A stretch of DNA of 64,000 nucleotides from Octopus vulgaris (taxonomy: Eukaryota). The notes beneath the pieces were generated by a model that had not been told where the DNA came from, made no database searches, and saw nothing but the letters and a program-made list of their open reading frames with translations. Shown piece by piece: positions 1-64,000 of this stretch. The translations under genes were made by a program, and so were the position numbers. Each line of letters starts with the position of its first letter. Positions within the stretch are counted from its first letter, which is position 1. The stretch covers positions 10,540,001-10,604,000 of the forward strand of contig OX597841.1 of NCBI GenBank assembly GCA_951406725.2. Reading direction: 5' to 3'.

Positions 1-134
1 ACACATACATATATACATACACACACATATATACACACACACACATATATATATATACATACACACACACATATATATATACATACACACATATATATAT
101 ATACATATATACATATATACATACATACATACAT

Positions 135-178
<44 letters not shown>

Positions 179-487
179 AACATTTACATAAATAAATAAC
201 GTGAAATACACGAAGGGACGAACAAAAAGGACAAACGGGTCATTCAAAGCCTTCATTCTTCAGTCAGAAACTAATCCCTCATCGCAGATTTCGGCCGTTC
301 AATTCTGAGATCCGCTCCGAATCAGCCAGCCACAGAAGGAAAGAATGCAACGCAACAGAGACGAACATGAAACGAAAAATCTTTTTTGGAGACATGATTG
401 ATTGATTGATCGATTGATTCTAGTTTCAGCTTATGAGCTGTGGCCATGCTGGGGCACCGCCATTTGGTGTTTCTACTTGGTTTTACT

Positions 488-2743
488 TCACGAAAGCTTT
501 TTAGCAACTGCCATTTGGTGCATGAGAGAGTTCGATGCAGCTGCCCTCATCTGCACCTCCTGCCGTGAAGTTGGTTCATCTGGGACACCTGACAGGAAGA
601 GATCCAGTTTCATTTTAAAGACATCTGCATCCACCCCATGCAGGTCTCTCAGGTTCTTCGGGAGGATATTGAAGAGCTGTGGGCCTCGGAAGCCCAGGCT
701 ATCACAGAATCTTGTCCTACATCTTGATGGCGAGTTTGGAGTCCTAGGCACCACGCAGTGGCGCCCAGTTCTGGCATTTGCGTAACTCTCGATGCCAAAG
801 TTTAGGACACGTCCCTCCAGGATCTTCCAGATGTATATTATGGCATATCTTTCCCGCCTACGCTCCAGGGAATACAGTTTTAATCTCTTCAGTCTTTCCC
901 AGTAGCTTACATTCTGCATAGAGGCTATCTTCTTCGTGTAGCTACGTTGGATCGCCTCGAGCTCTGTGATCAACTTGACACTGGATGGTGACCATAACTG
1001 AGAGCAGTAGTCAAAGTGGCTTAGGACAAGTGTCCTCCAGAGGACCATCATGGTTTCTTGTTCTCTTGTTCTAAAGGTTCTGAGGATCCATCCGGCCAGT
1101 CTTCTACATTTCATTGCCAATTTAGCAACATGTACACGAAAGGTCGCGTCATCACTCATGTAAATACCTAGGTCACGCACTGATTGTGCCTCTGGGATTG
1201 CTATTCCTCCGGGTCCGGTGTATTCATTGGGTATTGCATTTAGTTTTGCATGCTGATAGTATAGAGCTTGAAACTTTTCAGCATTGAACTGCATGCTATA
1301 CTTTTCAGCCCACTTGTATATTTTGTCCAGCTCACATTGCAGGTGCTTAGTGTCCTCAGGGTTCTGTATTGCCTGTGAAACTTTTGTATCATCTGCATAA
1401 CTTGTGATCGTGGCTCTTTGCGTGGCTGAGGGCATGTCTGAGAGGGCCATTATGAACAGTAGTGGTCCCAGAACAGTGCCCTGCGGGACACCGCTCACTA
1501 TTTGCGTGTTAATGGAAGTGGCCCCATTGGCTACTACCACCTGACTTCTATCTTTCAGAAAGTCATGGAGCCATTCTCCCAGTTTTCCAACTATGTTGAG
1601 ATCACGCAGTTTGTGACATATCATTCCATGATCGACTTTATCAAAGGCCTTTGCAAAGTCGAGATATATCACTTCCACATTTGAGTGGTTGAGCAGCCGT
1701 TTCAGCACCCAGTCATAGTGTTGTAGGAGCTGAGTTAAACAGCTTCTCCCTGGTCGGAAACGATGTTGGGTGTCGGGCATCAAGTCATTCTCTTCAAAGA
1801 AGGTGATCAGCTTCCTTCTGACTATTCGTTCCATGACCTTGCTGATGTGTGAGGTCAGAGAGATAGGTCTGTAGTTCTTGGCTTTCGCTCTGCTACCTCC
1901 TTTATGAATGGAGCATATTTTACCTTCCTTCAGTTTTCTTGGAAGTTTGCCAGCTGCAAGGAAGCTCTGAAAGAGGAACTGCAGTGGTCTTGCTAGGACT
2001 CTCTTACATGCTTTTAGGAGGATTGCCGGGAATCCATCGGGGCCAGTAGCTGAGTCTGTTTTCATTTCATCTATAGCCTTGATTACATCGTCCTCCTTTA
2101 TATCGATGTAATCTATCGTCGCCGCCTCTGATTTTATATCTGCAGTGGTAAAAAAAGTCAGTTGGATTGGTGATTTGAGATGCCCAAGGGGTGGAGTGAA
2201 AACACTCTTGAATTGCTCATTCAGTATTTCACTTACCCTCATTGGTTTACTTGTAAGTGTGCCATCCTTTTCGAGGAGTGGCCCTGTTCTACAATGCACC
2301 ATAGCTGTTTCTTTGGCATACCTGTAGAAAGCTCTGGGGTTAGATTTTATGTTGTCTATAGCCCAGGCTTCTTTGTCTGCTCTTTCTTTTTCATGAGAGA
2401 GTTGCAGACATTTTTCGATTTCCAACAGTTTTATTTTTAGGCGGGACTTTTCACTGCTTTCAATCTGTTTGCTTAGGCGATTTGAAAATTTTGTACGCCG
2501 TCTCATTAAAATTTTCCTCTCTCTGGGGATTTTGTTCTTGTGTACAGTGGCCTTTCTCTCTGGGACACATTTGTTGCATATGGCTTGCATTATAGACATG
2601 AATTGTTGAAGTTTCACGTCGATGTCTGGCGAGGAGAGACATTTAGGCGAGTTTTGTTTGAGGATCTCTTTCTCAATTTGTTTCCAGTTTGCCTTATGGT
2701 AGTTCAAGCTGGAAAGATTATGAGGGTTTCTTGTAGGCTGCAT
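488..2743 (-). CDS. LINE ORF2 reverse transcriptase portion (751 aa), unit 1
   Basis: Motifs GPDGF, NYRPISLTS, YLDFAKAFDKVDH, SGVPQGTVLGPLLF, YADD and a CR1-type C-terminus YSLERRRERY. Confidence 0.92.
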   Translation of the reverse strand: MQPTRNPHNLSSLNYHKANWKQIEKEILKQNSPKCLSSPDIDVKLQQFMSIMQAICNKCVPERKATVHKNKIPRERKILMRRRTKFSNRLSKQIESSEKSRLKIKLLEIEKCLQLSHEKERADKEAWAIDNIKSNPRAFYRYAKETAMVHCRTGPLLEKDGTLTSKPMRVSEILNEQFKSVFTPPLGHLKSPIQLTFFTTADIKSEAATIDYIDIKEDDVIKAIDEMKTDSATGPDGFPAILLKACKRVLARPLQFLFQSFLAAGKLPRKLKEGKICSIHKGGSRAKAKNYRPISLTSHISKVMERIVRRKLITFFEENDLMPDTQHRFRPGRSCLTQLLQHYDWVLKRLLNHSNVEVIYLDFAKAFDKVDHGMICHKLRDLNIVGKLGEWLHDFLKDRSQVVVANGATSINTQIVSGVPQGTVLGPLLFIMALSDMPSATQRATITSYADDTKVSQAIQNPEDTKHLQCELDKIYKWAEKYSMQFNAEKFQALYYQHAKLNAIPNEYTGPGGIAIPEAQSVRDLGIYMSDDATFRVHVAKLAMKCRRLAGWILRTFRTREQETMMVLWRTLVLSHFDYCSQLWSPSSVKLITELEAIQRSYTKKIASMQNVSYWERLKRLKLYSLERRRERYAIIYIWKILEGRVLNFGIESYANARTGRHCVVPRTPNSPSRCRTRFCDSLGFRGPQLFNILPKNLRDLHGVDADVFKMKLDLFLSGVPDEPTSRQEVQMRAAASNSLMHQMAVAKKLS

Positions 2744-3594
2744 GTCCGTGCTCTCTTTTGGCCCGTACTCTTTTGGTCAGCTCTATCATGTTGTGATCCG
2801 AGAGTAGTGTCGGTGCCACTTTCACATTATGGATGAGATCCATGTCATTTGTGAAGCAGAGATCCAGTGTGTTACCTGCCCTGGTTGGCTGGAGTATTAC
2901 CTGCTCCATGTACAGGGTGTTGATGAGGTTCAGGAGGGACCTCGCCTGTCCTCGTTCACATCTTGTCATTCCTGGGAGAGAAAGGCCCTCGGGCCATCTG
3001 ACACTGGGCAGATTGAAGTCTCCCATAAGAAGTACACTTATGTGTTGTTCTAATGTGGTTAGAACTTCTTCTATTTTTATAAGGCAGTCTCAAACTTGCC
3101 CACATGGCTTGGGGCATCTGGAGGGCGATATGTGGCACACACAACTACATCAAGTTGCCTAATATGTACAATTAGTGTGTCACACACCGAGTTTGAGTAT
3201 GACAAGAGGACCTGGGGTGTGAGGTCCTCACGGATGTACATAGCAACACCTCCATGACTCCTTTCTTTTCTGTCGGTCCGTAGTACAGCATACTGTGGTA
3301 TGTGTAACTCCGCATCTGCTATGTCCGGTTTCAGGTGCGTTTCCGTAAGTGCTATGCATAAGGCTTGATTGCATGCAACAAAGTCTCTCAGGAACGGGAT
3401 TTAGTCCTGTTACTGAGTGTTTGCAGCCCTCTGATGTTCAGTAGGAGCGTCGAGGTGAGGTGTACGTTGTTGCCGGCGGTGTCCATCCTGGGTCTGTTTG
3501 CTGTGGTGGTCTTGTATATAGTGGGTAGTCCCACCTGCGGGCTTGGGTTTGATGAAGCCAGGTCAGCTGCTGTACAATCTTTTGTGCCATGCAC
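2718..3594 (-). pseudogene. LINE APE endonuclease domain, frameshifted in unit 1
   Basis: Same sequence as the 300-aa EN ORF of units 2, 4 and 5, with 1-bp deletions near 3090 and 3402. Confidence 0.85.
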
Positions 3595-4073
3595 AAAAAA
3601 GATTGTTGCTCAGCAGCTGCCCTTTCGACAACATCATGTTGGCGGTTTGTGGCACGCACAACATCTGCGTACCTCCGCTTTGGGGCAGGTGGTGCGTGGT
3701 CCATCCTTTTTCCTTGTGTTGATGGTTTGTCCATCTGCCTCGTGTCTCTGTGGCAGGGTCCCCGATGTGCAAAGCGGCAGCCTGCACCTTGCTTTCCATG
3801 CCAGCAGGAACCTCTCAGGTAGAACCTACACACCCGTGTGCGCTGTTTGTTTCCATCTTTTGCGGTTCCACTTCTATTCCTGGTTGTTTCACCCTTTGGT
3901 CCTGCTTGAGCTTTTCCTTTAGCTCTTCCAGTCCTTCTTTTAGTTCTTCCTCCTCCCTCTACCTCTTCACCGGGTTCTCCGTCTCCATGGCCCTTGCTGC
4001 CGGTTGGAGAACTTGCACCTGGGATCACTACCCGGGCAGGTTTCTCACTCAAAACCTCCTCCCGGGAATCCAC
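3438..4073 (-). CDS. LINE ORF1 with CCCH zinc finger, unit 1 (start codon uncertain)
   Basis: CRFYLRGSCWHGKQGAGCRFAH (C-x7-C-x8-C-x3-H) after a charged low-complexity region; lies 5' of and overlaps the EN ORF. Confidence 0.7.
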   Translation of the reverse strand: MDSREEVLSEKPARVVIPGASSPTGSKGHGDGEPGEEVEGGGRTKRRTGRAKGKAQAGPKGETTRNRSGTAKDGNKQRTRVCRFYLRGSCWHGKQGAGCRFAHRGPCHRDTRQMDKPSTQGKRMDHAPPAPKRRYADVVRATNRQHDVVERAAAEQQSFLCMAQKIVQQLTWLHQTQARRWDYPLYTRPPQQTDPGWTPPATTYTSPRRSY

Positions 4074-4619
4074 CAGGTGGGGGTGACTTCTTTCATCGTC
4101 TCCATTCTTGCCATCTTTGCCCCGCTCGTTCTCAAAGATGGCATCAAGTGCGCCAATGTGCGACCGGTAACGGTTAAAAACATGGATGACACAGGCGCCC
4201 TATGGCTTTAACACAAAAAGAGAGACACAAAAACAATATCAGCAAGCGTGGAAAAATAATTACCTTTTCGGTGATAAGACACATGTTGAACAAGTGGCCG
4301 ATGGAAAGAGAATGGCTGAGGCAGCAAGTCGCAAGAGGGTAAGAGAGAGGAGGGGCTAAGAGAGAGAGGGGACCAAGGAGGGTAGAAGGCGAGGACAGAA
4401 GCAGTGACCGAGAGAGAGAGAGGGAGAGAAGGAATCAGAGAAGAAGCAGTGATCAAGAGAGAGAGGGAGAGAAGGAATCAGAGAGGCTGGGAGAAAAAGG
4501 CGCCAAAACAATTTGGCAACGAAGCAATGGCGAAGGAAAGAAAATAGTTTAAAGACATCGTGCAGGGGTTTTGATATGATAAACATAAAGAAGTTATTAT
4601 GCACGTACGCTGCGAAATA

Positions 4620-5794
4620 TATAATAAACCTTTACATAAATAAATAACGTGAAATACACGAAGGGACGAACAAAAAGACAAACGGGTCATTCAAAGCCTT
4701 CATCCTCAGTCAGAAACTGATCCCTCATCGCAGATTTCGGCTGTTTAATTCTGAGATCCGCTCCGAATCAGCCAGCCACAGAAGGAAAGAATGCAACGCA
4801 ACAGAGACGAACATGAAACACACACACACATATATATACATACACACACACACATATATATACATACACACATACATATATATATATATGTATATAATAA
4901 ACCTTTACATAAATAAATAATAACATATATATATATATATATACATACACACACACATATATATACATACACACATACATATATATATATATGTATATAA
5001 TAAACCTTTAGATAAATAAATAATAACATATATATATATATATACACACACACACATATATATATATGTATATAATAAACCTTTGGATAAATAAATAATA
5101 ACATATATATATATATATACATACACACACACATATATATACATGCACACACAAACATATATACATACACACACACACACATATATACATACACACATAC
5201 ATATATATATATATGTATATAATAACTTTTAGATAATTAAATAATAACACATATATATATATATATACACATACACACACACATATATATACATACACAC
5301 ATATATATATATATGTATATAATAAACCTTTAGATAAATAAATAATAACATATATATATATATATACACACACACACATATATATATATATGTATATAAT
5401 AAGCCTTTAGATAAATAAATAATAACATATATATATATATATACATACACACACACATATATACACATACACACACACATATATATACATGCACACACAC
5501 ACACATATATATACATACACACACACACACATATATACATACAGACACACACAAACACACATATATATACTTACACACACACACACACATATATATACAT
5601 ACACACACAAACACACATATATATACATACACACATATATATATATACATACACACACACATACATATATACATACACACACATATATACATACACACAC
5701 ACACATATATATATACACATACACACACACATATATATATACATACACACATATATATATATACATACATACATACATACATATATACATACAT

Positions 5795-5838
<44 letters not shown>

Positions 5839-6031
5839 AACATTTACATAAATAAATAACGTGAAATACACGAAGGGACGAACAAAAAGACAAACGGGTC
5901 ATTCAAAGCCTTCATTCTTCAGTCAGAAACTGATCCCTCATCGCAGATTTCGGCCGTTCAATTCTGAGATCCGCTCCGAATCAGCCAGCCACAGAAGGAA
6001 AGAATGCAACGCAACAGAGACGAACATGAAA
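4620..6031. repeat. Spacer module: ~200-bp direct repeats (A 4620-4818, B 5833-6031) flanking a (CA)/(TA) block with six ~31-bp ATAATAAACCTTTAGATAAATAAATAATAAC copies
   Basis: Seen directly; the module recurs at 10281-11691, 15842-17219, 21468-22879 and 27127-28558, with a further B copy at 173-372. Confidence 0.93.
4710..4777 (-). ncRNA. Predicted structured RNA (kink-turn plus double pseudoknot), type-A copy; 11 copies in the window
   Basis: Four helices and a canonical k-turn (GGA / GAU-GA-G) read by eye; G-U wobbles work only on the minus strand. Type-B example at 5923-5990. Function unknown. Confidence 0.6.
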
Positions 6032-6146
6032 CGAAAAATCTTTTTTGGAGACATGATTGATTGATTGATCGATTGATTCTAGTTTCAGCTTATGAGCTGT
6101 GGCCATGCTGGGGCACCGCCATTTGGTGTTGCTACTTGGTTTTACT

Positions 6147-8366
6147 TCACGAAAGCTTTTTAGCAACTGCCATTTGGTGCATGAGAGAGTTCGATGCAGC
6201 TGCCCTCATCTGCACCTCCTGCCGTGAAGTTGGTTCATCTGGGACACCTGACAGGAAGAGATCCAGTTTCATTTTAAAGACATCTGCATCCACCCCATGC
6301 AGGTCTCTCAGGTTCTTCGGGAGGATATTGAAGAGCTGTGGGCCTCGGAAGCCCAGGCTATCACAGAATCTTGTCCTACATCTTGATGGCGAGTTTGGAG
6401 TCCTAGGCACCACGCAGTGGCGCCCAGTTCTGGCATTTGCGTAACTCTCGATGCCAAAGTTTAGGACACGTCCCTCCAGGATCTTCCAGATGTATATTAT
6501 GGCATATCTTTCCCGCCTACGCTCCAGGGAATACAGTTTTAATCTCTTCAGTCTTTCCCAGTAGCTTACATTCTGCATAGAGGCTATCTTCTTCGTGTAG
6601 CTACGTTGGATCGCCTCGAGCTCTGTGATCAACTTGACACTGGATGGTGACCATAACTGAGAGCAGTAGTCAAAGTGGCTTAGGACAAGTGTCCTCCAGA
6701 GGACCATCATGGTTTCTTGTTCTCTTGTTCTAAAGGTTCTGAGGATCCATCCGGCCAGTCTTCTACATTTCATTGCCAATTTAGCAACATGTACACGAAA
6801 GGTCGCGTCATCACTCATGTAAATACCTAGGTCACGCACTGATTGTGCCTCTGGGATTGCTATTCCTCCGGGTCCGGTGTATTCATTGGGTATTGCATTT
6901 AGTTTTGCATGCTGATAGTATAGAGCTTGAAACTTTTCAGCATTGAACTGCATGCTATTCTTTTCAGCCCACTTGTATATTTTGTCCAGCTCACATTGCA
7001 GGTGCTTAGTGTCCTCAGGGTTCTGTATTGCCTGTGAAACTTTTGTATCATCTGCATAACTTGTGATCGTGGCTCTTTGCGTGGCTGAGGGCATGTCTGA
7101 GAGGGCCATTATGAACAGTAGTGGTCCCAGAACAGTGCCCTGCGGGACACCGCTCACTATTTGCGTGTTAATGGAAGTGGCCCCATTGGCTACTACCACC
7201 TGACTTCTATCTTTCAGAAAGTCATGGAGCCATTCTCCCAGTTTTCCAACTATGTTGAGATCACGCAGTTTGTGACATATCATTCCATGATCGACTTTAT
7301 CAAAGGCCTTTGCAAAGTCGAGATATATCACTTCCACATTTGAGTGGTTGAGCAGCCGTTTCAGCACCCAGTCATAGTGTTGTAGGAGCTGAGTTAAACA
7401 GCTTCTCCCTGGTCGGAAACCATGTTGGGTGTCGGGCAGCAATTCATTCTCTTCAAAGAAGGTGATCAGCTTCCTTCTGACTATTCGTTCCATGACCTTG
7501 CTAATGTGTGAGGTCAGAGAGATAGGTCTGTAGTTCTTGGCTTTCGCTCTGCTACCTCCTTTATGAATGGAGCATATTTTACCTTCCTTCAGTTTTCTTG
7601 GAAGTTTGCCAGCTGCAAGGAAACTCTGAAAGAGGAACTGCAGTGGCCTTGCTAGGACTCTCTTACATGCTTTTAGGAGGATTGCCGGGAATCCATCGGG
7701 GCCAGTAGCTGAGTCTGTTTTCATTTCATCTATAGCCTTGATTACATCGTCCTCCTTTATATCGATGTAATCTATCGTCGCCGCCTCTGATTTTATATCT
7801 GCAGTGGTAAAAAAAGTCAGTTGGATTGGTGATTTGAGATGCCCAAGGGGTGGAGTGAAAACACTCTTGAATTGCTCATTCAGTATTTCACTTACCCTCA
7901 TTGGTTTACTTGTAAGTGTGCCATCCTTTTCGAGGAGTGGCCCTGTTCTACAGTGCACCATAGCTGTTTCTTTGGCATACCTGTAGAAAGCTCTGGGGTT
8001 AGATTTTATGTTGTCTATAGCCCAGGCTTCTTTGTCTGCTCTTTCTTTTTCATGAGAGAGTTGCAGACATTTTTCGATTTCCAACAGTTTTATTTTTAGG
8101 CGGGACTTTTCACTGCTTTCAATCTGTTTGCTTAGGCGATTTGAAAATTTTGTACGCCGTCTCATTAAAATTTTCCTCTCTCTGGGGATTTTGTTCTTGT
8201 GTACAGTGGCCTTTCTCTCTGGGACACATTTGTAGCATATGGCTTGCATTATAGACATGAATTGTTGAAGTTTCACGTCGATGTCTGGCGAGGAGAGACA
8301 TTTAGGCCAGTTTTGTTTGAGGATCTCTTTCTCAATTTGTTTCCAGTTTGCCTTATGGTAGTTCAA
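6147..8366 (-). CDS. LINE ORF2 reverse transcriptase portion, unit 2
   Basis: 739-aa ORF with all RT motifs; a substitution at ~8390 creates a TGA just upstream in this frame. Confidence 0.88.
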   Translation of the reverse strand: MNYHKANWKQIEKEILKQNWPKCLSSPDIDVKLQQFMSIMQAICYKCVPERKATVHKNKIPRERKILMRRRTKFSNRLSKQIESSEKSRLKIKLLEIEKCLQLSHEKERADKEAWAIDNIKSNPRAFYRYAKETAMVHCRTGPLLEKDGTLTSKPMRVSEILNEQFKSVFTPPLGHLKSPIQLTFFTTADIKSEAATIDYIDIKEDDVIKAIDEMKTDSATGPDGFPAILLKACKRVLARPLQFLFQSFLAAGKLPRKLKEGKICSIHKGGSRAKAKNYRPISLTSHISKVMERIVRRKLITFFEENELLPDTQHGFRPGRSCLTQLLQHYDWVLKRLLNHSNVEVIYLDFAKAFDKVDHGMICHKLRDLNIVGKLGEWLHDFLKDRSQVVVANGATSINTQIVSGVPQGTVLGPLLFIMALSDMPSATQRATITSYADDTKVSQAIQNPEDTKHLQCELDKIYKWAEKNSMQFNAEKFQALYYQHAKLNAIPNEYTGPGGIAIPEAQSVRDLGIYMSDDATFRVHVAKLAMKCRRLAGWILRTFRTREQETMMVLWRTLVLSHFDYCSQLWSPSSVKLITELEAIQRSYTKKIASMQNVSYWERLKRLKLYSLERRRERYAIIYIWKILEGRVLNFGIESYANARTGRHCVVPRTPNSPSRCRTRFCDSLGFRGPQLFNILPKNLRDLHGVDADVFKMKLDLFLSGVPDEPTSRQEVQMRAAASNSLMHQMAVAKKLS

Positions 8367-9255
8367 GCTGGAAAGATTCTGAGGGTTTCATGTAGGCTGC
8401 ATGTCCGTGCTCTCTTTTGGCCCGTACTCTTTTGGTCAGCTCTATCATGTTGTGATCCGAGAGTAGTGTCGGTGTCACTTTCACATTATGGATGAGATCC
8501 ATGTCATTTGTGAAGCAGAGATCCAGTGTGTTACCTGCCCTGGTTGGTTGGAGTATTACCTGCTCCATGTACAGGGTGTTGATGAGGTTCAGGAGGGACC
8601 TCGCCTGTCCTCGTTCACATCTTGTCATTCCTGGGAGAGAAAGGCCCTCGGGCCATCTGACACTGGGCAGATTGAAGTCTCCCATAAGAAGTACACTTAT
8701 GTGTTGTTCTAATGTGGTTAGAACTTCTTCTATTTTTATAAGGCAGTCTTCAAACTTGCCCACATGGCTTGGGGCATCTGGAGGGCGATATGTAGCACAC
8801 ACAACTACATCAAGTTGCCTAATATGTACAATTAGTGTGTCACACACCGAGTTTGAGTATGACAAGAGGACCTGGGGTGTGAGGTCCTCACGGATGTACA
8901 TAGCAACACCTCCATGACTCCTTTCTTTTCTGTCGGTCCGTAGTACAGCATACTGTGGTATGTGTAACTCCGCATCTGCTATGTCCGGTTTCAGGTGCGT
9001 TTCCGTAAGTGCTATGCATAAGGCTTGATTGCATGCAACAAAGTCTCTCAGGAACGGGATTTTTGTCCTGTTACTGAGTGTTTGCAGCCCTCTGATGTTC
9101 AGTAGGAGCATCGAGGTGAGGTGTACGTTGTTGCCGGCGGTGTCCATCCTGGGTCTGTTTGCTGTGGTGGTCTTGTATATAGTGGGTAGTCCCACCTGCG
9201 GGCTTGGGTTTGATGAAGCCAGGTCAGCTGCTGTACAATCTTTTGTGCCATGCAC
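8353..9255 (-). CDS. LINE apurinic-like (APE) endonuclease, unit 2
   Basis: Motifs LNIRGL, ALTETHL, GGVAMYI, YRPP, MGDFN, TLDLCF, SDHNMI. Confidence 0.9.
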   Translation of the reverse strand: MHGTKDCTAADLASSNPSPQVGLPTIYKTTTANRPRMDTAGNNVHLTSMLLLNIRGLQTLSNRTKIPFLRDFVACNQALCIALTETHLKPDIADAELHIPQYAVLRTDRKERSHGGVAMYIREDLTPQVLLSYSNSVCDTLIVHIRQLDVVVCATYRPPDAPSHVGKFEDCLIKIEEVLTTLEQHISVLLMGDFNLPSVRWPEGLSLPGMTRCERGQARSLLNLINTLYMEQVILQPTRAGNTLDLCFTNDMDLIHNVKVTPTLLSDHNMIELTKRVRAKREHGHAAYMKPSESFQLELP

Positions 9256-9734
9256 AAAAAAGATTGTTGCTCAGCAGCTGCCCTTTCGACAACATCATGT
9301 TGGCGGTTTGTGGCACGCACAACATCTGCGTACCTCCGCTTTGGGGCAGGTGGTGCGTGGTCCATCCTTTTTCCTTGTGTTGATGGTTTGTCCATCTGTC
9401 TCGTGTCTCTGTGGCAGGGTCCCCGATGTGCAAAGCGGCAGCCTGCACCTTGCTTTCCATGCCAGCAGGATCCTCTAAGGTAGAACACACACACCCGTGT
9501 GCGCTGTTTGTTTCCATCTTTTGCGGTTCCACTTCTATTCCTGGTTGTTTCACCCTTTGGTCCTGCTTGAGCTTTTCCTTTAGCTCTTCCAGTCCTTCTT
9601 TTAGTTCTTCCTCCTCCCTCTACCTCTTCACCGGGTTCTCCGTCTCCATGGCCCTTGCTGCCGGTTGGAGAACTTGCACCTGGGATCACTACCCGGGCAG
9701 GTTTCTCACTCAAAACCTCCTCCCGGGAATCCAC
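9099..9734 (-). CDS. LINE ORF1 (CCCH), unit 2
   Basis: As unit 1. Confidence 0.7.
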   Translation of the reverse strand: MDSREEVLSEKPARVVIPGASSPTGSKGHGDGEPGEEVEGGGRTKRRTGRAKGKAQAGPKGETTRNRSGTAKDGNKQRTRVCVFYLRGSCWHGKQGAGCRFAHRGPCHRDTRQMDKPSTQGKRMDHAPPAPKRRYADVVRATNRQHDVVERAAAEQQSFLCMAQKIVQQLTWLHQTQARRWDYPLYTRPPQQTDPGWTPPATTYTSPRCSY

Positions 9735-10688
9735 CAGGTGGGGGTGACTTCTTTCATCGTCTCCATTCTTGCCATCTTTGCCCCGCTCGTTCTCAAAGAT
9801 GGCATCAAGTGCGCCAATGTGCGACCGGTAACGGTTAAAAACATGGATGACACAGGCGCCCTATGGCTTTAACACAAAAAGAGAGACACAAAAACAATAT
9901 CAGCAAGCGTGGAAAAATAATTACCATTTCGGTGATAAGACACATGTTGAACAAGTGGCCGATGGAAAGAGAATGGCTGAGGCAGCAAGTCGCAAGAGGG
10001 TAAGAGAGAGGAGGGGCTAAGAGAGAGAGAGGACCAAGGAGGGTAGAAGGCGAGGACAGAAGCAGTGACCGAGAGAGAGAGGGGGAGAGAAGGAATCAGA
10101 GAAGAAGCAGTGATCAAGAGAGAGAGGGAGAGAAGGAATCAGAGAGGCTGGGAGAAAAAGGCGCCAAAACAATTTGGCAACGAAGCAATGGCGAAGGAAA
10201 GAAAATAGTTTAAAGACATCGTGCAGGGGTTTTGATATGATAAACATAAAGAAGTTATTATGCACGTACGCTGCGAAATATATAATAAACCTTTACATAA
10301 ATAACTAACGTGAAATACACGAAGGGACGAACAAAAAGACAAACGGGTCATTCAAAGCCTTCATCCTCAGTCAGAAACTGATCCCTCATCGCAGATTTCG
10401 GCTGTTTAATTCTGAGATCCGCTCCGAATCAGCCAGCCACAGAAGGAAAGAATGCAACGCAACAGAGACGAACATGAAACACACACACACATATATATAC
10501 ATACACACACACACATATATATACATACACACATACATATATATATATATGTATATAATAAACCTTTACATAAATAAATAATAACATATATATATATATA
10601 TATACATACACACACACATATATATACATACACACATACATATATATATATATGTATATAATAAACCTTTAGATAAATAAATAATAAC

Positions 10689-10719
<31 letters not shown>

Positions 10720-11713
10720 TATATATATATATGTATATAATAAACCTTTGGATAAATAAATAATTAATATATATATATATACATACACACACACATATAT
10801 ATACATGCACACACAAACATATATACATACACACACACACACATTTATACATACACACATACATATATATATATATGTATATAATAACTTTTAGATAATT
10901 AAATAATAACACATATATATATATATATACACATACACACACACATATATATACATACACACATATATATATATATGTATATAATAAACCTTTAGATAAA
11001 TAAATAATATACATATATATATATACACACACACACATATATATATATATGTATATAATAAGCCTTTAGATAAATAAATAATAACATATATATATATATA
11101 TACATACACACACGCATATATACACATACACACACATATATATATACATGCACACACACACATATATATACATACACACACACACACATATATACATAGA
11201 CACACACGCAAACACACATGTATATACTTACACACACACACACACACATATATATACATACACACACAAACACACATATATATACATACACACATATATA
11301 TATATACATACACACACACATACATATATACATACACACACATATATACATACACACACACACATATATATATATACATACACACACACATATATATATA
11401 TACATACACACATATATATATATACATACATACATACATACATATATACATACATACACATATATATATATATATATAATATATATATATATATAATAAA
11501 CATTTACATAAATAAATAACGTGAAATACACGAAGGGACGAACAAAAAGACAAACGGGTCATTCAAAGCCTTCATTCTTCAGTCAGAAACTGATCCCTCA
11601 TCGCAGATTTCGGCCGTTCAATTCTGAGATCCGCTCCGAATCAGCCAGCCACAGAAGGAAAGAATGCAACGCAACAGAGACGAACATGAAACGAAAAATC
11701 TTTTTTGGAGACA

Positions 11714-14700
11714 TGATTGATTGATTGATCGATTGATTCTAGTTTCAGCTTATGAGCTGTGGCCATGCTGGGGCACCGCCATTTGGTGTTGCTACTTGGT
11801 TTTACTTCACGAAAGCTTTTTAGCAACTGCCATTTGGTGCATGAGAGAGTTCGATGCAGCTGCCCTCATCTGCACCTCCTGCCGTGAAGTTGGTTCATCT
11901 GGGACACCTGACAGGAAGAGATCCAGTTTCATTTTAAAGACATCTGCATCCACCCCATGCAGGTCTCTCAGGTTCTTCGGGAGGATATTGAAGAGCTGTG
12001 GGCCTCGGAAGCCCAGGCTATCACAGAATCTTGTCCTACATCTTGATGGCGAGTTTGGAGTCCTAGGCACCACGCAGTGGCGCCCAGTTCTGGCATTTGC
12101 GTAACTCTCGATGCCAAAGTTTAGGACACGTCCCTCCAGGATCTTCCAGATGTATATTATGGCATATCTTTCCCGCCTACGCTCCAGGGAATACAGTTTT
12201 AATCTCTTCAGTCTTTCCCAGTAGCTTACATTCTGCATAGAGGCTATCTTCTTCGTGTAGCTACGTTGGATCGCCTCGAGCTCTGTGATCAACTTGACAC
12301 TGGATGGTGACCATAACTGAGAGCAGTAGTCAAAGTGGCTTAGGACAAGTGTCCTCCAGAGGACCATCATGGTTTCTTGTTCTCTTGTTTAAAGGTTCTG
12401 AGGATCCATCCGGCCAGTCTTCTACATTTCATTGCCAATTTAGCAACATGTACACGAAAGGTCGCGTCATCACTCATGTAAATACCTAGGTCACGCACTG
12501 ATTGTGCCTCTGGGATTGCTATTCCTCCGGGTCCGGTGTATTCATTGGGTATTGCATTTAGTTTTGCATGCTGATAGTATAGAGCTTGAAACTTTTCAGC
12601 ATTGAACTGCATGCTATTCTTTTCAGCCCACTTGTATATTTTGTCCAGCTCACATTGCAGGTGCTTAGTGTCCTCAGGGTTCTGTATTGCCTGTGAAACT
12701 TTTGTATCATCTGCATAACTTGTGATCGTGGCTCTTTGCGTGGCTGAGGGCATGTCTGAGAGGGCCATTATGAACAGTAGTGGTCCCAGAACAGTGCCCT
12801 GCGGGACACCGCTCACTATTTGCGTGTTAATGGAAGTGGCCCCATTGGCTACTACCACCTGACTTCTATCTTTCAGAAAGTCATGGAGCCATTCTCCCAG
12901 TTTTCCAACTATGTTGAGATCACGCAGCTTGTGACATATCATTCCATGATCGACTTTATCAAAGGCCTTTGCAAAGTCGAGATATATCACTTCCACATTT
13001 GAGTGGTTGAGCAGCCGTTTCAGCACCCAGTCATAGTGTTGTAGGAGCTGAGTTAAACAGCTTCTCCCTGGTCGGAAACCATGTTGGGTGTCTGTAGTTC
13101 TTGGCTTCCGCTCTGCTACCTCCTTTATGAATGGGGCATATTTTACCTTCCTTCAGTTTTCTTGGAAGTTTGCCAGCTGCAAGGAAGCTCTGAAAGAGGA
13201 ACTGCAGTGGTCTTGCTAGGACTCTCTTACATGCTTTTAGGAGGATTGCCGGGAATCCATCGGGGCCAGTAGCTGAGTCTGTTTTCATTTCATCTATAGC
13301 CTTGATTACAACGTCTTCCTTTATATCGATGTAATCTATCGTCGCCGCCTCTGATTTTATATCTGCAGTGGTAAAAAAAGTCAGTTGGATTGGTGATTTG
13401 GAGATGCCCAAGGGGTGGAGTGAAAACACTCTTGAATTGCTCATTCAGTATTTCACTTACCCTCATTGGTTTTCCTGTAAGTGTGCCATCCTTTTCGAGG
13501 AGTGGCCCTATTCTACAGTGCACCGTAGCTGTTTCTTTGGCATACCTGTAGAAAGCTCTGGGGTTAGATTTTATGTTGTCTATAGCCCAGGCTTCTTTGT
13601 CTGCTCTTTCCTTTTCATGTGAGAGTTGCAGACATTTTTCGATTTCCAACAGTTTTATTTTTAGGCGGGACTTTTCACTGCTTTCAATCTGTTTGCTTAG
13701 GCGATTTGAAAATTTTGTACGCCGTCTCATTAAAATTTTCCTCTCTCTGGGGATTTTGTTCTTGTGTACAGTGGCCTTTCTCTCTGGGACACATTTGTAG
13801 CATATGGCTTGCATTACAGACATGAATTGTTGAAGTTTCACGTCGATGTCTGGCGAGGAGAGACATTTAGGCCAGTTTTGTTTGAGGATCTCTTTCTCAA
13901 TTTGTTTCCAGTTTGCCTTATGGTAGTTCAAGCTGGAAAGATTCTGAGGGTTTCTTGTAGGCTGCATGTCCGTGCTCTCTTTTGGCCCGTACTCTTTTGG
14001 TCAGCTCTATCATGTGTGATCCGAGAGTAGTGTCGGTGTCACTTTCACATTATAGATGAGATCCATGTCATTTGTGAAGCAGAGATCCAGTGTGTTACCT
14101 GCCCTGGTTGATTGGAGTATTACCTGCTCCATGTACAGGGTGTTGATGAGGTTCAGGAGGGACAACGCCTGTCCTCGTTCACATCTTGTCATTCCTGGGA
14201 GAGGAAGGCCCTCGGGCCATCTGACACTGGGCAGATTGAAGTCTCCCATAAGAAGTACACTTATGTGTTGTTCTAATGTGGTTAGAACTTCTATTTTTAT
14301 AAGGCAGTCTTCAAACTTGCCCACATGGCTTGGGGCATCTGGAGGGCGATATGTAGCACACACAACTACATCAAGTTGCCTAATATGTACAATTAGTGTG
14401 TCACACACCGAGTTTGAGTATGACAAGAGGACCTGGGGTGTGAGGTCCTCACGGATGTACATAGCAACACCTCCATGACTCCTTTCTTTTCTGTCGGTCC
14501 GTAGTACAGCATACTGTGGTATGTGTAACTCCGCATCTGCTATGTCCGGTTTCAGGTGCATTTCCGTAAGTGCTATGCATAAGGCTTGATTGCATGCAAC
14601 AAAGTCTGTCAGGAACGGGATTTTTGTCCTGTTACTGATTGTTTGCAGCCCTCTGATGTTCAGTAGAAGCATCGAGGTGAGGTGTACGTTGTTGCCGGCG

Positions 14701-15841
14701 GTGTCCATCCTGGGTCTGTTTGCTGTGGTGGTCTTGTATATAGTGGGTAGTCCCACCTGCGGGCTTGGGTTTGATGAAGCCAGGTCAGCTGCTGTACAAT
14801 CTTTTGTGCCATGCACAAAAAAGATTGTTGCTCAGCAGCTGCCCTTTCGACAACATCATGTTGGCGGTTTGTGGCACGCACAACATCTGCGTACCTCCGC
14901 TTTGGGGCAGGTGGTGCGTGGTCCATCCTTTTTCCTTGTGTTGATGGTTTGTCCATCTGCCTCGTGTCTCTGTGGCAGGGTCCCCGATGTGCAAAGCGGC
15001 AGCCTGCACCTTGCTTTCCATGCCAGCAGGAACCTCTCAGGTAGAACCTACACACCCGTGTGCGCTGTTTGTTTCCATCTTTTGCGGTTCCACTTCTATT
15101 CCTGGTTGTTTCACCCTTTGGTCCTGCTTGAGCTTTTCCTTTAGCTCTTCCAGTCCTTCTTTTAGTTCTTCCTCCTCCCTCTACCTCTTCACCGGGTTCT
15201 CCGTCTCCATGGCCCTTGCTGCCGGTTGGAGAACTTGCACCTGGGATCACTTTCCGGGCAGGTTTCTCACTCAAAACCTCCTCCCGGGAATCCACCAGGT
15301 GGGGGTGACTTCTTTCATCGTCTCCATTCTTGCCATCTTTGCCCCGCTCGTTCTCAAAGATGGCATCAAGTGCGCCAATGTGCGACCGGTAACGGTTAAA
15401 AACATGGATGACACAGGCGCCCTATGGCTTTAATACAAAAAGAGAGACACAAAAACAATATCAGCAAGCGTGGAAAAATAATTACCTTTTCGGTGATAAG
15501 ACACATGTTGAACAAGTGGCCGATGGAAAGAGAATGGCTGAGGCAGCAAGTCGCAAGAGGGTAAGAGAGAGGAGGGGCTAAGAGAGAGAGGGGACCAAGG
15601 AGGGTAGAAGGCGAGGACAGAAGCAGTGACCGAGAGAGAGAGAGGGAGAGAAGGAATCAGAGAAGAAGCAGTGATCAAGAGAGAGAGGGAGAGAAGGAAT
15701 CAGAGAGGCTGGGAGATAAAGGCGCCAAAACAATTTGGCAACGAAGCAATGGCGAAGGAAAGAAAATAGTTTAAAGACATCGTGCAGGGGTTTTGATATG
15801 ATAAACATAAAGAAGTTATTATGCACGTACGCTGCGAAATA
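11714..15841 (-). mobile_element. CR1-group LINE, unit 3 (ORF2 disrupted)
   Basis: ~95-bp deletion at ~13090 with GTC microhomology plus several small indels; ORF1 14660-15295 open, EN 14010-14816. Confidence 0.9.
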
Positions 15842-16249
15842 TATAATAAACCTTTACATAAATAAATAACGTGAAATACACGAAGGGACGAACAAAAAGA
15901 CAAACGGGTCATTCAAAGCCTTCATCCTCAGTCAGAAACTGATCCCTCATCGCAGATTTCGGCTGTTTAATTCTGAGATCCGCTCCGAATCAGCCAGCCA
16001 CAGAAGGAAAGAATGCAACGCAACAGAGACGAACATGAAACACACACACACATATATATACATACACACACACACATATATATACATACACACATACATA
16101 TATATATATATGTATATAATAAACCTTTACATAAATAAATAATAACATATATATATATATATATACATACACACACACATATATATACATACACACATAC
16201 ATATATATATATATGTATATAATAAACCTTTAGATAAATAAATAATAAC

Positions 16250-16280
<31 letters not shown>

Positions 16281-16984
16281 TATATATATATATGTATATA
16301 ATAAACCTTTGGATAAATAAATAATAACATATATATATATATATACATACACACACACATATATATACATGCACACACAAACATATATACATACACACAC
16401 ACACACATATATACATACACACATACATATATATATATATGTATATAATAACTTTTAGATAATTAAATAATAACACATATATATATATATATACACATAC
16501 ACACACACATATATATACATACACACATATATATATATATGTATATAATAAACCTTTAGATAAATAAATAATAACATATATATATATATATACACACACA
16601 CACATATATATATATATGTATATAATAAGCCTTTAGATAAATAAATAATAACATATATATATATATATACATACACACACGCATATATACACATACACAC
16701 ACACATATATATACATGCACACACACACATATATATACATACACACACATATATACATACACACACACACAAACACACATATATATACTTACACACACAC
16801 ACACATATATATACATACACACACAAACACACATATATATACATACACACATATATATATATATACATACACACACACATACATATATACATACACACAC
16901 ATATATACATACACACACACATATATATATTCATACACACATATATATATATACATACATACATACATACATATATACATACAT

Positions 16985-17026
<42 letters not shown>

Positions 17027-17334
17027 AACATTTACATAAATAAATAACGTGAAATACACGAAGGGACGAACAAAAAGACAAACGGGTCATTCAAAGCCTT
17101 CATTCTTCAGTCAGAAACTGATCCCTCATCGCAGATTTCGGCCGTTCAATTCTGAGATCCGCTCCGAATCAGCCAGCCACAGAAGGAAAGAATGCAACGC
17201 AACAGAGACGAACATGAAACGAAAAATCTTTTTTGGAGACATGATTGATTGATTGATCGATTGATTCTAGTTTCAGCTTATGAGCTGTGGCCATGCTGGG
17301 GCACCGCCATTTGGTGTTGCTACTTGGTTTTACT

Positions 17335-19590
17335 TCACGAAAGCTTTTTAGCAACTGCCATTTGGTGCATGAGAGAGTTCGATGCAGCTGCCCTCATCTG
17401 CACCTCCTGCCGTGAAGTTGGTTCATCTGGGACACCTGACAGGAAGAGATCCAGTTTCATTTTAAAGACATCTGCATCCACCCCATGCAGGTCTCTCAGG
17501 TTCTTCGGGAGGATATTGAAGAGCTGTGGGCCTCGGAAGCCCAGGCTATCACAGAATCTTGTCCTACATCTTGATGGCGAGTTTGGAGTCCTAGGCACCA
17601 CGCAGTGGCGCCCAGTTCTGGCATTTGCGTAACTCTCGATGCCAAAGTTTAGGACACGTCCCTCCAGGATCTTCCAGATGTATATTATGGCATATCTTTC
17701 CCGCCTACGCTCCAGGGAATACAGTTTTAATCTCTTCAGTCTTTCCCAGTAGCTTACATTCTGCATAGAGGCTATCTTCTTCGTGTAGCTACGTTGGATC
17801 GCCTCGAGCTCTGTGATCAACTTGACACTGGATGGTGACCATAACTGAGAGCAGTAGTCAAAGTGGCTTAGGACAAGTGTCCTCCAGAGGACCATCATGG
17901 TTTCTTGTTCTCTTGTTCTAAAGGTTCTGAGGATCCATCCGGCCAGTCTTCTACATTTCATTGCCAATTTAGCAACATGTACACGAAAGGTCGCGTCATC
18001 ACTCATGTAAATACCTAGGTCACGCACTGATTGTGCCTCTGGGATTGCTATTCCTCCGGGTCCGGTGTATTCATTGGGTATTGCATTTAGTTTTGCATGC
18101 TGATAGTATAGAGCTTGAAACTTTTCAGCATTGAACTGCATGCTATTCTTTTCAGCCCACTTGTATATTTTGTCCAGCTCACATTGCAGGTGCTTAGTGT
18201 CCTCAGGGTTCTGTATTGCCTGTGAAACTTTTGTATCATCTGCATAACTTGTGATCGTGGCTCTCTGCGTGGCTGAGGGCATGTCTGAGAGGGCCATTAT
18301 GAACAGTAGTGGTCCCAGAACAGTGCCCTGCGGGACACCGCTCACTGTTTGCGTGTTAATGGAAGTGGCCCCTTTGGCTACTACCACCTGACTTCTAACT
18401 TTCAGAAAGTCATGGAGCCATTCTCCCAGTTTTCCAACTATGTTGAGATCACGCAATTTGTGACATATCATTCCATGATCGACTTTATCAAAGGCCTTTG
18501 CAAAGTCGAGATATATCACTTCCACATTTGAGTGGTTGAGCAGCCGTTTCAGCACCCAGTCATAGTGTTGTAGGAGCTGAGTTAAACAGCTTCTCCCTGG
18601 TCGGAAACCATGTTGGGTGTCGGGCAGCAAGTCATTCTCTTCAAGGAAGGTGATCAGCTTCCTTCTGACTATTCGTTCCATGAACTTGCTGATGTGTGAG
18701 GTCAGAGAGATAGGTCTGTAGTTCTTGGCTTCCGCTCTGCTACCTCCTTTATGAATGGGGCATATTTTACCTTCCTTCAGTTTTCTTGGAAGTTTGCCAG
18801 CTGCAAGGAAGCTCTGAAAGAGGAACTGCAGTGGTCTTGCTAGGACTCTCTTACATGCTTTTAGGAGGATTGCCGGGAATCCATCGGGGCCAGTAGCTGA
18901 GTCTGTTTTCATTTCATCTATAGCCTTGATTACATCGTCTTCCTTTATATCGATGTAATCTATCGTCGCCGCCTCTGATTTTATATCTGCAGTGGTAAAA
19001 AAGTCAGTTGGATTGGTGATTTGGAGATGCCCAAGGGGTGGAGTGAAAACACTCTTGAATTGCTCATTCAGTATTTCACTTACCCTCATTGGTTTTCCTG
19101 TAAGTGTGCCATCCTTTTCGAGGAGTGGCCCTATTCTACAGTGCACCATAGCTGTTTCTTTGGCATACCTGTAGAAAGCTCTGGGGTTAGATTTTATGTT
19201 GTCTATAGCCCAGGCTTCTTTGTCTGCTCTTTCTTTTTCATGAGAGAGTTGCAGACATTTTTCGATTTCCAACAGTTTTATTTTTAGGCGGGACTTTTCA
19301 CTGCTTTCAATCTGTTTGCTTAGGCGATTTGAAAATTTTGTACGCCGTCTCATTAAAATTTTCCTCTCTCTGGGGATTTTGTTCTTGTGTACAGTGGCCT
19401 TTCTCTCTGGGACACATTTGTAGCATATGGCTTGCATTACAGACATGAATTGTTGAAGTTTCACGTCGATGTCTGGCGAGGAGAGACATTTAGGCCAGTT
19501 TTGTTTGAGGATCTCTTTCTCAATTTGTTTCCAGTTTGCCTTATGGTAGTTCAAGCTGGAAAGATTCTGAGGGTTTCTTGTAGGCTGCAT
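17335..19590 (-). CDS. LINE ORF2 reverse transcriptase portion (751 aa), unit 4
   Basis: All RT motifs intact (QHGFRPGRSC, YLDFAKAFD, GVPQG, YADD). Confidence 0.92.
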   Translation of the reverse strand: MQPTRNPQNLSSLNYHKANWKQIEKEILKQNWPKCLSSPDIDVKLQQFMSVMQAICYKCVPERKATVHKNKIPRERKILMRRRTKFSNRLSKQIESSEKSRLKIKLLEIEKCLQLSHEKERADKEAWAIDNIKSNPRAFYRYAKETAMVHCRIGPLLEKDGTLTGKPMRVSEILNEQFKSVFTPPLGHLQITNPTDFFTTADIKSEAATIDYIDIKEDDVIKAIDEMKTDSATGPDGFPAILLKACKRVLARPLQFLFQSFLAAGKLPRKLKEGKICPIHKGGSRAEAKNYRPISLTSHISKFMERIVRRKLITFLEENDLLPDTQHGFRPGRSCLTQLLQHYDWVLKRLLNHSNVEVIYLDFAKAFDKVDHGMICHKLRDLNIVGKLGEWLHDFLKVRSQVVVAKGATSINTQTVSGVPQGTVLGPLLFIMALSDMPSATQRATITSYADDTKVSQAIQNPEDTKHLQCELDKIYKWAEKNSMQFNAEKFQALYYQHAKLNAIPNEYTGPGGIAIPEAQSVRDLGIYMSDDATFRVHVAKLAMKCRRLAGWILRTFRTREQETMMVLWRTLVLSHFDYCSQLWSPSSVKLITELEAIQRSYTKKIASMQNVSYWERLKRLKLYSLERRRERYAIIYIWKILEGRVLNFGIESYANARTGRHCVVPRTPNSPSRCRTRFCDSLGFRGPQLFNILPKNLRDLHGVDADVFKMKLDLFLSGVPDEPTSRQEVQMRAAASNSLMHQMAVAKKLS

Positions 19591-20443
19591 GTCCGTGCTC
19601 TCTTTTGGCCCGTACTCTTTTGGTCAGCTCTATCATGTTGTGATCCGAGAGTAGTGTCGGTGTCACTTTCACATTATGGATGAGATCCATGTCATTTGTG
19701 AAGCAGAGATCCAGTGTGTTACCTGCCCTGGTTGGTTGGAGTATTACCTGCTCCATGTACAGGGTGTTGATGAGGTTCAGGAGGGACCTCGCCTGTCCTC
19801 GTTCACATCTTGTCATTCCTGGGAGAGAAAGGCCCTCGGGCCATCTGACACTGGGCAGATTGAAGTCTCCCATAAGAAGTACACTTATGTGTTGTTCTAA
19901 TGTGGTTAGAACTTCTTCTATTTTTATAAGGCAGTCTTCAAACTTGCCCACATGGCTTGGGGCATCTGGAGGGCGATATGTAGCACACACAACTACATCA
20001 AGTTGCCTAATATGTACAATTAGTGTGTCACACACCGAGTTTGAGTATGACAAGAGGACCTGGGGTGTGAGGTCCTCACGGATGTACATAGCAACACCTC
20101 CATGACTCCTTTCTTTTCTGTCGGTCCGTAGTACAGCATACTGTGGTATGTGTAACTCCGCATCTGCTATGTCCGGTTTCAGGTGCGTTTCCGTAAGTGC
20201 TATGCATAAGGCTTGATTGCATGCAACAAAGTCTCTCAGGAACGGGATTTTTGTCCTGTTACTGAGTGTTTGCAGCCCTCTGATGTTCAGTAGGAGCATC
20301 GAGGTGAGGTGTACGTTGTTGCCGGCGGTGTCCATCCTGGGTCTGTTTGCTGTGGTGGTCTTGTATATAGTGGGTAGTCCCACCTGCGGGCTTGGGTTTG
20401 ATGAAGCCAGGTCAGCTGCTGTACAATCTTTTGTGCCATGCAC
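19541..20443 (-). CDS. LINE APE endonuclease, unit 4
   Basis: Same EEP motifs as unit 2. Confidence 0.9.
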   Translation of the reverse strand: MHGTKDCTAADLASSNPSPQVGLPTIYKTTTANRPRMDTAGNNVHLTSMLLLNIRGLQTLSNRTKIPFLRDFVACNQALCIALTETHLKPDIADAELHIPQYAVLRTDRKERSHGGVAMYIREDLTPQVLLSYSNSVCDTLIVHIRQLDVVVCATYRPPDAPSHVGKFEDCLIKIEEVLTTLEQHISVLLMGDFNLPSVRWPEGLSLPGMTRCERGQARSLLNLINTLYMEQVILQPTRAGNTLDLCFTNDMDLIHNVKVTPTLLSDHNMIELTKRVRAKREHGHAAYKKPSESFQLELP

Positions 20444-20922
20444 AAAAAAGATTGTTGCTCAGCAGCTGCCCTTTCGACAACATCATGTTGGCGGTTTGTG
20501 GCACGCACAACATCTGCGTACCTCCGCTTTGGGGCAGGTGGTGCGTGGTCCATCCTTTTTCCTTGTGTTGATGGTTTGTCCATCTGCCTCGTGTCTCTGT
20601 GGCAGGGTCCCCGATGTGCAAAGCGGCAGCCTGCACCTTGCTTTCCATGCCAGCAGGATCCTCTCAGGTAGAACCTACACACCCGTGTGCGCTGTTTGTT
20701 TCCATCTTTTGCGGTTCCACTTCTATTCCTGGTTGTTTCACCCTTTGGTCCTGCTTGAGCTTTTCCTTTAGCTCTTCCAGTCCTTCTTTTAGTTCTTCCT
20801 CCTCCCTCTACCTCTTCACCGGGTTCTCCGTCTCCATGGCCCTTGCTGCCGGTTGGAGAACTTGCACCTGGGATCACTACCCGGGCAGGTTTCTCACTCA
20901 AAACCTCCTCCCGGGAATCCAC
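20287..20922 (-). CDS. LINE ORF1 (CCCH), unit 4
   Basis: As unit 1. Confidence 0.7.
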   Translation of the reverse strand: MDSREEVLSEKPARVVIPGASSPTGSKGHGDGEPGEEVEGGGRTKRRTGRAKGKAQAGPKGETTRNRSGTAKDGNKQRTRVCRFYLRGSCWHGKQGAGCRFAHRGPCHRDTRQMDKPSTQGKRMDHAPPAPKRRYADVVRATNRQHDVVERAAAEQQSFLCMAQKIVQQLTWLHQTQARRWDYPLYTRPPQQTDPGWTPPATTYTSPRCSY

Positions 20923-21875
20923 CAGGTGGGGGTGACTTCTTTCATCGTCTCCATTCTTGCCATCTTTGCCCCGCTCGTTCTCAAAGATGGCATCAAGTGC
21001 GCCAATGTGCGACCGGTAACGGTTAAAAACATGGATGACACAGGCGCCCTATGGCTTTAACACAAAAAGAGAGACACAAAAACAATATCAGCAAGCGTGG
21101 AAAAATAATTACCTTTTCGGTGATAAGACACATGTTGAACAAGTGGCCGATGGAAAGAGAATGGCTGAGGCAGCAAGTCGCAAGAGGGTAAGAGAGAGGA
21201 GGGGCTAAGAGAGAGAGGGACCAAGGAGGGTAGAAGGCGAGGACAGAAGCAGTGACCGAGAGAGAGAGAGGGAGAGAAGGAATCAGAGAAGAAGCAGTGA
21301 TCAAGAGAGAGAGGGAGAGAAGGAATCAGAGAGGCTGGGAGAAAAAGGCGCCAAAACAATTTGGCAACGAAGCAATGGCGAAGGAAAGAAAATAGTTTAA
21401 AGACATCGTGCAGGGGTTTTGATATGATAAACATAAAGAAGTTATTATGCACGTACGCTGCGAAATATATAATAAACCTTTACATAAATAAATAACGTGA
21501 AATACACGAAGGGACGAACAAAAAGACAAACGGGTCATTCAAAGCCTTCATCCTCAGTCAGAAACTGATCCCTCATCGCAGATTTCGGCTGTTTAATTCT
21601 GAGATCCGCTCCGAATCAGCCAGCCACAGAAGGAAAGAATGCAACGCAACAGAGACGAACATGAAACACACACACACATATATATACATACACACACACA
21701 CATATATATACATACACACATACATATATATATATATGTATATAATAAACCTTTACATAAATAAATAATAACATATATATATATATATATACATACACAC
21801 ACACATATATATACATACACACATACATATATATATATATGTATATAATAAACCTTTAGATAAATAAATAATAAC

Positions 21876-21906
<31 letters not shown>

Positions 21907-22644
21907 TATATATATATATGTATATAATAAACCTTTGGATAAATAAATAATAACATATATATATATATATACATACACACACACATATATATACATGCAC
22001 ACACAAACATATATACATACACACACACACACATATATACATACACACATACATATATATATATATGTATATAATAACTTTTAGATAATTAAATAATAAC
22101 ACATATATATATATATATACACATACACACACACATATATATACATACACACATATATATATATATGTATATAATAAACCTTTAGATAAATAAATAATAA
22201 CATATATATATATATACACACACACACATATATATATATATGTATATAATAAGCCTTTAGATAAATAAATAATAACATATATATATATATATACATACAC
22301 ACACGCATATATACACATACACACACACATATATATACATGCACACACACACATATATATACATACACACACACACACATATATACATACACACACACAC
22401 AAACACACATATATATACTTACACACACACACACACATATATATACATACACACACAAACACACATATATATACATACACACATATATATATATACATAC
22501 ACACACACATACATATATACATACACACACATATATACATACACACACACACACATATATATATATACATACACACACACATATATATATACATACACAC
22601 ATATATATATATACATACATACATACATACATATATACATACAT

Positions 22645-22686
<42 letters not shown>

Positions 22687-22901
22687 AACATTTACATAAA
22701 TAAATAACGTGAAATACACGAAGGGACGAACAAAAAGACAAACGGGTCATTCAAAGCCTTCATTCTTCAGTCAGAAACTGATCCCTCATCGCAGATTTCG
22801 GCCGTTCAATTCTGAGATCCGCTCCGAATCAGCCAGCCACAGAAGGAAAGAATGCAACGCAACAGAGACGAACATGAAACGAAAAATCTTTTTTGGAGAC
22901 A

Positions 22902-25900
22902 TGATTGATTGATTGATTGATTGATTCTAGTTTCAGCTTATGAGCTGTGGCCATGCTGGGGCACCGCCATTTGGTGTTGCTACTTGGTTTTACTTCACGA
23001 AAGCTTTTTAGCAACTGCCATTTGGTGCATGAGAGAGTTCGATGCAGCTGCCCTCATCTGCACCTCCTGCCGTGAAGTTGGTTCATCTGGGACACCTGAC
23101 AGGAAGAGATCCAGTTTCATTTTAAAGACATCTGCATCCACCCCATGCAGGTCTCTCAGGTTCTTCGGGAGGATATTGAAGAGCTGTGGGCCTCGGAAGC
23201 CCAGGCTATCACAGAATCTTGTCCTACATCTTGATGGCGAGTTTGGAGTCCTAGGCACCACGCAGTGGCGCCCAGTTCTGGCATTTGCGTAACTCTCGAT
23301 GCCAAAGTTTAGGACACGTCCCTCCAGGATCTTCCAGATGTATATTATGGCATATCTTTCCCGCCTACGCTCCAGGGAATACAGTTTTAATCTCTTCAGT
23401 CTTTCCCAGTAGCTTACATTCTGCATAGAGGCTATCTTCTTCGTGTAGCTACGTTGGATCGCCTCGAGCTCTGTGATCAACTTGACACTGGATGGTGACC
23501 ATAACTGAGAGCAGTAGTCAAAGTGGCTTAGGACAAGTGTCCTCCAGAGGACCATCATGGTTTCTTGTTCTCTTGTTCTAAAGGTTCTGAGGATCCATCC
23601 GGCCAGTCTTCTACATTTCATTGCCAATTTAGCAACATGTACACGAAAGGTCGCGTCATCACTCATGTAAATACCTAGGTCACGCACTGATTGTGCCTCT
23701 GGGATTGCTATTCCTCCGGGTCCAGTGTATTCATTGGGTATTGCATTTAGTTTTGCATGCTGATAGTATAGAGCTTGAAACTTTTCAGCATTGAACTGCA
23801 TGCTATTCTTTTCAGCCCACTTGTATATTTTGTCCAGCTCACATTGCAGGTGCTTAGTGTCCTCAGGGTTCTGTATTGCCTGTGAAACTTTTGTATCATC
23901 TGCATAACTTGTGATCGTGGCTCTCTGCGTGGCTGAGGGCATGTCTGAGAGGGCCATTATGAACAGTAGTGGTCCCAGAACAGTGCCCTGCGGGACACCG
24001 CTCACTATTTGCGTGTTAATGGAAGTGGCCCCATTGGCTACTACCACCTGACTTCTATCTTTCAGAAAGTCATGGAGCCATTCTCCCAGTTTTCCAACTA
24101 TGTTGAGATCACGCAGTTTGTGACATATCATTCCATGATCGACTTTATCAAAGGCCTTTGCAAAGTCGAGATATATCACTTCCACATTTGAGTGGTTGAG
24201 CAGCCGTTTCAGCACCCAGTCATAGTGTTGTAGGAGCTGAGTTAAACAGCTTCTCCCTGGTCGGAAACCATGTTGGGTGTCGGGCAGCAAGTCATTCTCT
24301 TCAAGGAAGGTGATCAGCTTCCTTCTGACTATTCGTTCCATGACCTTGCTGATGTGTGAGGTCAGAGAGATAGGTCTGTAGTTCTTGGCTTCCGCTCTGC
24401 TACCTCCTTTATGAATGGGGCATATTTTACCTTCCTTCAGTTTTCTTGGAAGTTTGCCAGCTGCAAGGAAGCTCTGAAAGAGGAACTGCAGTGGTCTTGC
24501 TAGGACTCTCTTACATGCTTTTAGGAGGATTGCCGGGAATCCATCGGGGCCAGTAGCTGAGTCTGTTTTCATTTCATCTATAGCCTTGATTACATCGTCT
24601 TCCTTTATATCGATGTAATCTATCGTCGCCGCCTCTGATTTTATATCTGCAGTGGTAAAAAAAGTCAGTTGGATTGGTGATTTGGAGATGCCCAAGGGGT
24701 GGAGTGAAAACACTCTTGAATTGCTCATTCAGTATTTCACTTACCCTCATTGGTTTTCCTGTAAGTGTGCCATCCTTTTCGAGGAGTGGCCCTATTCTAC
24801 AGTGCACCGTAGCTGTTTCTTTGGCATACCTGTAGAAAGCTCTGGGGTTAGATTTTATGTTGTCTATAGCCCAGGCTTCCTTGTCTGCTCTTTCTTTTTC
24901 ATGAGAGAGTTGCAGACATTTTTCGATTTCCAACAGTTTTATTTTTAGGCGGGACTTTCACTGCTTTCAATCTGTTTGCTTAGGCGATTTGAAAATTTTG
25001 TACGCCGTCTCATTAAAATTTCCTCTCTCTGGGGATTTTGTTCTTGTGTACAGTGGCCTTTCTCTCTGGGACACATTTGTAGCATATGGCTTGCATTACA
25101 GACATGAATTGTTGAAGTTTCACGTCGATGTCTGGCGAGGAGAGACATTTAGGCCAGTTTTGTTTGAGGATCTCTTTCTCAATTTGTTTCCAGTTTGCCT
25201 TATGGTAGTTCAAGCTGGAAAGATTCTGAGGGTTTCTTGTAGGCTGCATGTCCGTGCTCTCTTTTGGCCCGTACTCTTTTGGTCAGCTCTATCATGTTGT
25301 GATCCGAGAGTAGTGTCGGTGTCACTTTCACATTATGGATGAGATCCATGTCATTTGTGAAGCAGAGATCCAGTGTGTTACCTGCCCTGGTTGGTTGGAG
25401 TATTACCTGCTCCATGTACAGGGTGTTGATGAGGTTCAGGAGGGACCTCGCCTGTCCTCGTTCACATCTTGTCATTCCTGGGAGAGAAAGGCCCTCGGGC
25501 CATCTGACACTGGGCAGATTGAAGTCTCCCATAAGAAGTACACTTATGTGTTGTTCTAATGTGGTTAGAACTTCTTCTATTTTTATAAGGCAGTCTTCAA
25601 ACTTGCCCACATGGCTTGGGGCATCTGGAGGGCGATATGTAGCACACACAACTACATCAAGTTGCCTAATATGTACAATTAGTGTGTCACACACCGAGTT
25701 TGAGTATGACAAGAGGACCTGGGGTGTGAGGTCCTCACGGATGTACATAGCAACACCTCCATGACTCCTTTCTTTTCTGTCGGTCCGTAGTACAGCATAC
25801 TGTGGTATGTGTAACTCCGCATCTGCTATGTCCGGTTTCAGGTGCGTTTCCGTAAGTGCTATGCATAAGGCTTGATTGCATGCAACAAAGTCTCTCAGGA

Positions 25901-27126
25901 ACGGGATTTTTGTCCTGTTACTGAGGGTTTGCAGCCCTCTGATGTTCAGTAGGAGCATCGAGGTGAGGTGTACGTTGTTGCCGGCGGTGTCCATCCTGGG
26001 TCTGTTTGCTGTGGTGGTCTTGTATATAGTGGGTAGTCCCACCTGCGGGCTTGGGTTTGATGAAGCCAGGTCAGCTGCTGTACAATCTTTTGTGCCATGC
26101 ACAAAAAAGATTGTTGCTCAGCAGCTGCCCTTTCGACAACATCATGTTGGCGGTTTGTGGCATGCACAACATCTGCGTACCTCCGCTTTGGGGCAGGTGG
26201 TGCGTGGTCCATCCTTTTTCCTTGTGTTGATGGTTTGTCCATCTGCTTCGTGTCTCTGTGGCAGGGTCCCCGATGTGCAAAGCGGCAGCCTGCACCTTGC
26301 TTTCCATGCCAGCAGGAACCTCTCAGGTAGAACCTACACACCCGTGTGCGCTGTTTGTTTCCATCTTTTGCGGTTCCACTTCTATTCCTGGTTGTTTCAC
26401 CCTTTGGTCCTGCTTGAGCTTTTCCTTTAGCTCTTCCAGTCCTTCTTTTAGTTCTTCCTCCTCCCTCTACCTCTTCACCGGGTTCTCCGTCTCCATGGCC
26501 CTTGCTGCCGTTGGAGAACTTGCACCTGGGATCACTTCCCGGGCAGGTTTCTCACTCAAAACCTCCTCCCGGGAATCCACCAGGTGGGGGTGACCTCTTT
26601 CATCGTCTCCATTCTTGCCATCTTTGCCCCGCTCGTTCTCAAAGATGGCATCAAGTGCGCCAATGTGCGACCGGTAACGGTTAAAAACATGGATGACACA
26701 GGCGTCCTATGGCTTTAACACAAAAAGAGAGACACAAAAACAATATCAGCAAGCGTGGAAAAATAATTACCTTTTCGGTGTTAAGACACATGTTGAACAA
26801 GTGGCCGATGGAAAGAGAATGGCTGAGGCAGCAAGTCGCAAGAGGGTAAGAGAGAGGAGGTGCTAAGAGAGAGAGGGGACCAAGGAGGGTAGAAGGCGAG
26901 GACAGAAGCAGTGACCGAGAGAGAGAGAGGGAGAGAAGGAATCAGAGAAGAAGCAGTGATCAAGAGAGAGCGGGAGAGAAGGAATCAGAGAGGCTGGGAG
27001 AAAAAGGCGCCAAAACAATTTGGCAACGAAGCAATGGCGAAGGAAAGAAAATAGTTTAAAGACATCGTGCAGGGGTTTTGATATGATAAACATAAAGAAG
27101 TTATTATGCACGTACGCTGCGAAATA
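22902..27126 (-). mobile_element. CR1-group LINE, unit 5 (frameshifts in RT N-terminal region and ORF1)
   Basis: RT core 22995-24728 and EN 25200-26102 open; small indels at ~24660, ~24958, ~25018 and ~26510. Confidence 0.9.
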
Positions 27127-28279
27127 TATAATAAACCTTTACATAAATAAATAACGTGAAATACACGAAGGGACGAACAAAAAGACAAACGGGTCATTCA
27201 AAGCCTTCATCCTCAGTCAGAAACTGATCCCTCATCGCAGATTTCGGCTGTTTAATTCTGAGATCCGCTCCGAATCAGCCAGCCACAGAAGGAAAGAATG
27301 CAACGCAACAGAGACGAACATGAAACACACACACACATATATATACATACACACACACACATATATATACATACACACATACATATATATATATGTATAT
27401 AATAAACCTTTACATAAATAAATAATAACATATATATATATATATATACATACACACACACATATATATACATACACACATACATATATATATATATGTA
27501 TATAATAAACCTTTAGATAAATAAATAATAACATATATATTTATATATATACACACACACACATATATATATATATGTATATAATAAACCTTTGGATAAA
27601 TAAATAATAACATATATATATATATATACATACACACACACATATATATACATGCACACACAAACATATATACATACACACACACACACATATATACATA
27701 CACACATACATATATATATATATGTATATAATAACTTTTAGATAAATAAATAATAACACATATATATATATATATACACATACACACACACATATATATA
27801 CATACACACATACATATATATATATATGTATATAATAAACCTTTAGATAAATAAATAATAACATATATATATATATATACACACACACACATATATATAT
27901 ATATGTATATAATAAGCCTTTAGATAAATAAATAATAACATATATATATATATATACATACACACACGCATATATACACATACACACACACATATATATA
28001 CATGCACACACACACATATATATACATACACACACACACATATATACATACACACACACAAACACACATATATATACTTACACACACACACACATATATA
28101 TATACATACACACACAAACACACATATATACATACACACACATATATATACATACACACACACATACATATATACATACACACACACATATATACATACA
28201 CACACACACATATATATATATACATACACACACACATATATATATACATACACACATATATATATATACACATATATAT

Positions 28280-28310
<31 letters not shown>

Positions 28311-28317
28311 CATACAT

Positions 28318-28365
<48 letters not shown>

Positions 28366-28580
28366 AACATTTACATAAATAAATAACGTGAAATACACGA
28401 AGGGACGAACAAAAAGACAAACGGGTCATTCAAAGCCTTCATTCTTCAGTCAGAAACTGATCCCTCATCGCAGATTTCGGCCGTTCAATTCTGAGATCCG
28501 CTCCGAATCAGCCAGCCACAGAAGGAAAGAATGCAACGCAACAGAGACGAACATGAAACGAAAAATCTTTTTTGGAGACA

Positions 28581-28890
28581 TGATTGATTGATTGATTGAT
28601 TGATTCTAGTTTCAGCTTATGAGCTGTGGCCATGCTGGGGCACCGCCATTTGGTGTTGCTACTTGGTTTTACTTAACGAAAGCTTTTTTGCAACTGCCAT
28701 TTGGTGCATGAGAGAGTTCGATGCAGCTGCCCTCATCTGCACCTCCTGCCGTGACGTTGGTTCATCTGGGACACCTGACAGGAAGAGATCCAGTTTCATT
28801 TTAAAGACATGTGCATCCACCCCATGCAGGTCTCTCAGGTTCTTCGGGAGGATATTGAAGAGCTGTGGGCCTCGGAAGCCGAGGCTATCA
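28581..28890 (-). mobile_element. 3'-terminal LINE fragment, partial unit 6
   Basis: Tail, 3' UTR and last ~70 RT codons; joined abruptly to Gypsy-like sequence at 28890/28891. Confidence 0.9.
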
Positions 28891-31013
28891 CACTGCTTCC
28901 TCCACTCCACGCGGAGTGGAGGAAGCAGTGTTAGGGCAGTCGACGGAAGGGAAGTGCACGTGGAGTGGAGTAAGCAGTGTTAGGGCAGTCGACGGAAGAG
29001 AAGTGCACTGCGAAGTGGTTACCGATGCGCAGATTGTGGTGCAGGGACTACAGCTGATGTTGCGAGAAATTGTGGTTGGTCACTTGGTGGACGAGATTGA
29101 CGTGGTGATGGGGATGGATGCAATATTCCGCTTTGGAGGTGTCACCGTCAACGAGGCTGGCGTCACGTTTGGGTTAGCGGGGAAACCGTGTAGGGCGAGA
29201 CCACGCACCGACGACAAGCGTGAGGTAAAGGATGCGGCGCACACCATTGAAGACCAGGATTTTCGGGCTGTCTTTGATGGCAAGAGGTGGACAGTGGAGT
29301 GGCACTGGAAGGGAGAGCCCCCGATGTTAAAGAATAAAGTGGGCTGCTATCAGCATACTCTAAAAGGAGATGCCAGAAGTGAGTTCGAGGGGGAAGTGGA
29401 GCGGTGGATTAAGGAGGGCATACTGATCCCTTGGGAAAAAGAAGAGAGCGGAGTCCTGCCACTGATGGCGGTGATACAGCCCACAAAGCATAAGGTCAGG
29501 CCAGTGCTTGACTTCCGAGAGCTGAATCACCACGTGTTGTGTCATACAGGCGGCGAGGCCACGTATGTCTGCGGAGACACCTTGCGAGAGTGGAGGCAGA
29601 CGACGGGGGCCTCCACGATTGTCGATTTGAAGTCGGCATACCTACAGGTGCATGTGGCTGAGAAATTATGGAAGTACAAGCTCGTCCACCAAGTGACCAA
29701 CCACAATTTCTCGCAACATCAGCTGTAGTCCCTGCACCACAATCTGCGCATCGGTAACCCCTTCGCAGTGCACTTCTCTTCCGTCAACTGCCCTAACACT
29801 GCTTCCTCCACTCCACGTCTCTGCCACTTCTGTGGTCATCAGAGTCGTCGTACAGCCCGCGTCCACCAGGGCTCGCGACATCTTCCCCTTCACCAGAATG
29901 TCGACCACAGGTAACGATGATAAACGCGCCGCTACTAATCCAAAGGGATAACTACCGGTGCAGTAGTCTCCCGCGGTCCGTTTCCCCGCAGACACTCGCT
30001 GGCTACATGCCCTGGCTCTCGACACCGGTAGCAAACCACCTCTCGCTTGGGCGACGCGCAGTCGCGGACCATGTGTGGGCCTTGGCACCGGAAACACTGT
30101 CCTTTGAACGATCGCACGCGTTCTTTCCTCAGCCCCTCTCCGTTGCTCCTAGCTGGGCCACTTTTCGACGTTACAGTCGCTGCTACCGACGTCAACCTGC
30201 TGCACGAAACCAGTACACGTGCCCGCGATATGATATCGGCCATCGGCATCGAACGCACGTTCGGGAGCTTCTGTAGCTCGACCGACATGATGTCGGGAAA
30301 GCCGGTCACGAACGCTAACCTAACCGTCCGTTCTAGCGACTCTCCCTCATATCCCGCCAGTTTAGCCAACCTTCTAATCTCACCGGCGAACACGTCCACC
30401 TGTTGTCCGGTCCATCTCATTCTACCCAGCCGAGCGTACGCTTCAAATATTCCTTCCGCGAAGGGCTCCATAAGTCAGATCTCCACTTTATCTTCGCTGA
30501 GTTGGTCCGTCTCCTCCATCTCTAAATATAACGCCAAGGCCGGGCCATCCAAATACAACGGCATAAAACTAGCCAGGTCAGCTATACCGTGGAGCTTCGC
30601 CACCAACTTTACCCTCTTCAACCAAGCGACCACATCGGTGTCGCCGCAAAACGGTGTTATAGGCTCGCGTGAAACCATAGCACTCTGCATAATTTTCTAC
30701 TTTTATTTTTTACGAAACCGAATGATTATTTGCCGAAATAGCTTGTAGTATGAAAAGAGTACAACAGAACAAGGAAAGGAATGGAAATGTAATTGGGTCT
30801 TACCTGGCCGGAGATGAACTCGGATCGCCTTTAGCCAACTCGCTCGCGTCGTGTCTTCTCGGTGTCTTCGTCGTGTCTGGTGCAACTGGTCAATGCCGCA
30901 CGTGCGTTCTGTCTGTCACTTCTGCTTCCGCTCGCGCATGCGCCCTGCAAGACCTGCAAGCCCCATTTCCGCTCCCCCCCCATTCCGTCACACTCCTTCA
31001 CCATCACACCACA
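28891..31013 (-). mobile_element. Gypsy-like LTR retrotransposon family A, copy 1 (5' LTR 30744-31013, gag, protease, inverted pro-RT segment; 3' half lost)
   Basis: LTR TG...CA; gag 30690-29935 with an in-frame stop and two zinc knuckles (CFRCQGPHMVRDC, CYRCREPGHVASEC); ALVDAG protease site; plus-strand RT segment (VRPVLDFRELN, IVDLKSAYLQ) at ~28910-29686. Confidence 0.9.
30731..30743 (-). promoter_or_regulatory. Atypical primer-binding site AGCTATTTCGGCA (family A)
   Basis: Directly abuts the 5' LTR end; identical to the family B PBS; complementary to tRNA-Phe nt 1-12. Confidence 0.8.
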
Positions 31014-31055
31014 TATACAAGCATATACATACGTGCTTACATAATACATATATGC

Positions 31056-31275
31056 ATTTCTTTACTACCCACAAGGGGCTAAACACAGAGGGGACAAACA
31101 AGGACAGACAAACGGATTAAGTCGATTATATCGCCCCCAGTGCGTAACTGGTACTTAATTTATCGACTCCGAAAGGATGAAAGGCAAAGTCGACCTCGGT
31201 GGAATTTAAACTCAGAACGTAACGGCAGACGAAATACGGATATGCATTTCGCCCGGCGTGCTAACGTTTCTGCCA
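31056..31275 (-). mobile_element. tRNA-derived SINE, family 1
   Basis: Same ~230-bp element recurs at 45239, 47712, 52282, 53187 and, degenerate, ~62500; B-box-like GAGTTCAAATTCC in the intact copies; central GTCGACTTTGCCTTTCATCCTTTCGG resembles the MetaSINE domain. Confidence 0.8.
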
Positions 31276-31348
31276 CGCACATCATCTTGGTAGTCTACGC
31301 ACATGCACAGAAGCAGACGCAACAAAACGCGCCTGCGAGCGCGCATGC

Positions 31349-33372
31349 ACTGACACACACAGCAATCAAACACACACTGACACACACAGCAATCAAACAC
31401 ACACTGACACACACAGCAAGCAAACACACACTGACACACACAGCAATCAAACACACACTGACACACACAGCAATCAAACACACACTGACACACAGCAATC
31501 AAAAACACACTGACACACACAGCAATCAAACACACACTGACACACACAGCAATCAAACACACACTGACACACACAGCAATCAAACACACACTGACACACA
31601 CAGCAATCAAACACACACTGACACACACAGCAATCAAACACACACTGACACACACAGCAATCAAACACACACTGACACACACAGCAATCAAACACACACT
31701 GACACACACAGCAATCAAACACACACTGACACACACAGCAATCAAACACACACTGACACACACAGCAATCAAACACACACTGACACACACAGCAATCAAA
31801 CACACACTGACACACACAGCAATCAAACACACACTGACACACACAGCAATCAAACACACACTGACACACACAGCAATCAAACACACACTGACACACACAG
31901 CAATCAAACACACACTGACACACACAGCAATCAAACACACACTGACACACACAGCAATCAAACACACACTGACACACACAGCAATCAAACACACACTGAC
32001 ACACACAGCAATCAAACACACACTGACACACACAGCAATCAAACACACACTGACACACACAGCAATCAGCAACACACACTGACACACACAGCAATCAAAC
32101 ACACACTGACACACACAGCAATCAAACACACACTGACACACACAGCAATCAAACACACACTGACACACACAGCAATCAAACACACACTGACACACACAGC
32201 AATCAAACACACACTGACACACACAGCAATCAAACACACACTGACACACACAGCAATCAAACACACACTGACACACACAGCAATCAAACACACACTGACA
32301 CACACAGCAATCAAACACACACTGACACACACAGCAATCAAACACACACTGACACACACAGCAATCAAACACACACTGACACACACAGCAATCAAACACA
32401 CACTGACACACACAGCAATCAAACACACACTGACACACACAGCAATCAAACACACGCTGACACACACAGCAATCAAACACACACTGACACACACAGCAAT
32501 CAAACACACACTGACACACACAGCAATCAAACACACACTGACACACACAGCAATCAAACACACACTGACACACACAGCAATCAAACACACACTGACACAC
32601 ACAGCAATCAAACACACACTGACACACACAGCAATCAAACACACACTGACACACACAGCAATCAAACACACACTGACACACACAGCAATCAAACACACAC
32701 TGACACACACAGCAATCAAACACACACTGACACACACAGCAATCAAACACACACTGACACACACAGCAATCAAACACACACTGACACACACAGCAATCAA
32801 ACACACACTGACACACACAGCAATCAAACACACACTGACACACACAGCAATCAAACACACACTGACACACACAGCAATCAAACACACACTGACACACACA
32901 GCAATCAAACACACACTGACACACACAGCAATCAAACACACACTGACACACACAGCAATCAAACACACACTGACACACACAGCAATCAAACACACACTGA
33001 CACACACAGCAATCAAACACACACTGACACACACAGCAATCAAACACACACTGACACACACAGCAATCAAACACACACTGACACACACAGCAATCAAACA
33101 CACACTCAACACACACACACAGCAATCAAACACACACTGACACACACAGCAATCAAACACACACTGACACACACAGCAATCAAACACACACTGACACACA
33201 CAGCAATCAAACACACACTGACACACACAGCAATCAAACACACACTGACACACACAGCAATCAAACACACACTGACACACACAAACACACACTGACACAC
33301 ACAGCAATCAAACACACACTGACACACACAGCAATCAAACACACACTGACACACACAGCAATCAAACACACG
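31349..33372. repeat. 27-bp minisatellite (CTGACACACACAGCAATCAAACACACA) x ~75
   Basis: Seen directly; produces the spurious 9-aa periodic ORFs. Confidence 0.97.
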
Positions 33373-33459
33373 TTAGTAGATTGACTCAAAATGCGTGTCT
33401 GGCGGGATGATGAAGACAGAGAGATAGAGAATGACTGAAGGAGACCAATAGATACTCAC

Positions 33460-33837
33460 ATCTACACACACACAAGCACAAACACACACGCACACATACA
33501 CACTCACAAACACACACACACTCACGCACACATACACACACACACACATCAAGCACAAACACACACGCACACATATACACTCACAACAAACACACACACA
33601 CACATACACAAACTAACAACAAACAAACACACACGCACACACATCAAACAAACACACACGCACACATACACACTCACAACAAACATACGCACACTCACGC
33701 ACACATACACACACTCACAACAAACATACACACTCACGCACACACATCAAACACAAACACACACGCACGCATACACACTCACAAGAAACACACACACACA
33801 CACATACACACTCACACACACACACGCACACACACAT
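33460..33837. repeat. Degenerate (CA)-rich repeat
   Basis: Seen directly. Confidence 0.9.
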
Positions 33838-33901
33838 TTGCAACCGATGTTTTATGTGTTCTTATGATTGCAACAATAGTGGTAAGTATAAGCGGAATAG
33901 T

Positions 33902-33985
33902 GGAGGCACATAACCTAGTGGTTAGAACAGCGGACTCGCGGTCGAGAATTCGCGGGTTCGAATCTCAGACCGGGGGATGTGTGTG
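33902..33985 (+). mobile_element. tRNA-like head of a SINE (family 3), split by LTR insertion; body resumes at 41989-42225
   Basis: A-box-like TAACCTAGTGG and B box GGTTCGAATCT; GTGTG on both sides of the inserted LTR element. Confidence 0.7.
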
Positions 33986-34282
33986 TGTAGTGTGAACGGT
34001 GAAAAGAGTACAACAGAAAAAGGGAGAATGGAAATGTAATTGGGTCTTACCTCGTCGGAGATGAACTTGGATCGCTTTTAGCCAACTCGCTCGTCTGGTC
34101 CCTTCGTCCTGTCTTCCGCAACTCCTCAATGCTGCACGTGCGTTCTGCCTGTCACTTCCGCTTCCTCCGGCGCATGCGCCCTGCAAACCCTGCAAGCCCC
34201 ACTTCCGCTCTCCCCCATCCGCCACACTCCTTCACCACACACCACACGCCCCCCTGATCTACAGATCACTGAACCGGCTTCC

Positions 34283-36065
34283 TCACTCACTCCCGCACCT
34301 GAAACTGGTTTCATAATCAGCCAACCAGGGAGGAGGGTGCCGCTCCCTCTGTGGTCGCAGTGCGACCCTAGGACTTGTACCTGGCGTGTTGCCGCCGACC
34401 TCGTCATCCTGTCTGTTGTTTTCGTCTTGCCCACTGCTGCTGGCCCCATCCTCTGGGGCATGGACAATCCTCCGTATGTTCAAAACGTGGCGTGGCATAC
34501 CATCGACCGAGATGTTATTCTTTGAATTTACGGAGGTTATTGTCCCCTTTCCCCATTGCGATGTACACCGTGCGTTTGGGGGTTTTACCCAGACTTCCTC
34601 CCCGACCTGCACGAAGGCGTGCTCTTCCTCTGCCCCGGGTCGCTTTGATGTAGTACACGGATGCCTCCACTCGTACCTGAATATTGCCCTGTGTGGCACC
34701 GACTCCTCAGCCTGTCCTGATCTGGGCGACATATTGTACCAAAACACGGCCTCGACTGGTGAAATGTGACCCCTCTCTGCCATGGCCTTGATGGTACGAT
34801 GATGCCTTTCCACCACCCCGTTTCCACTTGGCCGGTATGCCGCCCTGAAGAAGCGGTTGACCTTCCACTCATCAAGCATTTCTCTCAGCACATCCGAGCG
34901 AAATGCAGTGCCGTTGTCCAGAAGCAGTTCATCCACGGGGCCTCGTTCCAGGAATATCTCATTCAACACTTTCACAATTTCTTCTGCGGTCCCCGACTTC
35001 ATCTCCCTTCACCCGCCCCGGTCTGCAGTCAATCATTGAGAGGTATGTCCCCTGCCGGTAGTGTGTTATGTCCACCGCCAGTCGTCTCCAGTCCTGGTCC
35101 ACTGGAATACTTCCCGCTTCATGCACGACCGGAGCAGGGTCGATGGACTGGCACCTGTCACAACTGCTAACCACTCTCTGCACGCTCTGTCTTGTTACGT
35201 CGGAGTCAACTTTTCTGGCTATGAACAATGTCCTGTCCACACCCATGTGATGCATGGTGTGTAGTCTCCGTAACTCCGAGTCGCTCAGACGGCATACTGC
35301 AGCTACATCCTGCTTCGCATTCCTCTGGCACCTTCAACCAGGCTCGCTTTACCCTGGTCAGGACGTCTTCCCTGTTCTTCTCAGAAGGCACAAAGATCAC
35401 GCTCAGCTTCAGATTGAACTCAGTGGTTAGTTCACGCAGTATTCCTAATCGACGCTTTACCAGGATCTCTGCAGCCCCTTTGGTCCGCACCCTCCTCTCA
35501 TCGGTGATGACTGCTGTCGCCCAACCAAGTACAGTGGCCGAATCAGTCCTGATTTCTATGGTGTGCAACCCCCACTTCAAGGCTAGGTTCACCCCCTTCA
35601 GCACGGCATCCAACTCCGCCACGTTGATGTGATTGCAGTCATCCATCTTCCTGAGCCAGGCCGCATCTTCCACCGTGACACCTCCCACTTCCAAGACGAC
35701 CCCTATTGCGATGCTACTGGCGTCACACCATACGATCCCGCTCTTTGATTTGGGAACATACCAGCTGCCCCTCACCGGGTCCTCTGCTCCTACTCTGACC
35801 AAGACTTCCTGCATCATGTCGATTGTCCTCTCCCCCACTTTATCATTCCACTTCACTCCTTCGGCTCGTCTCTTGATGAAGCTACATGCTGTCCGGAGCC
35901 AGCCTGCAATCGGGTAGTGTCCCACCAGCTTCCCACACACAGAGAACAGTTCCCGTCTACTCATGCTGGCGCCCAGTTCAGGGACCTCATTCCCTCGCCG
36001 GAACACCAAGGCGCCGGCCTTGTCTCTCCATAGCTTGAGGCCCAGTGCAGCACCTCCCTCCATAG
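34283..36065 (-). pseudogene. pol: Family A pol: RT thumb, RNase H and integrase (frameshifted)
   Basis: WCDASS, NVAELDA, RTDSATV, HHMG..CDRC, AVDITHY, LDNG, GVVERHH spread over three ORFs. Confidence 0.88.
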
Positions 36066-37929
36066 CCACAATTGCTCGCAACGTCAGCTGTAGTCCCTGC
36101 ACCACAATCTGCGCATCCGTAACCCCTTCGCAGTGCACTTCTCTTCCGTCGACTGCCCTAACACTGCTTCCTCCACTCCACGTGGAGTGGAGGAAGCAGT
36201 GTTAGGGAGTGGAGGAAGCAGTGTTAGGGCAGTCGACGGAAGAGAAGTGCACTGCGAAGGGGTTACGGATGCGCAGATTGTGGTGCAGGGACTACAGCTG
36301 ACGTTGCGAGAAATTGTGGTTGGTCACTTGGTGGACGAGATTGACGTGATGATGGGGATGGATGCAATCACCCGCTTGGGAGGTGTCACCGTCAACGAGG
36401 CTGGCGTCACGTTTGGGTTAGCGGGGAAACCGTGTAGGGCGAGACCACGCACCGACGACAAGCGTGAAGAAAAGGATGCGGCGCACACCATTGAAGACCA
36501 GGATTTTCGGGTTGTCTTTGATGGCAAGAGGTGGACAGTGGAGTGGCACTGGAAGGGAGAGCCCCCGATGTTAAAGAATAAAGTGGGCTGCTAGCAGCAT
36601 ACTCTAAAAGGAGATGCCAGAAGTGAGTTCGAGGGGGAAGTGGAGCGGTGGATTAAGGAGGGCATACTGATCCCTTGGGAAAAAGAAGAGAGCGGAGTCC
36701 TGCCACTGATGGCGGTGATACAGCCCACAAAGCATAAGGTCAGGCCAGTGCTTGACTTCCGAGAGCTGAATGACCACGTGTCGTGTCATACAGGCGGCGA
36801 GGCCACGTATGTCTGCGGAGACACCTTGCGAGAGTGGAGGCAGACGGCGGGGGCCTCCACGATTGTCGATTTAAAGTCGGCATACCTTCAGGTGCATGTG
36901 GTTGAGAAATTATGGAAGTACCAGCTCGTCAGGTATAGGGGCCGGACGTACTGTCTGACCAGGTTGGGATTCGGGCTGAATTCAGCGACGAAGATTATGG
37001 CAACAATTCTCAAGGCAATCCTGGGGAAGGTGGACAGAGTAAAAAGGGCCACCAATTCATACATCAACGACATTCTGGTGGATGCCACTTCCGTAGTCAT
37101 CAGGGTCGTTGTACAGCCCGTGTCCACCAGGGCTCGCGACATCTTCCCCTTCACCAGAATGTCGACCACAGGTAGCGATGATAAACGCGCCGCTACTAAT
37201 CCAAAGGGACGACTACCGGCGCAGTAGTCTCCCGCGGTCCGTTTCCCTGCAGACACTCGCTGGCTACATGCCCTGGCTCTCGACACCGGTAGCAAATCAC
37301 CTCAGGCTTGGGCGACGCGCAGTCACGGACCATGTGTGGACCTTGGCACCGGAAACACTGTCCTATGAACAGTCGCACACGTTCTTTCCTCAGCCCCTCT
37401 CCGCTGCTCCTAGCTGGGCCACTTTTCGACGTTACAGTCGCTGCTACCGACGTCAACCTGCTGGACGAAACCAGTACACGTGCCCGCGACATGATATCGG
37501 CCATCGGCATCGAACGCACGTTCGGGAGCTTCTGTAGCTCGACCGACATGATGTCGGGAAAGCCGGTCACGAACAGCTAACCTAATCGTCCGTTCTAGCG
37601 ACTCTCCTGTGGGATGACGTCAGCAGCAGGACGTCAGCCAGCGGGGTGCGTTGACCGGAAGCTGGGGCAAGCGGAAGGGGTCAGCCGTCAAGCGCGCGCA
37701 GTTGATCTTTCCAACGTGGGTTGACAAGACGTGCGAGGTGACAAGACGTGCGAGGTGACAAGACGTGACAAGACGTGCGAGGAAGTCGCTAAAGGGTTTG
37801 GGGCTAGCAGCTGCTATCGTTAGTGTTCGGGTAGGGGCTGTGAGGAAGGACCAGCCATCTCGGGAGGATCTCCGTCACCACGAAGAGAAGGTAGGTGCCT
37901 CTATATTCAAATCGCACACACTCACTACA

Positions 37930-37942
37930 AGCTATTTCGGCA
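37930..37942 (+). promoter_or_regulatory. Atypical primer-binding site AGCTATTTCGGCA (family B)
   Basis: Immediately 3' of the 5' LTR; reverse complement TGCCGAAATAGCT contains the tRNA-Phe 5' end. Confidence 0.8.
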
Positions 37943-37973
37943 GTTCGTAAACATTCACATTTTTTTCAACACG

Positions 37974-38738
37974 ATGTCTGCAAAAATTAGGATCGCCAGT
38001 GACGTCGTCAGACCTTTTAACGGCGAAGGCGATGTAGTGGCCTGGATTCAGAAAATCAGGCTGGTGGCGAGACTGCAGGGCATAAGCGACGTGGCGAGTC
38101 TTATGGCGCTGTATTTGGAAGGGAGTGCGTTGTCACTTTACCTAGAGATGGATGTCGAAGAACGGCTCTGCGATGAGAATATAGAGCGGCGCTTGTGTGA
38201 CGCATACACGGAATGCGAGTACACAGCTTTCGCTAAGCTAGGTGCAATCAGGTGGACGGGAGGCCAGGTGGATGATTTTGCATCGGAAGCTAGAAGGCTA
38301 GCGACTCTGGCCGGGTTTGCCGGAGAAGAACTGGAGAGAGCAGCCCGACTGGCGTTCGTGAATGGGTTCCCCGACGATGTAGGGATTCACCTACAACGAC
38401 TGCCCGGGGTCAAAAAGATGCCATTGAGCGAACTTGTAACTCATGCTCGCGCGTTGACGAGACACTCTGGGCGGAAGGCGATAGCGATGGCGGTGACGGA
38501 GGCGCGTAAAGACGGACGACGTCCCGAGAAAGAGGTACAGAAGCCCACCGTGCAACGAGAGCGGCCGTTCTCAGGACGGTGTTTTAGATGCCAGGGACCG
38601 CACATGGCGCGGGACTGTACGCAGCCGGGGCCCGTTTGCTATCGATGCAGGCAGACAGGGCACATTGCCCGTGATTGCGGCCGGGGAAACGACCGCGGGG
38701 AAGTTGCTGCCTCTCGAACTTTCCCCTCAAACGAGTAG
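37974..38738 (+). CDS. gag: Gag (254 aa) with two zinc knuckles
   Basis: CFRCQGPHMARDC and CYRCRQTGHIARDC; homologous to family A gag. Confidence 0.92.
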   Translation: MSAKIRIASDVVRPFNGEGDVVAWIQKIRLVARLQGISDVASLMALYLEGSALSLYLEMDVEERLCDENIERRLCDAYTECEYTAFAKLGAIRWTGGQVDDFASEARRLATLAGFAGEELERAARLAFVNGFPDDVGIHLQRLPGVKKMPLSELVTHARALTRHSGRKAIAMAVTEARKDGRRPEKEVQKPTVQRERPFSGRCFRCQGPHMARDCTQPGPVCYRCRQTGHIARDCGRGNDRGEVAASRTFPSNE

Positions 38739-41556
38739 AGGCGCTATTGGAGACGCTGCCATTGATTGACGTGGAGGCCGAGGGGGAGACGTTCAAGGCC
38801 CTTGTGGATACGGGCTGTACGACCACCCTGGTGACTTCGAGGGTGACGAAGGAATGGAACGGGGTGTGTAGTGTCCGGGCGGTCGACGGCAGCGAAATCC
38901 GTTGCAGAGGCAGCAGCAAGGTAGAGATAGTGGTGCGCGGCGCGACGCTAAGGCTACAGGCAATTGTGGCCGAACGCGTGATAAATGGAGTTGATGTGGT
39001 GATGGGGATGGACGCCATCAACTGCCTCGGTGGCGTCAGTGTTGTGGGAAATGAGGTCACGTTCGGAAGCGTGGGGGCGTCGTGCACTGCGAGTCAGGAT
39101 CGCCAGAGGGAGCAGAGCCCCACGAGGGACTGCGCCGCTTACACCATCGAGGACAAAGACTTCCAGACGGCGTTCGATGGTCAGCGGTGGACGATAGAGT
39201 GGAAATGGAAGGACGAGCCCCCGACACTGGAGAACAGGGTGAGCTGTTACCAGCATACCCTGAAAGGCCACGCCAGGGTTGGGTTTGAAGACGAGGTGGA
39301 GAGGTGGATCGAGGAAGGGGTCCTTGTCCCTTGGAAGGAGGAGGTAGCGGGCGGAGTGCTACCCCTGATGGCGGTGGTGGTGCAGCCTACGAAGGGAAAA
39401 GTCAGACCGGTGCTGGACTTCAGGGAGCTAAACCAGCACATATCGTGTCACACGGGAGGTGAGGCGACAGACGTTTGTGGTGAGGCATTACGTAAGTGGA
39501 GACAGTCGACTGAGGCAGCGACGATTGTCGACTTGAGATCGGCATACTTGCAGCTCCATGTGAGCGACAAACTATGGCGATATCAGCTGGTGCGGTACAA
39601 GGGCCGGACGTACTGTCTAACCAGGCTGGGTTTCGGGCTGAATTCCGCTCCGAAGATCATGGCGGCAGTGCTTAGGTCCGTCCTAGGGAAAGACGGCAAG
39701 ATTAGGAAGGCCACCAGCTCCTACATTGACGACATTTTGGTGGACGAAACTGTAGTGCCAGCCGACGAGGTAGTGAGACATCTGGAGAAGTTCGGACTGG
39801 TTGCTAAGCCACCGGAGTCGATTGAAGGGGGAGCCGCGCTGGGGCTGAAGCTGCGAAGAGATAGATCAGGTGAATTGGTGTTCTGGAGAGGAAATGAAAT
39901 CCCAGAGCTGAGTTCCAGCGTCAGCAGGAGAGAGCTGTTCTCGGTGTGTGGGAAGTTGGTCGGTCACTACCCGATCGCTGGATGGCTGCGCACGGCGTGT
40001 AGTTACACCAAGAGACGAGCAGAAGGAGAGAGGTGGGGCGACAAGGTGGGAGAAGGGACGGTGGCGATGATGCAGGAGATCCTAGAGAGGACAAGAGCGG
40101 AAGACCCGGTCAGGGGAACTGGTACGTGCCCAAGACGAAATGCGGGACCGTCTGGTGTGATGCTAGCAGTATAGCGATAGGGGTGGTGTTGGCAATCGAA
40201 GGCACTGCGGTGGAGGACGCGGCCTGGCTTCGGAAAGCAGACGATTTCAACCACATCAATGTCGCCGAATTAGACGCGCTGCTGAAAGGGGTGAACTTGG
40301 CCTTGAAATGGGGGCTGCGCACGATTGAAATGCGGACGGATTCGGCCACTGTGCTTGGCTGGGTAGGATCGGTGATCACCGGTGACAGGAGAGTGCGGAC
40401 GAAAGGTGCTGCGGAGATGTTAGTGAAGCGCCGTCTAGGAGTTCTAGGTGAATTGATCGCCGAATTCGGACTGAAGCTGAACGTGGTCTTCGTGCCTTCG
40501 GAGAAAAACAAGGCGGACGTACTGACCAGGATGAAAAGGGCGTGGTTGGAAGAACCGGAGGAGGCCCGGAAAGGGATAGCTGCGGCGTGTCGGTTGGATG
40601 ACTCTGAACTGAAGAAACTGCACGCTATGCATCACCTGGGTGTGGACAGGACCCTGTATCTGGCGAAGAAAATTGATGCTGACGTCACTAGGAGAAGCGT
40701 CCGGAAGGTGGTCGGGAGCTGCGACAGGTGTCAGTCCATCGACCCTGCTCCGTGTGGGCATGAACAGGGAAGCCTTTCCGTGGAGCAGAACTGGAAAAGG
40801 CTAGCTGTGGATGTGACACACTACCGTCAGCGAATGTACCTCTCCATGGTCGACTGTGGGCCGGGCCGGCTGGCCATTTGGAGGGAGTTGAGATCGGGCA
40901 TTGCTGACGAGATCGTGCAGATCCTGAACGGGATATTTTTAGAGAGAGGTCCCGTGGAAGAACTACTGATGGACAACGGGGCGGCGTTTCGTTCGGAAGC
41001 ATTGAGGGTTATGCTTGATCGGTGGAACGTGCGACGCTTGTTCAGAGCAGCGTATAGGCCGGGCGGTAACGGGATCGTGGAGAGGTACCATCGGACAGTC
41101 AAGGCCATAGCGGAAAGAGGGCATATTTCGCCGCTTGAAGCAGTTTTTTGGTACAACTTGTCTCCCCGATCCGGACAGGCTGAGGAATCTGTGCCGCAGA
41201 GAGCTGTGTTCAAATATGAATGGAGGCACCCGAGCAAAGCGCCAGAGGGTCACGAGGAAGAGAAGGGACCCGTTCGCGTGAAAATAGGGGAGGAAGTCTG
41301 GGTCAAGCCACCAAAGGCGCGCTGTACGTCTCAATGGAGCAGAGGAACGGTGACGGCGATCAATTCCAGAAGCAACGTATCCGTAGATGGCACACCACGA
41401 CATGTCTTGGACCTTCGCAGGATTGTTGCTTCGACGGACGATGATTCGGGAGAGGGGGAGAGTGAGGAGCCCAGCTTGAGAAGATCTCGACGAGCAAGGC
41501 GTTCTCCCGGTTGGATGGTAGACTACAACATGGAGCGGAGAGATTGTGATCTTTAA
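38675..41556 (+). CDS. pol: Pol (protease-RT-RNase H-integrase), one frameshift at ~40115
   Basis: ALVDTG, YIDD, WCDAS, HHLG..CDRC and DDE motifs in Gypsy order; the G-run at 40113-40116 is one base short relative to the in-frame family A sequence (DPVRGSWYVP). Confidence 0.9.
38684..38742 (+). promoter_or_regulatory. -1 ribosomal frameshift signal (G GGA AAC plus H-type pseudoknot)
   Basis: Slippery heptamer in gag frame with pol in the -1 frame; stem 1 38697-38705/38717-38726, stem 2 38709-38714/38737-38742. Confidence 0.8.
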
Positions 41557-41988
41557 GATCAGGGTGGCGTGTGGGATGACGTCAGCAGCAGGATGTCAGC
41601 CAGCGGGGTGCGGCAAGCGGAAGGGGTTAGCCGTCAAGCGCGCGCAGGGGGCGGAAGTTGACCTTTCCAACGTGGGTTGTGCTGGTGACAAGACGTGCGA
41701 TGAAGTCGCTAAAGGGTTTGGGGCTAGCAGCTGCTATCGTTAGTGTTCGGGTAGGGGCTGTGAGGAAGGACCAGCCATCTCGGGAGGATCTCCGTCACCA
41801 CGAAGAGAAGGTAGGTGCCTCTATATTCAAATCGCACACACTCACTACACTCCCTCATAACCCGCCAATTTAGCCAGTCTTCTAAGCTCATTGGCAAACA
41901 CGTCCACCTGTTGCCCAGTCCATCTCATTCTCCCCAAGCCCCACTTCCGCTCTCCCCCATCCGTCACACTCCTTCACCACACACCACA

Positions 41989-42225
41989 GTGTGTTTATGG
42001 TTTATGAGCAAAACACATAAGCACCACGTGGCTCCGGCAGAAGGTAATGAAATAGTTAACTTTCGCTGATTCTTTCGCCACAACTTCCTCTCACACTTTC
42101 CTCCTGCATCTAGCAGCTCACATGCGAGAGACCGGTATCCTGTCCAGGTAGGGAACCTATACGCCAATGAAAGAGGGAAACCGACCCTCATGAGCCAGGC
42201 ATGACTCGAGAAGGAACAAAAAATA
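41989..42225 (+). mobile_element. 3' body of the interrupted family-3 SINE
   Basis: Resumes with GTGTG after the LTR remnant and ends in an A-rich tail; body assignment is by inference. Confidence 0.55.
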
Positions 42226-43044
42226 GTGTTTAAGCAGAATATCGAACATCTAATGAAGAATTTATTTTGCTTTACTATAAAAAAAAATCTCTTAAAAAGA
42301 TCTTCAAACAGTTTAATAGCAACAGACAATATTTTTCATATTCATTTAAATACTTACCATGTTTATAAGTATATTTTCTTGACACACGAATGATTATAAC
42401 TTGAGGAAGCAGTATTTCGTTTCCATCATCTTTATTATTTAACGTCACATTCTTTACTTTCTCACTATTTATAATAAAATATATTATTGAATGTATTGCG
42501 AGTGAGGTATATGTTTCTGGTTGGAACCCCCAGGTTTTCTCTCCTGAAATGGCCTGGTTAACAGTTCATCCGGGTACAGGAATGCTACCGGAAACCTTGT
42601 CACTATGTTATGCTACCAACCAGCATGTTAGATTGGGTGCTTAAGAACTCAAAGGTGCATAAAACAACCTCACAAACATCAAAAACAAGCTGAAGATGTC
42701 TGTTACTTCACCCTAGTCTCCAGATGTCTGGGTATGCCCCCTGGCGCACACATTCCCTGGCCTCTAATCACCGAGAAAGGTTGAAAGAGACTGAAGAGTT
42801 TTCAAACCAAATCTCACGAAAAAAAAAAAAAAAACGTCAACGATATTGTGACGTCATAAACACAATATGGAAACAATTATATTACTTTGGATTAGAAAGT
42901 AGATGCTTCAATCTCATTCTCTGTCTGTCTTTCTGTCGCGCGCGCGCGCAGACACTCACAAACACACACGCAAATGCACACACACATACACACAATTATT
43001 CAAATTTATTCAATACACACATATGACATGTGTATGCGTTTGTG

Positions 43045-43940
43045 AGTATGTATGTATGTATGTATGTATGTATGTATGTATGTATGTATGTATGTATGTA
43101 TGTATGTTTGTATGTATGTATGTATGTATGTACGTATGCATGCATGTATTCATGTGTATGTATGTATGTGTGTATGTATGTATGTATGTATGCATGTATG
43201 TATGTACGTATGCATGCATGTATGGGTATGTATGTATGTATGTATGTATGTATGTATGTATGTATGTATGTATGTATGTATGTATGTATGTATGTACGTA
43301 TGCATGCATGTATGGGTATGTATGTATGTATGTATGTGTGTGTATGCATGTATGTATGTATGTATGTATGTATGCATGTATGTATGTATGTATGTATGTA
43401 TGTATGTATGTACGTATGCATGCATGTATGGGTATGTATGTATGTATGTGTGTATGTATGTATGTATGTATGTATGTATGCATGTATGTATGTATGTATG
43501 TATGGGTGTGTATGCATGTATGTATGTATTGCTTTACTACCCACAAGTATGTAAACATGTAGGGGACAAACATGTATGTATGTAGTATTATGTATGATTA
43601 TGTATGATCCAGTATGTAATGATGTATTATGTATTTATCGATGAATGTATGAAATGTATGGACCTCGTATGAATTTGTATGTATGTATGCATGATGAATG
43701 TATGTATGCATTTATGTGTATGTATGTATGTATGCAGTCGTATGTATGTATGATATGGGTATGTGTGTATGCATGTATGTATGGTGTGTGTATGTATGTA
43801 TGTATGTATGTACGTATGCATGCATGTATGTGTGTGTATGCATGTATGTATGTATGTGTGTGTATATACATGTATGTATGTATCTATGTGTGTATACATA
43901 TATAAATATATAATACATGCATGCATACATACATACATAC
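43045..43940. repeat. (TATG)n compound microsatellite
   Basis: Seen directly. Confidence 0.95.
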
Positions 43941-44750
43941 AGGAATAGACTTCGTAGTCATAAAACGAGACAGATGAGTGACAACCTGGCCACTGGGGGT
44001 GGTGTAACACACCATACTAATCATATCTGTCGGGCATGTGGAAGAGAGTGTAATTCGGCAGGAGGACTTAAACGACATGCAAAGGTACATGAAGCCCAGT
44101 TACAACTACAGCCGGCTATTACCGGTAAAGGTTTTAGCTGCCAATTCTGTACAAGACATTGTAGATCTTTAGCTGGGCTAAAAAGTCACATTCGATCACA
44201 GCACCAATAACAGTTAAGCTTCGTGCAATGGCCATACTCGATAACGAGGGGGCAGCCATAATGAGCCAATGAGGGAAACCTCTCTATATTAGGGTAGACC
44301 TGGCAGAAAAAGCAGCCAAACGTCCCTCCAAATCATACTCACTGACTTATGTGTGTATATATGCATGTATGAACAAATGTGAGAAACATCTATATGTAAG
44401 ACAGATCTGACAGAAATAGCAGCCAAAACTCCCTCAAATCGCCCCCTACTGTCTTCCGTATGTATGTATGTATGCATGAGCCAATGTGGTGTAACACACC
44501 ATACTAATCATATCTGTCGGGCATGTGGAAGAGAGTGTAATTCGGCAGGTGGACTTAAACGACATGCAAAGGTACATGAAGCCCAGTTACAACTACAGCC
44601 GGCTATTACCGGTAAAGGTTTTAGCTGCCAATTCTGTACAAGACATTGTAGATCTTTAGCTGGGCTAAAAAGTCACATTCGATCACAGCACCAATAACAG
44701 TTAAGCTTCGTGCAATGGCCATACTCGATAACGAGGGGAGCAGCCATAAT
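43941..44750 (+). mobile_element. Two copies of a LINE 3'-end fragment, probably RTE clade, encoding two C2H2 fingers
   Basis: ~44000-44262 duplicated at ~44487-44750; CRACGRECNSAGGLKRHAKVH and CQFCTRHCRSLAGLKSHIRSQH followed by a short UTR with a CTCG-ATAA-CGAG hairpin; second copy ends in (GTAT)n. Confidence 0.55.
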
Positions 44751-44751
44751 G

Positions 44752-44785
<34 letters not shown>

Positions 44786-45238
44786 TGTATGCATACACGT
44801 ATGCATGTATGTTTGTGTGTGTGTGTGCGTATATGAGTATGTCTATAGCATAATAATATATGCATACATATGCATATGTATTATATATTTATATATGTAT
44901 ACACACATAAATACATACATACATGTATATATATACACACACACATACACACATACATACATACATACGTACGTACGTACGTACGTACATAGAACATACA
45001 TAAACACACACACACACACATTTGTATACGTGCAATTATGTGAGGCGAGAATCCTGTTGTTAACCCAGAATCAGTGCAATCCGCTGCATGTTTTTGTCGC
45101 CGACAACTGAACTTGTGATTCTACCAGTTTAGTTGTCGGTGAGGGGGGTGATTTTCGACAACCGGCAAGACCATCCCCCACAGAGTCCCCTCCTCAAGAA
45201 CTATGAACGGACCAATAGAATCATGGTAATCCAATAAT

Positions 45239-45655
45239 TATTTCTTTACTACACCCAAGGAGTTAAACACAGAGAGGACAAACAAGGACAGACAAACTGA
45301 TTAAGTCGATTATATCGACCCCAGTGCGTAACTGGTACTTATTTAATCGACCCCGAAAGGATGAAAGGCAAAGTCGACCTCGGCGGAATTTGAACTCAGA
45401 ACGTAGCGGCGGATGAAATACCTATTTCTTTACTACACCCAAGGAGTTAAACACAGAGGGGACAAACAAGGATAGACAAACGGATTAAGTCGATTATAAC
45501 GACCCCAGTGCGTAACTGGTACTTAGTTTATCGACCCCGAAAGAATGAAAGGCAAAGTCGACCCCGGCGGAATTTGAACTCAGAACGCAGCGGCGGACGA
45601 AATACCGCAAGGCATTTTGGCCGGCGTGCTAACGTTCCTGCCAGCTCGCCGCCTT
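45239..45655 (-). mobile_element. Family-1 SINE dimer with 16-bp TSD
   Basis: TSD ATGGTAATCCAATAAT at 45223-45238 and 45656-45671. Confidence 0.88.
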
Positions 45656-45771
45656 ATGGTAATCCAATAATACTGGGGTACTACGCATATGGGGGTCGGC
45701 AAAATATTGCCAGTTGTGTGGTTTCAGATGCATGGCTTGAGTGGTAGGCAGAGGAAGAGTTGCTGTTCTCA

Positions 45772-45780
45772 ATATTAATA

Positions 45781-45817
<37 letters not shown>

Positions 45818-46050
45818 TGTGTACAGTGCTCAGGTGCACTACAACTCATCTAAAGTGTATATATAATCAGGTGTAGTTTCGACGGATTTCGGGAAGCATG
45901 AGGGCCTTAAAGGATGCAGTGTCATGGCAGTCAACAACTGATGCAGGCCGTTTATTCCACGCTTCAGCAACCCTGAGCGTGAAAAAATGTTTCCGAAAGT
46001 CATGGGAGCTGTGCTGTTTTCTGACTTTGTAGGCATGTGCACGTGTGTTA
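45772..46050 (-). mobile_element. 3' fragment of a second CR1-type LINE with (ATT)n tail
   Basis: Minus-strand translation TRAHAYKVRKQHSSHDFRKHFFTLRVAEAWNKRPASVV fits the CR1 ORF2 C-terminal pattern; trinucleotide tail 45772-45817. Confidence 0.7.
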
Positions 46051-46338
46051 TTGAACGAGAATGGTTAATTTGGAGAGCTTTTGCTGTTGTGTTCCTTCGT
46101 TTCATCCACTCATCTTTATCTTCTCATCTCTTTTTGTTTTAAACAGCTGCTCGCTCATCATTAAATTTGATCAAATAAACACACTACACGTGTGTGTGTG
46201 TGTGTGTGTGTGTGTATGATTATTTTTCTGTGACTGCGTTTGTATCAGTGATTTTGTGTCTGAGAGCGTATGTATTTAAGTCTGTGGATTGTGCGTGTAT
46301 GTGTATGCGTGTGCATGTTTGTATGTGTATGTTTGTGT

Positions 46339-46369
<31 letters not shown>

Positions 46370-47540
46370 ATAGCTTGCAGATTCATCTTCATGGCAAGTG
46401 TTCCGTCAAATATTGCAAGACCTTCCCAGGTGGTAACACTTAGCAGTTGCGGTCGTGCTGTGTGTCATCGCTTCAGATTTGCAACAAGGGAAATAAATAC
46501 GCTCTCAAGAAAAGTGTAATGTCCCTTGATTATAATATATTCTATTTTATTCTCGGCTTAAGATTTATTATCAAAGATGTACCTAATGTGAATATATCGC
46601 TTTCTAGGGCTACACTGAAAAGCAATGCTCGTGTTTTCGATATTCTGCGTTTATTGTATCATCTGTAGCATTAGCATTTCCTTAGGCTGCTGAAATTTTT
46701 AAAATTTCGTTTTATTTTATTTTTTAAGCGATTTGTTGAACCTTGCTTGGATTTTTTTTCTGAGTTGTTGCTTATTTTGTAATAATTATTTTTCACTGGA
46801 GTATTTGACACACACACACACACACACACGCGCGCACACACAGAAAGTTGGCAGAAGAAAAATGAAGGCGACAGCAAAATCTTACATCCTTTCAGGTAAA
46901 AAAAAAGAACTGGCTGTAACTGACAAGAAGTGCATCTATACTGACTCTAAGTTCTAACGGGGAGAGAGAGAAGGAGAGAGAGAGCGGGAAAGAGAGGTTC
47001 ACACTGTTGGAGAACATCATTATTAATAGCTGCTTCCATTACCTCAGAGATGTTAGAAGGGTTAACAATAGAACGGTAGTTGGCTGGGTAGAAGGAACTA
47101 CCAGGGGAGACTATCTACCTTGAATTAATAAACAACAGTTATTTCCCTTGGAAAAAAATTTCCAACTGGATTCTATTCTGGAATGAACATAGACTACAAC
47201 ATAAGATTACACGTACTGATGTTAGATGTGGAGTTGTTGCAACGGAGTCATATCGACAGAGTATATTACTGGTACTTTTAATTTTTGTTCCAGGTTGGAT
47301 CTGAATTCAGTATCTAAAGAGAAGTCACTTAATACAGCATGACACTTTATGCCCCATGGGCCACCGTCATTTTCATTTCAAACATAGCTACAATAACAAA
47401 ACTTTGAGATATGAATAGTAAATCGACCCGCGCGTAGTTCTTGAATATCCTAATTTTTTAGAACCTGGAAAGAACCATTAAAGGCGATATTTTCTTAAAC
47501 AAAATTTGATATACTCTAATAAAGCTAATTTATTTTTATA

Positions 47541-47600
47541 TAGTAGTTTGGATTCATGGCTCTCACCCAGGCGGTACGGGTTCGATTCCCGGCATGGGAA
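47541..47600 (+). pseudogene. 5'-truncated tRNA-Glu(CTC) pseudogene
   Basis: GGATTCATGGCTCTCACCCAGGCGG...GGGTTCGATTCCCGGCATGGGAA matches the tRNA-Glu anticodon arm, T arm and 3' acceptor strand; followed by T5 with no CCA. Confidence 0.75.
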
Positions 47601-47611
47601 CACTTTTTATT

Positions 47612-48010
47612 GGTGCAGGAGTGGCTGTGTGGTAAGTAGCTTGCTTACCAGCCACATGGTTCCGGGTTCAGTCCCACTGCGTGGCACTTTAGGCAAGTGT
47701 CTTCTACTATATATTTCTTTACAAGGGGCTAAACACAGAGGGGACAAACAAGGACAGACAAACGGATTAAGTCGATTACATCGACCCCAGTGCGAAACTG
47801 GTACTTTATTTATCGTACCCGAAAGGATGGAAGGCAAAGTCGACCTCGGCGGAATTTGAACTCAGAACGTAACGACAGACGAAATACCGATAAGCATTTT
47901 GCCCGGCGCGCTAACGTTTCTGCCAGCTCGCCGCCTTAAGTGTCTTCTACTATAGCCTCGAGTCAACCAAAGCCTTGTGAGTGGAGTGGTAGACGGAAAG
48001 CAAGAGACAC
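47612..48010 (+). mobile_element. Family-2 tRNA-derived SINE interrupted by a family-1 SINE (47712-47937, minus strand)
   Basis: A box TGGCTGTGTGG and B-box-like GGTTCAGTCCC; 17-bp TSD AAGTGTCTTCTACTATA at 47695-47711 and 47938-47954. Confidence 0.88.
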
Positions 48011-48449
48011 GAAAGCTCTTATAACAGAAAAAGGAAGTGAAAGTTTCCAAAGGTTATGCTTTTCTAATTTGTTTGCACACAATATATGCCAGAGGTCTCC
48101 AACTATTGTACCAAGTTATCAACACACACTGCAGACATATCACTCACGCGTTCGGAAGTTCGCTGAAGGAGCAGCATATTCAACAAAATTTCAAAAATTG
48201 CTCTCTTCATCCTAAAGGTACATTAGAGACCTCATCTATATCCATGCTCCCTACCCGCCCCTTATTGAAATTTAAGTCGGAGGATGTGTAATAAACAAGC
48301 GAAGGAAGGGCACGGACGACTCCAAGCGTTGTAGAGACAAGCATTGGCCTAAAGAATCAAATTTATAAATTAGCTACGAATTAAAAAAATAAAATAAAAA
48401 TATTCTTATTGTCTTCTTGCTTCAATATATCAACACTTGTTAAAAAGTA

Positions 48450-48618
48450 CCGTAAATCCTCGAGTATAATCCGCATTTCCCCCCCCCAAAAAAAAATTTA
48501 AAGGTCAAAAGAGAAGTGGTGCGTATTATACACAAGGTTTAGGGTTTTCAGATGTATAGGCCCCTAAAAATCCCCTGCGTATTATACTCAAGGGCGGACT
48601 ATACTTGAGGATTTACGG
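48450..48618. mobile_element. MITE, probably Tc1/mariner-pogo type
   Basis: ~25-bp TIRs CCGTAAATCCTCGAGTATAATCCGC / GCGGACTATACTTGAGGATTTACGG; TA on the left, CA on the right. Confidence 0.75.
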
Positions 48619-48981
48619 CAATAGTTCACAGAAAATACGAAGATAAAACATTGAATATACTTTGAAAAACTTTAAGCAGATTTTGTGACGTATTTGTAAA
48701 ATGATGAATATGCCTTTCCTAAATCATACATATATACATAGATACATAGGTTAACAACTCACATGTTAATTCTACGTTCTTGCTGAAATTAAGTGGACTC
48801 TCACTTGCCGGGATCTAAGAACCGGAGACGCAGACAATAACAACGATGCTGCTAGGCAGTTGCCATTTGCTTATCAATCAGTCAGATGTCTTCTGGATTT
48901 GGCATAATTATTGCTTTACCTGGGTGTATTGGGCTCTGTATATTCCTATATATCAAGAAATAGCTGGTAGGATGGACATAC

Positions 48982-49342
48982 TCTCTTTACTCTTTTACTT
49001 GTTTCAGTCATTTGACTGCGGCCATGCTGGAGCACCGCCTTTAGTCGAGCAAATCGACCCCGGGACTTATTCTTTGTAAGCCTAGTACTTATTCTATCGG
49101 TCTCTTTTGTCGAACCGCTAAGTTACGAGGACGTAAACACACCAGCATCGGTTGTCAAGCAATGGTGGGAGGGACAAACACACACACACACACACACACA
49201 TACGTCGGGCTTCTTTCAGTTTCCGTCTACCCAATCCACTCACAAGGCTTTGGTCGGCTCGAGGCTATAGTAGAAGACACTTGCCCAAGGTGCCACGCAG
49301 TGGGACTGAACCAGGAACCATGTGGTTGGTAAGCAAGCTACT
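48982..49342 (-). mobile_element. Family-2 SINE with LINE-like 3' tail
   Basis: Homologous to 47612-48010 and 51290-51680; internal (CA)n; 3' end matches the array LINE 3' UTR. Confidence 0.85.
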
Positions 49343-50600
49343 TTATTTTATCGAATTTGCCATAAAGGCAGTACATAGAGTAATGTAGCTTGCGGGCTGG
49401 ACAAGGACATTAATGAGGTGAATGATAATGATACAAGTATAAGAACGGGAGAAGACGAAAAGCGCCCGCCGACTTTTGCTTCTCTAAAACATTGTTCTTT
49501 TAAAAACAGACACATATTGAGGTAATAACCCTCTTACAATTTGCAATATTTCTACTATTTTTGGACTAAGAAGTCCATTACAATTTAAAACACAAATAAG
49601 ACACATATTGAGGCGATGAACCCCTTACCTCATGTCCCCGATTAATTCTCTTGCGACCTGCAGGCATTCCTGCATCCGCAAATCGGCGTACCAAGAAAAT
49701 ATTCTATAATCCTCCTTTGGGAAGGAGTCTGGTGTGTGAAATAAATCCTCTTTTTCCTGTAGCAGAGCAGCCACCTGCGGAGGCCACTCTGGTCTGTCCA
49801 TGCAAGTCGGTTCTATTAGACCTCGACTCTGAAGGATATTTTCCACATAATTATCAATGGCCCCTCCACTGTGATAGAAGAACACATATCTTTCCACACC
49901 TGCATCGGGAGGGGCCTCCACTCCCTCGGTCGGTGGCACACATCGTACCAACGAGGTTTCCATCTTCTCTCCCTCCGGTGACAATCCCACCAAAGGGGTT
50001 TCGAGGCATGCCGCCGCCGGTGATGCCCCGTTTTTCTTTTTTCTTTTCCTTTTTTCACGCCGCCTCGAGATCCATCAGTGGGCAACCATTATTGCCCACC
50101 TTCTTTTTGTTCCTTTTTTCAAGGGGGTTGCCTCCTCCTCGACTCTCTCCCTCTCTCCCTCCAATGAAGGAGCAGGGGGCTCCGTTGGGGGACCAGGGAG
50201 TTCTTCATCGATTAACTGTTCCAGGACCTTTGCCTGGTCCCGGCGACAGTTTTTCCTTATGTGTACTGATTCCAGGCACAGTTGACACTTGGGGGGGGGG
50301 CATCCCTCAACCATCACCGGTTACTTGGAACCAGCCATTGTTAAAAAATCTGGTAAAACCAGATCTTTTGCTGATTGGGTCCATAGGGTCAATTTTTCAC
50401 GAAAGACATGACTTCTTCAGTGTGCAACACAATCGCACATGCGCACACCGACAACAAAGAATCATGGGAAGTCTCAAAGCCTCATGGGAAGCGAGCTACT
50501 TACCACACAGCCACTCCTGCGCCTATGGGCATGGGAACCTTTTTCGAGAAGCAGATGACATGAGACATGGTTCCTCATCTGGTGGGCAGCATTACTAAAA
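49343..50600 (-). mobile_element. Degenerate retroelement-like segment with a CCHC knuckle
   Basis: GC-richer island; CQLCLESVHIRKNC (C-x2-C-x4-H-x4-C) in ORF 50075-50317; no RT seen. Confidence 0.35.
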
Positions 50601-50759
50601 AAAGAAAGTTTCAAAGTACATTTTTTATTCGTTTGTTAGGCATGCTATTCAGAGAGCCTTTCAGGCAGAGTCGATCCTCAAGTTCAACATTTCACTCCAT
50701 TTTTGTTAATCTGAAGTAACGACAAAAGTGAAAGGGAAGTGTGAAACTCAAGGATCGAT

Positions 50760-50802
50760 TTACACATACACACACACACACACAAGCACACAAACATGGA
50801 TA

Positions 50803-50886
<84 letters not shown>

Positions 50887-50899
50887 TGGATAAGCACAT

Positions 50900-50940
<41 letters not shown>

Positions 50941-50985
50941 TGGATAAGCACACACACACACACACACACACACTCACTCACACAA
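50760..50985. repeat. (CA)n microsatellite with three AAACATGGATAAG interruptions
   Basis: Seen directly. Confidence 0.9.
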
Positions 50986-51289
50986 ACTCTACATCTCTGG
51001 AAAACGAAAGAGCCACGCTGCGCGATAAAACCCGATTCTTATTAACGACGAAGCGAACTTCTGCTCCACATCTCCGTAGATGCACCTATTTACTTCTCTC
51101 ACCATTTGTCCAGACATTTCTAAGTACAAAAAAGATATAGAAATAAAAGAAACAACAAGTAAAAGATATATATAACACTTTGAAGGGGAAATCCTCGACG
51201 ACGACATTCAGACAAGCAGAGACGTGCTTTCCAGCTGACCACCCAGCATTAATAATTTTAGTAAGAAATTCAACAGCGTTATTATTTAT

Positions 51290-51679
51290 CTTTTATTCTT
51301 TTACTTGTTTCAGTCATTAGATTACGGCCATGCTGGGGCATCGCCTTGAAAAATTTTCAGTCCAATGAATTGACCCCTGTACTTATCTTTTTTTAAAGCC
51401 TGGCACTTTATCGGTGTCTTTTGCCAAACTGCTAGCTATGGGGACATACACCACCACCGGTTATCAAGCAGTGGTGGGGGACAAACACAGACACAAAGAA
51501 ACCACACACACACACATATATATACGACGGGCTTCCTTCCGTTTTCATCCACCAAATCCACTCATAAGGCTTTGGTTGGCCTGAGGCTATAGGAGAAGAC
51601 ACTTGCTCAAGATGCCACTCAGTAGGACTGAACCCAAAACCATGTGGTTGGGAAGCAAACTTCTTACCACACAGCCATT

Positions 51680-51753
<74 letters not shown>

Positions 51754-51938
51754 TGTGTGTGTGTGTATGTGTATGTGTGTGTGTGAGGGCTTCTTTCAGT
51801 TTCCGTCTACCAAATCCACTCACAAGGCTTTGGTCGGTCCGATGCTATATCAGAAGACACTTGCCCAAGGTGCCACACAGTGGGACTGAACCCGGAACCA
51901 TGTGGTTGGTAAGCAAGCTACTTACCACACAGCCACTC
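51290..51938 (-). mobile_element. Two family-2 SINE copies separated by a TA/TATG microsatellite
   Basis: Homology to 48982-49342; heads end at ~51680 and ~51938. Confidence 0.8.
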
Positions 51939-52281
51939 TGTTCTTTACCTATTAGTTGCTGTCTGTTTTGTGGGGATCTCAGAAAATTCGCGGAGAATTC
52001 TAAGACATTTCTTCGTTTTATCAACGAAAACATTAATTTTTCTGCGTAGAGAGAAAAAAATATATATTTAAAATATATTCGGAATAAAATTTATCTATAA
52101 AATGTAAAATATGAGTATGGAATAACAGAATAGTTAAACATTCTTTTCTCTTTTTCAGTATTCGTTCAATAATTACATTTTATACTGCAAGTGATGGTCA
52201 GTAATGGTTGATATCAACTGTAAAACCTCTGTCAATGGTGCAACAAGTAATCACAAGCAAGATGTTATCTCTCTCTATATA

Positions 52282-52588
52282 TATTTCTTTACTACCCGAA
52301 AGGATGAAAGGCAAAGTCGACTTCGGCGGAATTTGAACTCAGAACGTAACGGCAGACGAAATACCTATTTCTTTACTACCCAGAAGGGGCTAAACACAGA
52401 GGGGACAAACGAGGACAGACAAACGGATTAAGTCGATAATATCGACCCCAGTGCGTAACTGGTACTTATTTAATCGACCCCGAAAGGATGAAAGGCAAAG
52501 TCGACCTCGGCGGAATTTGAACTCAGAACGTAACGGCAGACGAAATACCGCTAAGCATTTCGCCCGGCGTGCTAACGTTTCTGCCAGC
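52282..52588 (-). mobile_element. Family-1 SINE dimer (one monomer internally deleted)
   Basis: Same GAAATAC|CTATTTCTT junction as in 45239-45655. Confidence 0.82.
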
Positions 52589-52609
52589 CTGTTCACTGGA
52601 TGCTCCTTG

Positions 52610-53185
52610 CTAACACCCCATCCCCATCCAGCCTATGGATCAAGGCGTGATCCGTTCCTTCAAAGCACTTTATACTCGGAACTCCCTCCAACACGTTGTG
52701 GACGCAATAGATTCGGACGAGAATTTCAATTTGAAGGAGTACTGGCGTAACTTCCCGATCGCAACGTACTTGTCAGTCATACATGCTGCTTTTAAAGACA
52801 TGAAAAAAGAAACCCACATCGCATGCTAGAAGAAGGTGTGGACAGAGTGTGTCCAGGACTACGCGGACTTCTCACCTGAAGATATTCAGCACGAGGCTGT
52901 CAACAATGCGGCCAAACTGGCAAAGGTACTTGGAGGTGAATGTTTTGATGACATCCCGCAAGATGAGGTCAACAGTCTCATCGATGCCCACTCTGAAACG
53001 CTGACAGACGAAGATTTACTGGAATTAACTAAGTCTGCCAGCGAAGCACCAGATCCAGAGGAAGAGGAGGAGGCGGTGGTGGACCTGAGAATCGAACGTC
53101 TAACCGGCCTTTTAAGGACAGTAAAGGAATTGCAAGATAAGGCGGAAGCATGGAATCCCTATACGGTTCGGTCTCTCCAATTTAA
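52610..53185 (+). pseudogene. Tigger/pogo (TIGD-like) DDE transposase C-terminal fragment
   Basis: IQPMDQGVIRSFKALY motif, then AC*KKVW and EVNSLIDAHSETLTDEDLLEL; in-frame stop at 52827-52829. Confidence 0.85.
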
Positions 53186-53186
53186 A

Positions 53187-53417
53187 GGCGGCGAGCTGGC
53201 AGAAACATTAGCACGCCAGGCGAAATGCTTAGCGGTATTTCGTCTGCGTTACGTTGTGAGTTCAAATTCCGCCGAGGTCGACTTTGCCTTTCATCCTTTC
53301 GGAGTCGATAAATTAAGTACCAGTTACGCACTGGGGTCGATGTAATCGACTTAATACCTATGTCTGTCCTTGTTTGTCCCCTCTGTGTTTAGCCCCTTGT
53401 GGGTAATAAAGAAATAG
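53187..53417 (+). mobile_element. Family-1 SINE, full length
   Basis: Head GGCGGCGAGCTGGCAG to tail AAAGAAATAG; no TSD, joins Tigger and ZNF sequence. Confidence 0.88.
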
Positions 53418-53774
53418 GTTACTTAAGTGACCAAATTCTGAGAATGAATTACCACAGATATCACAATGATATGGCTTCTCTCCTGTATGAGTACGTTTAT
53501 GTCTAGTGAGACCATCATTTTTAGAGAATGATTTACCACAGATATCACACTGATATGGTTTTTCTCCTGTGTGAATACAAATGTGGACAGTTAAACTAAA
53601 CCTTTTAGAGAATGATTCCCCACAAATATCACAGGGATATGGTTTCTCACCTCTATTAATACATTTGTGTTTAATAAGGTTACTTTCCAGAGAAAATGGT
53701 TTCTTACACACACCACAATGGTATGACGATTTTTCAGTCACTTTCTGCATCTCTTCAACAAAATAATAAATCAA
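53418..53774 (-). pseudogene. C2H2 zinc-finger gene 1, truncated in its fourth finger by the SINE
   Basis: CxxC..H..H fingers with TGEKPY linkers; putative acceptor at 54132-54133 and upstream donor GTGAGT ending at 56179. Confidence 0.8.
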
Positions 53775-54454
53775 TCCTTTAAGTCTGTAACATTATCCAT
53801 TGTTTCAATAGTTTTCTCTTCTCCCAGAACAATATAAATTCATTTCCTTCTTTCACTTTTTATTGTTCATTTATTTCAAAATATTTTACAGCTATTTTCT
53901 CATCAACTCTGATTTTCATCCAAATTTAATTACAAGTAAGCAAATTCATCTTGTACATACTGCAGACTGTACAGTAGGGAAACGCTGCCATTAATCTCCG
54001 TTCAGAAGAAATATTTCACAGAGTTTATATATTTGTCGCATGTAACGTTTTTCTTTGGTCTTTAAAAGATAACAGATGTTGATGATGAATCTTATGAAAG
54101 CAATTCTTTGATGTCACAGTTGTCTGATATTCTGAAATAAGAGAGAAACAACAGCATAAGATACAAGAGGATATTTTAATAGCAGACATGCAACAGTGCA
54201 ACTCTTACTACATGTCTACAGAGATAAATTCTAGAAGTAAACAACTGAACTTTTCTTTTCAATTTCTTATTAAACTGTCCTTACTTTCGAAATGTGGAGT
54301 AATGAAGAAGGGACAACTGAAGAAGGGGAATATTCCATGCGTTGTATGTCTCGTTTCTCTGGGGTTTTTTTCTGTTGTTTACAAAAAAAGATCGTTTCTA
54401 TATTTTTGTTTTTATGTTTTCGTTTCTCATTGTGTTCAACATTTTTTTGATGTC

Positions 54455-54795
54455 CTGTATCCATATATGCATGTATATATACATATAGATGTAGGTATGT
54501 ACATATATGTAGGTATATATGCATATATATGTAGGTATGCACATATATGCATGTATATATACATATAGATGTAGGTATCTATATATATATAGGTATATAT
54601 GCATATATATGTAGGTATGTACATATATGCATGTATATATACATATAGATGTAGGTATATATGCATATATATGTAGGTATGCACATATATGCATGTATAT
54701 ATACATATAGATGTAGGTATGTACATATATGTAGGTATGCACATATATGTATGTATATATGCATATATATATGCATATATCTATGTATATATACA
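54455..54795. repeat. AT-rich compound minisatellite (ATGTAGGTAT/ATATATGC units)
   Basis: Seen directly. Confidence 0.85.
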
Positions 54796-55594
54796 CCTCT
54801 CTATCCTTAGTCTCTCATCCCATCTATGCTTTGATCCCTGCTCCTTGCATGTATACCCTGGCCCTTCGTTGCCTTCTCTCTCCTACTCTCTTGTTGTCCC
54901 CTAATCTCTCTCTTTTGCTCTTTCCTTGACTGGCTATGTACCTCTTCTACAGTTTCTGCCCTCATTCTTAATCTCTCTCTCCATTCTTCTCTTGCTCTTA
55001 TCTCTGGAGATAAGGAGAAGAGGCTTGAATCCCCTACTCCAATATGGGTCTCACCAGCGTGACATAGAGCGGTAGGAATATGGCCAGGTAACCATGTATC
55101 TATCTTCTTTACAATTGCTCCTGGCGTCTTTCATGTTAACTCTCTCTCTCTCTCCCTCAGGATAACCGCACATCTCGTCTTCAGCAACGTACCTGTTCCT
55201 GCCCTCTTTCTTGAGCAGCCTCTCTCTTTCTCTTGATCTTCTTTCCGGCTAGATAACCAGGCATCCCCTCTTTCTTGTTAAACTCTCTCTTCCTCTCTGG
55301 CTCACAAGTCCAGAAAAAGGGACCGATAGATGGGGAGGGTATTGGGAATGAAGTCGAAACAAATAACATGTTGAGAACGAATGTATGCGTGCACAGACAC
55401 ACATATAGAGACAGGGAAAACGAACTGTGGGATGCGGTGGCAGAGATGGGCTTCATTGCAAACTAAACCGGAAGTTCTCTTACAGGGACATGACAAAAAT
55501 AATTATACTGATTTTACAATAAAAATTAAGGAAGCCACTTTACTCTCATTTTACAGCAAATGTAGGCAATTTATTTGGCGGAGGTAAAGAATAT

Positions 55595-55892
55595 GGGTAT
55601 TACTAGCGAACAGTGGGCCCGGCACGCGCACTCGCGCTAGCTAGACGTAAGTAGTCGATCCTACAACGACTTGCGCGTATGTTTGTATTTCAAGGCTGAA
55701 TCCATATCAAAGAAAATTAAATAATATTTTTCCAACAAAGTAAATAAAACGCAAAGTAAATAATTTTTTAAACTAAGTAAATAAATTATTTTTTAAAACA
55801 AACTGAGGTTAGGGTTAAAAAGTCGTAGGATCGACTAATTACGACTGGCTAGCGAGTGCGCGCACCGGGACCACTGTTCGCTAGTAGTACCC
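55595..55892. mobile_element. MITE with ~70-bp imperfect TIRs (second copy 61320-61519)
   Basis: GGGTATTACTAGCGAACAGTGG ... CCACTGTTCGCTAGTAGTACCC; AT-rich interior with a GGTTAGGGTT motif. Confidence 0.8.
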
Positions 55893-56106
55893 ATTTCTCT
55901 TCTATAGCCAGAAATAGCAGCCAAATCTTGTACAAATAATAGACATCTCTCATCCATAGCTAGAAATAGCAGCCAGATATCGCACTAATCATAGACATTT
56001 CTCTTCCATAGCTAGAAATAGCAGCCAAATCTCGCTTAAATCATAGATAACTCTCTTCCATAGCTAGAAATAGCAGCCAAATCTTGTACAATTCATAGAC
56101 ATCTCT
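55893..56106. repeat. 52-bp satellite (core CTAGAAATAGCAGCCAAATC), ~4 copies
   Basis: Seen directly; same family at 60708-61318 and 62070-62260. Confidence 0.9.
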
Positions 56107-56339
56107 GATACATAAAAAATTGGAGAAACACAACCAATCGAAAAGTCAAATACTGAACGTCTACTGATGAAATACTCACGGAAAAGTTTCATAAAGGATA
56201 ACGTTGTTATAAGTGCATTTGTAATAGATGAGAAATGTATTAAAAGTTAAGGAATAGAAATTCATTCAACCAACAATTCAATTAATGTCAAGATGGAAAT
56301 GGAAATATATCTCGTGCGTGGGTTTTACAGAAACTACGG

Positions 56340-57345
56340 TAGCTGACTCTTGTTACCATCTTTCTGTTCCTGGGGACCTCAACTTTGGCCGATAATTTGT
56401 TGGAAGGCATGCGAAAAACGTCAGACGTCTAAAATATTCTAAAAACTTCTTGGTATTATTTGAATGAACTGTCTGTGTCTCTCAGTAGATTGTCCTGTAG
56501 GGACTTCCAGTTGTCCAATATGCTATACATCTCTATTTTAAATGCTTCAAATAGAATTTTACAAAATTTCTTACTGTTTTTGTTGAGTGTTTGAATTTAT
56601 ATATTGTCGTTTTCTGGAATGACCTATTTCTCGGAAACCTTCTAGCTCTAAGTTTCAAATCACAAACCACTAACCTATGTTGAGTTGTACATTCATCACC
56701 ATGGAAACACTTCACATTCACAAGTATCTCATTTTCAAGTAAGAATGAAGTCAATCCAGTAAGAATCAAGTCATATCAATCATGGCCATCTCCTTGAAGA
56801 AATTAGTGACTTGTCTGCTTTCCTACATGCTAGTGCTATGGGTTTTGCTAAATTAAGTCTAAGGCCCTCGAATTGCAGACGCTGCATCCACACCTTATAT
56901 TCATTCTCTAATTCGTGTAGGAATTCCACTATAAGAACAAGGTTATCATCATAGTGGAACTCTCAAGGGCATCCAGTCTTAAATTCCTCTGCTATGGCTA
57001 GAAGGTCTATGATAAATAAGAGGGGAGTGAGAATTGATCCTTCGGGAACTCCTACTTGCTTACTAAATTCATTGCTACACACATTACCAACTTTCCTCTT
57101 ACTGACAGCATCCCTGTACACAGTTTGTATGGCTCACACCAACAACTCTATCCCTAGCTTCTGCATTAACCACTGAATAAGGAAGTGGGGGAACCTGTCA
57201 AAGGCTTTCTCAATGTCAAGTATAGAGGTTTAATTTTTACTAAATTCTTCTCAGTACTCGTCTTACAAAGAAGAAAACATCAGTAGTGCTTCTACATAAC
57301 ACAAAGCCAAACTGCATCTGTTTCTCTCTCTTCCTAATTAGCTGA
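56340..57345 (-). pseudogene. Degenerate RTE-like LINE fragments (RT and EN C-terminus)
   Basis: Minus-strand DECTTQHRLVVCDLKLR (EN end) and QVGVPEGSILTPLLFII...HYDDNL (decayed GVxQGS and YADD motifs). Confidence 0.6.
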
Positions 57346-57906
57346 GCTATGAGCCTCACAAAAAGAGGGGGGCGTCAAGAACGGTCAGAATCTCATACAA
57401 AAAATTTCATTCCTCAATTTTAGGAAGGTAATTGTAGTCTAGACCCTCAAACACTTATCTCTGCAAAATTTAATTTAAACAACGATAAGTAGGTTATGAG
57501 TAGACAGTCTGTTGTGGGGCACTAAACTATTGTTATGAGGAATATTCTTCTCTTGTGGTTTCTTCCATTTTGTACAGGAGGTCATTGTTTATGTATATAT
57601 TTGACAACTTTACTGCATCCGTGTGTTTGAAAAAGCCATGACTTGTGCTACCATTAACATATTTGAGAAGCATTTAAAAGCTAATAAAAAAACAAATAAA
57701 TATATATATATATAGTAAATTGGGGAAGTGGTATTCAACAAAGAACAATGTGTAGGGTTGAAGGAGGAGAAGTTTCAGTTTAGGGGTCCCTACATCATGG
57801 GAAATGAAAAGAGCATGGAAGTGAGGCTTGTGTGAAAAGGTATGAAAGACAAAATTAAAAAACTGGAATTTTGGGAAATTCTTTATTTTCAGAATTGTAA
57901 TTTCCA

Positions 57907-60113
57907 TTACATGAAAAACAGGAATATTAAGAAAAAGAACCGAAGAAACAATTAGAAATTAGTCTTTTCCTTTCTCTTCTCTCTGAATACATTTGTGTGC
58001 AGTTAAATTACTACATTTAGTGAATGATTTACCACAGACATTACAATAATATGGCTTCTCTCCTGTATGAGTACGTTTGTGTGAAGTTACGCTATAACTT
58101 TGTGAGAATGATTTACCACAGATATCACAGTGATATGGTCTCTCTCCTGAATGAAGATGTCTGTGTTTAGTTAAGTCACTATTTTGTGAGAATGATTTAC
58201 CACAGATATCACAGTTATATGGTCTCTCTCCTGAATGAAGACGTCTGTGTTTAGTTAAGCCACTATTTTGTGAGAATGATTTACCACAGATATCACAGTG
58301 ATACGGTCTTTCGCCTGAATGAAGACGTCTGTTTAGTTAAGTCACTATTTTGTGAGAATGATTTACCACAGATATCACAGTGATATGGTCTCTCTACTGA
58401 ATGAAGACGTCTGTGTTTAGTTAAGCCACTATTATCAGGGAATGATATACCACAGATATCACAATGATAAGGTTTCTCTCCTGTATGAATACGTTTATGT
58501 CTAGTTACGTCATTATTGCGGATGAAAGATTTACCACAGATATCACAATGATATGGCTTCTCTCCTGTATGAATACGTTTGTGTTTAGTTAATTTACCAT
58601 TTTCAAAGAAAGATTTACCACAGATATCACAATGATATGGCTTCTCTCCTGTATGAATATGCCTGTGTGCAGTTAATTTACCATTTTCAAAGAAAGATTT
58701 ACCACAGATATCACAGTGATATGGCTTCTCCCCAGTATGAATACGAATGTGCTTATTTAAGTCAGAATTTTGAGAAAATGATTTGTCACAGACATTACAG
58801 TGATATGGCTTCTCTCCTGTATGAATACATTTGTGTTTAGTTACGTTATGATTGCGGATGAAAGATTTACCACAGATATCACAGTGATATGGTTTCTCTC
58901 CTGTATGAATACGTATGTGTATTGTTAGGGCAGTACTTCCAGAGAAAGATTTACCACAGATATCACAGTGATATGGCTTTTCCCCTGTATGAATACGTTT
59001 ATGTCTAGTTACGTCATGCTTGCGGATGAAAGATTTACCACAGATATCACAGTCATATGGCTTCTCCCCAGTATGAATACGTAAGTGTATTGTTAGGGCA
59101 GAACTTCCAGAGAATGATTTACCACAGATATCACTGTGATATGGCTTCTCCTCAGTATGAATACGTAAGTGTATTGTTAGGGCAGTACTTCCAGAGAATG
59201 ATTTACCACAGATATCACTGTGATATGGCTTCTCCTCAGTATGAATACGTAAGTGTATTGTTAGGGCAGTACTTCCAGAGAAAGATTTACCACAGATATC
59301 ACAGTGATATGGCTTTCCCCCTGTATGGATACGTTTATGTCTAGTTACGTCATTATTACGGATGAAAGATTTACCACAGATATCACAGTCATATGGCTTC
59401 TCCCCAGTATGAATACGTAAGTGTATTGTTAGGGCAGAACTTCCAGAGAATGATTTACCACAGATATCACTGTGATATGGCTTCTCCTCAGTATGAATAC
59501 GTAAGTGTATTGTTAGGGCAGTACTTCCAGAGAATGATTTACCACAGATATCACAGTGATATGGCTTCTCCTCAGTATGAATACGTAAGTGTATTGTTAG
59601 GGCAGAACTTCCAGAGAATGATTTACCACAGATATCACTGTGATATGGCTTCTCCTCAGTATGAATACGTAAGTGTATTGTTAGGGCAGTACTTCCAGAG
59701 AAAGATTTACCACAGATATCACTGTGATATGGCTTCTCCTCAGTATGAATACGTAAGTGTATTGTTAGGGCAGTACTTCCAGAGAATGATTTACCACAGA
59801 TATCACTGTGATATGGCTTCTCCTCAGTATGAATACGTAAGTGTATTGTTAGGGCAGAACTTCCAGAGAATGATTTACCACAGATATCACAGTGATATCG
59901 CTTTTCCCCTGTATGAATACGTTTATGTCTAGTTACGTCATGCTTGCGGATGAAAGATTTACCACAGATATCACAGTGATATGGCTTTTCCCCTGTATGG
60001 ATACGTTTGTGAGTAATTAATTGACTATTTGCAGAGAATGATTGACCACAGACATCACAGTGATACGGTCTCTCTCCTCTATCTATTTCTATAATCTTCT
60101 CACTCTTTTCCAT
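57907..60113 (-). CDS. C2H2 zinc-finger gene 2, ~25 fingers, frameshifted in finger 21 (possible pseudogene)
   Basis: ATG at 60113; 84-bp finger repeats; ORF stops at 58293 after a 2-bp deletion at ~58330, but four more fingers continue to TAA at 57907. Confidence 0.85.
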
Positions 60114-60707
60114 TATTATTTCTCTCAAATCACAATGTAAATATACTTTTCTTGTTTTTCTTCTTATCGTTTAATCTCACAAATACTTCCACTCCTGATT
60201 TTCTCTCCATTGTTTCCCTGCTCTAATAACATTTATGTAAACGTATCCAAGCACACAAACTCATCTTCTCGGCACTGCAGACAGTGATGTGCAAAACTTT
60301 GGCTAATCACATCAGATTAGAACAAATATTTCACAGAAATTCACAGCATATATATAGAAAGTGTTATAGAATTTGTATAGAATTTTCTTTCAGTTTCAAA
60401 AGATGATAAATACTGAGAATAGATCTTCTGTTATTCCAATGTCATCCGATATTCTGAACTAATAAACAAACAACAGTGTAAGATAAAGAAGCTGCTTTCA
60501 AAATAGAGATTCAACAGTGGAAAATTGACAACATTTCTACAGAGATAAACTTTAGAAATAAGCATTTACCCGAACAACTGAACTTTTTAATGTATTAAAA
60601 TTTACATCCCAGAATCTTGTGTGTAGCTTACATATTTGTAAACCACAGCTACACCTTCACATTGTGTAAGATTATTTGGATTAAACTGCAGAAGAGCAGG
60701 TAATAAC

Positions 60708-61318
60708 ATCCATAGCTAGAAATAGCAGCCAAATCTCACACAGAACAAAGACATCTCTCTTTACATTGCTAGAAATAGCAGCCAAATCTCGCACAAAACA
60801 AAGACATCTCTCTTACATTGCTAGAAACAAATCTCGCACAAAACAAAGACATCTCTCTTACATTGCTAGAAATAGCAGCCAAATCTCGGACAAATCATAA
60901 ACATCTCTCTTCCATTGCTAGAAATAGCAGCCAAATCTCGCACAAAACAAAGACATCTCTCTTACATTGCTAGAAATAGCAGCCAAATCTCGCACAAAAC
61001 AAAGACATCTCTCTTACATTGCTAGAAATAGCAGCCAAATCTCGGACAAATCATAAACATCTCTCTTCCATTGCTAGAAATAGCAGCCAAATCTCGCACA
61101 AAACAAAGACATCTCTCTTACATTGCTAGAAATAGCAGCCAAATCTCGCACAAAACAAAGACATCTCTCTTACATTGCTAGAAATAGCAGCCAAATCTCG
61201 GACAAATCATAAACATCTCTCTTCCATTGCTAGAAATAGCAGCCAAATCTCGCACAAAACAAAGACATCAACTTTACATTTCTAGAAATAGCAGCCAAAT
61301 CTCGCACAAATCATGGAT
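60708..61318. repeat. 52-bp satellite, ~12 copies, with a 156-bp higher-order repeat
   Basis: Variant monomer GGACAAATCATAAAC recurs at 60888, 61044 and 61200. Confidence 0.92.
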
Positions 61319-61319
61319 A

Positions 61320-61519
61320 GGTACTACTTAAGAAGAGTGGTCCCGGTGCAGGCACTCGCGCTAGCTAGTCGTGACTAGTCGATCCTTACTTTGTGTTTTA
61401 TTTCCTTTGTTTTAAAAAAAATTATTTATTTACTTTGCTATGTAGTTCGTAGGATCGACTAGTCACGTGTAGCTAGCGTGGATGCGCGCGCACCGGGACC
61501 CCTGTTCGCTAGTAGTACC
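61320..61519. mobile_element. MITE, second copy of the 55595-55892 family
   Basis: GGTACTACT...AGTAGTACC termini and shared TAGTCGATCCT/AGGATCGACTA internal inverted repeats. Confidence 0.78.
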
Positions 61520-62069
61520 GACTATACACTGCATTTTATGGGATTCATAAAAGACATTTCTGAAGTGGTGAATTAAGCAGTATAATACTGTCTAATGGAT
61601 TTTCTCTTAAACTGTGATTGCGCCTGCAAGCCGGACGTTTTCACATCATTCCTTCGGACGTTCATTTCCTCGGTGTCAGGAACGTCCAGTCGTTGTAGCA
61701 CTCGGATGAATTTCGTATTCGTCCTACAGACGCAAGGAATTCCATAATCGATGTCATGCTATTTGTTATGACTCGAATCTCACTAAGAATATAGTTTCTT
61801 TGTGTCAAGTCACGAACAGCAATGACCGAATCAACTATCTGACACCGATTTCCCATTCGGAAATCTAATGCAGAAATAATTCTAGAAATAGCAGCCAAGG
61901 ATCTTTTCCTTTTGAACGGCACTTTGTAACATAATTTCTAGGTAACTAAACACTTTTAAACTTCGTATACTGGTAGAATGTGTTTATAAAACATCATTTT
62001 CTCTTGGCTTTATTGAGAAAATTCTATAGTTTGTAAGATATTTCGTCTGAAATTTCGAGCATTTCGGCA

Positions 62070-62260
62070 AATCTCGAACAGATCGTGAACATCTCTCATC
62101 CGCAGCTAGAAATAGCAGCCAAATCTCGAACAGATCGTGAACGTCTCTCATCCATAGCTAGAAATAGCAGCCAAATCTCGAACAAATCGTGAACGTCTCT
62201 CATCCGCAGCTAGAAATAGCAGCTAAATCCCGCACAAATCAAAGATGTCTCTCTTCCATA
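62070..62260. repeat. 52-bp satellite, ~4 copies
   Basis: Seen directly. Confidence 0.88.
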
Positions 62261-63063
62261 AAACACAGAAGAGACAAAAAAAAACAAACAAACGATCGTC
62301 TACAGATTTAAAAACATTGAATATTTTCCGAGTTTAATACTTAGGGAAATCTTCTTCTTTATAAAGGATGAAGTTGTTGTAAGTGTGTGTGTGGTGGTTG
62401 AGCCATGTCATTATAAATGTGTAATTGTAAATATTACAAAATATTGATGACAAGAACACTTTTCAGCTGATGACGGAAACGGAAGTATGATTGTGCGCAT
62501 GCGGTATTTCGTCTGTCTGTTTTGAGTTCAAATCCCGCCAAGGACGACTTTTCCTTTCATCCTTTCGGAGTCGATACATTAAATACAAGTTGTGTACGGT
62601 AGTCGATCTAATCGACTGCCCTCCCCACCAAAAAAAAATTTCGGGCCTTGTGCCTAGAGTAGAAAAGAAGGAAAGACTTTCCCCCGTCCCTACCCACAAT
62701 TTTCTCCCTTTTTTTTTTCCTTATTTTTTTGCAAAAAACCCCCGTTTTGGGATAAGGAAATTCTGGAAAATTGCCAATATTTGGCATTCTTAAATTTCGC
62801 ACCCAATTCCCGCATTTCTTAATTTTTCCTTTTTTTCCATAACCCTAGATACGTGTATATTGGTATACAGATATTTGGATATGGAGATATATAGATTATA
62901 TATTGTATCTATATATAATGATGCATCAGTACTGTTTTATATGTGTGTGTGTGTGTGTGTATGTATGTCTATATGTATGTACGTATGTACGTATGTATGT
63001 ATGTATAGGTTCGTTTATAGAAATACATAAACCCGAAGGAGACCCGCGCTCTAAGTTAATATT

Positions 63064-63260
63064 ATAGTGGGGTAGGCTGGTTTATAAGGTTACCCTGGGT
63101 TTCTCGCTCATAAGGGTGTATCTTACGGTGTATCTTCAGACCCCAAGCACAGCTGGCCTGAGACCTCTTTAAGTTATTCTGGGGCTTGAAGATACGCCGT
63201 GAGGCTAAGCCCTTTATGAGCGAGAAAAGCGAGTGTACCCCATAAAACGGCCTGTCCCAC

Positions 63261-63263
<3 letters not shown>
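63064..63263. mobile_element. Fold-back element or MITE, ~85-bp imperfect arms
   Basis: TTTCTCGCTCATAA/TTATGAGCGAGAAA and GTATCTTCA/TGAAGATAC blocks in inverted orientation; TA-rich flanks. Confidence 0.65.
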
Positions 63264-63305
<42 letters not shown>

Positions 63306-63331
63306 CAGACAGACAGACATGAATATGTACG

Positions 63332-63365
<34 letters not shown>

Positions 63366-63370
63366 CATAC

Positions 63371-63405
<35 letters not shown>

Positions 63406-63531
63406 CATACATATATATATACACACGCATATGCATACTACCCACATCATACCCCGTGTAAAGGAATGAGTGAGAGTGGAAGTGGGAGTGAGAATAGAAG
63501 TGGAAGTGGGAGGGGGAAGCGCGTGTTAAGT

Positions 63532-63627
63532 GTCACGTGACTTTCAGAGCAGACGACATCTTCTCAAAACTTGCAAAGATTTTCAAATGTCGACCGAGGA
63601 AAGAGGCCACAAATAATTAAGGTAAGC
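63532..63627 (+). promoter_or_regulatory. Possible promoter or first exon: palindromic E-box GTCACGTGAC and splice donor AG|GTAAGC
   Basis: Motif matches only (63532-63541; donor at ~63621); no transcript evidence. Confidence 0.25.
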
Positions 63628-64000
63628 CTTTTATTTTATTCTTCTTCTTTTCCAGAATTTCTCTGGTGCGTGATGGCTATCTTTGCGTTTATATATATAT
63701 ATATATATATTTTTTTTTTCCCCCTGACGAAGGAGGTATTATCTGAATGCACCCTAGTGCTTTACACATAATACACCCCTGAAATGGCCAAGGGATAAGT
63801 AAACATGATTTCCTTCTTATATATACGGCTTATTTTACCTGATTAAGATTTCTAAACGATGAACCTTATTTTACTTTATTTACACGATATATACATTTAT
63901 ATTATATTTTTTATATGCTCCTATATGTATATATATCTATATATGTTTTATATATTTTTATATACCTATATATTTTTATATATTACTTATATTATATTTT

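What the first reader, a model, noticed from the sequence alone, without database searches (positions are those of the whole stretch)
4710..4777. Repeated 68-nt RNA motif: canonical kink-turn plus double pseudoknot, bracketing every LINE copy (candidate new ribozyme or RNP element)
Seen: the minus strand reads GGCUG[a] GCUGAUUC[d] GGA GCGGAU[b] C UCAGAA[c] UUAAA CAGCC[a'] GAA AUCUGC[b'] GAU GAG GGAUCAGU[d'] UUCUGA[c']. Helices d (8 bp) and b (6 bp) form a hairpin whose loop pairs with both the immediate 5' flank (a, 5 bp) and 3' flank (c, 6 bp). The d/b internal loop fits the k-turn consensus: C-G closing pair, 3-nt bulge GAU, tandem G.A/A.G, then G.G. The G-U wobbles work only on the minus (LINE) strand. 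Type-B copies (e.g. 5923-5990) differ at two sites: one turns U-A into U-G in helix a, the other is unpaired. Established: in the SAM-I riboswitch a k-turn of this orientation bends P2 so its loop can form a pseudoknot, and retroelements (R2, Penelope-like elements, retrozymes) carry self-cleaving ribozymes in terminal repeats. The helix order a-d-b-c-a'-b'-d'-c' fits none of HDV, hammerhead, twister or pistol as I know them. Inference: with one copy ~65 nt past each LINE tail and one upstream of the next 5' UTR, it could cut read-through transcripts into unit RNAs, block exonucleases, or recruit an L7Ae-family protein.
Basis: partly seen in the sequence, partly recalled or inferred. Interest (0 to 1): 0.92.

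Follow-up and report, generated by a model that had tools for sequence, protein, structure and literature searches.

The report
Hammerhead ribozyme with a split core
This 75-base stretch has every conserved part of a hammerhead self-cutting RNA, but in a scrambled order with the core split in two and bridged by a kink-turn; it sits in thousands of copies of a Penelope-type mobile repeat, not in the LINE, and likely cuts that repeat's RNA.

Summary
The next seven bases (4709-4703) are the hammerhead CUGANGA core. Helices a, b, c are stems II, III, I; helix d is the stem I-II connector; the predicted cut is 4755|4754. The order is non-circular, like type SGC (Eckert 2023), but the core is not joined to stem II: that strand sits at the 5' end. 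All four helices covary across 15 subfamilies (P=5e-5 each); a 3' stem II does not (P=0.24, 0.48). The motif is not part of the LINE. It belongs to a 652-bp non-coding, (TA)n-targeting, Penelope-like repeat into which the LINE inserted. 5' ends of dispersed copies pile up just downstream of the predicted cut (17 vs 1; 15 vs 0), indirect evidence of cutting. By eye, the same split fold ends 8 of 53 published Naiad 3' ends, a clade reported to lack hammerheads. Cleavage itself is untested. The scan found this motif before on other DNA (4 notes, read after my reading was fixed).

The parts
4703..4777 (-). Whole split-core hammerhead (type A copy), 75 nt
4773..4777 (-).
   Evidence: covaries with 4743-4739; swap test P=5e-5
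4765..4772 (-).
   Evidence: Eckert 2023
4762..4764 (-). K-turn, non-bulged strand (3n, G2n, A1n)
   Evidence: GA in 63 of 78 rows, not imposed by a search pattern
4756..4761 (-).
   Evidence: U in 75 of 78 rows
4754..4755 (-). Predicted cleavage site: after C17 (4755) of an AUC triplet
   Evidence: hammerhead analogy; H17 is not G in 76 of 78 rows; 5'-junction pile-up
4749..4754 (-).
   Evidence: 93.7% of cells paired
4744..4748 (-). 5-nt linker from stem I to stem II (2 nt in the Naiad-type family)
4735..4743 (-). Stem II 3' strand (4743-4739) followed by G12-A13-A14-A15.1
4730..4735 (-). Stem III, 5' strand
   Evidence: 91.9% of cells paired
4724..4729 (-). K-turn 3-nt bulge and G1b-A2b-3b
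   Evidence: spacing fixed across families; GA imposed by the pattern in most rows
4716..4723 (-). Connector helix, 3' strand (d')
4710..4715 (-). Stem I, 3' strand (c')
4703..4709 (-).
   Evidence: intact in 28 of 30 family-2 loci found without it in the pattern; N7 free, A9 in 78 of 78
4167..4818 (-). Non-coding Penelope-like repeat, upstream part of a partial tandem (5'-truncated copy with ribozyme A, then unit body up to the LINE insertion point)
   Evidence: matches the uninterrupted 652-bp tandem in L097
395..4166 (-). LINE inserted in the repeat (ORF1 weak Torus/CCCH hit, endonuclease, RT, TCAA-type tail); same in each 5.66-kb unit, e.g. 9827-6054
   Evidence: Pfam; junctions
175..394 (-). 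Rest of the interrupted repeat unit with ribozyme B (331-257) and the repeat's 3' end at (TA)n
5916..5990 (-). Type B ribozyme copy; further B copies start at 11650, 17178, 22838, 28517; further A copies at 10438, 15999, 21625, 27284
1..28892 (-). Tandem array of the 5.66-kb unit (repeat + LINE + TA/TG microsatellite); continues about 2.7 kb beyond the window start

Best explanation
The motif carries all conserved hammerhead nucleotides and three covarying stems in a non-circular order, with the CUGANGA core detached from stem II and a kink-turn joining stem III to a connector helix, and it likely self-cleaves the RNA of a non-coding Penelope-like repeat after C4755. Chain order: stem II 5' strand, connector helix, k-turn, stem III + cut site + stem I, 5-nt linker, stem II + GAAA + stem III, k-turn, connector helix, stem I + CUGANGA. 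Inferred geometry: the short linker and the connector helix hold the far ends of stems I and II together in place of the usual loop-loop contact, and the k-turn bends the chain back from the end of stem III. The three known non-circular types (SGC, CSG, GCS) are openings of one circle of strands; this form is the same circle opened between A9 and 10.1. Inferred role: cutting tandem precursors into unit RNAs that a Penelope-type RT, most likely a Naiad, copies into (TA)n sites. The LINE is a passenger, and the LINE-plus-repeat unit was later multiplied in tandem.
For: Shown: core, GAAA and AUC in hammerhead register. On 77 distinct rows, 83.4% of cells pair and 19 of 24 pairs change on both sides; score 0.441 against 0.207 shuffled (0/500), slid controls 21-45%. 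Swapping halves among 15 clusters defined on the 3' half: stem II (5' strand) 4.42 vs 3.58, connector 5.62 vs 4.63, stem III 4.48 vs 3.75, stem I 5.42 vs 4.53, each P=5e-5. Spacing patterns: 708 vs 23 control and 2959 vs 205. Of 95 matches chosen by a 3'-end word only, 17 5' junctions lie at +1..+13 against 1 at -12..0 (P=2e-4; against the rest of the -56..+84 region P=4e-7); family 2 gives 15 against 0. A Naiad-type family (518 vs 3) has the same fold, and its 3' flank cannot form stem II. Repeat anatomy: shared 3' end, (TA)n sites, 5' truncation, partial tandems of 652-860 bp, an optional tail of about 45 nt.
Against: Cleavage was not assayed. A break between A9 and 10.1 has no precedent in what I read, and Eckert 2023 assumes this block cannot be interrupted. 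A downstream RGCY word also pairs with the stem II 3' strand in 65.5% of cells and beat 500 of 500 shuffles; in the window's own family it gives 4 of 5 pairs. 52 of 95 copies run through the predicted cut. A second, weaker junction cluster at +33..+45 suggests that RT stalling on structure also contributes. One family-2 locus is an inverted pair and counts twice. The rows are related, decayed copies; 12 diverged or flank-truncated rows were added by hand and the MAFFT alignment misplaces 5 rows. No copy of the window's family was seen joined to a Naiad ORF. In an anole PLE, hammerhead cleavage needed the protein and was not needed for insertion in vitro (PMC11167929).
Confidence: 0.75

Rival explanations
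1. It is an ordinary type-SGC hammerhead: stem II forms with the RGCY word 4-5 nt downstream of the core, and the 5' strand is a competitor or a switch.
For: [quoted passage not shown]
Against: Cluster swap test P=0.24 for this strand and 0.48 for the directly adjoining one. The strand is near-palindromic, which inflates pairing. The Naiad-type family has no such word, while its 5' strand pairs 5/5 in most full copies. Known hammerheads have at most 1-2 inserted bases here.
Confidence: 0.1
2. The fold is real but cuts poorly or not at all; it serves as a binding or stalling element for the RT or for a 15.5K/L7Ae-family protein, and the junction pile-up comes from RT stalling or from microhomology with (TA)n.
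For: 52 of 95 copies cross the site; a cluster at +33..+45 lies where RT enters the helices; the +1..+13 window is 69% AT.
Against: The pile-up has a sharp 5' edge at the predicted bond in two families. Equally AT-rich windows at -75..-63 and -105..-93 lie in a stretch with 1 end in 54 nt. Conservation of C3-A9 with free N7, of U16.1 and of non-G H17 is what catalysis needs.
Confidence: 0.12
3. It is a LINE-specific terminal element or a new ribozyme class, as first proposed.
For: It flanks every LINE copy in the window; no Rfam hit.
Against: Hammerhead core present; 368 exact 17-mer hits across the genome; uninterrupted unit without LINE (L097); related LINEs lack it.
Confidence: 0.03

Closest known systems
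Type-SGC hammerhead ribozymes (HRIMA-1 and variants; Eckert et al. 2023, PMC10085705)
   Same: Order cut-site block, GAAA block, core; short linker from stem I to stem II; an extra helix joining the far ends of stems I and II; two pseudoknots.
   Different: In SGC the core runs on into stem II; here stem II's 5' strand is at the 5' end and the core ends the motif. Stem III and the connector helix are joined on both strands through a k-turn ('kink' and 'k-turn' occur 0 times in that text). SGC was found in no genome of a known organism; this one is in thousands of animal genomic copies.
Type-CSG hammerhead ribozymes (same paper)
   Same: Same circle of strands and the same connector helix. By eye, 6 nematode Naiad consensus ends have complete CSG hammerheads.
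   Different: Opened between stem III and the connector helix, core block intact, no k-turn; known there from two metagenomic sequences.
Naiad Penelope-like elements (Craig et al. 2021, PMC8557442)
   Same: (TA)n targets, 5' truncation, partial tandems, 30-40-bp tails. The Naiad_Obim and Naiad_Ovul consensus ends carry the split-core, k-turn fold (by eye), and matching 3' fragments are in this genome.
   Different: Reported to lack canonical hammerheads, with 8 families marked 'HHR_half_core'. The window's unit is non-coding; I did not compare its sequence with a Naiad beyond the fold.
Non-LTR retrozymes / type I hammerheads of PLE pLTRs (PMC4209133; bioRxiv 10.64898/2026.07.22.740005)
   Same: Non-coding tandem units with one hammerhead each, proposed non-autonomous PLE derivatives.
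   Different: They use canonical or minimal type I hammerheads that often work as dimers; this one has a full 5-6-bp stem III, non-circular order and a k-turn.

Membership tests
Hammerhead ribozyme | CUGANGA directly after stem I | tested here: met
   28 of 30 family-2 loci selected without the core; 76 of 78 rows exact, N7 A35/U21/G13/C9, A9 78 of 78 (C3-G8 were in the pattern for most rows)
Hammerhead ribozyme | GAAA between stems II and III | tested here: met
   present in the window; imposed by the patterns for other rows, but flanked by two covarying helices
Hammerhead ribozyme | NUH cut triplet with U16.1-A15.1 | tested here: met
   U16.1 75 of 78, H17 not G 76 of 78; not in any genome search pattern, though the anchoring profile favoured UC
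Hammerhead ribozyme | Stems I, II and III supported by covariation | tested here: met
Hammerhead ribozyme (all six described permutations, SGC included) | Core covalently continuous with the 5' strand of stem II (block C intact) | tested here: not met
   18% of cells paired; swap P=0.48 and 0.24. So it works like a hammerhead but is none of the six described types.
Hammerhead ribozyme | Site-specific self-cleavage, lost in G5 mutants | not testable with these tools
   only indirect genomic evidence
Type-SGC hammerhead | Block order S-G-C with helix I joining stems I and II | tested here: met
Kink-turn | Canonical pair, 3-nt bulge, tandem G.A/A.G, second helix | tested here: met
   closing pair 76 of 78, non-bulged-strand GA 63 of 78; definition recalled from established knowledge
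Kink-turn | Kinked geometry and L7Ae/15.5K binding | not testable with these tools
   no RNA 3D or binding tool; position 3b.3n is variable
Non-autonomous Penelope-like element (retrozyme) | Fixed 3' end, 5' truncation, (TA)n target, partial tandems, optional tail, no long ORF | tested here: met
   longest ATG-started ORF 64-140 aa in 6 units
Naiad clade | N-terminal GIY-YIG plus RT ORF upstream of the 3' repeat | tested here: inconclusive
   no PLE-type ORF found joined in sense among 75 of 162 candidate ORFs scanned; the link rests on the shared fold in published consensi read by eye
LINE terminal structure | Travels with the LINE | tested here: not met

The most novel reading that the evidence does not exclude
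A hammerhead topology outside the six-permutation scheme: the catalytic core is broken between A9 and 10.1 and is assembled by two pseudoknots and a kink-turn. It cuts in vivo, and, together with type-CSG forms in nematodes, it is the missing ribozyme of Naiad retroelements from ctenophores and corals to cephalopods. The k-turn could make cutting depend on a host L7Ae-family protein.
Probability: 0.6. Interest if true: 0.88.

Novelty: new variant of a known kind. Interest (0 to 1): 0.8.

Why it matters
It breaks the stated assumption that the hammerhead core block cannot be interrupted, and it moves non-circular RNA permutation from metatranscriptome fragments into animal genomes at thousands of copies. 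It offers a direct answer to why Naiads seemed to lack hammerheads. The 5'-junction edge is rare genomic evidence that a PLE ribozyme cuts the template that gets copied. A 75-nt RNA makes all of this testable in one transcription assay, and a ribozyme whose core ends the molecule and that holds a protein-binding k-turn is a ready scaffold for switches.

Tried and rejected
HDV, twister, pistol and hairpin fits were tried by eye from recalled consensus features; none fits. A Neptune-type PLE next to one copy was rejected as direct parent: 0 of 30 of its loci carry the motif in sense, 2 have it antisense nearby. Fixed-geometry scans outside animals found nothing that folds: best pairing 13 of 22 in 119 metagenome loci, 14 in 27, 15 in 62 and 16 in 120 viral loci, 16 in 120 prokaryote loci, against 16-22 in 57 and 16-21 in 11 own-genome controls. 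Sequencing runs: no RNA holder listed; contigs cannot show ends, so expression and RNA ends remain open. Lünse 2017 (PMC5785218) was not held. Print searches: hammerhead + k-turn + retrotransposon 0 papers; 'A9 and G10.1' 0; type-SGC only Eckert 2023; Naiad + hammerhead 3 listed, of which I read only parts of two; non-circular permutation 6 listed. Subscription journals are not covered.

Full report
Observation. The 68 nt at 4777-4710 (minus) and their four helices are as described. Eleven copies lie in a tandem array of a 5.66-kb unit that fills 1-28892. The unit holds a LINE with endonuclease and RT domains. Rfam has no match, and none of 31 weak rows on a dispersed copy is a ribozyme. Nested folding is not better than shuffles.

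The motif is not part of the LINE. A 17-nt word from it occurs 368 times in the genome, with 0 control hits; the 100 places listed cover contigs C1-C15. All of the 20 loci I fetched from that list show the 3' part of a short repeat with a fixed 3' end and variable 5' ends, mostly in (TA)n; only L099 has this LINE joined to it. L097 holds an uninterrupted partial tandem with a 652-bp period. In the window the LINE sits inside that unit, between 4167 and 394 and likewise in each repeat. Two LINE copies at 92-95% identity in L037 end without the motif. The array's 3' end is the repeat's normal 3' end, set into an ORF-like exon of a multicopy gene family; the two paralogues read run through that point without it. 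At least seven C28 arrays share one or both ends, so the array was probably spread by DNA-level duplication (inference). A C15 locus has a shorter LINE-repeat-LINE composite without those flanks.

What the motif is. Helix c is followed directly by CUGANGA (4709-4703), helix a by GAAA (4738-4735), and helix b by an AUC triplet that leads into c. These are the three hammerhead junction strands, so a, b, c are stems II, III, I. Their order is cut site, GAAA, core, which is type SGC of Eckert et al. 2023 (PMC10085705; I read parts 1-5 of 8 and supplement passages). It assumes the core and its neighbouring strands cannot be interrupted and found SGC in no genome of a known organism.

Relatives. Loose ends revealed a second family (223 hits, 0 control). 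A spacing pattern gave 708 hits against 23; I fetched the places of the first 91 of the 100 listed rows as 90 loci. A looser one gave 2959 against 205. From 148 parsed motifs I aligned 78 rows: 62 with upstream homology score of 28 or more (null 99th percentile 27), 2 window copies, 2 dispersed family-1 copies and 12 added by hand because they looked full-length. The other rows were dropped as 5'-truncated, duplicate or chance hits. On that alignment 83.4% of cells pair and 19 of 24 pairs have changes on both sides. Because rows are related, I clustered them on the 3' half alone (15 clusters) and swapped halves: all four helices beat the swaps at P=5e-5. This control limits but does not remove the effect of relatedness.

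The split core. Stem II could use the 5' strand or a word downstream of the core. The strand directly after A9 pairs in 18% of cells. The word 4-7 nt later pairs in 65.5% and beats simple shuffles but not the cluster swap (P=0.24). The 5' strand changes in step with its partner in at least seven ways, for example GGCUG/CAGCC, GGGCA/UGCCC, GGCCU/AGGCC, GCACC/GGUGC and GACAC/GUGUC. So the core ends the motif and stem II begins it. Read as a circle of strands, SGC, CSG and GCS are three openings; this is a fourth, between A9 and 10.1, with stem III and the connector helix joined on both strands by the k-turn. Eckert et al. note that these two ends are far apart in the crystal structure; a k-turn is a plausible way to bridge them (inference).

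Does it cut? I chose copies by an 18-nt word near the 3' end only (578 hits) and mapped 5' junctions for 95 matches in 90 loci. With +1 the first base after the predicted cut, 17 junctions fall at +1..+13 (0.022 per nt at risk), 1 at -12..0 (0.0015), and 0-0.010 in other bins. Family 2 gives 15 at +1..+10 and 0 at -12..0 among 33 matches; one inverted locus counts twice, and its pattern hides positions beyond about +13. A template whose 5' end is the cut would give this edge. Against a simple story, 52 of 95 copies cross the site and 10 end at +33..+45, so uncut or re-ligated templates and RT stalls also occur.

Which element? The anatomy is that of Penelope-like elements. Craig et al. 2021 (PMC8557442; passages) report that Naiads target (TA)n, lack canonical hammerheads, and in 8 families have the two core halves 35-50 nt apart. 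I read by eye the last 330-400 nt of 53 Naiad consensus records in their supplement. Eight show the split-core fold: Obim and Ovul with the k-turn; Esco, Amil, Aacu, Anas, 2_Movir and Bfor with another internal loop or insert (Esco stem II 4 of 5, Bfor stem I only 2 bp). Six nematode records show complete type-CSG hammerheads. In the other 39 I parsed neither form in the part shown. Names follow record order and were not checked by script. The Ovul-type motif is in this genome (518 vs 3); 15 of 20 loci parse, most with near-full stems. An abundant Neptune-type PLE does not carry the motif. I found no copy of the window's family joined to a Naiad ORF, so Naiad as the mobilising partner is inferred. 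Other papers seen: PMC4209133 (passages), PMC11167929 (passages), bioRxiv 10.64898/2026.07.22.740005 (part 1 of 5; its supplements are closed).

Earlier notes. A sequence look-up gave nothing. A word look-up after my reading was fixed returned four notes on other DNA with the same general verdict. They are not independent evidence.

Verdict. Real, structured, a hammerhead by core and covariation, but none of the six described permutations. Fold and topology are well supported; cleavage is inferred, about 0.75. New variant of a known kind; interest 0.8.

Noticed in passing
Craig 2021 supplement, nematode Naiad 3' ends: Six records (1_Nbra, 2_Nbra, 3_Nbra, Hcon, Hpol, Asuum) carry complete type-CSG hammerheads, a form published from only two metagenomic sequences; read by eye.
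   Followed up: partly
Craig 2021 supplement, bivalve, hemichordate and Clytia Naiad 3' ends: About ten records share a different conserved, helix-rich motif just after the ORF in place of a hammerhead; it may be another ribozyme.
   Followed up: no
L245, L250, L258, L260 3' ends: A high-copy Neptune-type PLE with many intact 781-aa ORFs; its 3' end has a type I hammerhead-like motif with U3 and A8 in place of C3 and G8 (by eye).
   Followed up: partly
window 4702-4670 and relatives: Downstream of the core a near-palindromic RGCY word, a GAAU and a short hairpin are kept in many families; it looks like the relic of an ancestral type I 3' half.
   Followed up: partly
L039:6305-8005; L056-L080: The array interrupts a member of a large C28 gene or repeat family (647 candidates) with long ORFs that have no Pfam hit.
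   Followed up: partly
window 28893-42000: Nested LTR-retrotransposon pieces on both strands (protease, RNase H, integrase, CCHC and DUF7047 hits) abut the 5' end of the array.
   Followed up: no
window 4854-5835 and each repeat: The TA/TG spacer holds several 77-nt-period stubs of the repeat's 3' end, suggesting repeated priming or slippage at the target.
   Followed up: no
window 58022-60170; 31348-33371; 60711-61310: A C2H2 zinc-finger ORF with about 24 fingers, a 27-bp satellite of 75 copies, and a 52-bp tandem repeat.
   Followed up: no
L105, L106: Ordinary type I hammerheads that share the same stem I 3' strand and core as the split form, a possible ancestral state.
   Followed up: no

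What the first reader, a model, noticed from the sequence alone, without database searches (positions are those of the whole stretch)
37930..37942. Two LTR families share a primer-binding site complementary to the 5' end of tRNA-Phe, not a tRNA 3' end
Seen: families B (37930-37942, +) and A (30731-30743, -) have LTRs that are dissimilar except at their tips, yet both are followed with no spacer by AGCTATTTCGGCA, after which similarity stops. There is no TGG start and no complement inside either LTR, which argues against Tf1-type self-priming. Established: metazoan tRNA-Phe(GAA) begins GCCGAAAUAGCU-CAG and ends UUUCGGCA-CCA, so the PBS pairs exactly with nt 1-12 and its last 8 nt copy the 3' acceptor strand plus discriminator. 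Inference: minus-strand synthesis is primed by a 12-nt 5' tRNA fragment. That needs strand invasion of the acceptor stem and a cut after U12, possibly by the element's RNase H. This differs from both 3'-CCA priming and copia/Ty5 half-tRNA priming.
Basis: partly seen in the sequence, partly recalled or inferred. Interest (0 to 1): 0.85.

Follow-up and report, generated by a model that had tools for sequence, protein, structure and literature searches.

The report
Retrotransposons primed by tRNA 5' ends
A widespread, unusually divergent group of animal LTR retrotransposons has a primer-binding site that pairs with the first 12 bases of a tRNA rather than with its 3' end or anticodon arm, which points to a fourth, apparently undescribed way of starting reverse transcription.

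Summary
Confirmed and extended. Both elements are TG…CA LTR retrotransposons of one very divergent lineage (DUF7047 RT). The 12 nt after the 5' LTR are the exact complement of nt 1-12 of host tRNA-Phe(GAA). CA+site occurs 152 times in the genome against 10 for the control.

All 44 distant metagenomic relatives that hold the gag junction keep such a site. In 34 of 44 it pairs 12/12 with nt 1-12 of a real tRNA gene, including other tRNA-Phe variants and switches to tRNA-Lys and tRNA-Met in the same register. It follows the 5'-strand complement, not the 3' strand. Base 13 is not conserved, so the 'acceptor plus discriminator mimic' is a by-product.

Self-priming, 3'-CCA priming and half-tRNA priming are not supported. 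It is not Troyka.

Best model: the tRNA 5' end invades the site, is cut after nt 12 (most likely by the element's RNase H, Tf1-like) and primes minus-strand synthesis. Priming and cleavage are inferred, not shown.

Ten literature searches and four look-ups in this scan found no prior description. Repbase, GyDB and Dfam could not be checked.

The parts
37608..37929 (+). Element B 5' LTR (TG...CA)
37930..37941 (+). Element B primer-binding site, 12 nt, exact complement of tRNA-Phe(GAA) nt 1-12 (37942 is not part of the conserved block)
37974..38738 (+). Element B gag with two CX2CX4HX4C knuckles
38675..41556 (+). Element B pol (protease, RT with YIDD and DUF7047 thumb, RNase H, DDE integrase); in this copy split over two frames near 40100-40170
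38684..38690 (+). Slippery heptamer-like site in the gag/pol overlap (pol in the -1 frame); function inferred
41556..41569 (+). Polypurine tract directly before the 3' LTR
41570..41849 (+). Element B 3' LTR; this insertion has a 4-bp target duplication
30744..31013 (-). Element A 5' LTR (TG...CA)
30732..30743 (-). Element A primer-binding site, the same 12 nt
28860..30731 (-). Element A leader, gag and truncated, partly inverted pol; no 3' LTR
33986..41988 (-). Second A-type element (3' LTR 33986-34246; 5' LTR remnant about 41935-41988, PBS deleted; 5-bp target duplication), interrupted by element B

Best explanation
The 12 nt after the 5' LTR are the minus-strand primer-binding site of a distinct, deeply divergent LTR retrotransposon lineage of animals, and the primer is the 5'-terminal 12 nt of a host tRNA (ancestrally tRNA-Phe; some sub-lineages use tRNA-Lys or tRNA-Met). 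Step 1 (shown as sequence complementarity and covariation): the PBS pairs with tRNA nt 1-12, with nt 12 opposite the first base after the LTR's CA. Step 2 (inferred, energetically feasible): the site invades the acceptor and D stems, probably helped by the Gag zinc knuckles. Step 3 (inferred): the tRNA is cut after nt 12 to give a 3'-OH. The most likely nuclease is the element's own RNase H acting on an RNA duplex, as Tf1's RT does on its own transcript 5' end. Step 4 (inferred): RT extends this 12-mer through U5-R. Plus-strand strong-stop synthesis later copies the 12-mer to its natural 5' end, regenerating a 12-nt PBS that tracks whichever tRNA primed. This explains the sharp 12-nt boundary and the multi-base switches. 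Odds: about 0.85 that the tRNA 5' segment is the primer, about 0.6-0.7 that the element's RNase H makes the cut given that.
For: Position and exclusivity: the site abuts the LTR CA in 30 of 30 gag-picked host copies (24 exact, 6 with one mismatch in 13 nt) and in 44 of 44 metagenomic relatives that hold the junction (gag identity mostly 22-36%). Conservation stops at 12: positions 2-5 are invariant in 41 of 41 and position 13 is free. Variation sits mainly opposite tRNA nt 4-7. 34 of 44 sites pair 12/12 with nt 1-12 of a fetched tRNA gene: host Phe type (11), two other natural Phe types (10, 9), Lys (2+1), Met (1). The Met-type site differs from the Phe type at 5 positions, including position 1, all matching. 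Only 1 of 256 such 12-mers would match the library. For Lys and Met the PBS equals the 5'-strand complement, not the 3' strand. Each of five tested sites binds its own tRNA best. Pairing does not extend into the LTR (0 of 41 at -1 and -3). Duplex energy is -18.7 to -20.4 kcal/mol against about 14.7 to open the two stems. The four RNase H acidic residues are nearly invariant in 51 aligned proteins. PBS types recur in separate branches of the RT tree (quick tree).
Against: No primer, cut site or cDNA end was observed. Hosts of the metagenomic contigs are unknown, so host-by-host covariation is not shown. Most library genes matching the third commonest type are archaeal, with a few eukaryote-like contaminant copies, and one Lys match rests on a single host gene. 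9 of 44 sites keep 1-2 mismatches to my limited library of 78 5' ends and one needs a G-U; three (L080, L111, L127) mismatch opposite tRNA nt 1-2. The tRNA pattern was written after seeing the variants. The Met switch is one locus, with its LTR end inferred from position. No auxiliary pairing that would help invasion was found. The energies ignore tertiary structure and modified bases. The 2 nt between the G-run and TG at the U3 end leave open a 2-nt-processed end and a cut after nt 10.
Confidence: 0.6

Rival explanations
1. Same primer, but the 12-nt 5' tRNA fragment is made by a host nuclease (a D-stem/D-loop 5' fragment, trimmed) and packaged ready-made.
For: Avoids strand invasion. 5' tRNA fragments are a described class (PMC7472051 passage). 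Half-tRNA primers of copia-type elements show that cut tRNAs can prime.
Against: The same exact register in Phe, Lys and Met is more simply explained by an element-encoded ruler than by three host cuts. No data on 12-nt fragments could be obtained.
Confidence: 0.17
2. The duplex spans nt 1-12 but the cut lies after nt 10, leaving two extra bases at the U5 end that integrase removes, as in retroviruses.
For: At the U3 end a G-run is followed by two further bases before TG in host families, which could be a matching 2-nt extension.
Against: In L092 position 1 changed together with tRNA-Met nt 12, which is expected if nt 12 is part of the copied primer. This is one case only.
Confidence: 0.1
3. 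The intact tRNA anneals through nt 1-12 and RT primes from an internal 2'-OH (retron-like branch), with no cleavage.
For: Needs no nuclease and fits the same register. Branch priming is known in retrons (recalled).
Against: No LTR element is known to me to do this. The residue at the junction differs between primers (U12 against G12), and RNase H is conserved for other reasons anyway.
Confidence: 0.06
4. The site binds tRNA for another purpose (packaging, dimerisation, translation control) and priming happens by another route such as self-priming, protein priming or a 3'-CCA site elsewhere.
For: No direct priming data exist.
Against: It occupies the canonical PBS position and ends exactly at the LTR boundary. 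No TGG site is present. LTR complements are no better than shuffled LTRs in 14 of 14 elements (6-100 of 100 shuffles as good; -8.6 to -14.8 against -20.4). Duplexes of four tested sites with the 3' ends of four tRNAs are weak.
Confidence: 0.06

Closest known systems
Tf1/Sushi self-priming (S. pombe Tf1, S. japonicus Tj1; PMC4600332 passages)
   Same: The primer is the short 5'-terminal segment of an RNA that pairs with a PBS next to the LTR and must be cut out of a longer RNA. In Tf1 the cut needs RT's RNase H (Levin 1996, title seen in the reference list only).
   Different: Here the RNA is a host tRNA in trans, no complement exists in the LTR, and the RT is only remotely related to Ty3/Gypsy RTs.
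Half-tRNA priming of Drosophila copia, yeast Ty5, Osser, Bianca, fungal Copia/Helenus (PMC10886601 section 3.6; PMC6317226 passages)
   Same: A 3'-truncated tRNA primes, and the primer tRNA can switch while the register is kept.
   Different: There the PBS pairs with the anticodon arm and the elements are Ty1/Copia. Here it pairs with nt 1-12 (acceptor 5' strand and D-stem start) and the domain order is PR-RT-RH-IN.
Canonical 3'-CCA tRNA priming (retroviruses, most Gypsy, BEL, Saci2/lennie)
   Same: PBS directly after the 5' LTR, host tRNA, TG...CA ends, PPT, mostly 5-bp target duplications.
   Different: No TGG start and the opposite end of the tRNA is used, so a cleavage step (or branch) is required.
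Troyka / Kuafuorterviruses (PMC12440569, PMC11673190)
   Same: Aquatic-animal LTR lineage outside the classical clades, PR-RT-RH-IN order, no tether or env.
   Different: Troyka has CG...CG ends, 3-bp TSD, CX2CX8-10HX4C knuckle and (I/V/L)ADD. This lineage has TG...CA, 5-bp TSD, CX2CX4HX4C and YIDD.

Membership tests
Troyka/Kuafu | 5'-CG...CG-3' termini | tested here: not met
   TG...CA in both window elements and in full-length host copies (definition)
Troyka/Kuafu | 3-bp target duplication | tested here: not met
   Of 29 two-LTR loci: 5 bp in 14 (12 independent sites), 4 bp in 6 (one nested insertion), none called in 4, not assessable in 5
Troyka/Kuafu | CX2CX8-10HX4C knuckle and IADD/VADD/LADD motif | tested here: not met
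   Two CX2CX4HX4C knuckles and YIDD (definitions)
Ty3/Gypsy (Metaviridae) | LTRs with TG...CA, 4-6 bp TSD, pol order PR-RT-RH-IN | tested here: met
Ty3/Gypsy (Metaviridae) | RT and RNase H fall inside the Gypsy clade | tested here: inconclusive
   0 of 20 scanned members hit PF17917/PF17919 at E<=0.01. Lineage RT profile scores only 12-25 bits on host Gypsy RTs, RNase H none, integrase up to 73 bits. The tree had only 4 host Gypsy rows as outgroup. The only outside hits among long proteins were weak Gypsy-type ones (24-33 bits)
BEL/Pao | Peptidase_A17 (PF05380) thumb/RNase H region and long pol | tested here: not met
   0 of 20 members. Pol is about 950 aa. Two degraded host BEL loci give RT E>=0.03
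DIRS | Tyrosine recombinase instead of DDE integrase | tested here: not met
   DDE integrase and direct LTRs with TSD
DIRS | RT/RNase H of DIRS type | not testable with these tools
   Resemblance by eye to DIRS rows in the supplement of PMC11673190. No DIRS sequence could be fetched; host recombinase loci held no RT
Self-priming (Tf1 type) | PBS complementary to a segment of the 5' LTR | tested here: not met
   14 of 14 elements no better than shuffled LTRs. The transcript start itself is unknown
Half-tRNA priming (copia/Ty5 type) | PBS complementary to the anticodon arm; Ty1/Copia domain order | tested here: not met
   Best duplex with whole tRNA-Phe is nt 1-12; integrase follows RNase H
3'-CCA tRNA priming | PBS starts TGG and pairs with a tRNA 3' end | tested here: not met
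   None of 44 junction sites starts TGG. Weak duplexes with 3' ends, tested for 4 sites against 4 tRNAs only
Saci2/lennie clade | RT-RH-IN clade membership; PBS to tRNA 3' ends (Leu and others); Pol about 1327 aa | tested here: inconclusive
   PBS type and Pol length differ; no sequence comparison was possible
Any Repbase/GyDB/Dfam entry | Prior deposition or description of this lineage and its PBS | not testable with these tools
   These databases are not held

The most novel reading that the evidence does not exclude
An unrecognised superfamily-level lineage of LTR retrotransposons (marked by Pfam DUF7047, from sponges to molluscs, arthropods and nematodes) whose RT measures 12 nt from the 5' end of a host tRNA and cuts the RNA duplex with its own RNase H to make its primer. 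This would be a fourth priming mode, joining tRNA use with Tf1-like cleavage.
Probability: 0.4. Interest if true: 0.92.

Novelty: new variant of a known kind. Interest (0 to 1): 0.82.

Why it matters
A survey of plant elements lists three primer types for LTR elements: whole tRNA, half tRNA cut in the anticodon stem, and self-primer (PMC6317226 passage). A 5'-terminal 12-mer would be a fourth, held across a whole lineage in many animal phyla. It implies an RNA-duplex cleavage of a host tRNA, offers a possible link between tRNA priming and Tf1 self-priming, and predicts that 3' tRNA fragments, which silence CCA-primed elements, cannot block these elements while 5' fragments could. Annotation tools that look for 3'-end PBSs would report 'no PBS', which may be why this was overlooked. 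The site also gives a simple diagnostic for a lineage whose RT standard Pfam profiles barely detect.

Tried and rejected
Troyka: rejected on four features. Saci2: papers describe 3'-end PBSs.

Pairing of base 13 with a pre-tRNA leader U: rejected, base -1 is A in 37 of 39 genes. Discriminator mimicry: rejected.

A second, PAS-like pairing of U5 with the D arm appeared in co-folds but was no better than shuffles: mean z +0.42 in 26 host U5 ends and -0.42 in 39 relatives, 4 of 65 below -1.64. No conserved 7-mer complement to other tRNA parts was found in 14 full elements.

Switched-PBS elements in the host genome: 75 pattern matches against 64 control, and 0 of 14 fetched were followed by gag/pol.

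Viral contigs hold no relative. Expression: no RNA holder listed; four runs were contigs only and show no starts or ends. DIRS references: seven recombinase loci had no RT nearby. The careful tree did not finish and only the quick tree is used. The structure job never returned. The ESM Atlas gave only general RT/integrase look-alikes. Solved-structure searches gave only weak retroviral RT and integrase hits. Five papers on Tf1, Ty5 and priming reviews were not held. Earlier scan notes returned concern other primer types.

Full report
OBSERVATION. The 13-mer lies at 37930-37942 (+) and 30731-30743 (-), with no other match in the window up to two mismatches. Element B is a complete LTR retrotransposon: 5' LTR 37608-37929, gag 37974-38738 with two CX2CX4HX4C knuckles, pol 38675-41556 (protease, RT, RNase H, DDE integrase; split over two frames in this copy), polypurine tract, 3' LTR 41570-41849. 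It sits inside a second A-type element on the minus strand (33986-41988). A and B are sister families (gag 47%, RT 61%), so their agreement shows conservation, not two origins.

HOST GENOME. The genome is a 2.8-Gb animal assembly; the closest named protein is from Argonauta. CA+13-mer matches 152 times against 10 for the reversed control. The 30 first-listed matches are all followed by gag and/or pol of this lineage. Picking loci by gag alone, the 30 best of 150 matches all carry the site at the LTR end (24 exact, 6 with one mismatch in 13 nt; one is the window itself). Five weaker gag matches carry it with 1-3 mismatches. Full-length copies are about 4.2 kb, TG...CA, many with LTR identity above 97%. 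Of 29 two-LTR loci, 14 have a 5-bp duplication (12 independent sites), 6 share B's 4-bp nested insertion, 4 had none called and 5 could not be assessed. Host tRNA-Phe(GAA) genes start with the exact complement of PBS positions 1-12 (85 matches). The base before the gene is A in 37 of 39, so base 13 does not pair.

RELATIVES. A pol alignment of 51 proteins retrieved 70 metagenomic loci. A gag N-terminal profile built without regard to the PBS found the junction in 44; 2 held gag without the junction and 24 had no gag start. All 44 have the site, 41 of them within 60 nt of the gag hit; a few loci are near-duplicates. In 41 sites (three dropped as duplicates or too short) positions 2-5 are invariant, positions 6-9 vary most, positions 10-12 are 38-40 of 41, and position 13 is free. 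L102 has both LTRs and shows the same zero spacer. Named relatives come from a sponge, a bryozoan, barnacles, a sea spider, decapods, a gastropod, a cephalopod and Trichuris.

THE VARIANTS ARE tRNA 5' ENDS. Against 78 distinct 5' ends of tRNA genes fetched here (host genes and tRNA-Phe genes from two collection scans), 34 of 44 sites pair 12/12 with nt 1-12: host Phe type 11, two other natural Phe types 10 and 9, Lys 3, Met 1. One more needs a single G-U; 9 keep one or two mismatches. Of 8 non-host variants with the common flanks, 4 match exactly where about 12% (31 of 256) would by chance. The Met-type site matches where 1 of 256 would. Caveats: the library is small, partly archaeal, and the pattern was written after seeing the variants. 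In Lys and Met the acceptor stem has wobble or mismatch pairs and the PBS follows the complement of the 5' strand, not the 3' strand. This settles that the site is antisense to nt 1-12 and that the resemblance to the 3' acceptor strand in Phe is a by-product. Each of five tested sites binds its own tRNA best, and pairing stops at the LTR boundary. PBS types recur in separate branches of a quick RT tree. Position 4 is always T, so only tRNAs with A9 appear to be used; that G9 is commonly methylated and would block pairing is recalled, not tested.

MECHANISM. Self-priming is not supported: in 14 elements the best LTR complement is no better than in shuffled LTRs. No second pairing with the D arm survives a shuffle test. 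The 12-bp duplex (-18.7 to -20.4 kcal/mol) outweighs opening the acceptor and D stems (about 14.7) in a secondary-structure model. A primer needs a hydroxyl at nt 12, so the tRNA must be cut, supplied as a fragment, or used through a 2'-OH. I favour a cut by the element's RNase H. Its acidic residues are conserved, the register is identical for three tRNAs, and Tf1 provides the precedent of an RT that frees the 5'-terminal segment of an RNA from a PBS duplex (PMC4600332 passages and the title of Levin 1996 in its references). Copying of the primer to its natural 5' end during plus-strand synthesis would explain both the 12-nt boundary and five concerted changes in the Met switch. All of this is inference; no cut, primer or cDNA was observed.

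CLASSIFICATION. All 20 scanned members carry DUF7047 (by position, the RT thumb) and none hits the Gypsy RNase H or BEL profiles. The lineage's RT profile scores 12-25 bits on host Gypsy RTs, its RNase H profile none, its integrase up to 73 bits. It is not Troyka, not BEL by profile and not DIRS by integrase. Membership of Gypsy is unresolved because only host Gypsy rows were available as outgroup.

LITERATURE. Ten searches found no description of this site, of DUF7047, or of priming from a tRNA 5' end. What I saw of each paper: PMC12440569, parts 1-4 of 5, no mention of PBS or tRNA, supplement unavailable. PMC11673190, parts 1-2 of 3, supplement parts 1-2 of 29 and term searches that found neither the site nor three of four lineage RT motifs (the fourth hit only a DIRS row; long DNA rows are cut there). 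PMC10886601, passages and section 3.6. PMC6317226, PMC4600332, PMC7472051, PMC12859917, PMC4558846, PMC6238403, PMC8556966 and PMC7773854, passages only. PMC12471100, abstract and passages. Subscription journals, Repbase Reports, GyDB, Dfam and unseen supplements may hold the lineage under a Gypsy name, and possibly a note on its PBS. Four look-ups in this scan's notes found no earlier report of it.

VERDICT. A real, lineage-wide feature with strong comparative support for tRNA nt 1-12 as the primer, an untested cleavage step, and no prior description found. New variant of a known kind; interest 0.82.

Noticed in passing
window 1-28900: About five tandem copies, 97-99% identical, of a 5.66-kb unit holding a LINE (ORF1 plus endonuclease-RT) with a 200-nt internal repeat and microsatellites.
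   Followed up: no
window 38675-41556 and relatives P0004-P0123: The lineage's RT and RNase H are far from host Gypsy while the integrase is Gypsy/retrovirus-like; by eye the RT resembles DIRS and BEL rows. Possibly an unclassified superfamily-level group marked by DUF7047.
   Followed up: partly
window 33986-41988; L425-L429, L432: B is nested in the gag of an A-type element. The same insertion junction occurs at six other loci of the genome, so the composite or its surroundings were duplicated.
   Followed up: partly
window 38684-38690: Slippery heptamer in the gag/pol overlap, also present in family A, suggesting -1 frameshifting; other relatives have fused gag-pol.
   Followed up: no
window 58293-60170 (-): Open frame with about 20 tandem C2H2 zinc fingers.
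   Followed up: no
window about 33900-33980: tRNA-like SINE head by eye, directly beside the end of the A-type element; ARAGORN calls no tRNA.
   Followed up: no
G000 C18 30147728-30157146 (L051): Tandem array of over 40 tRNA-Phe genes at 200-bp spacing; host tRNA-Met(CAT) genes carry a 21-22-nt intron.
   Followed up: no
L459-L465: Tyrosine-recombinase frames without a nearby RT, probably Crypton-like DNA transposons.
   Followed up: no
L218-L263, L239, L245, L250: Eukaryote-like tRNA-Phe genes, some in tandem arrays, inside bacterial MAG contigs, probably host contamination.
   Followed up: no
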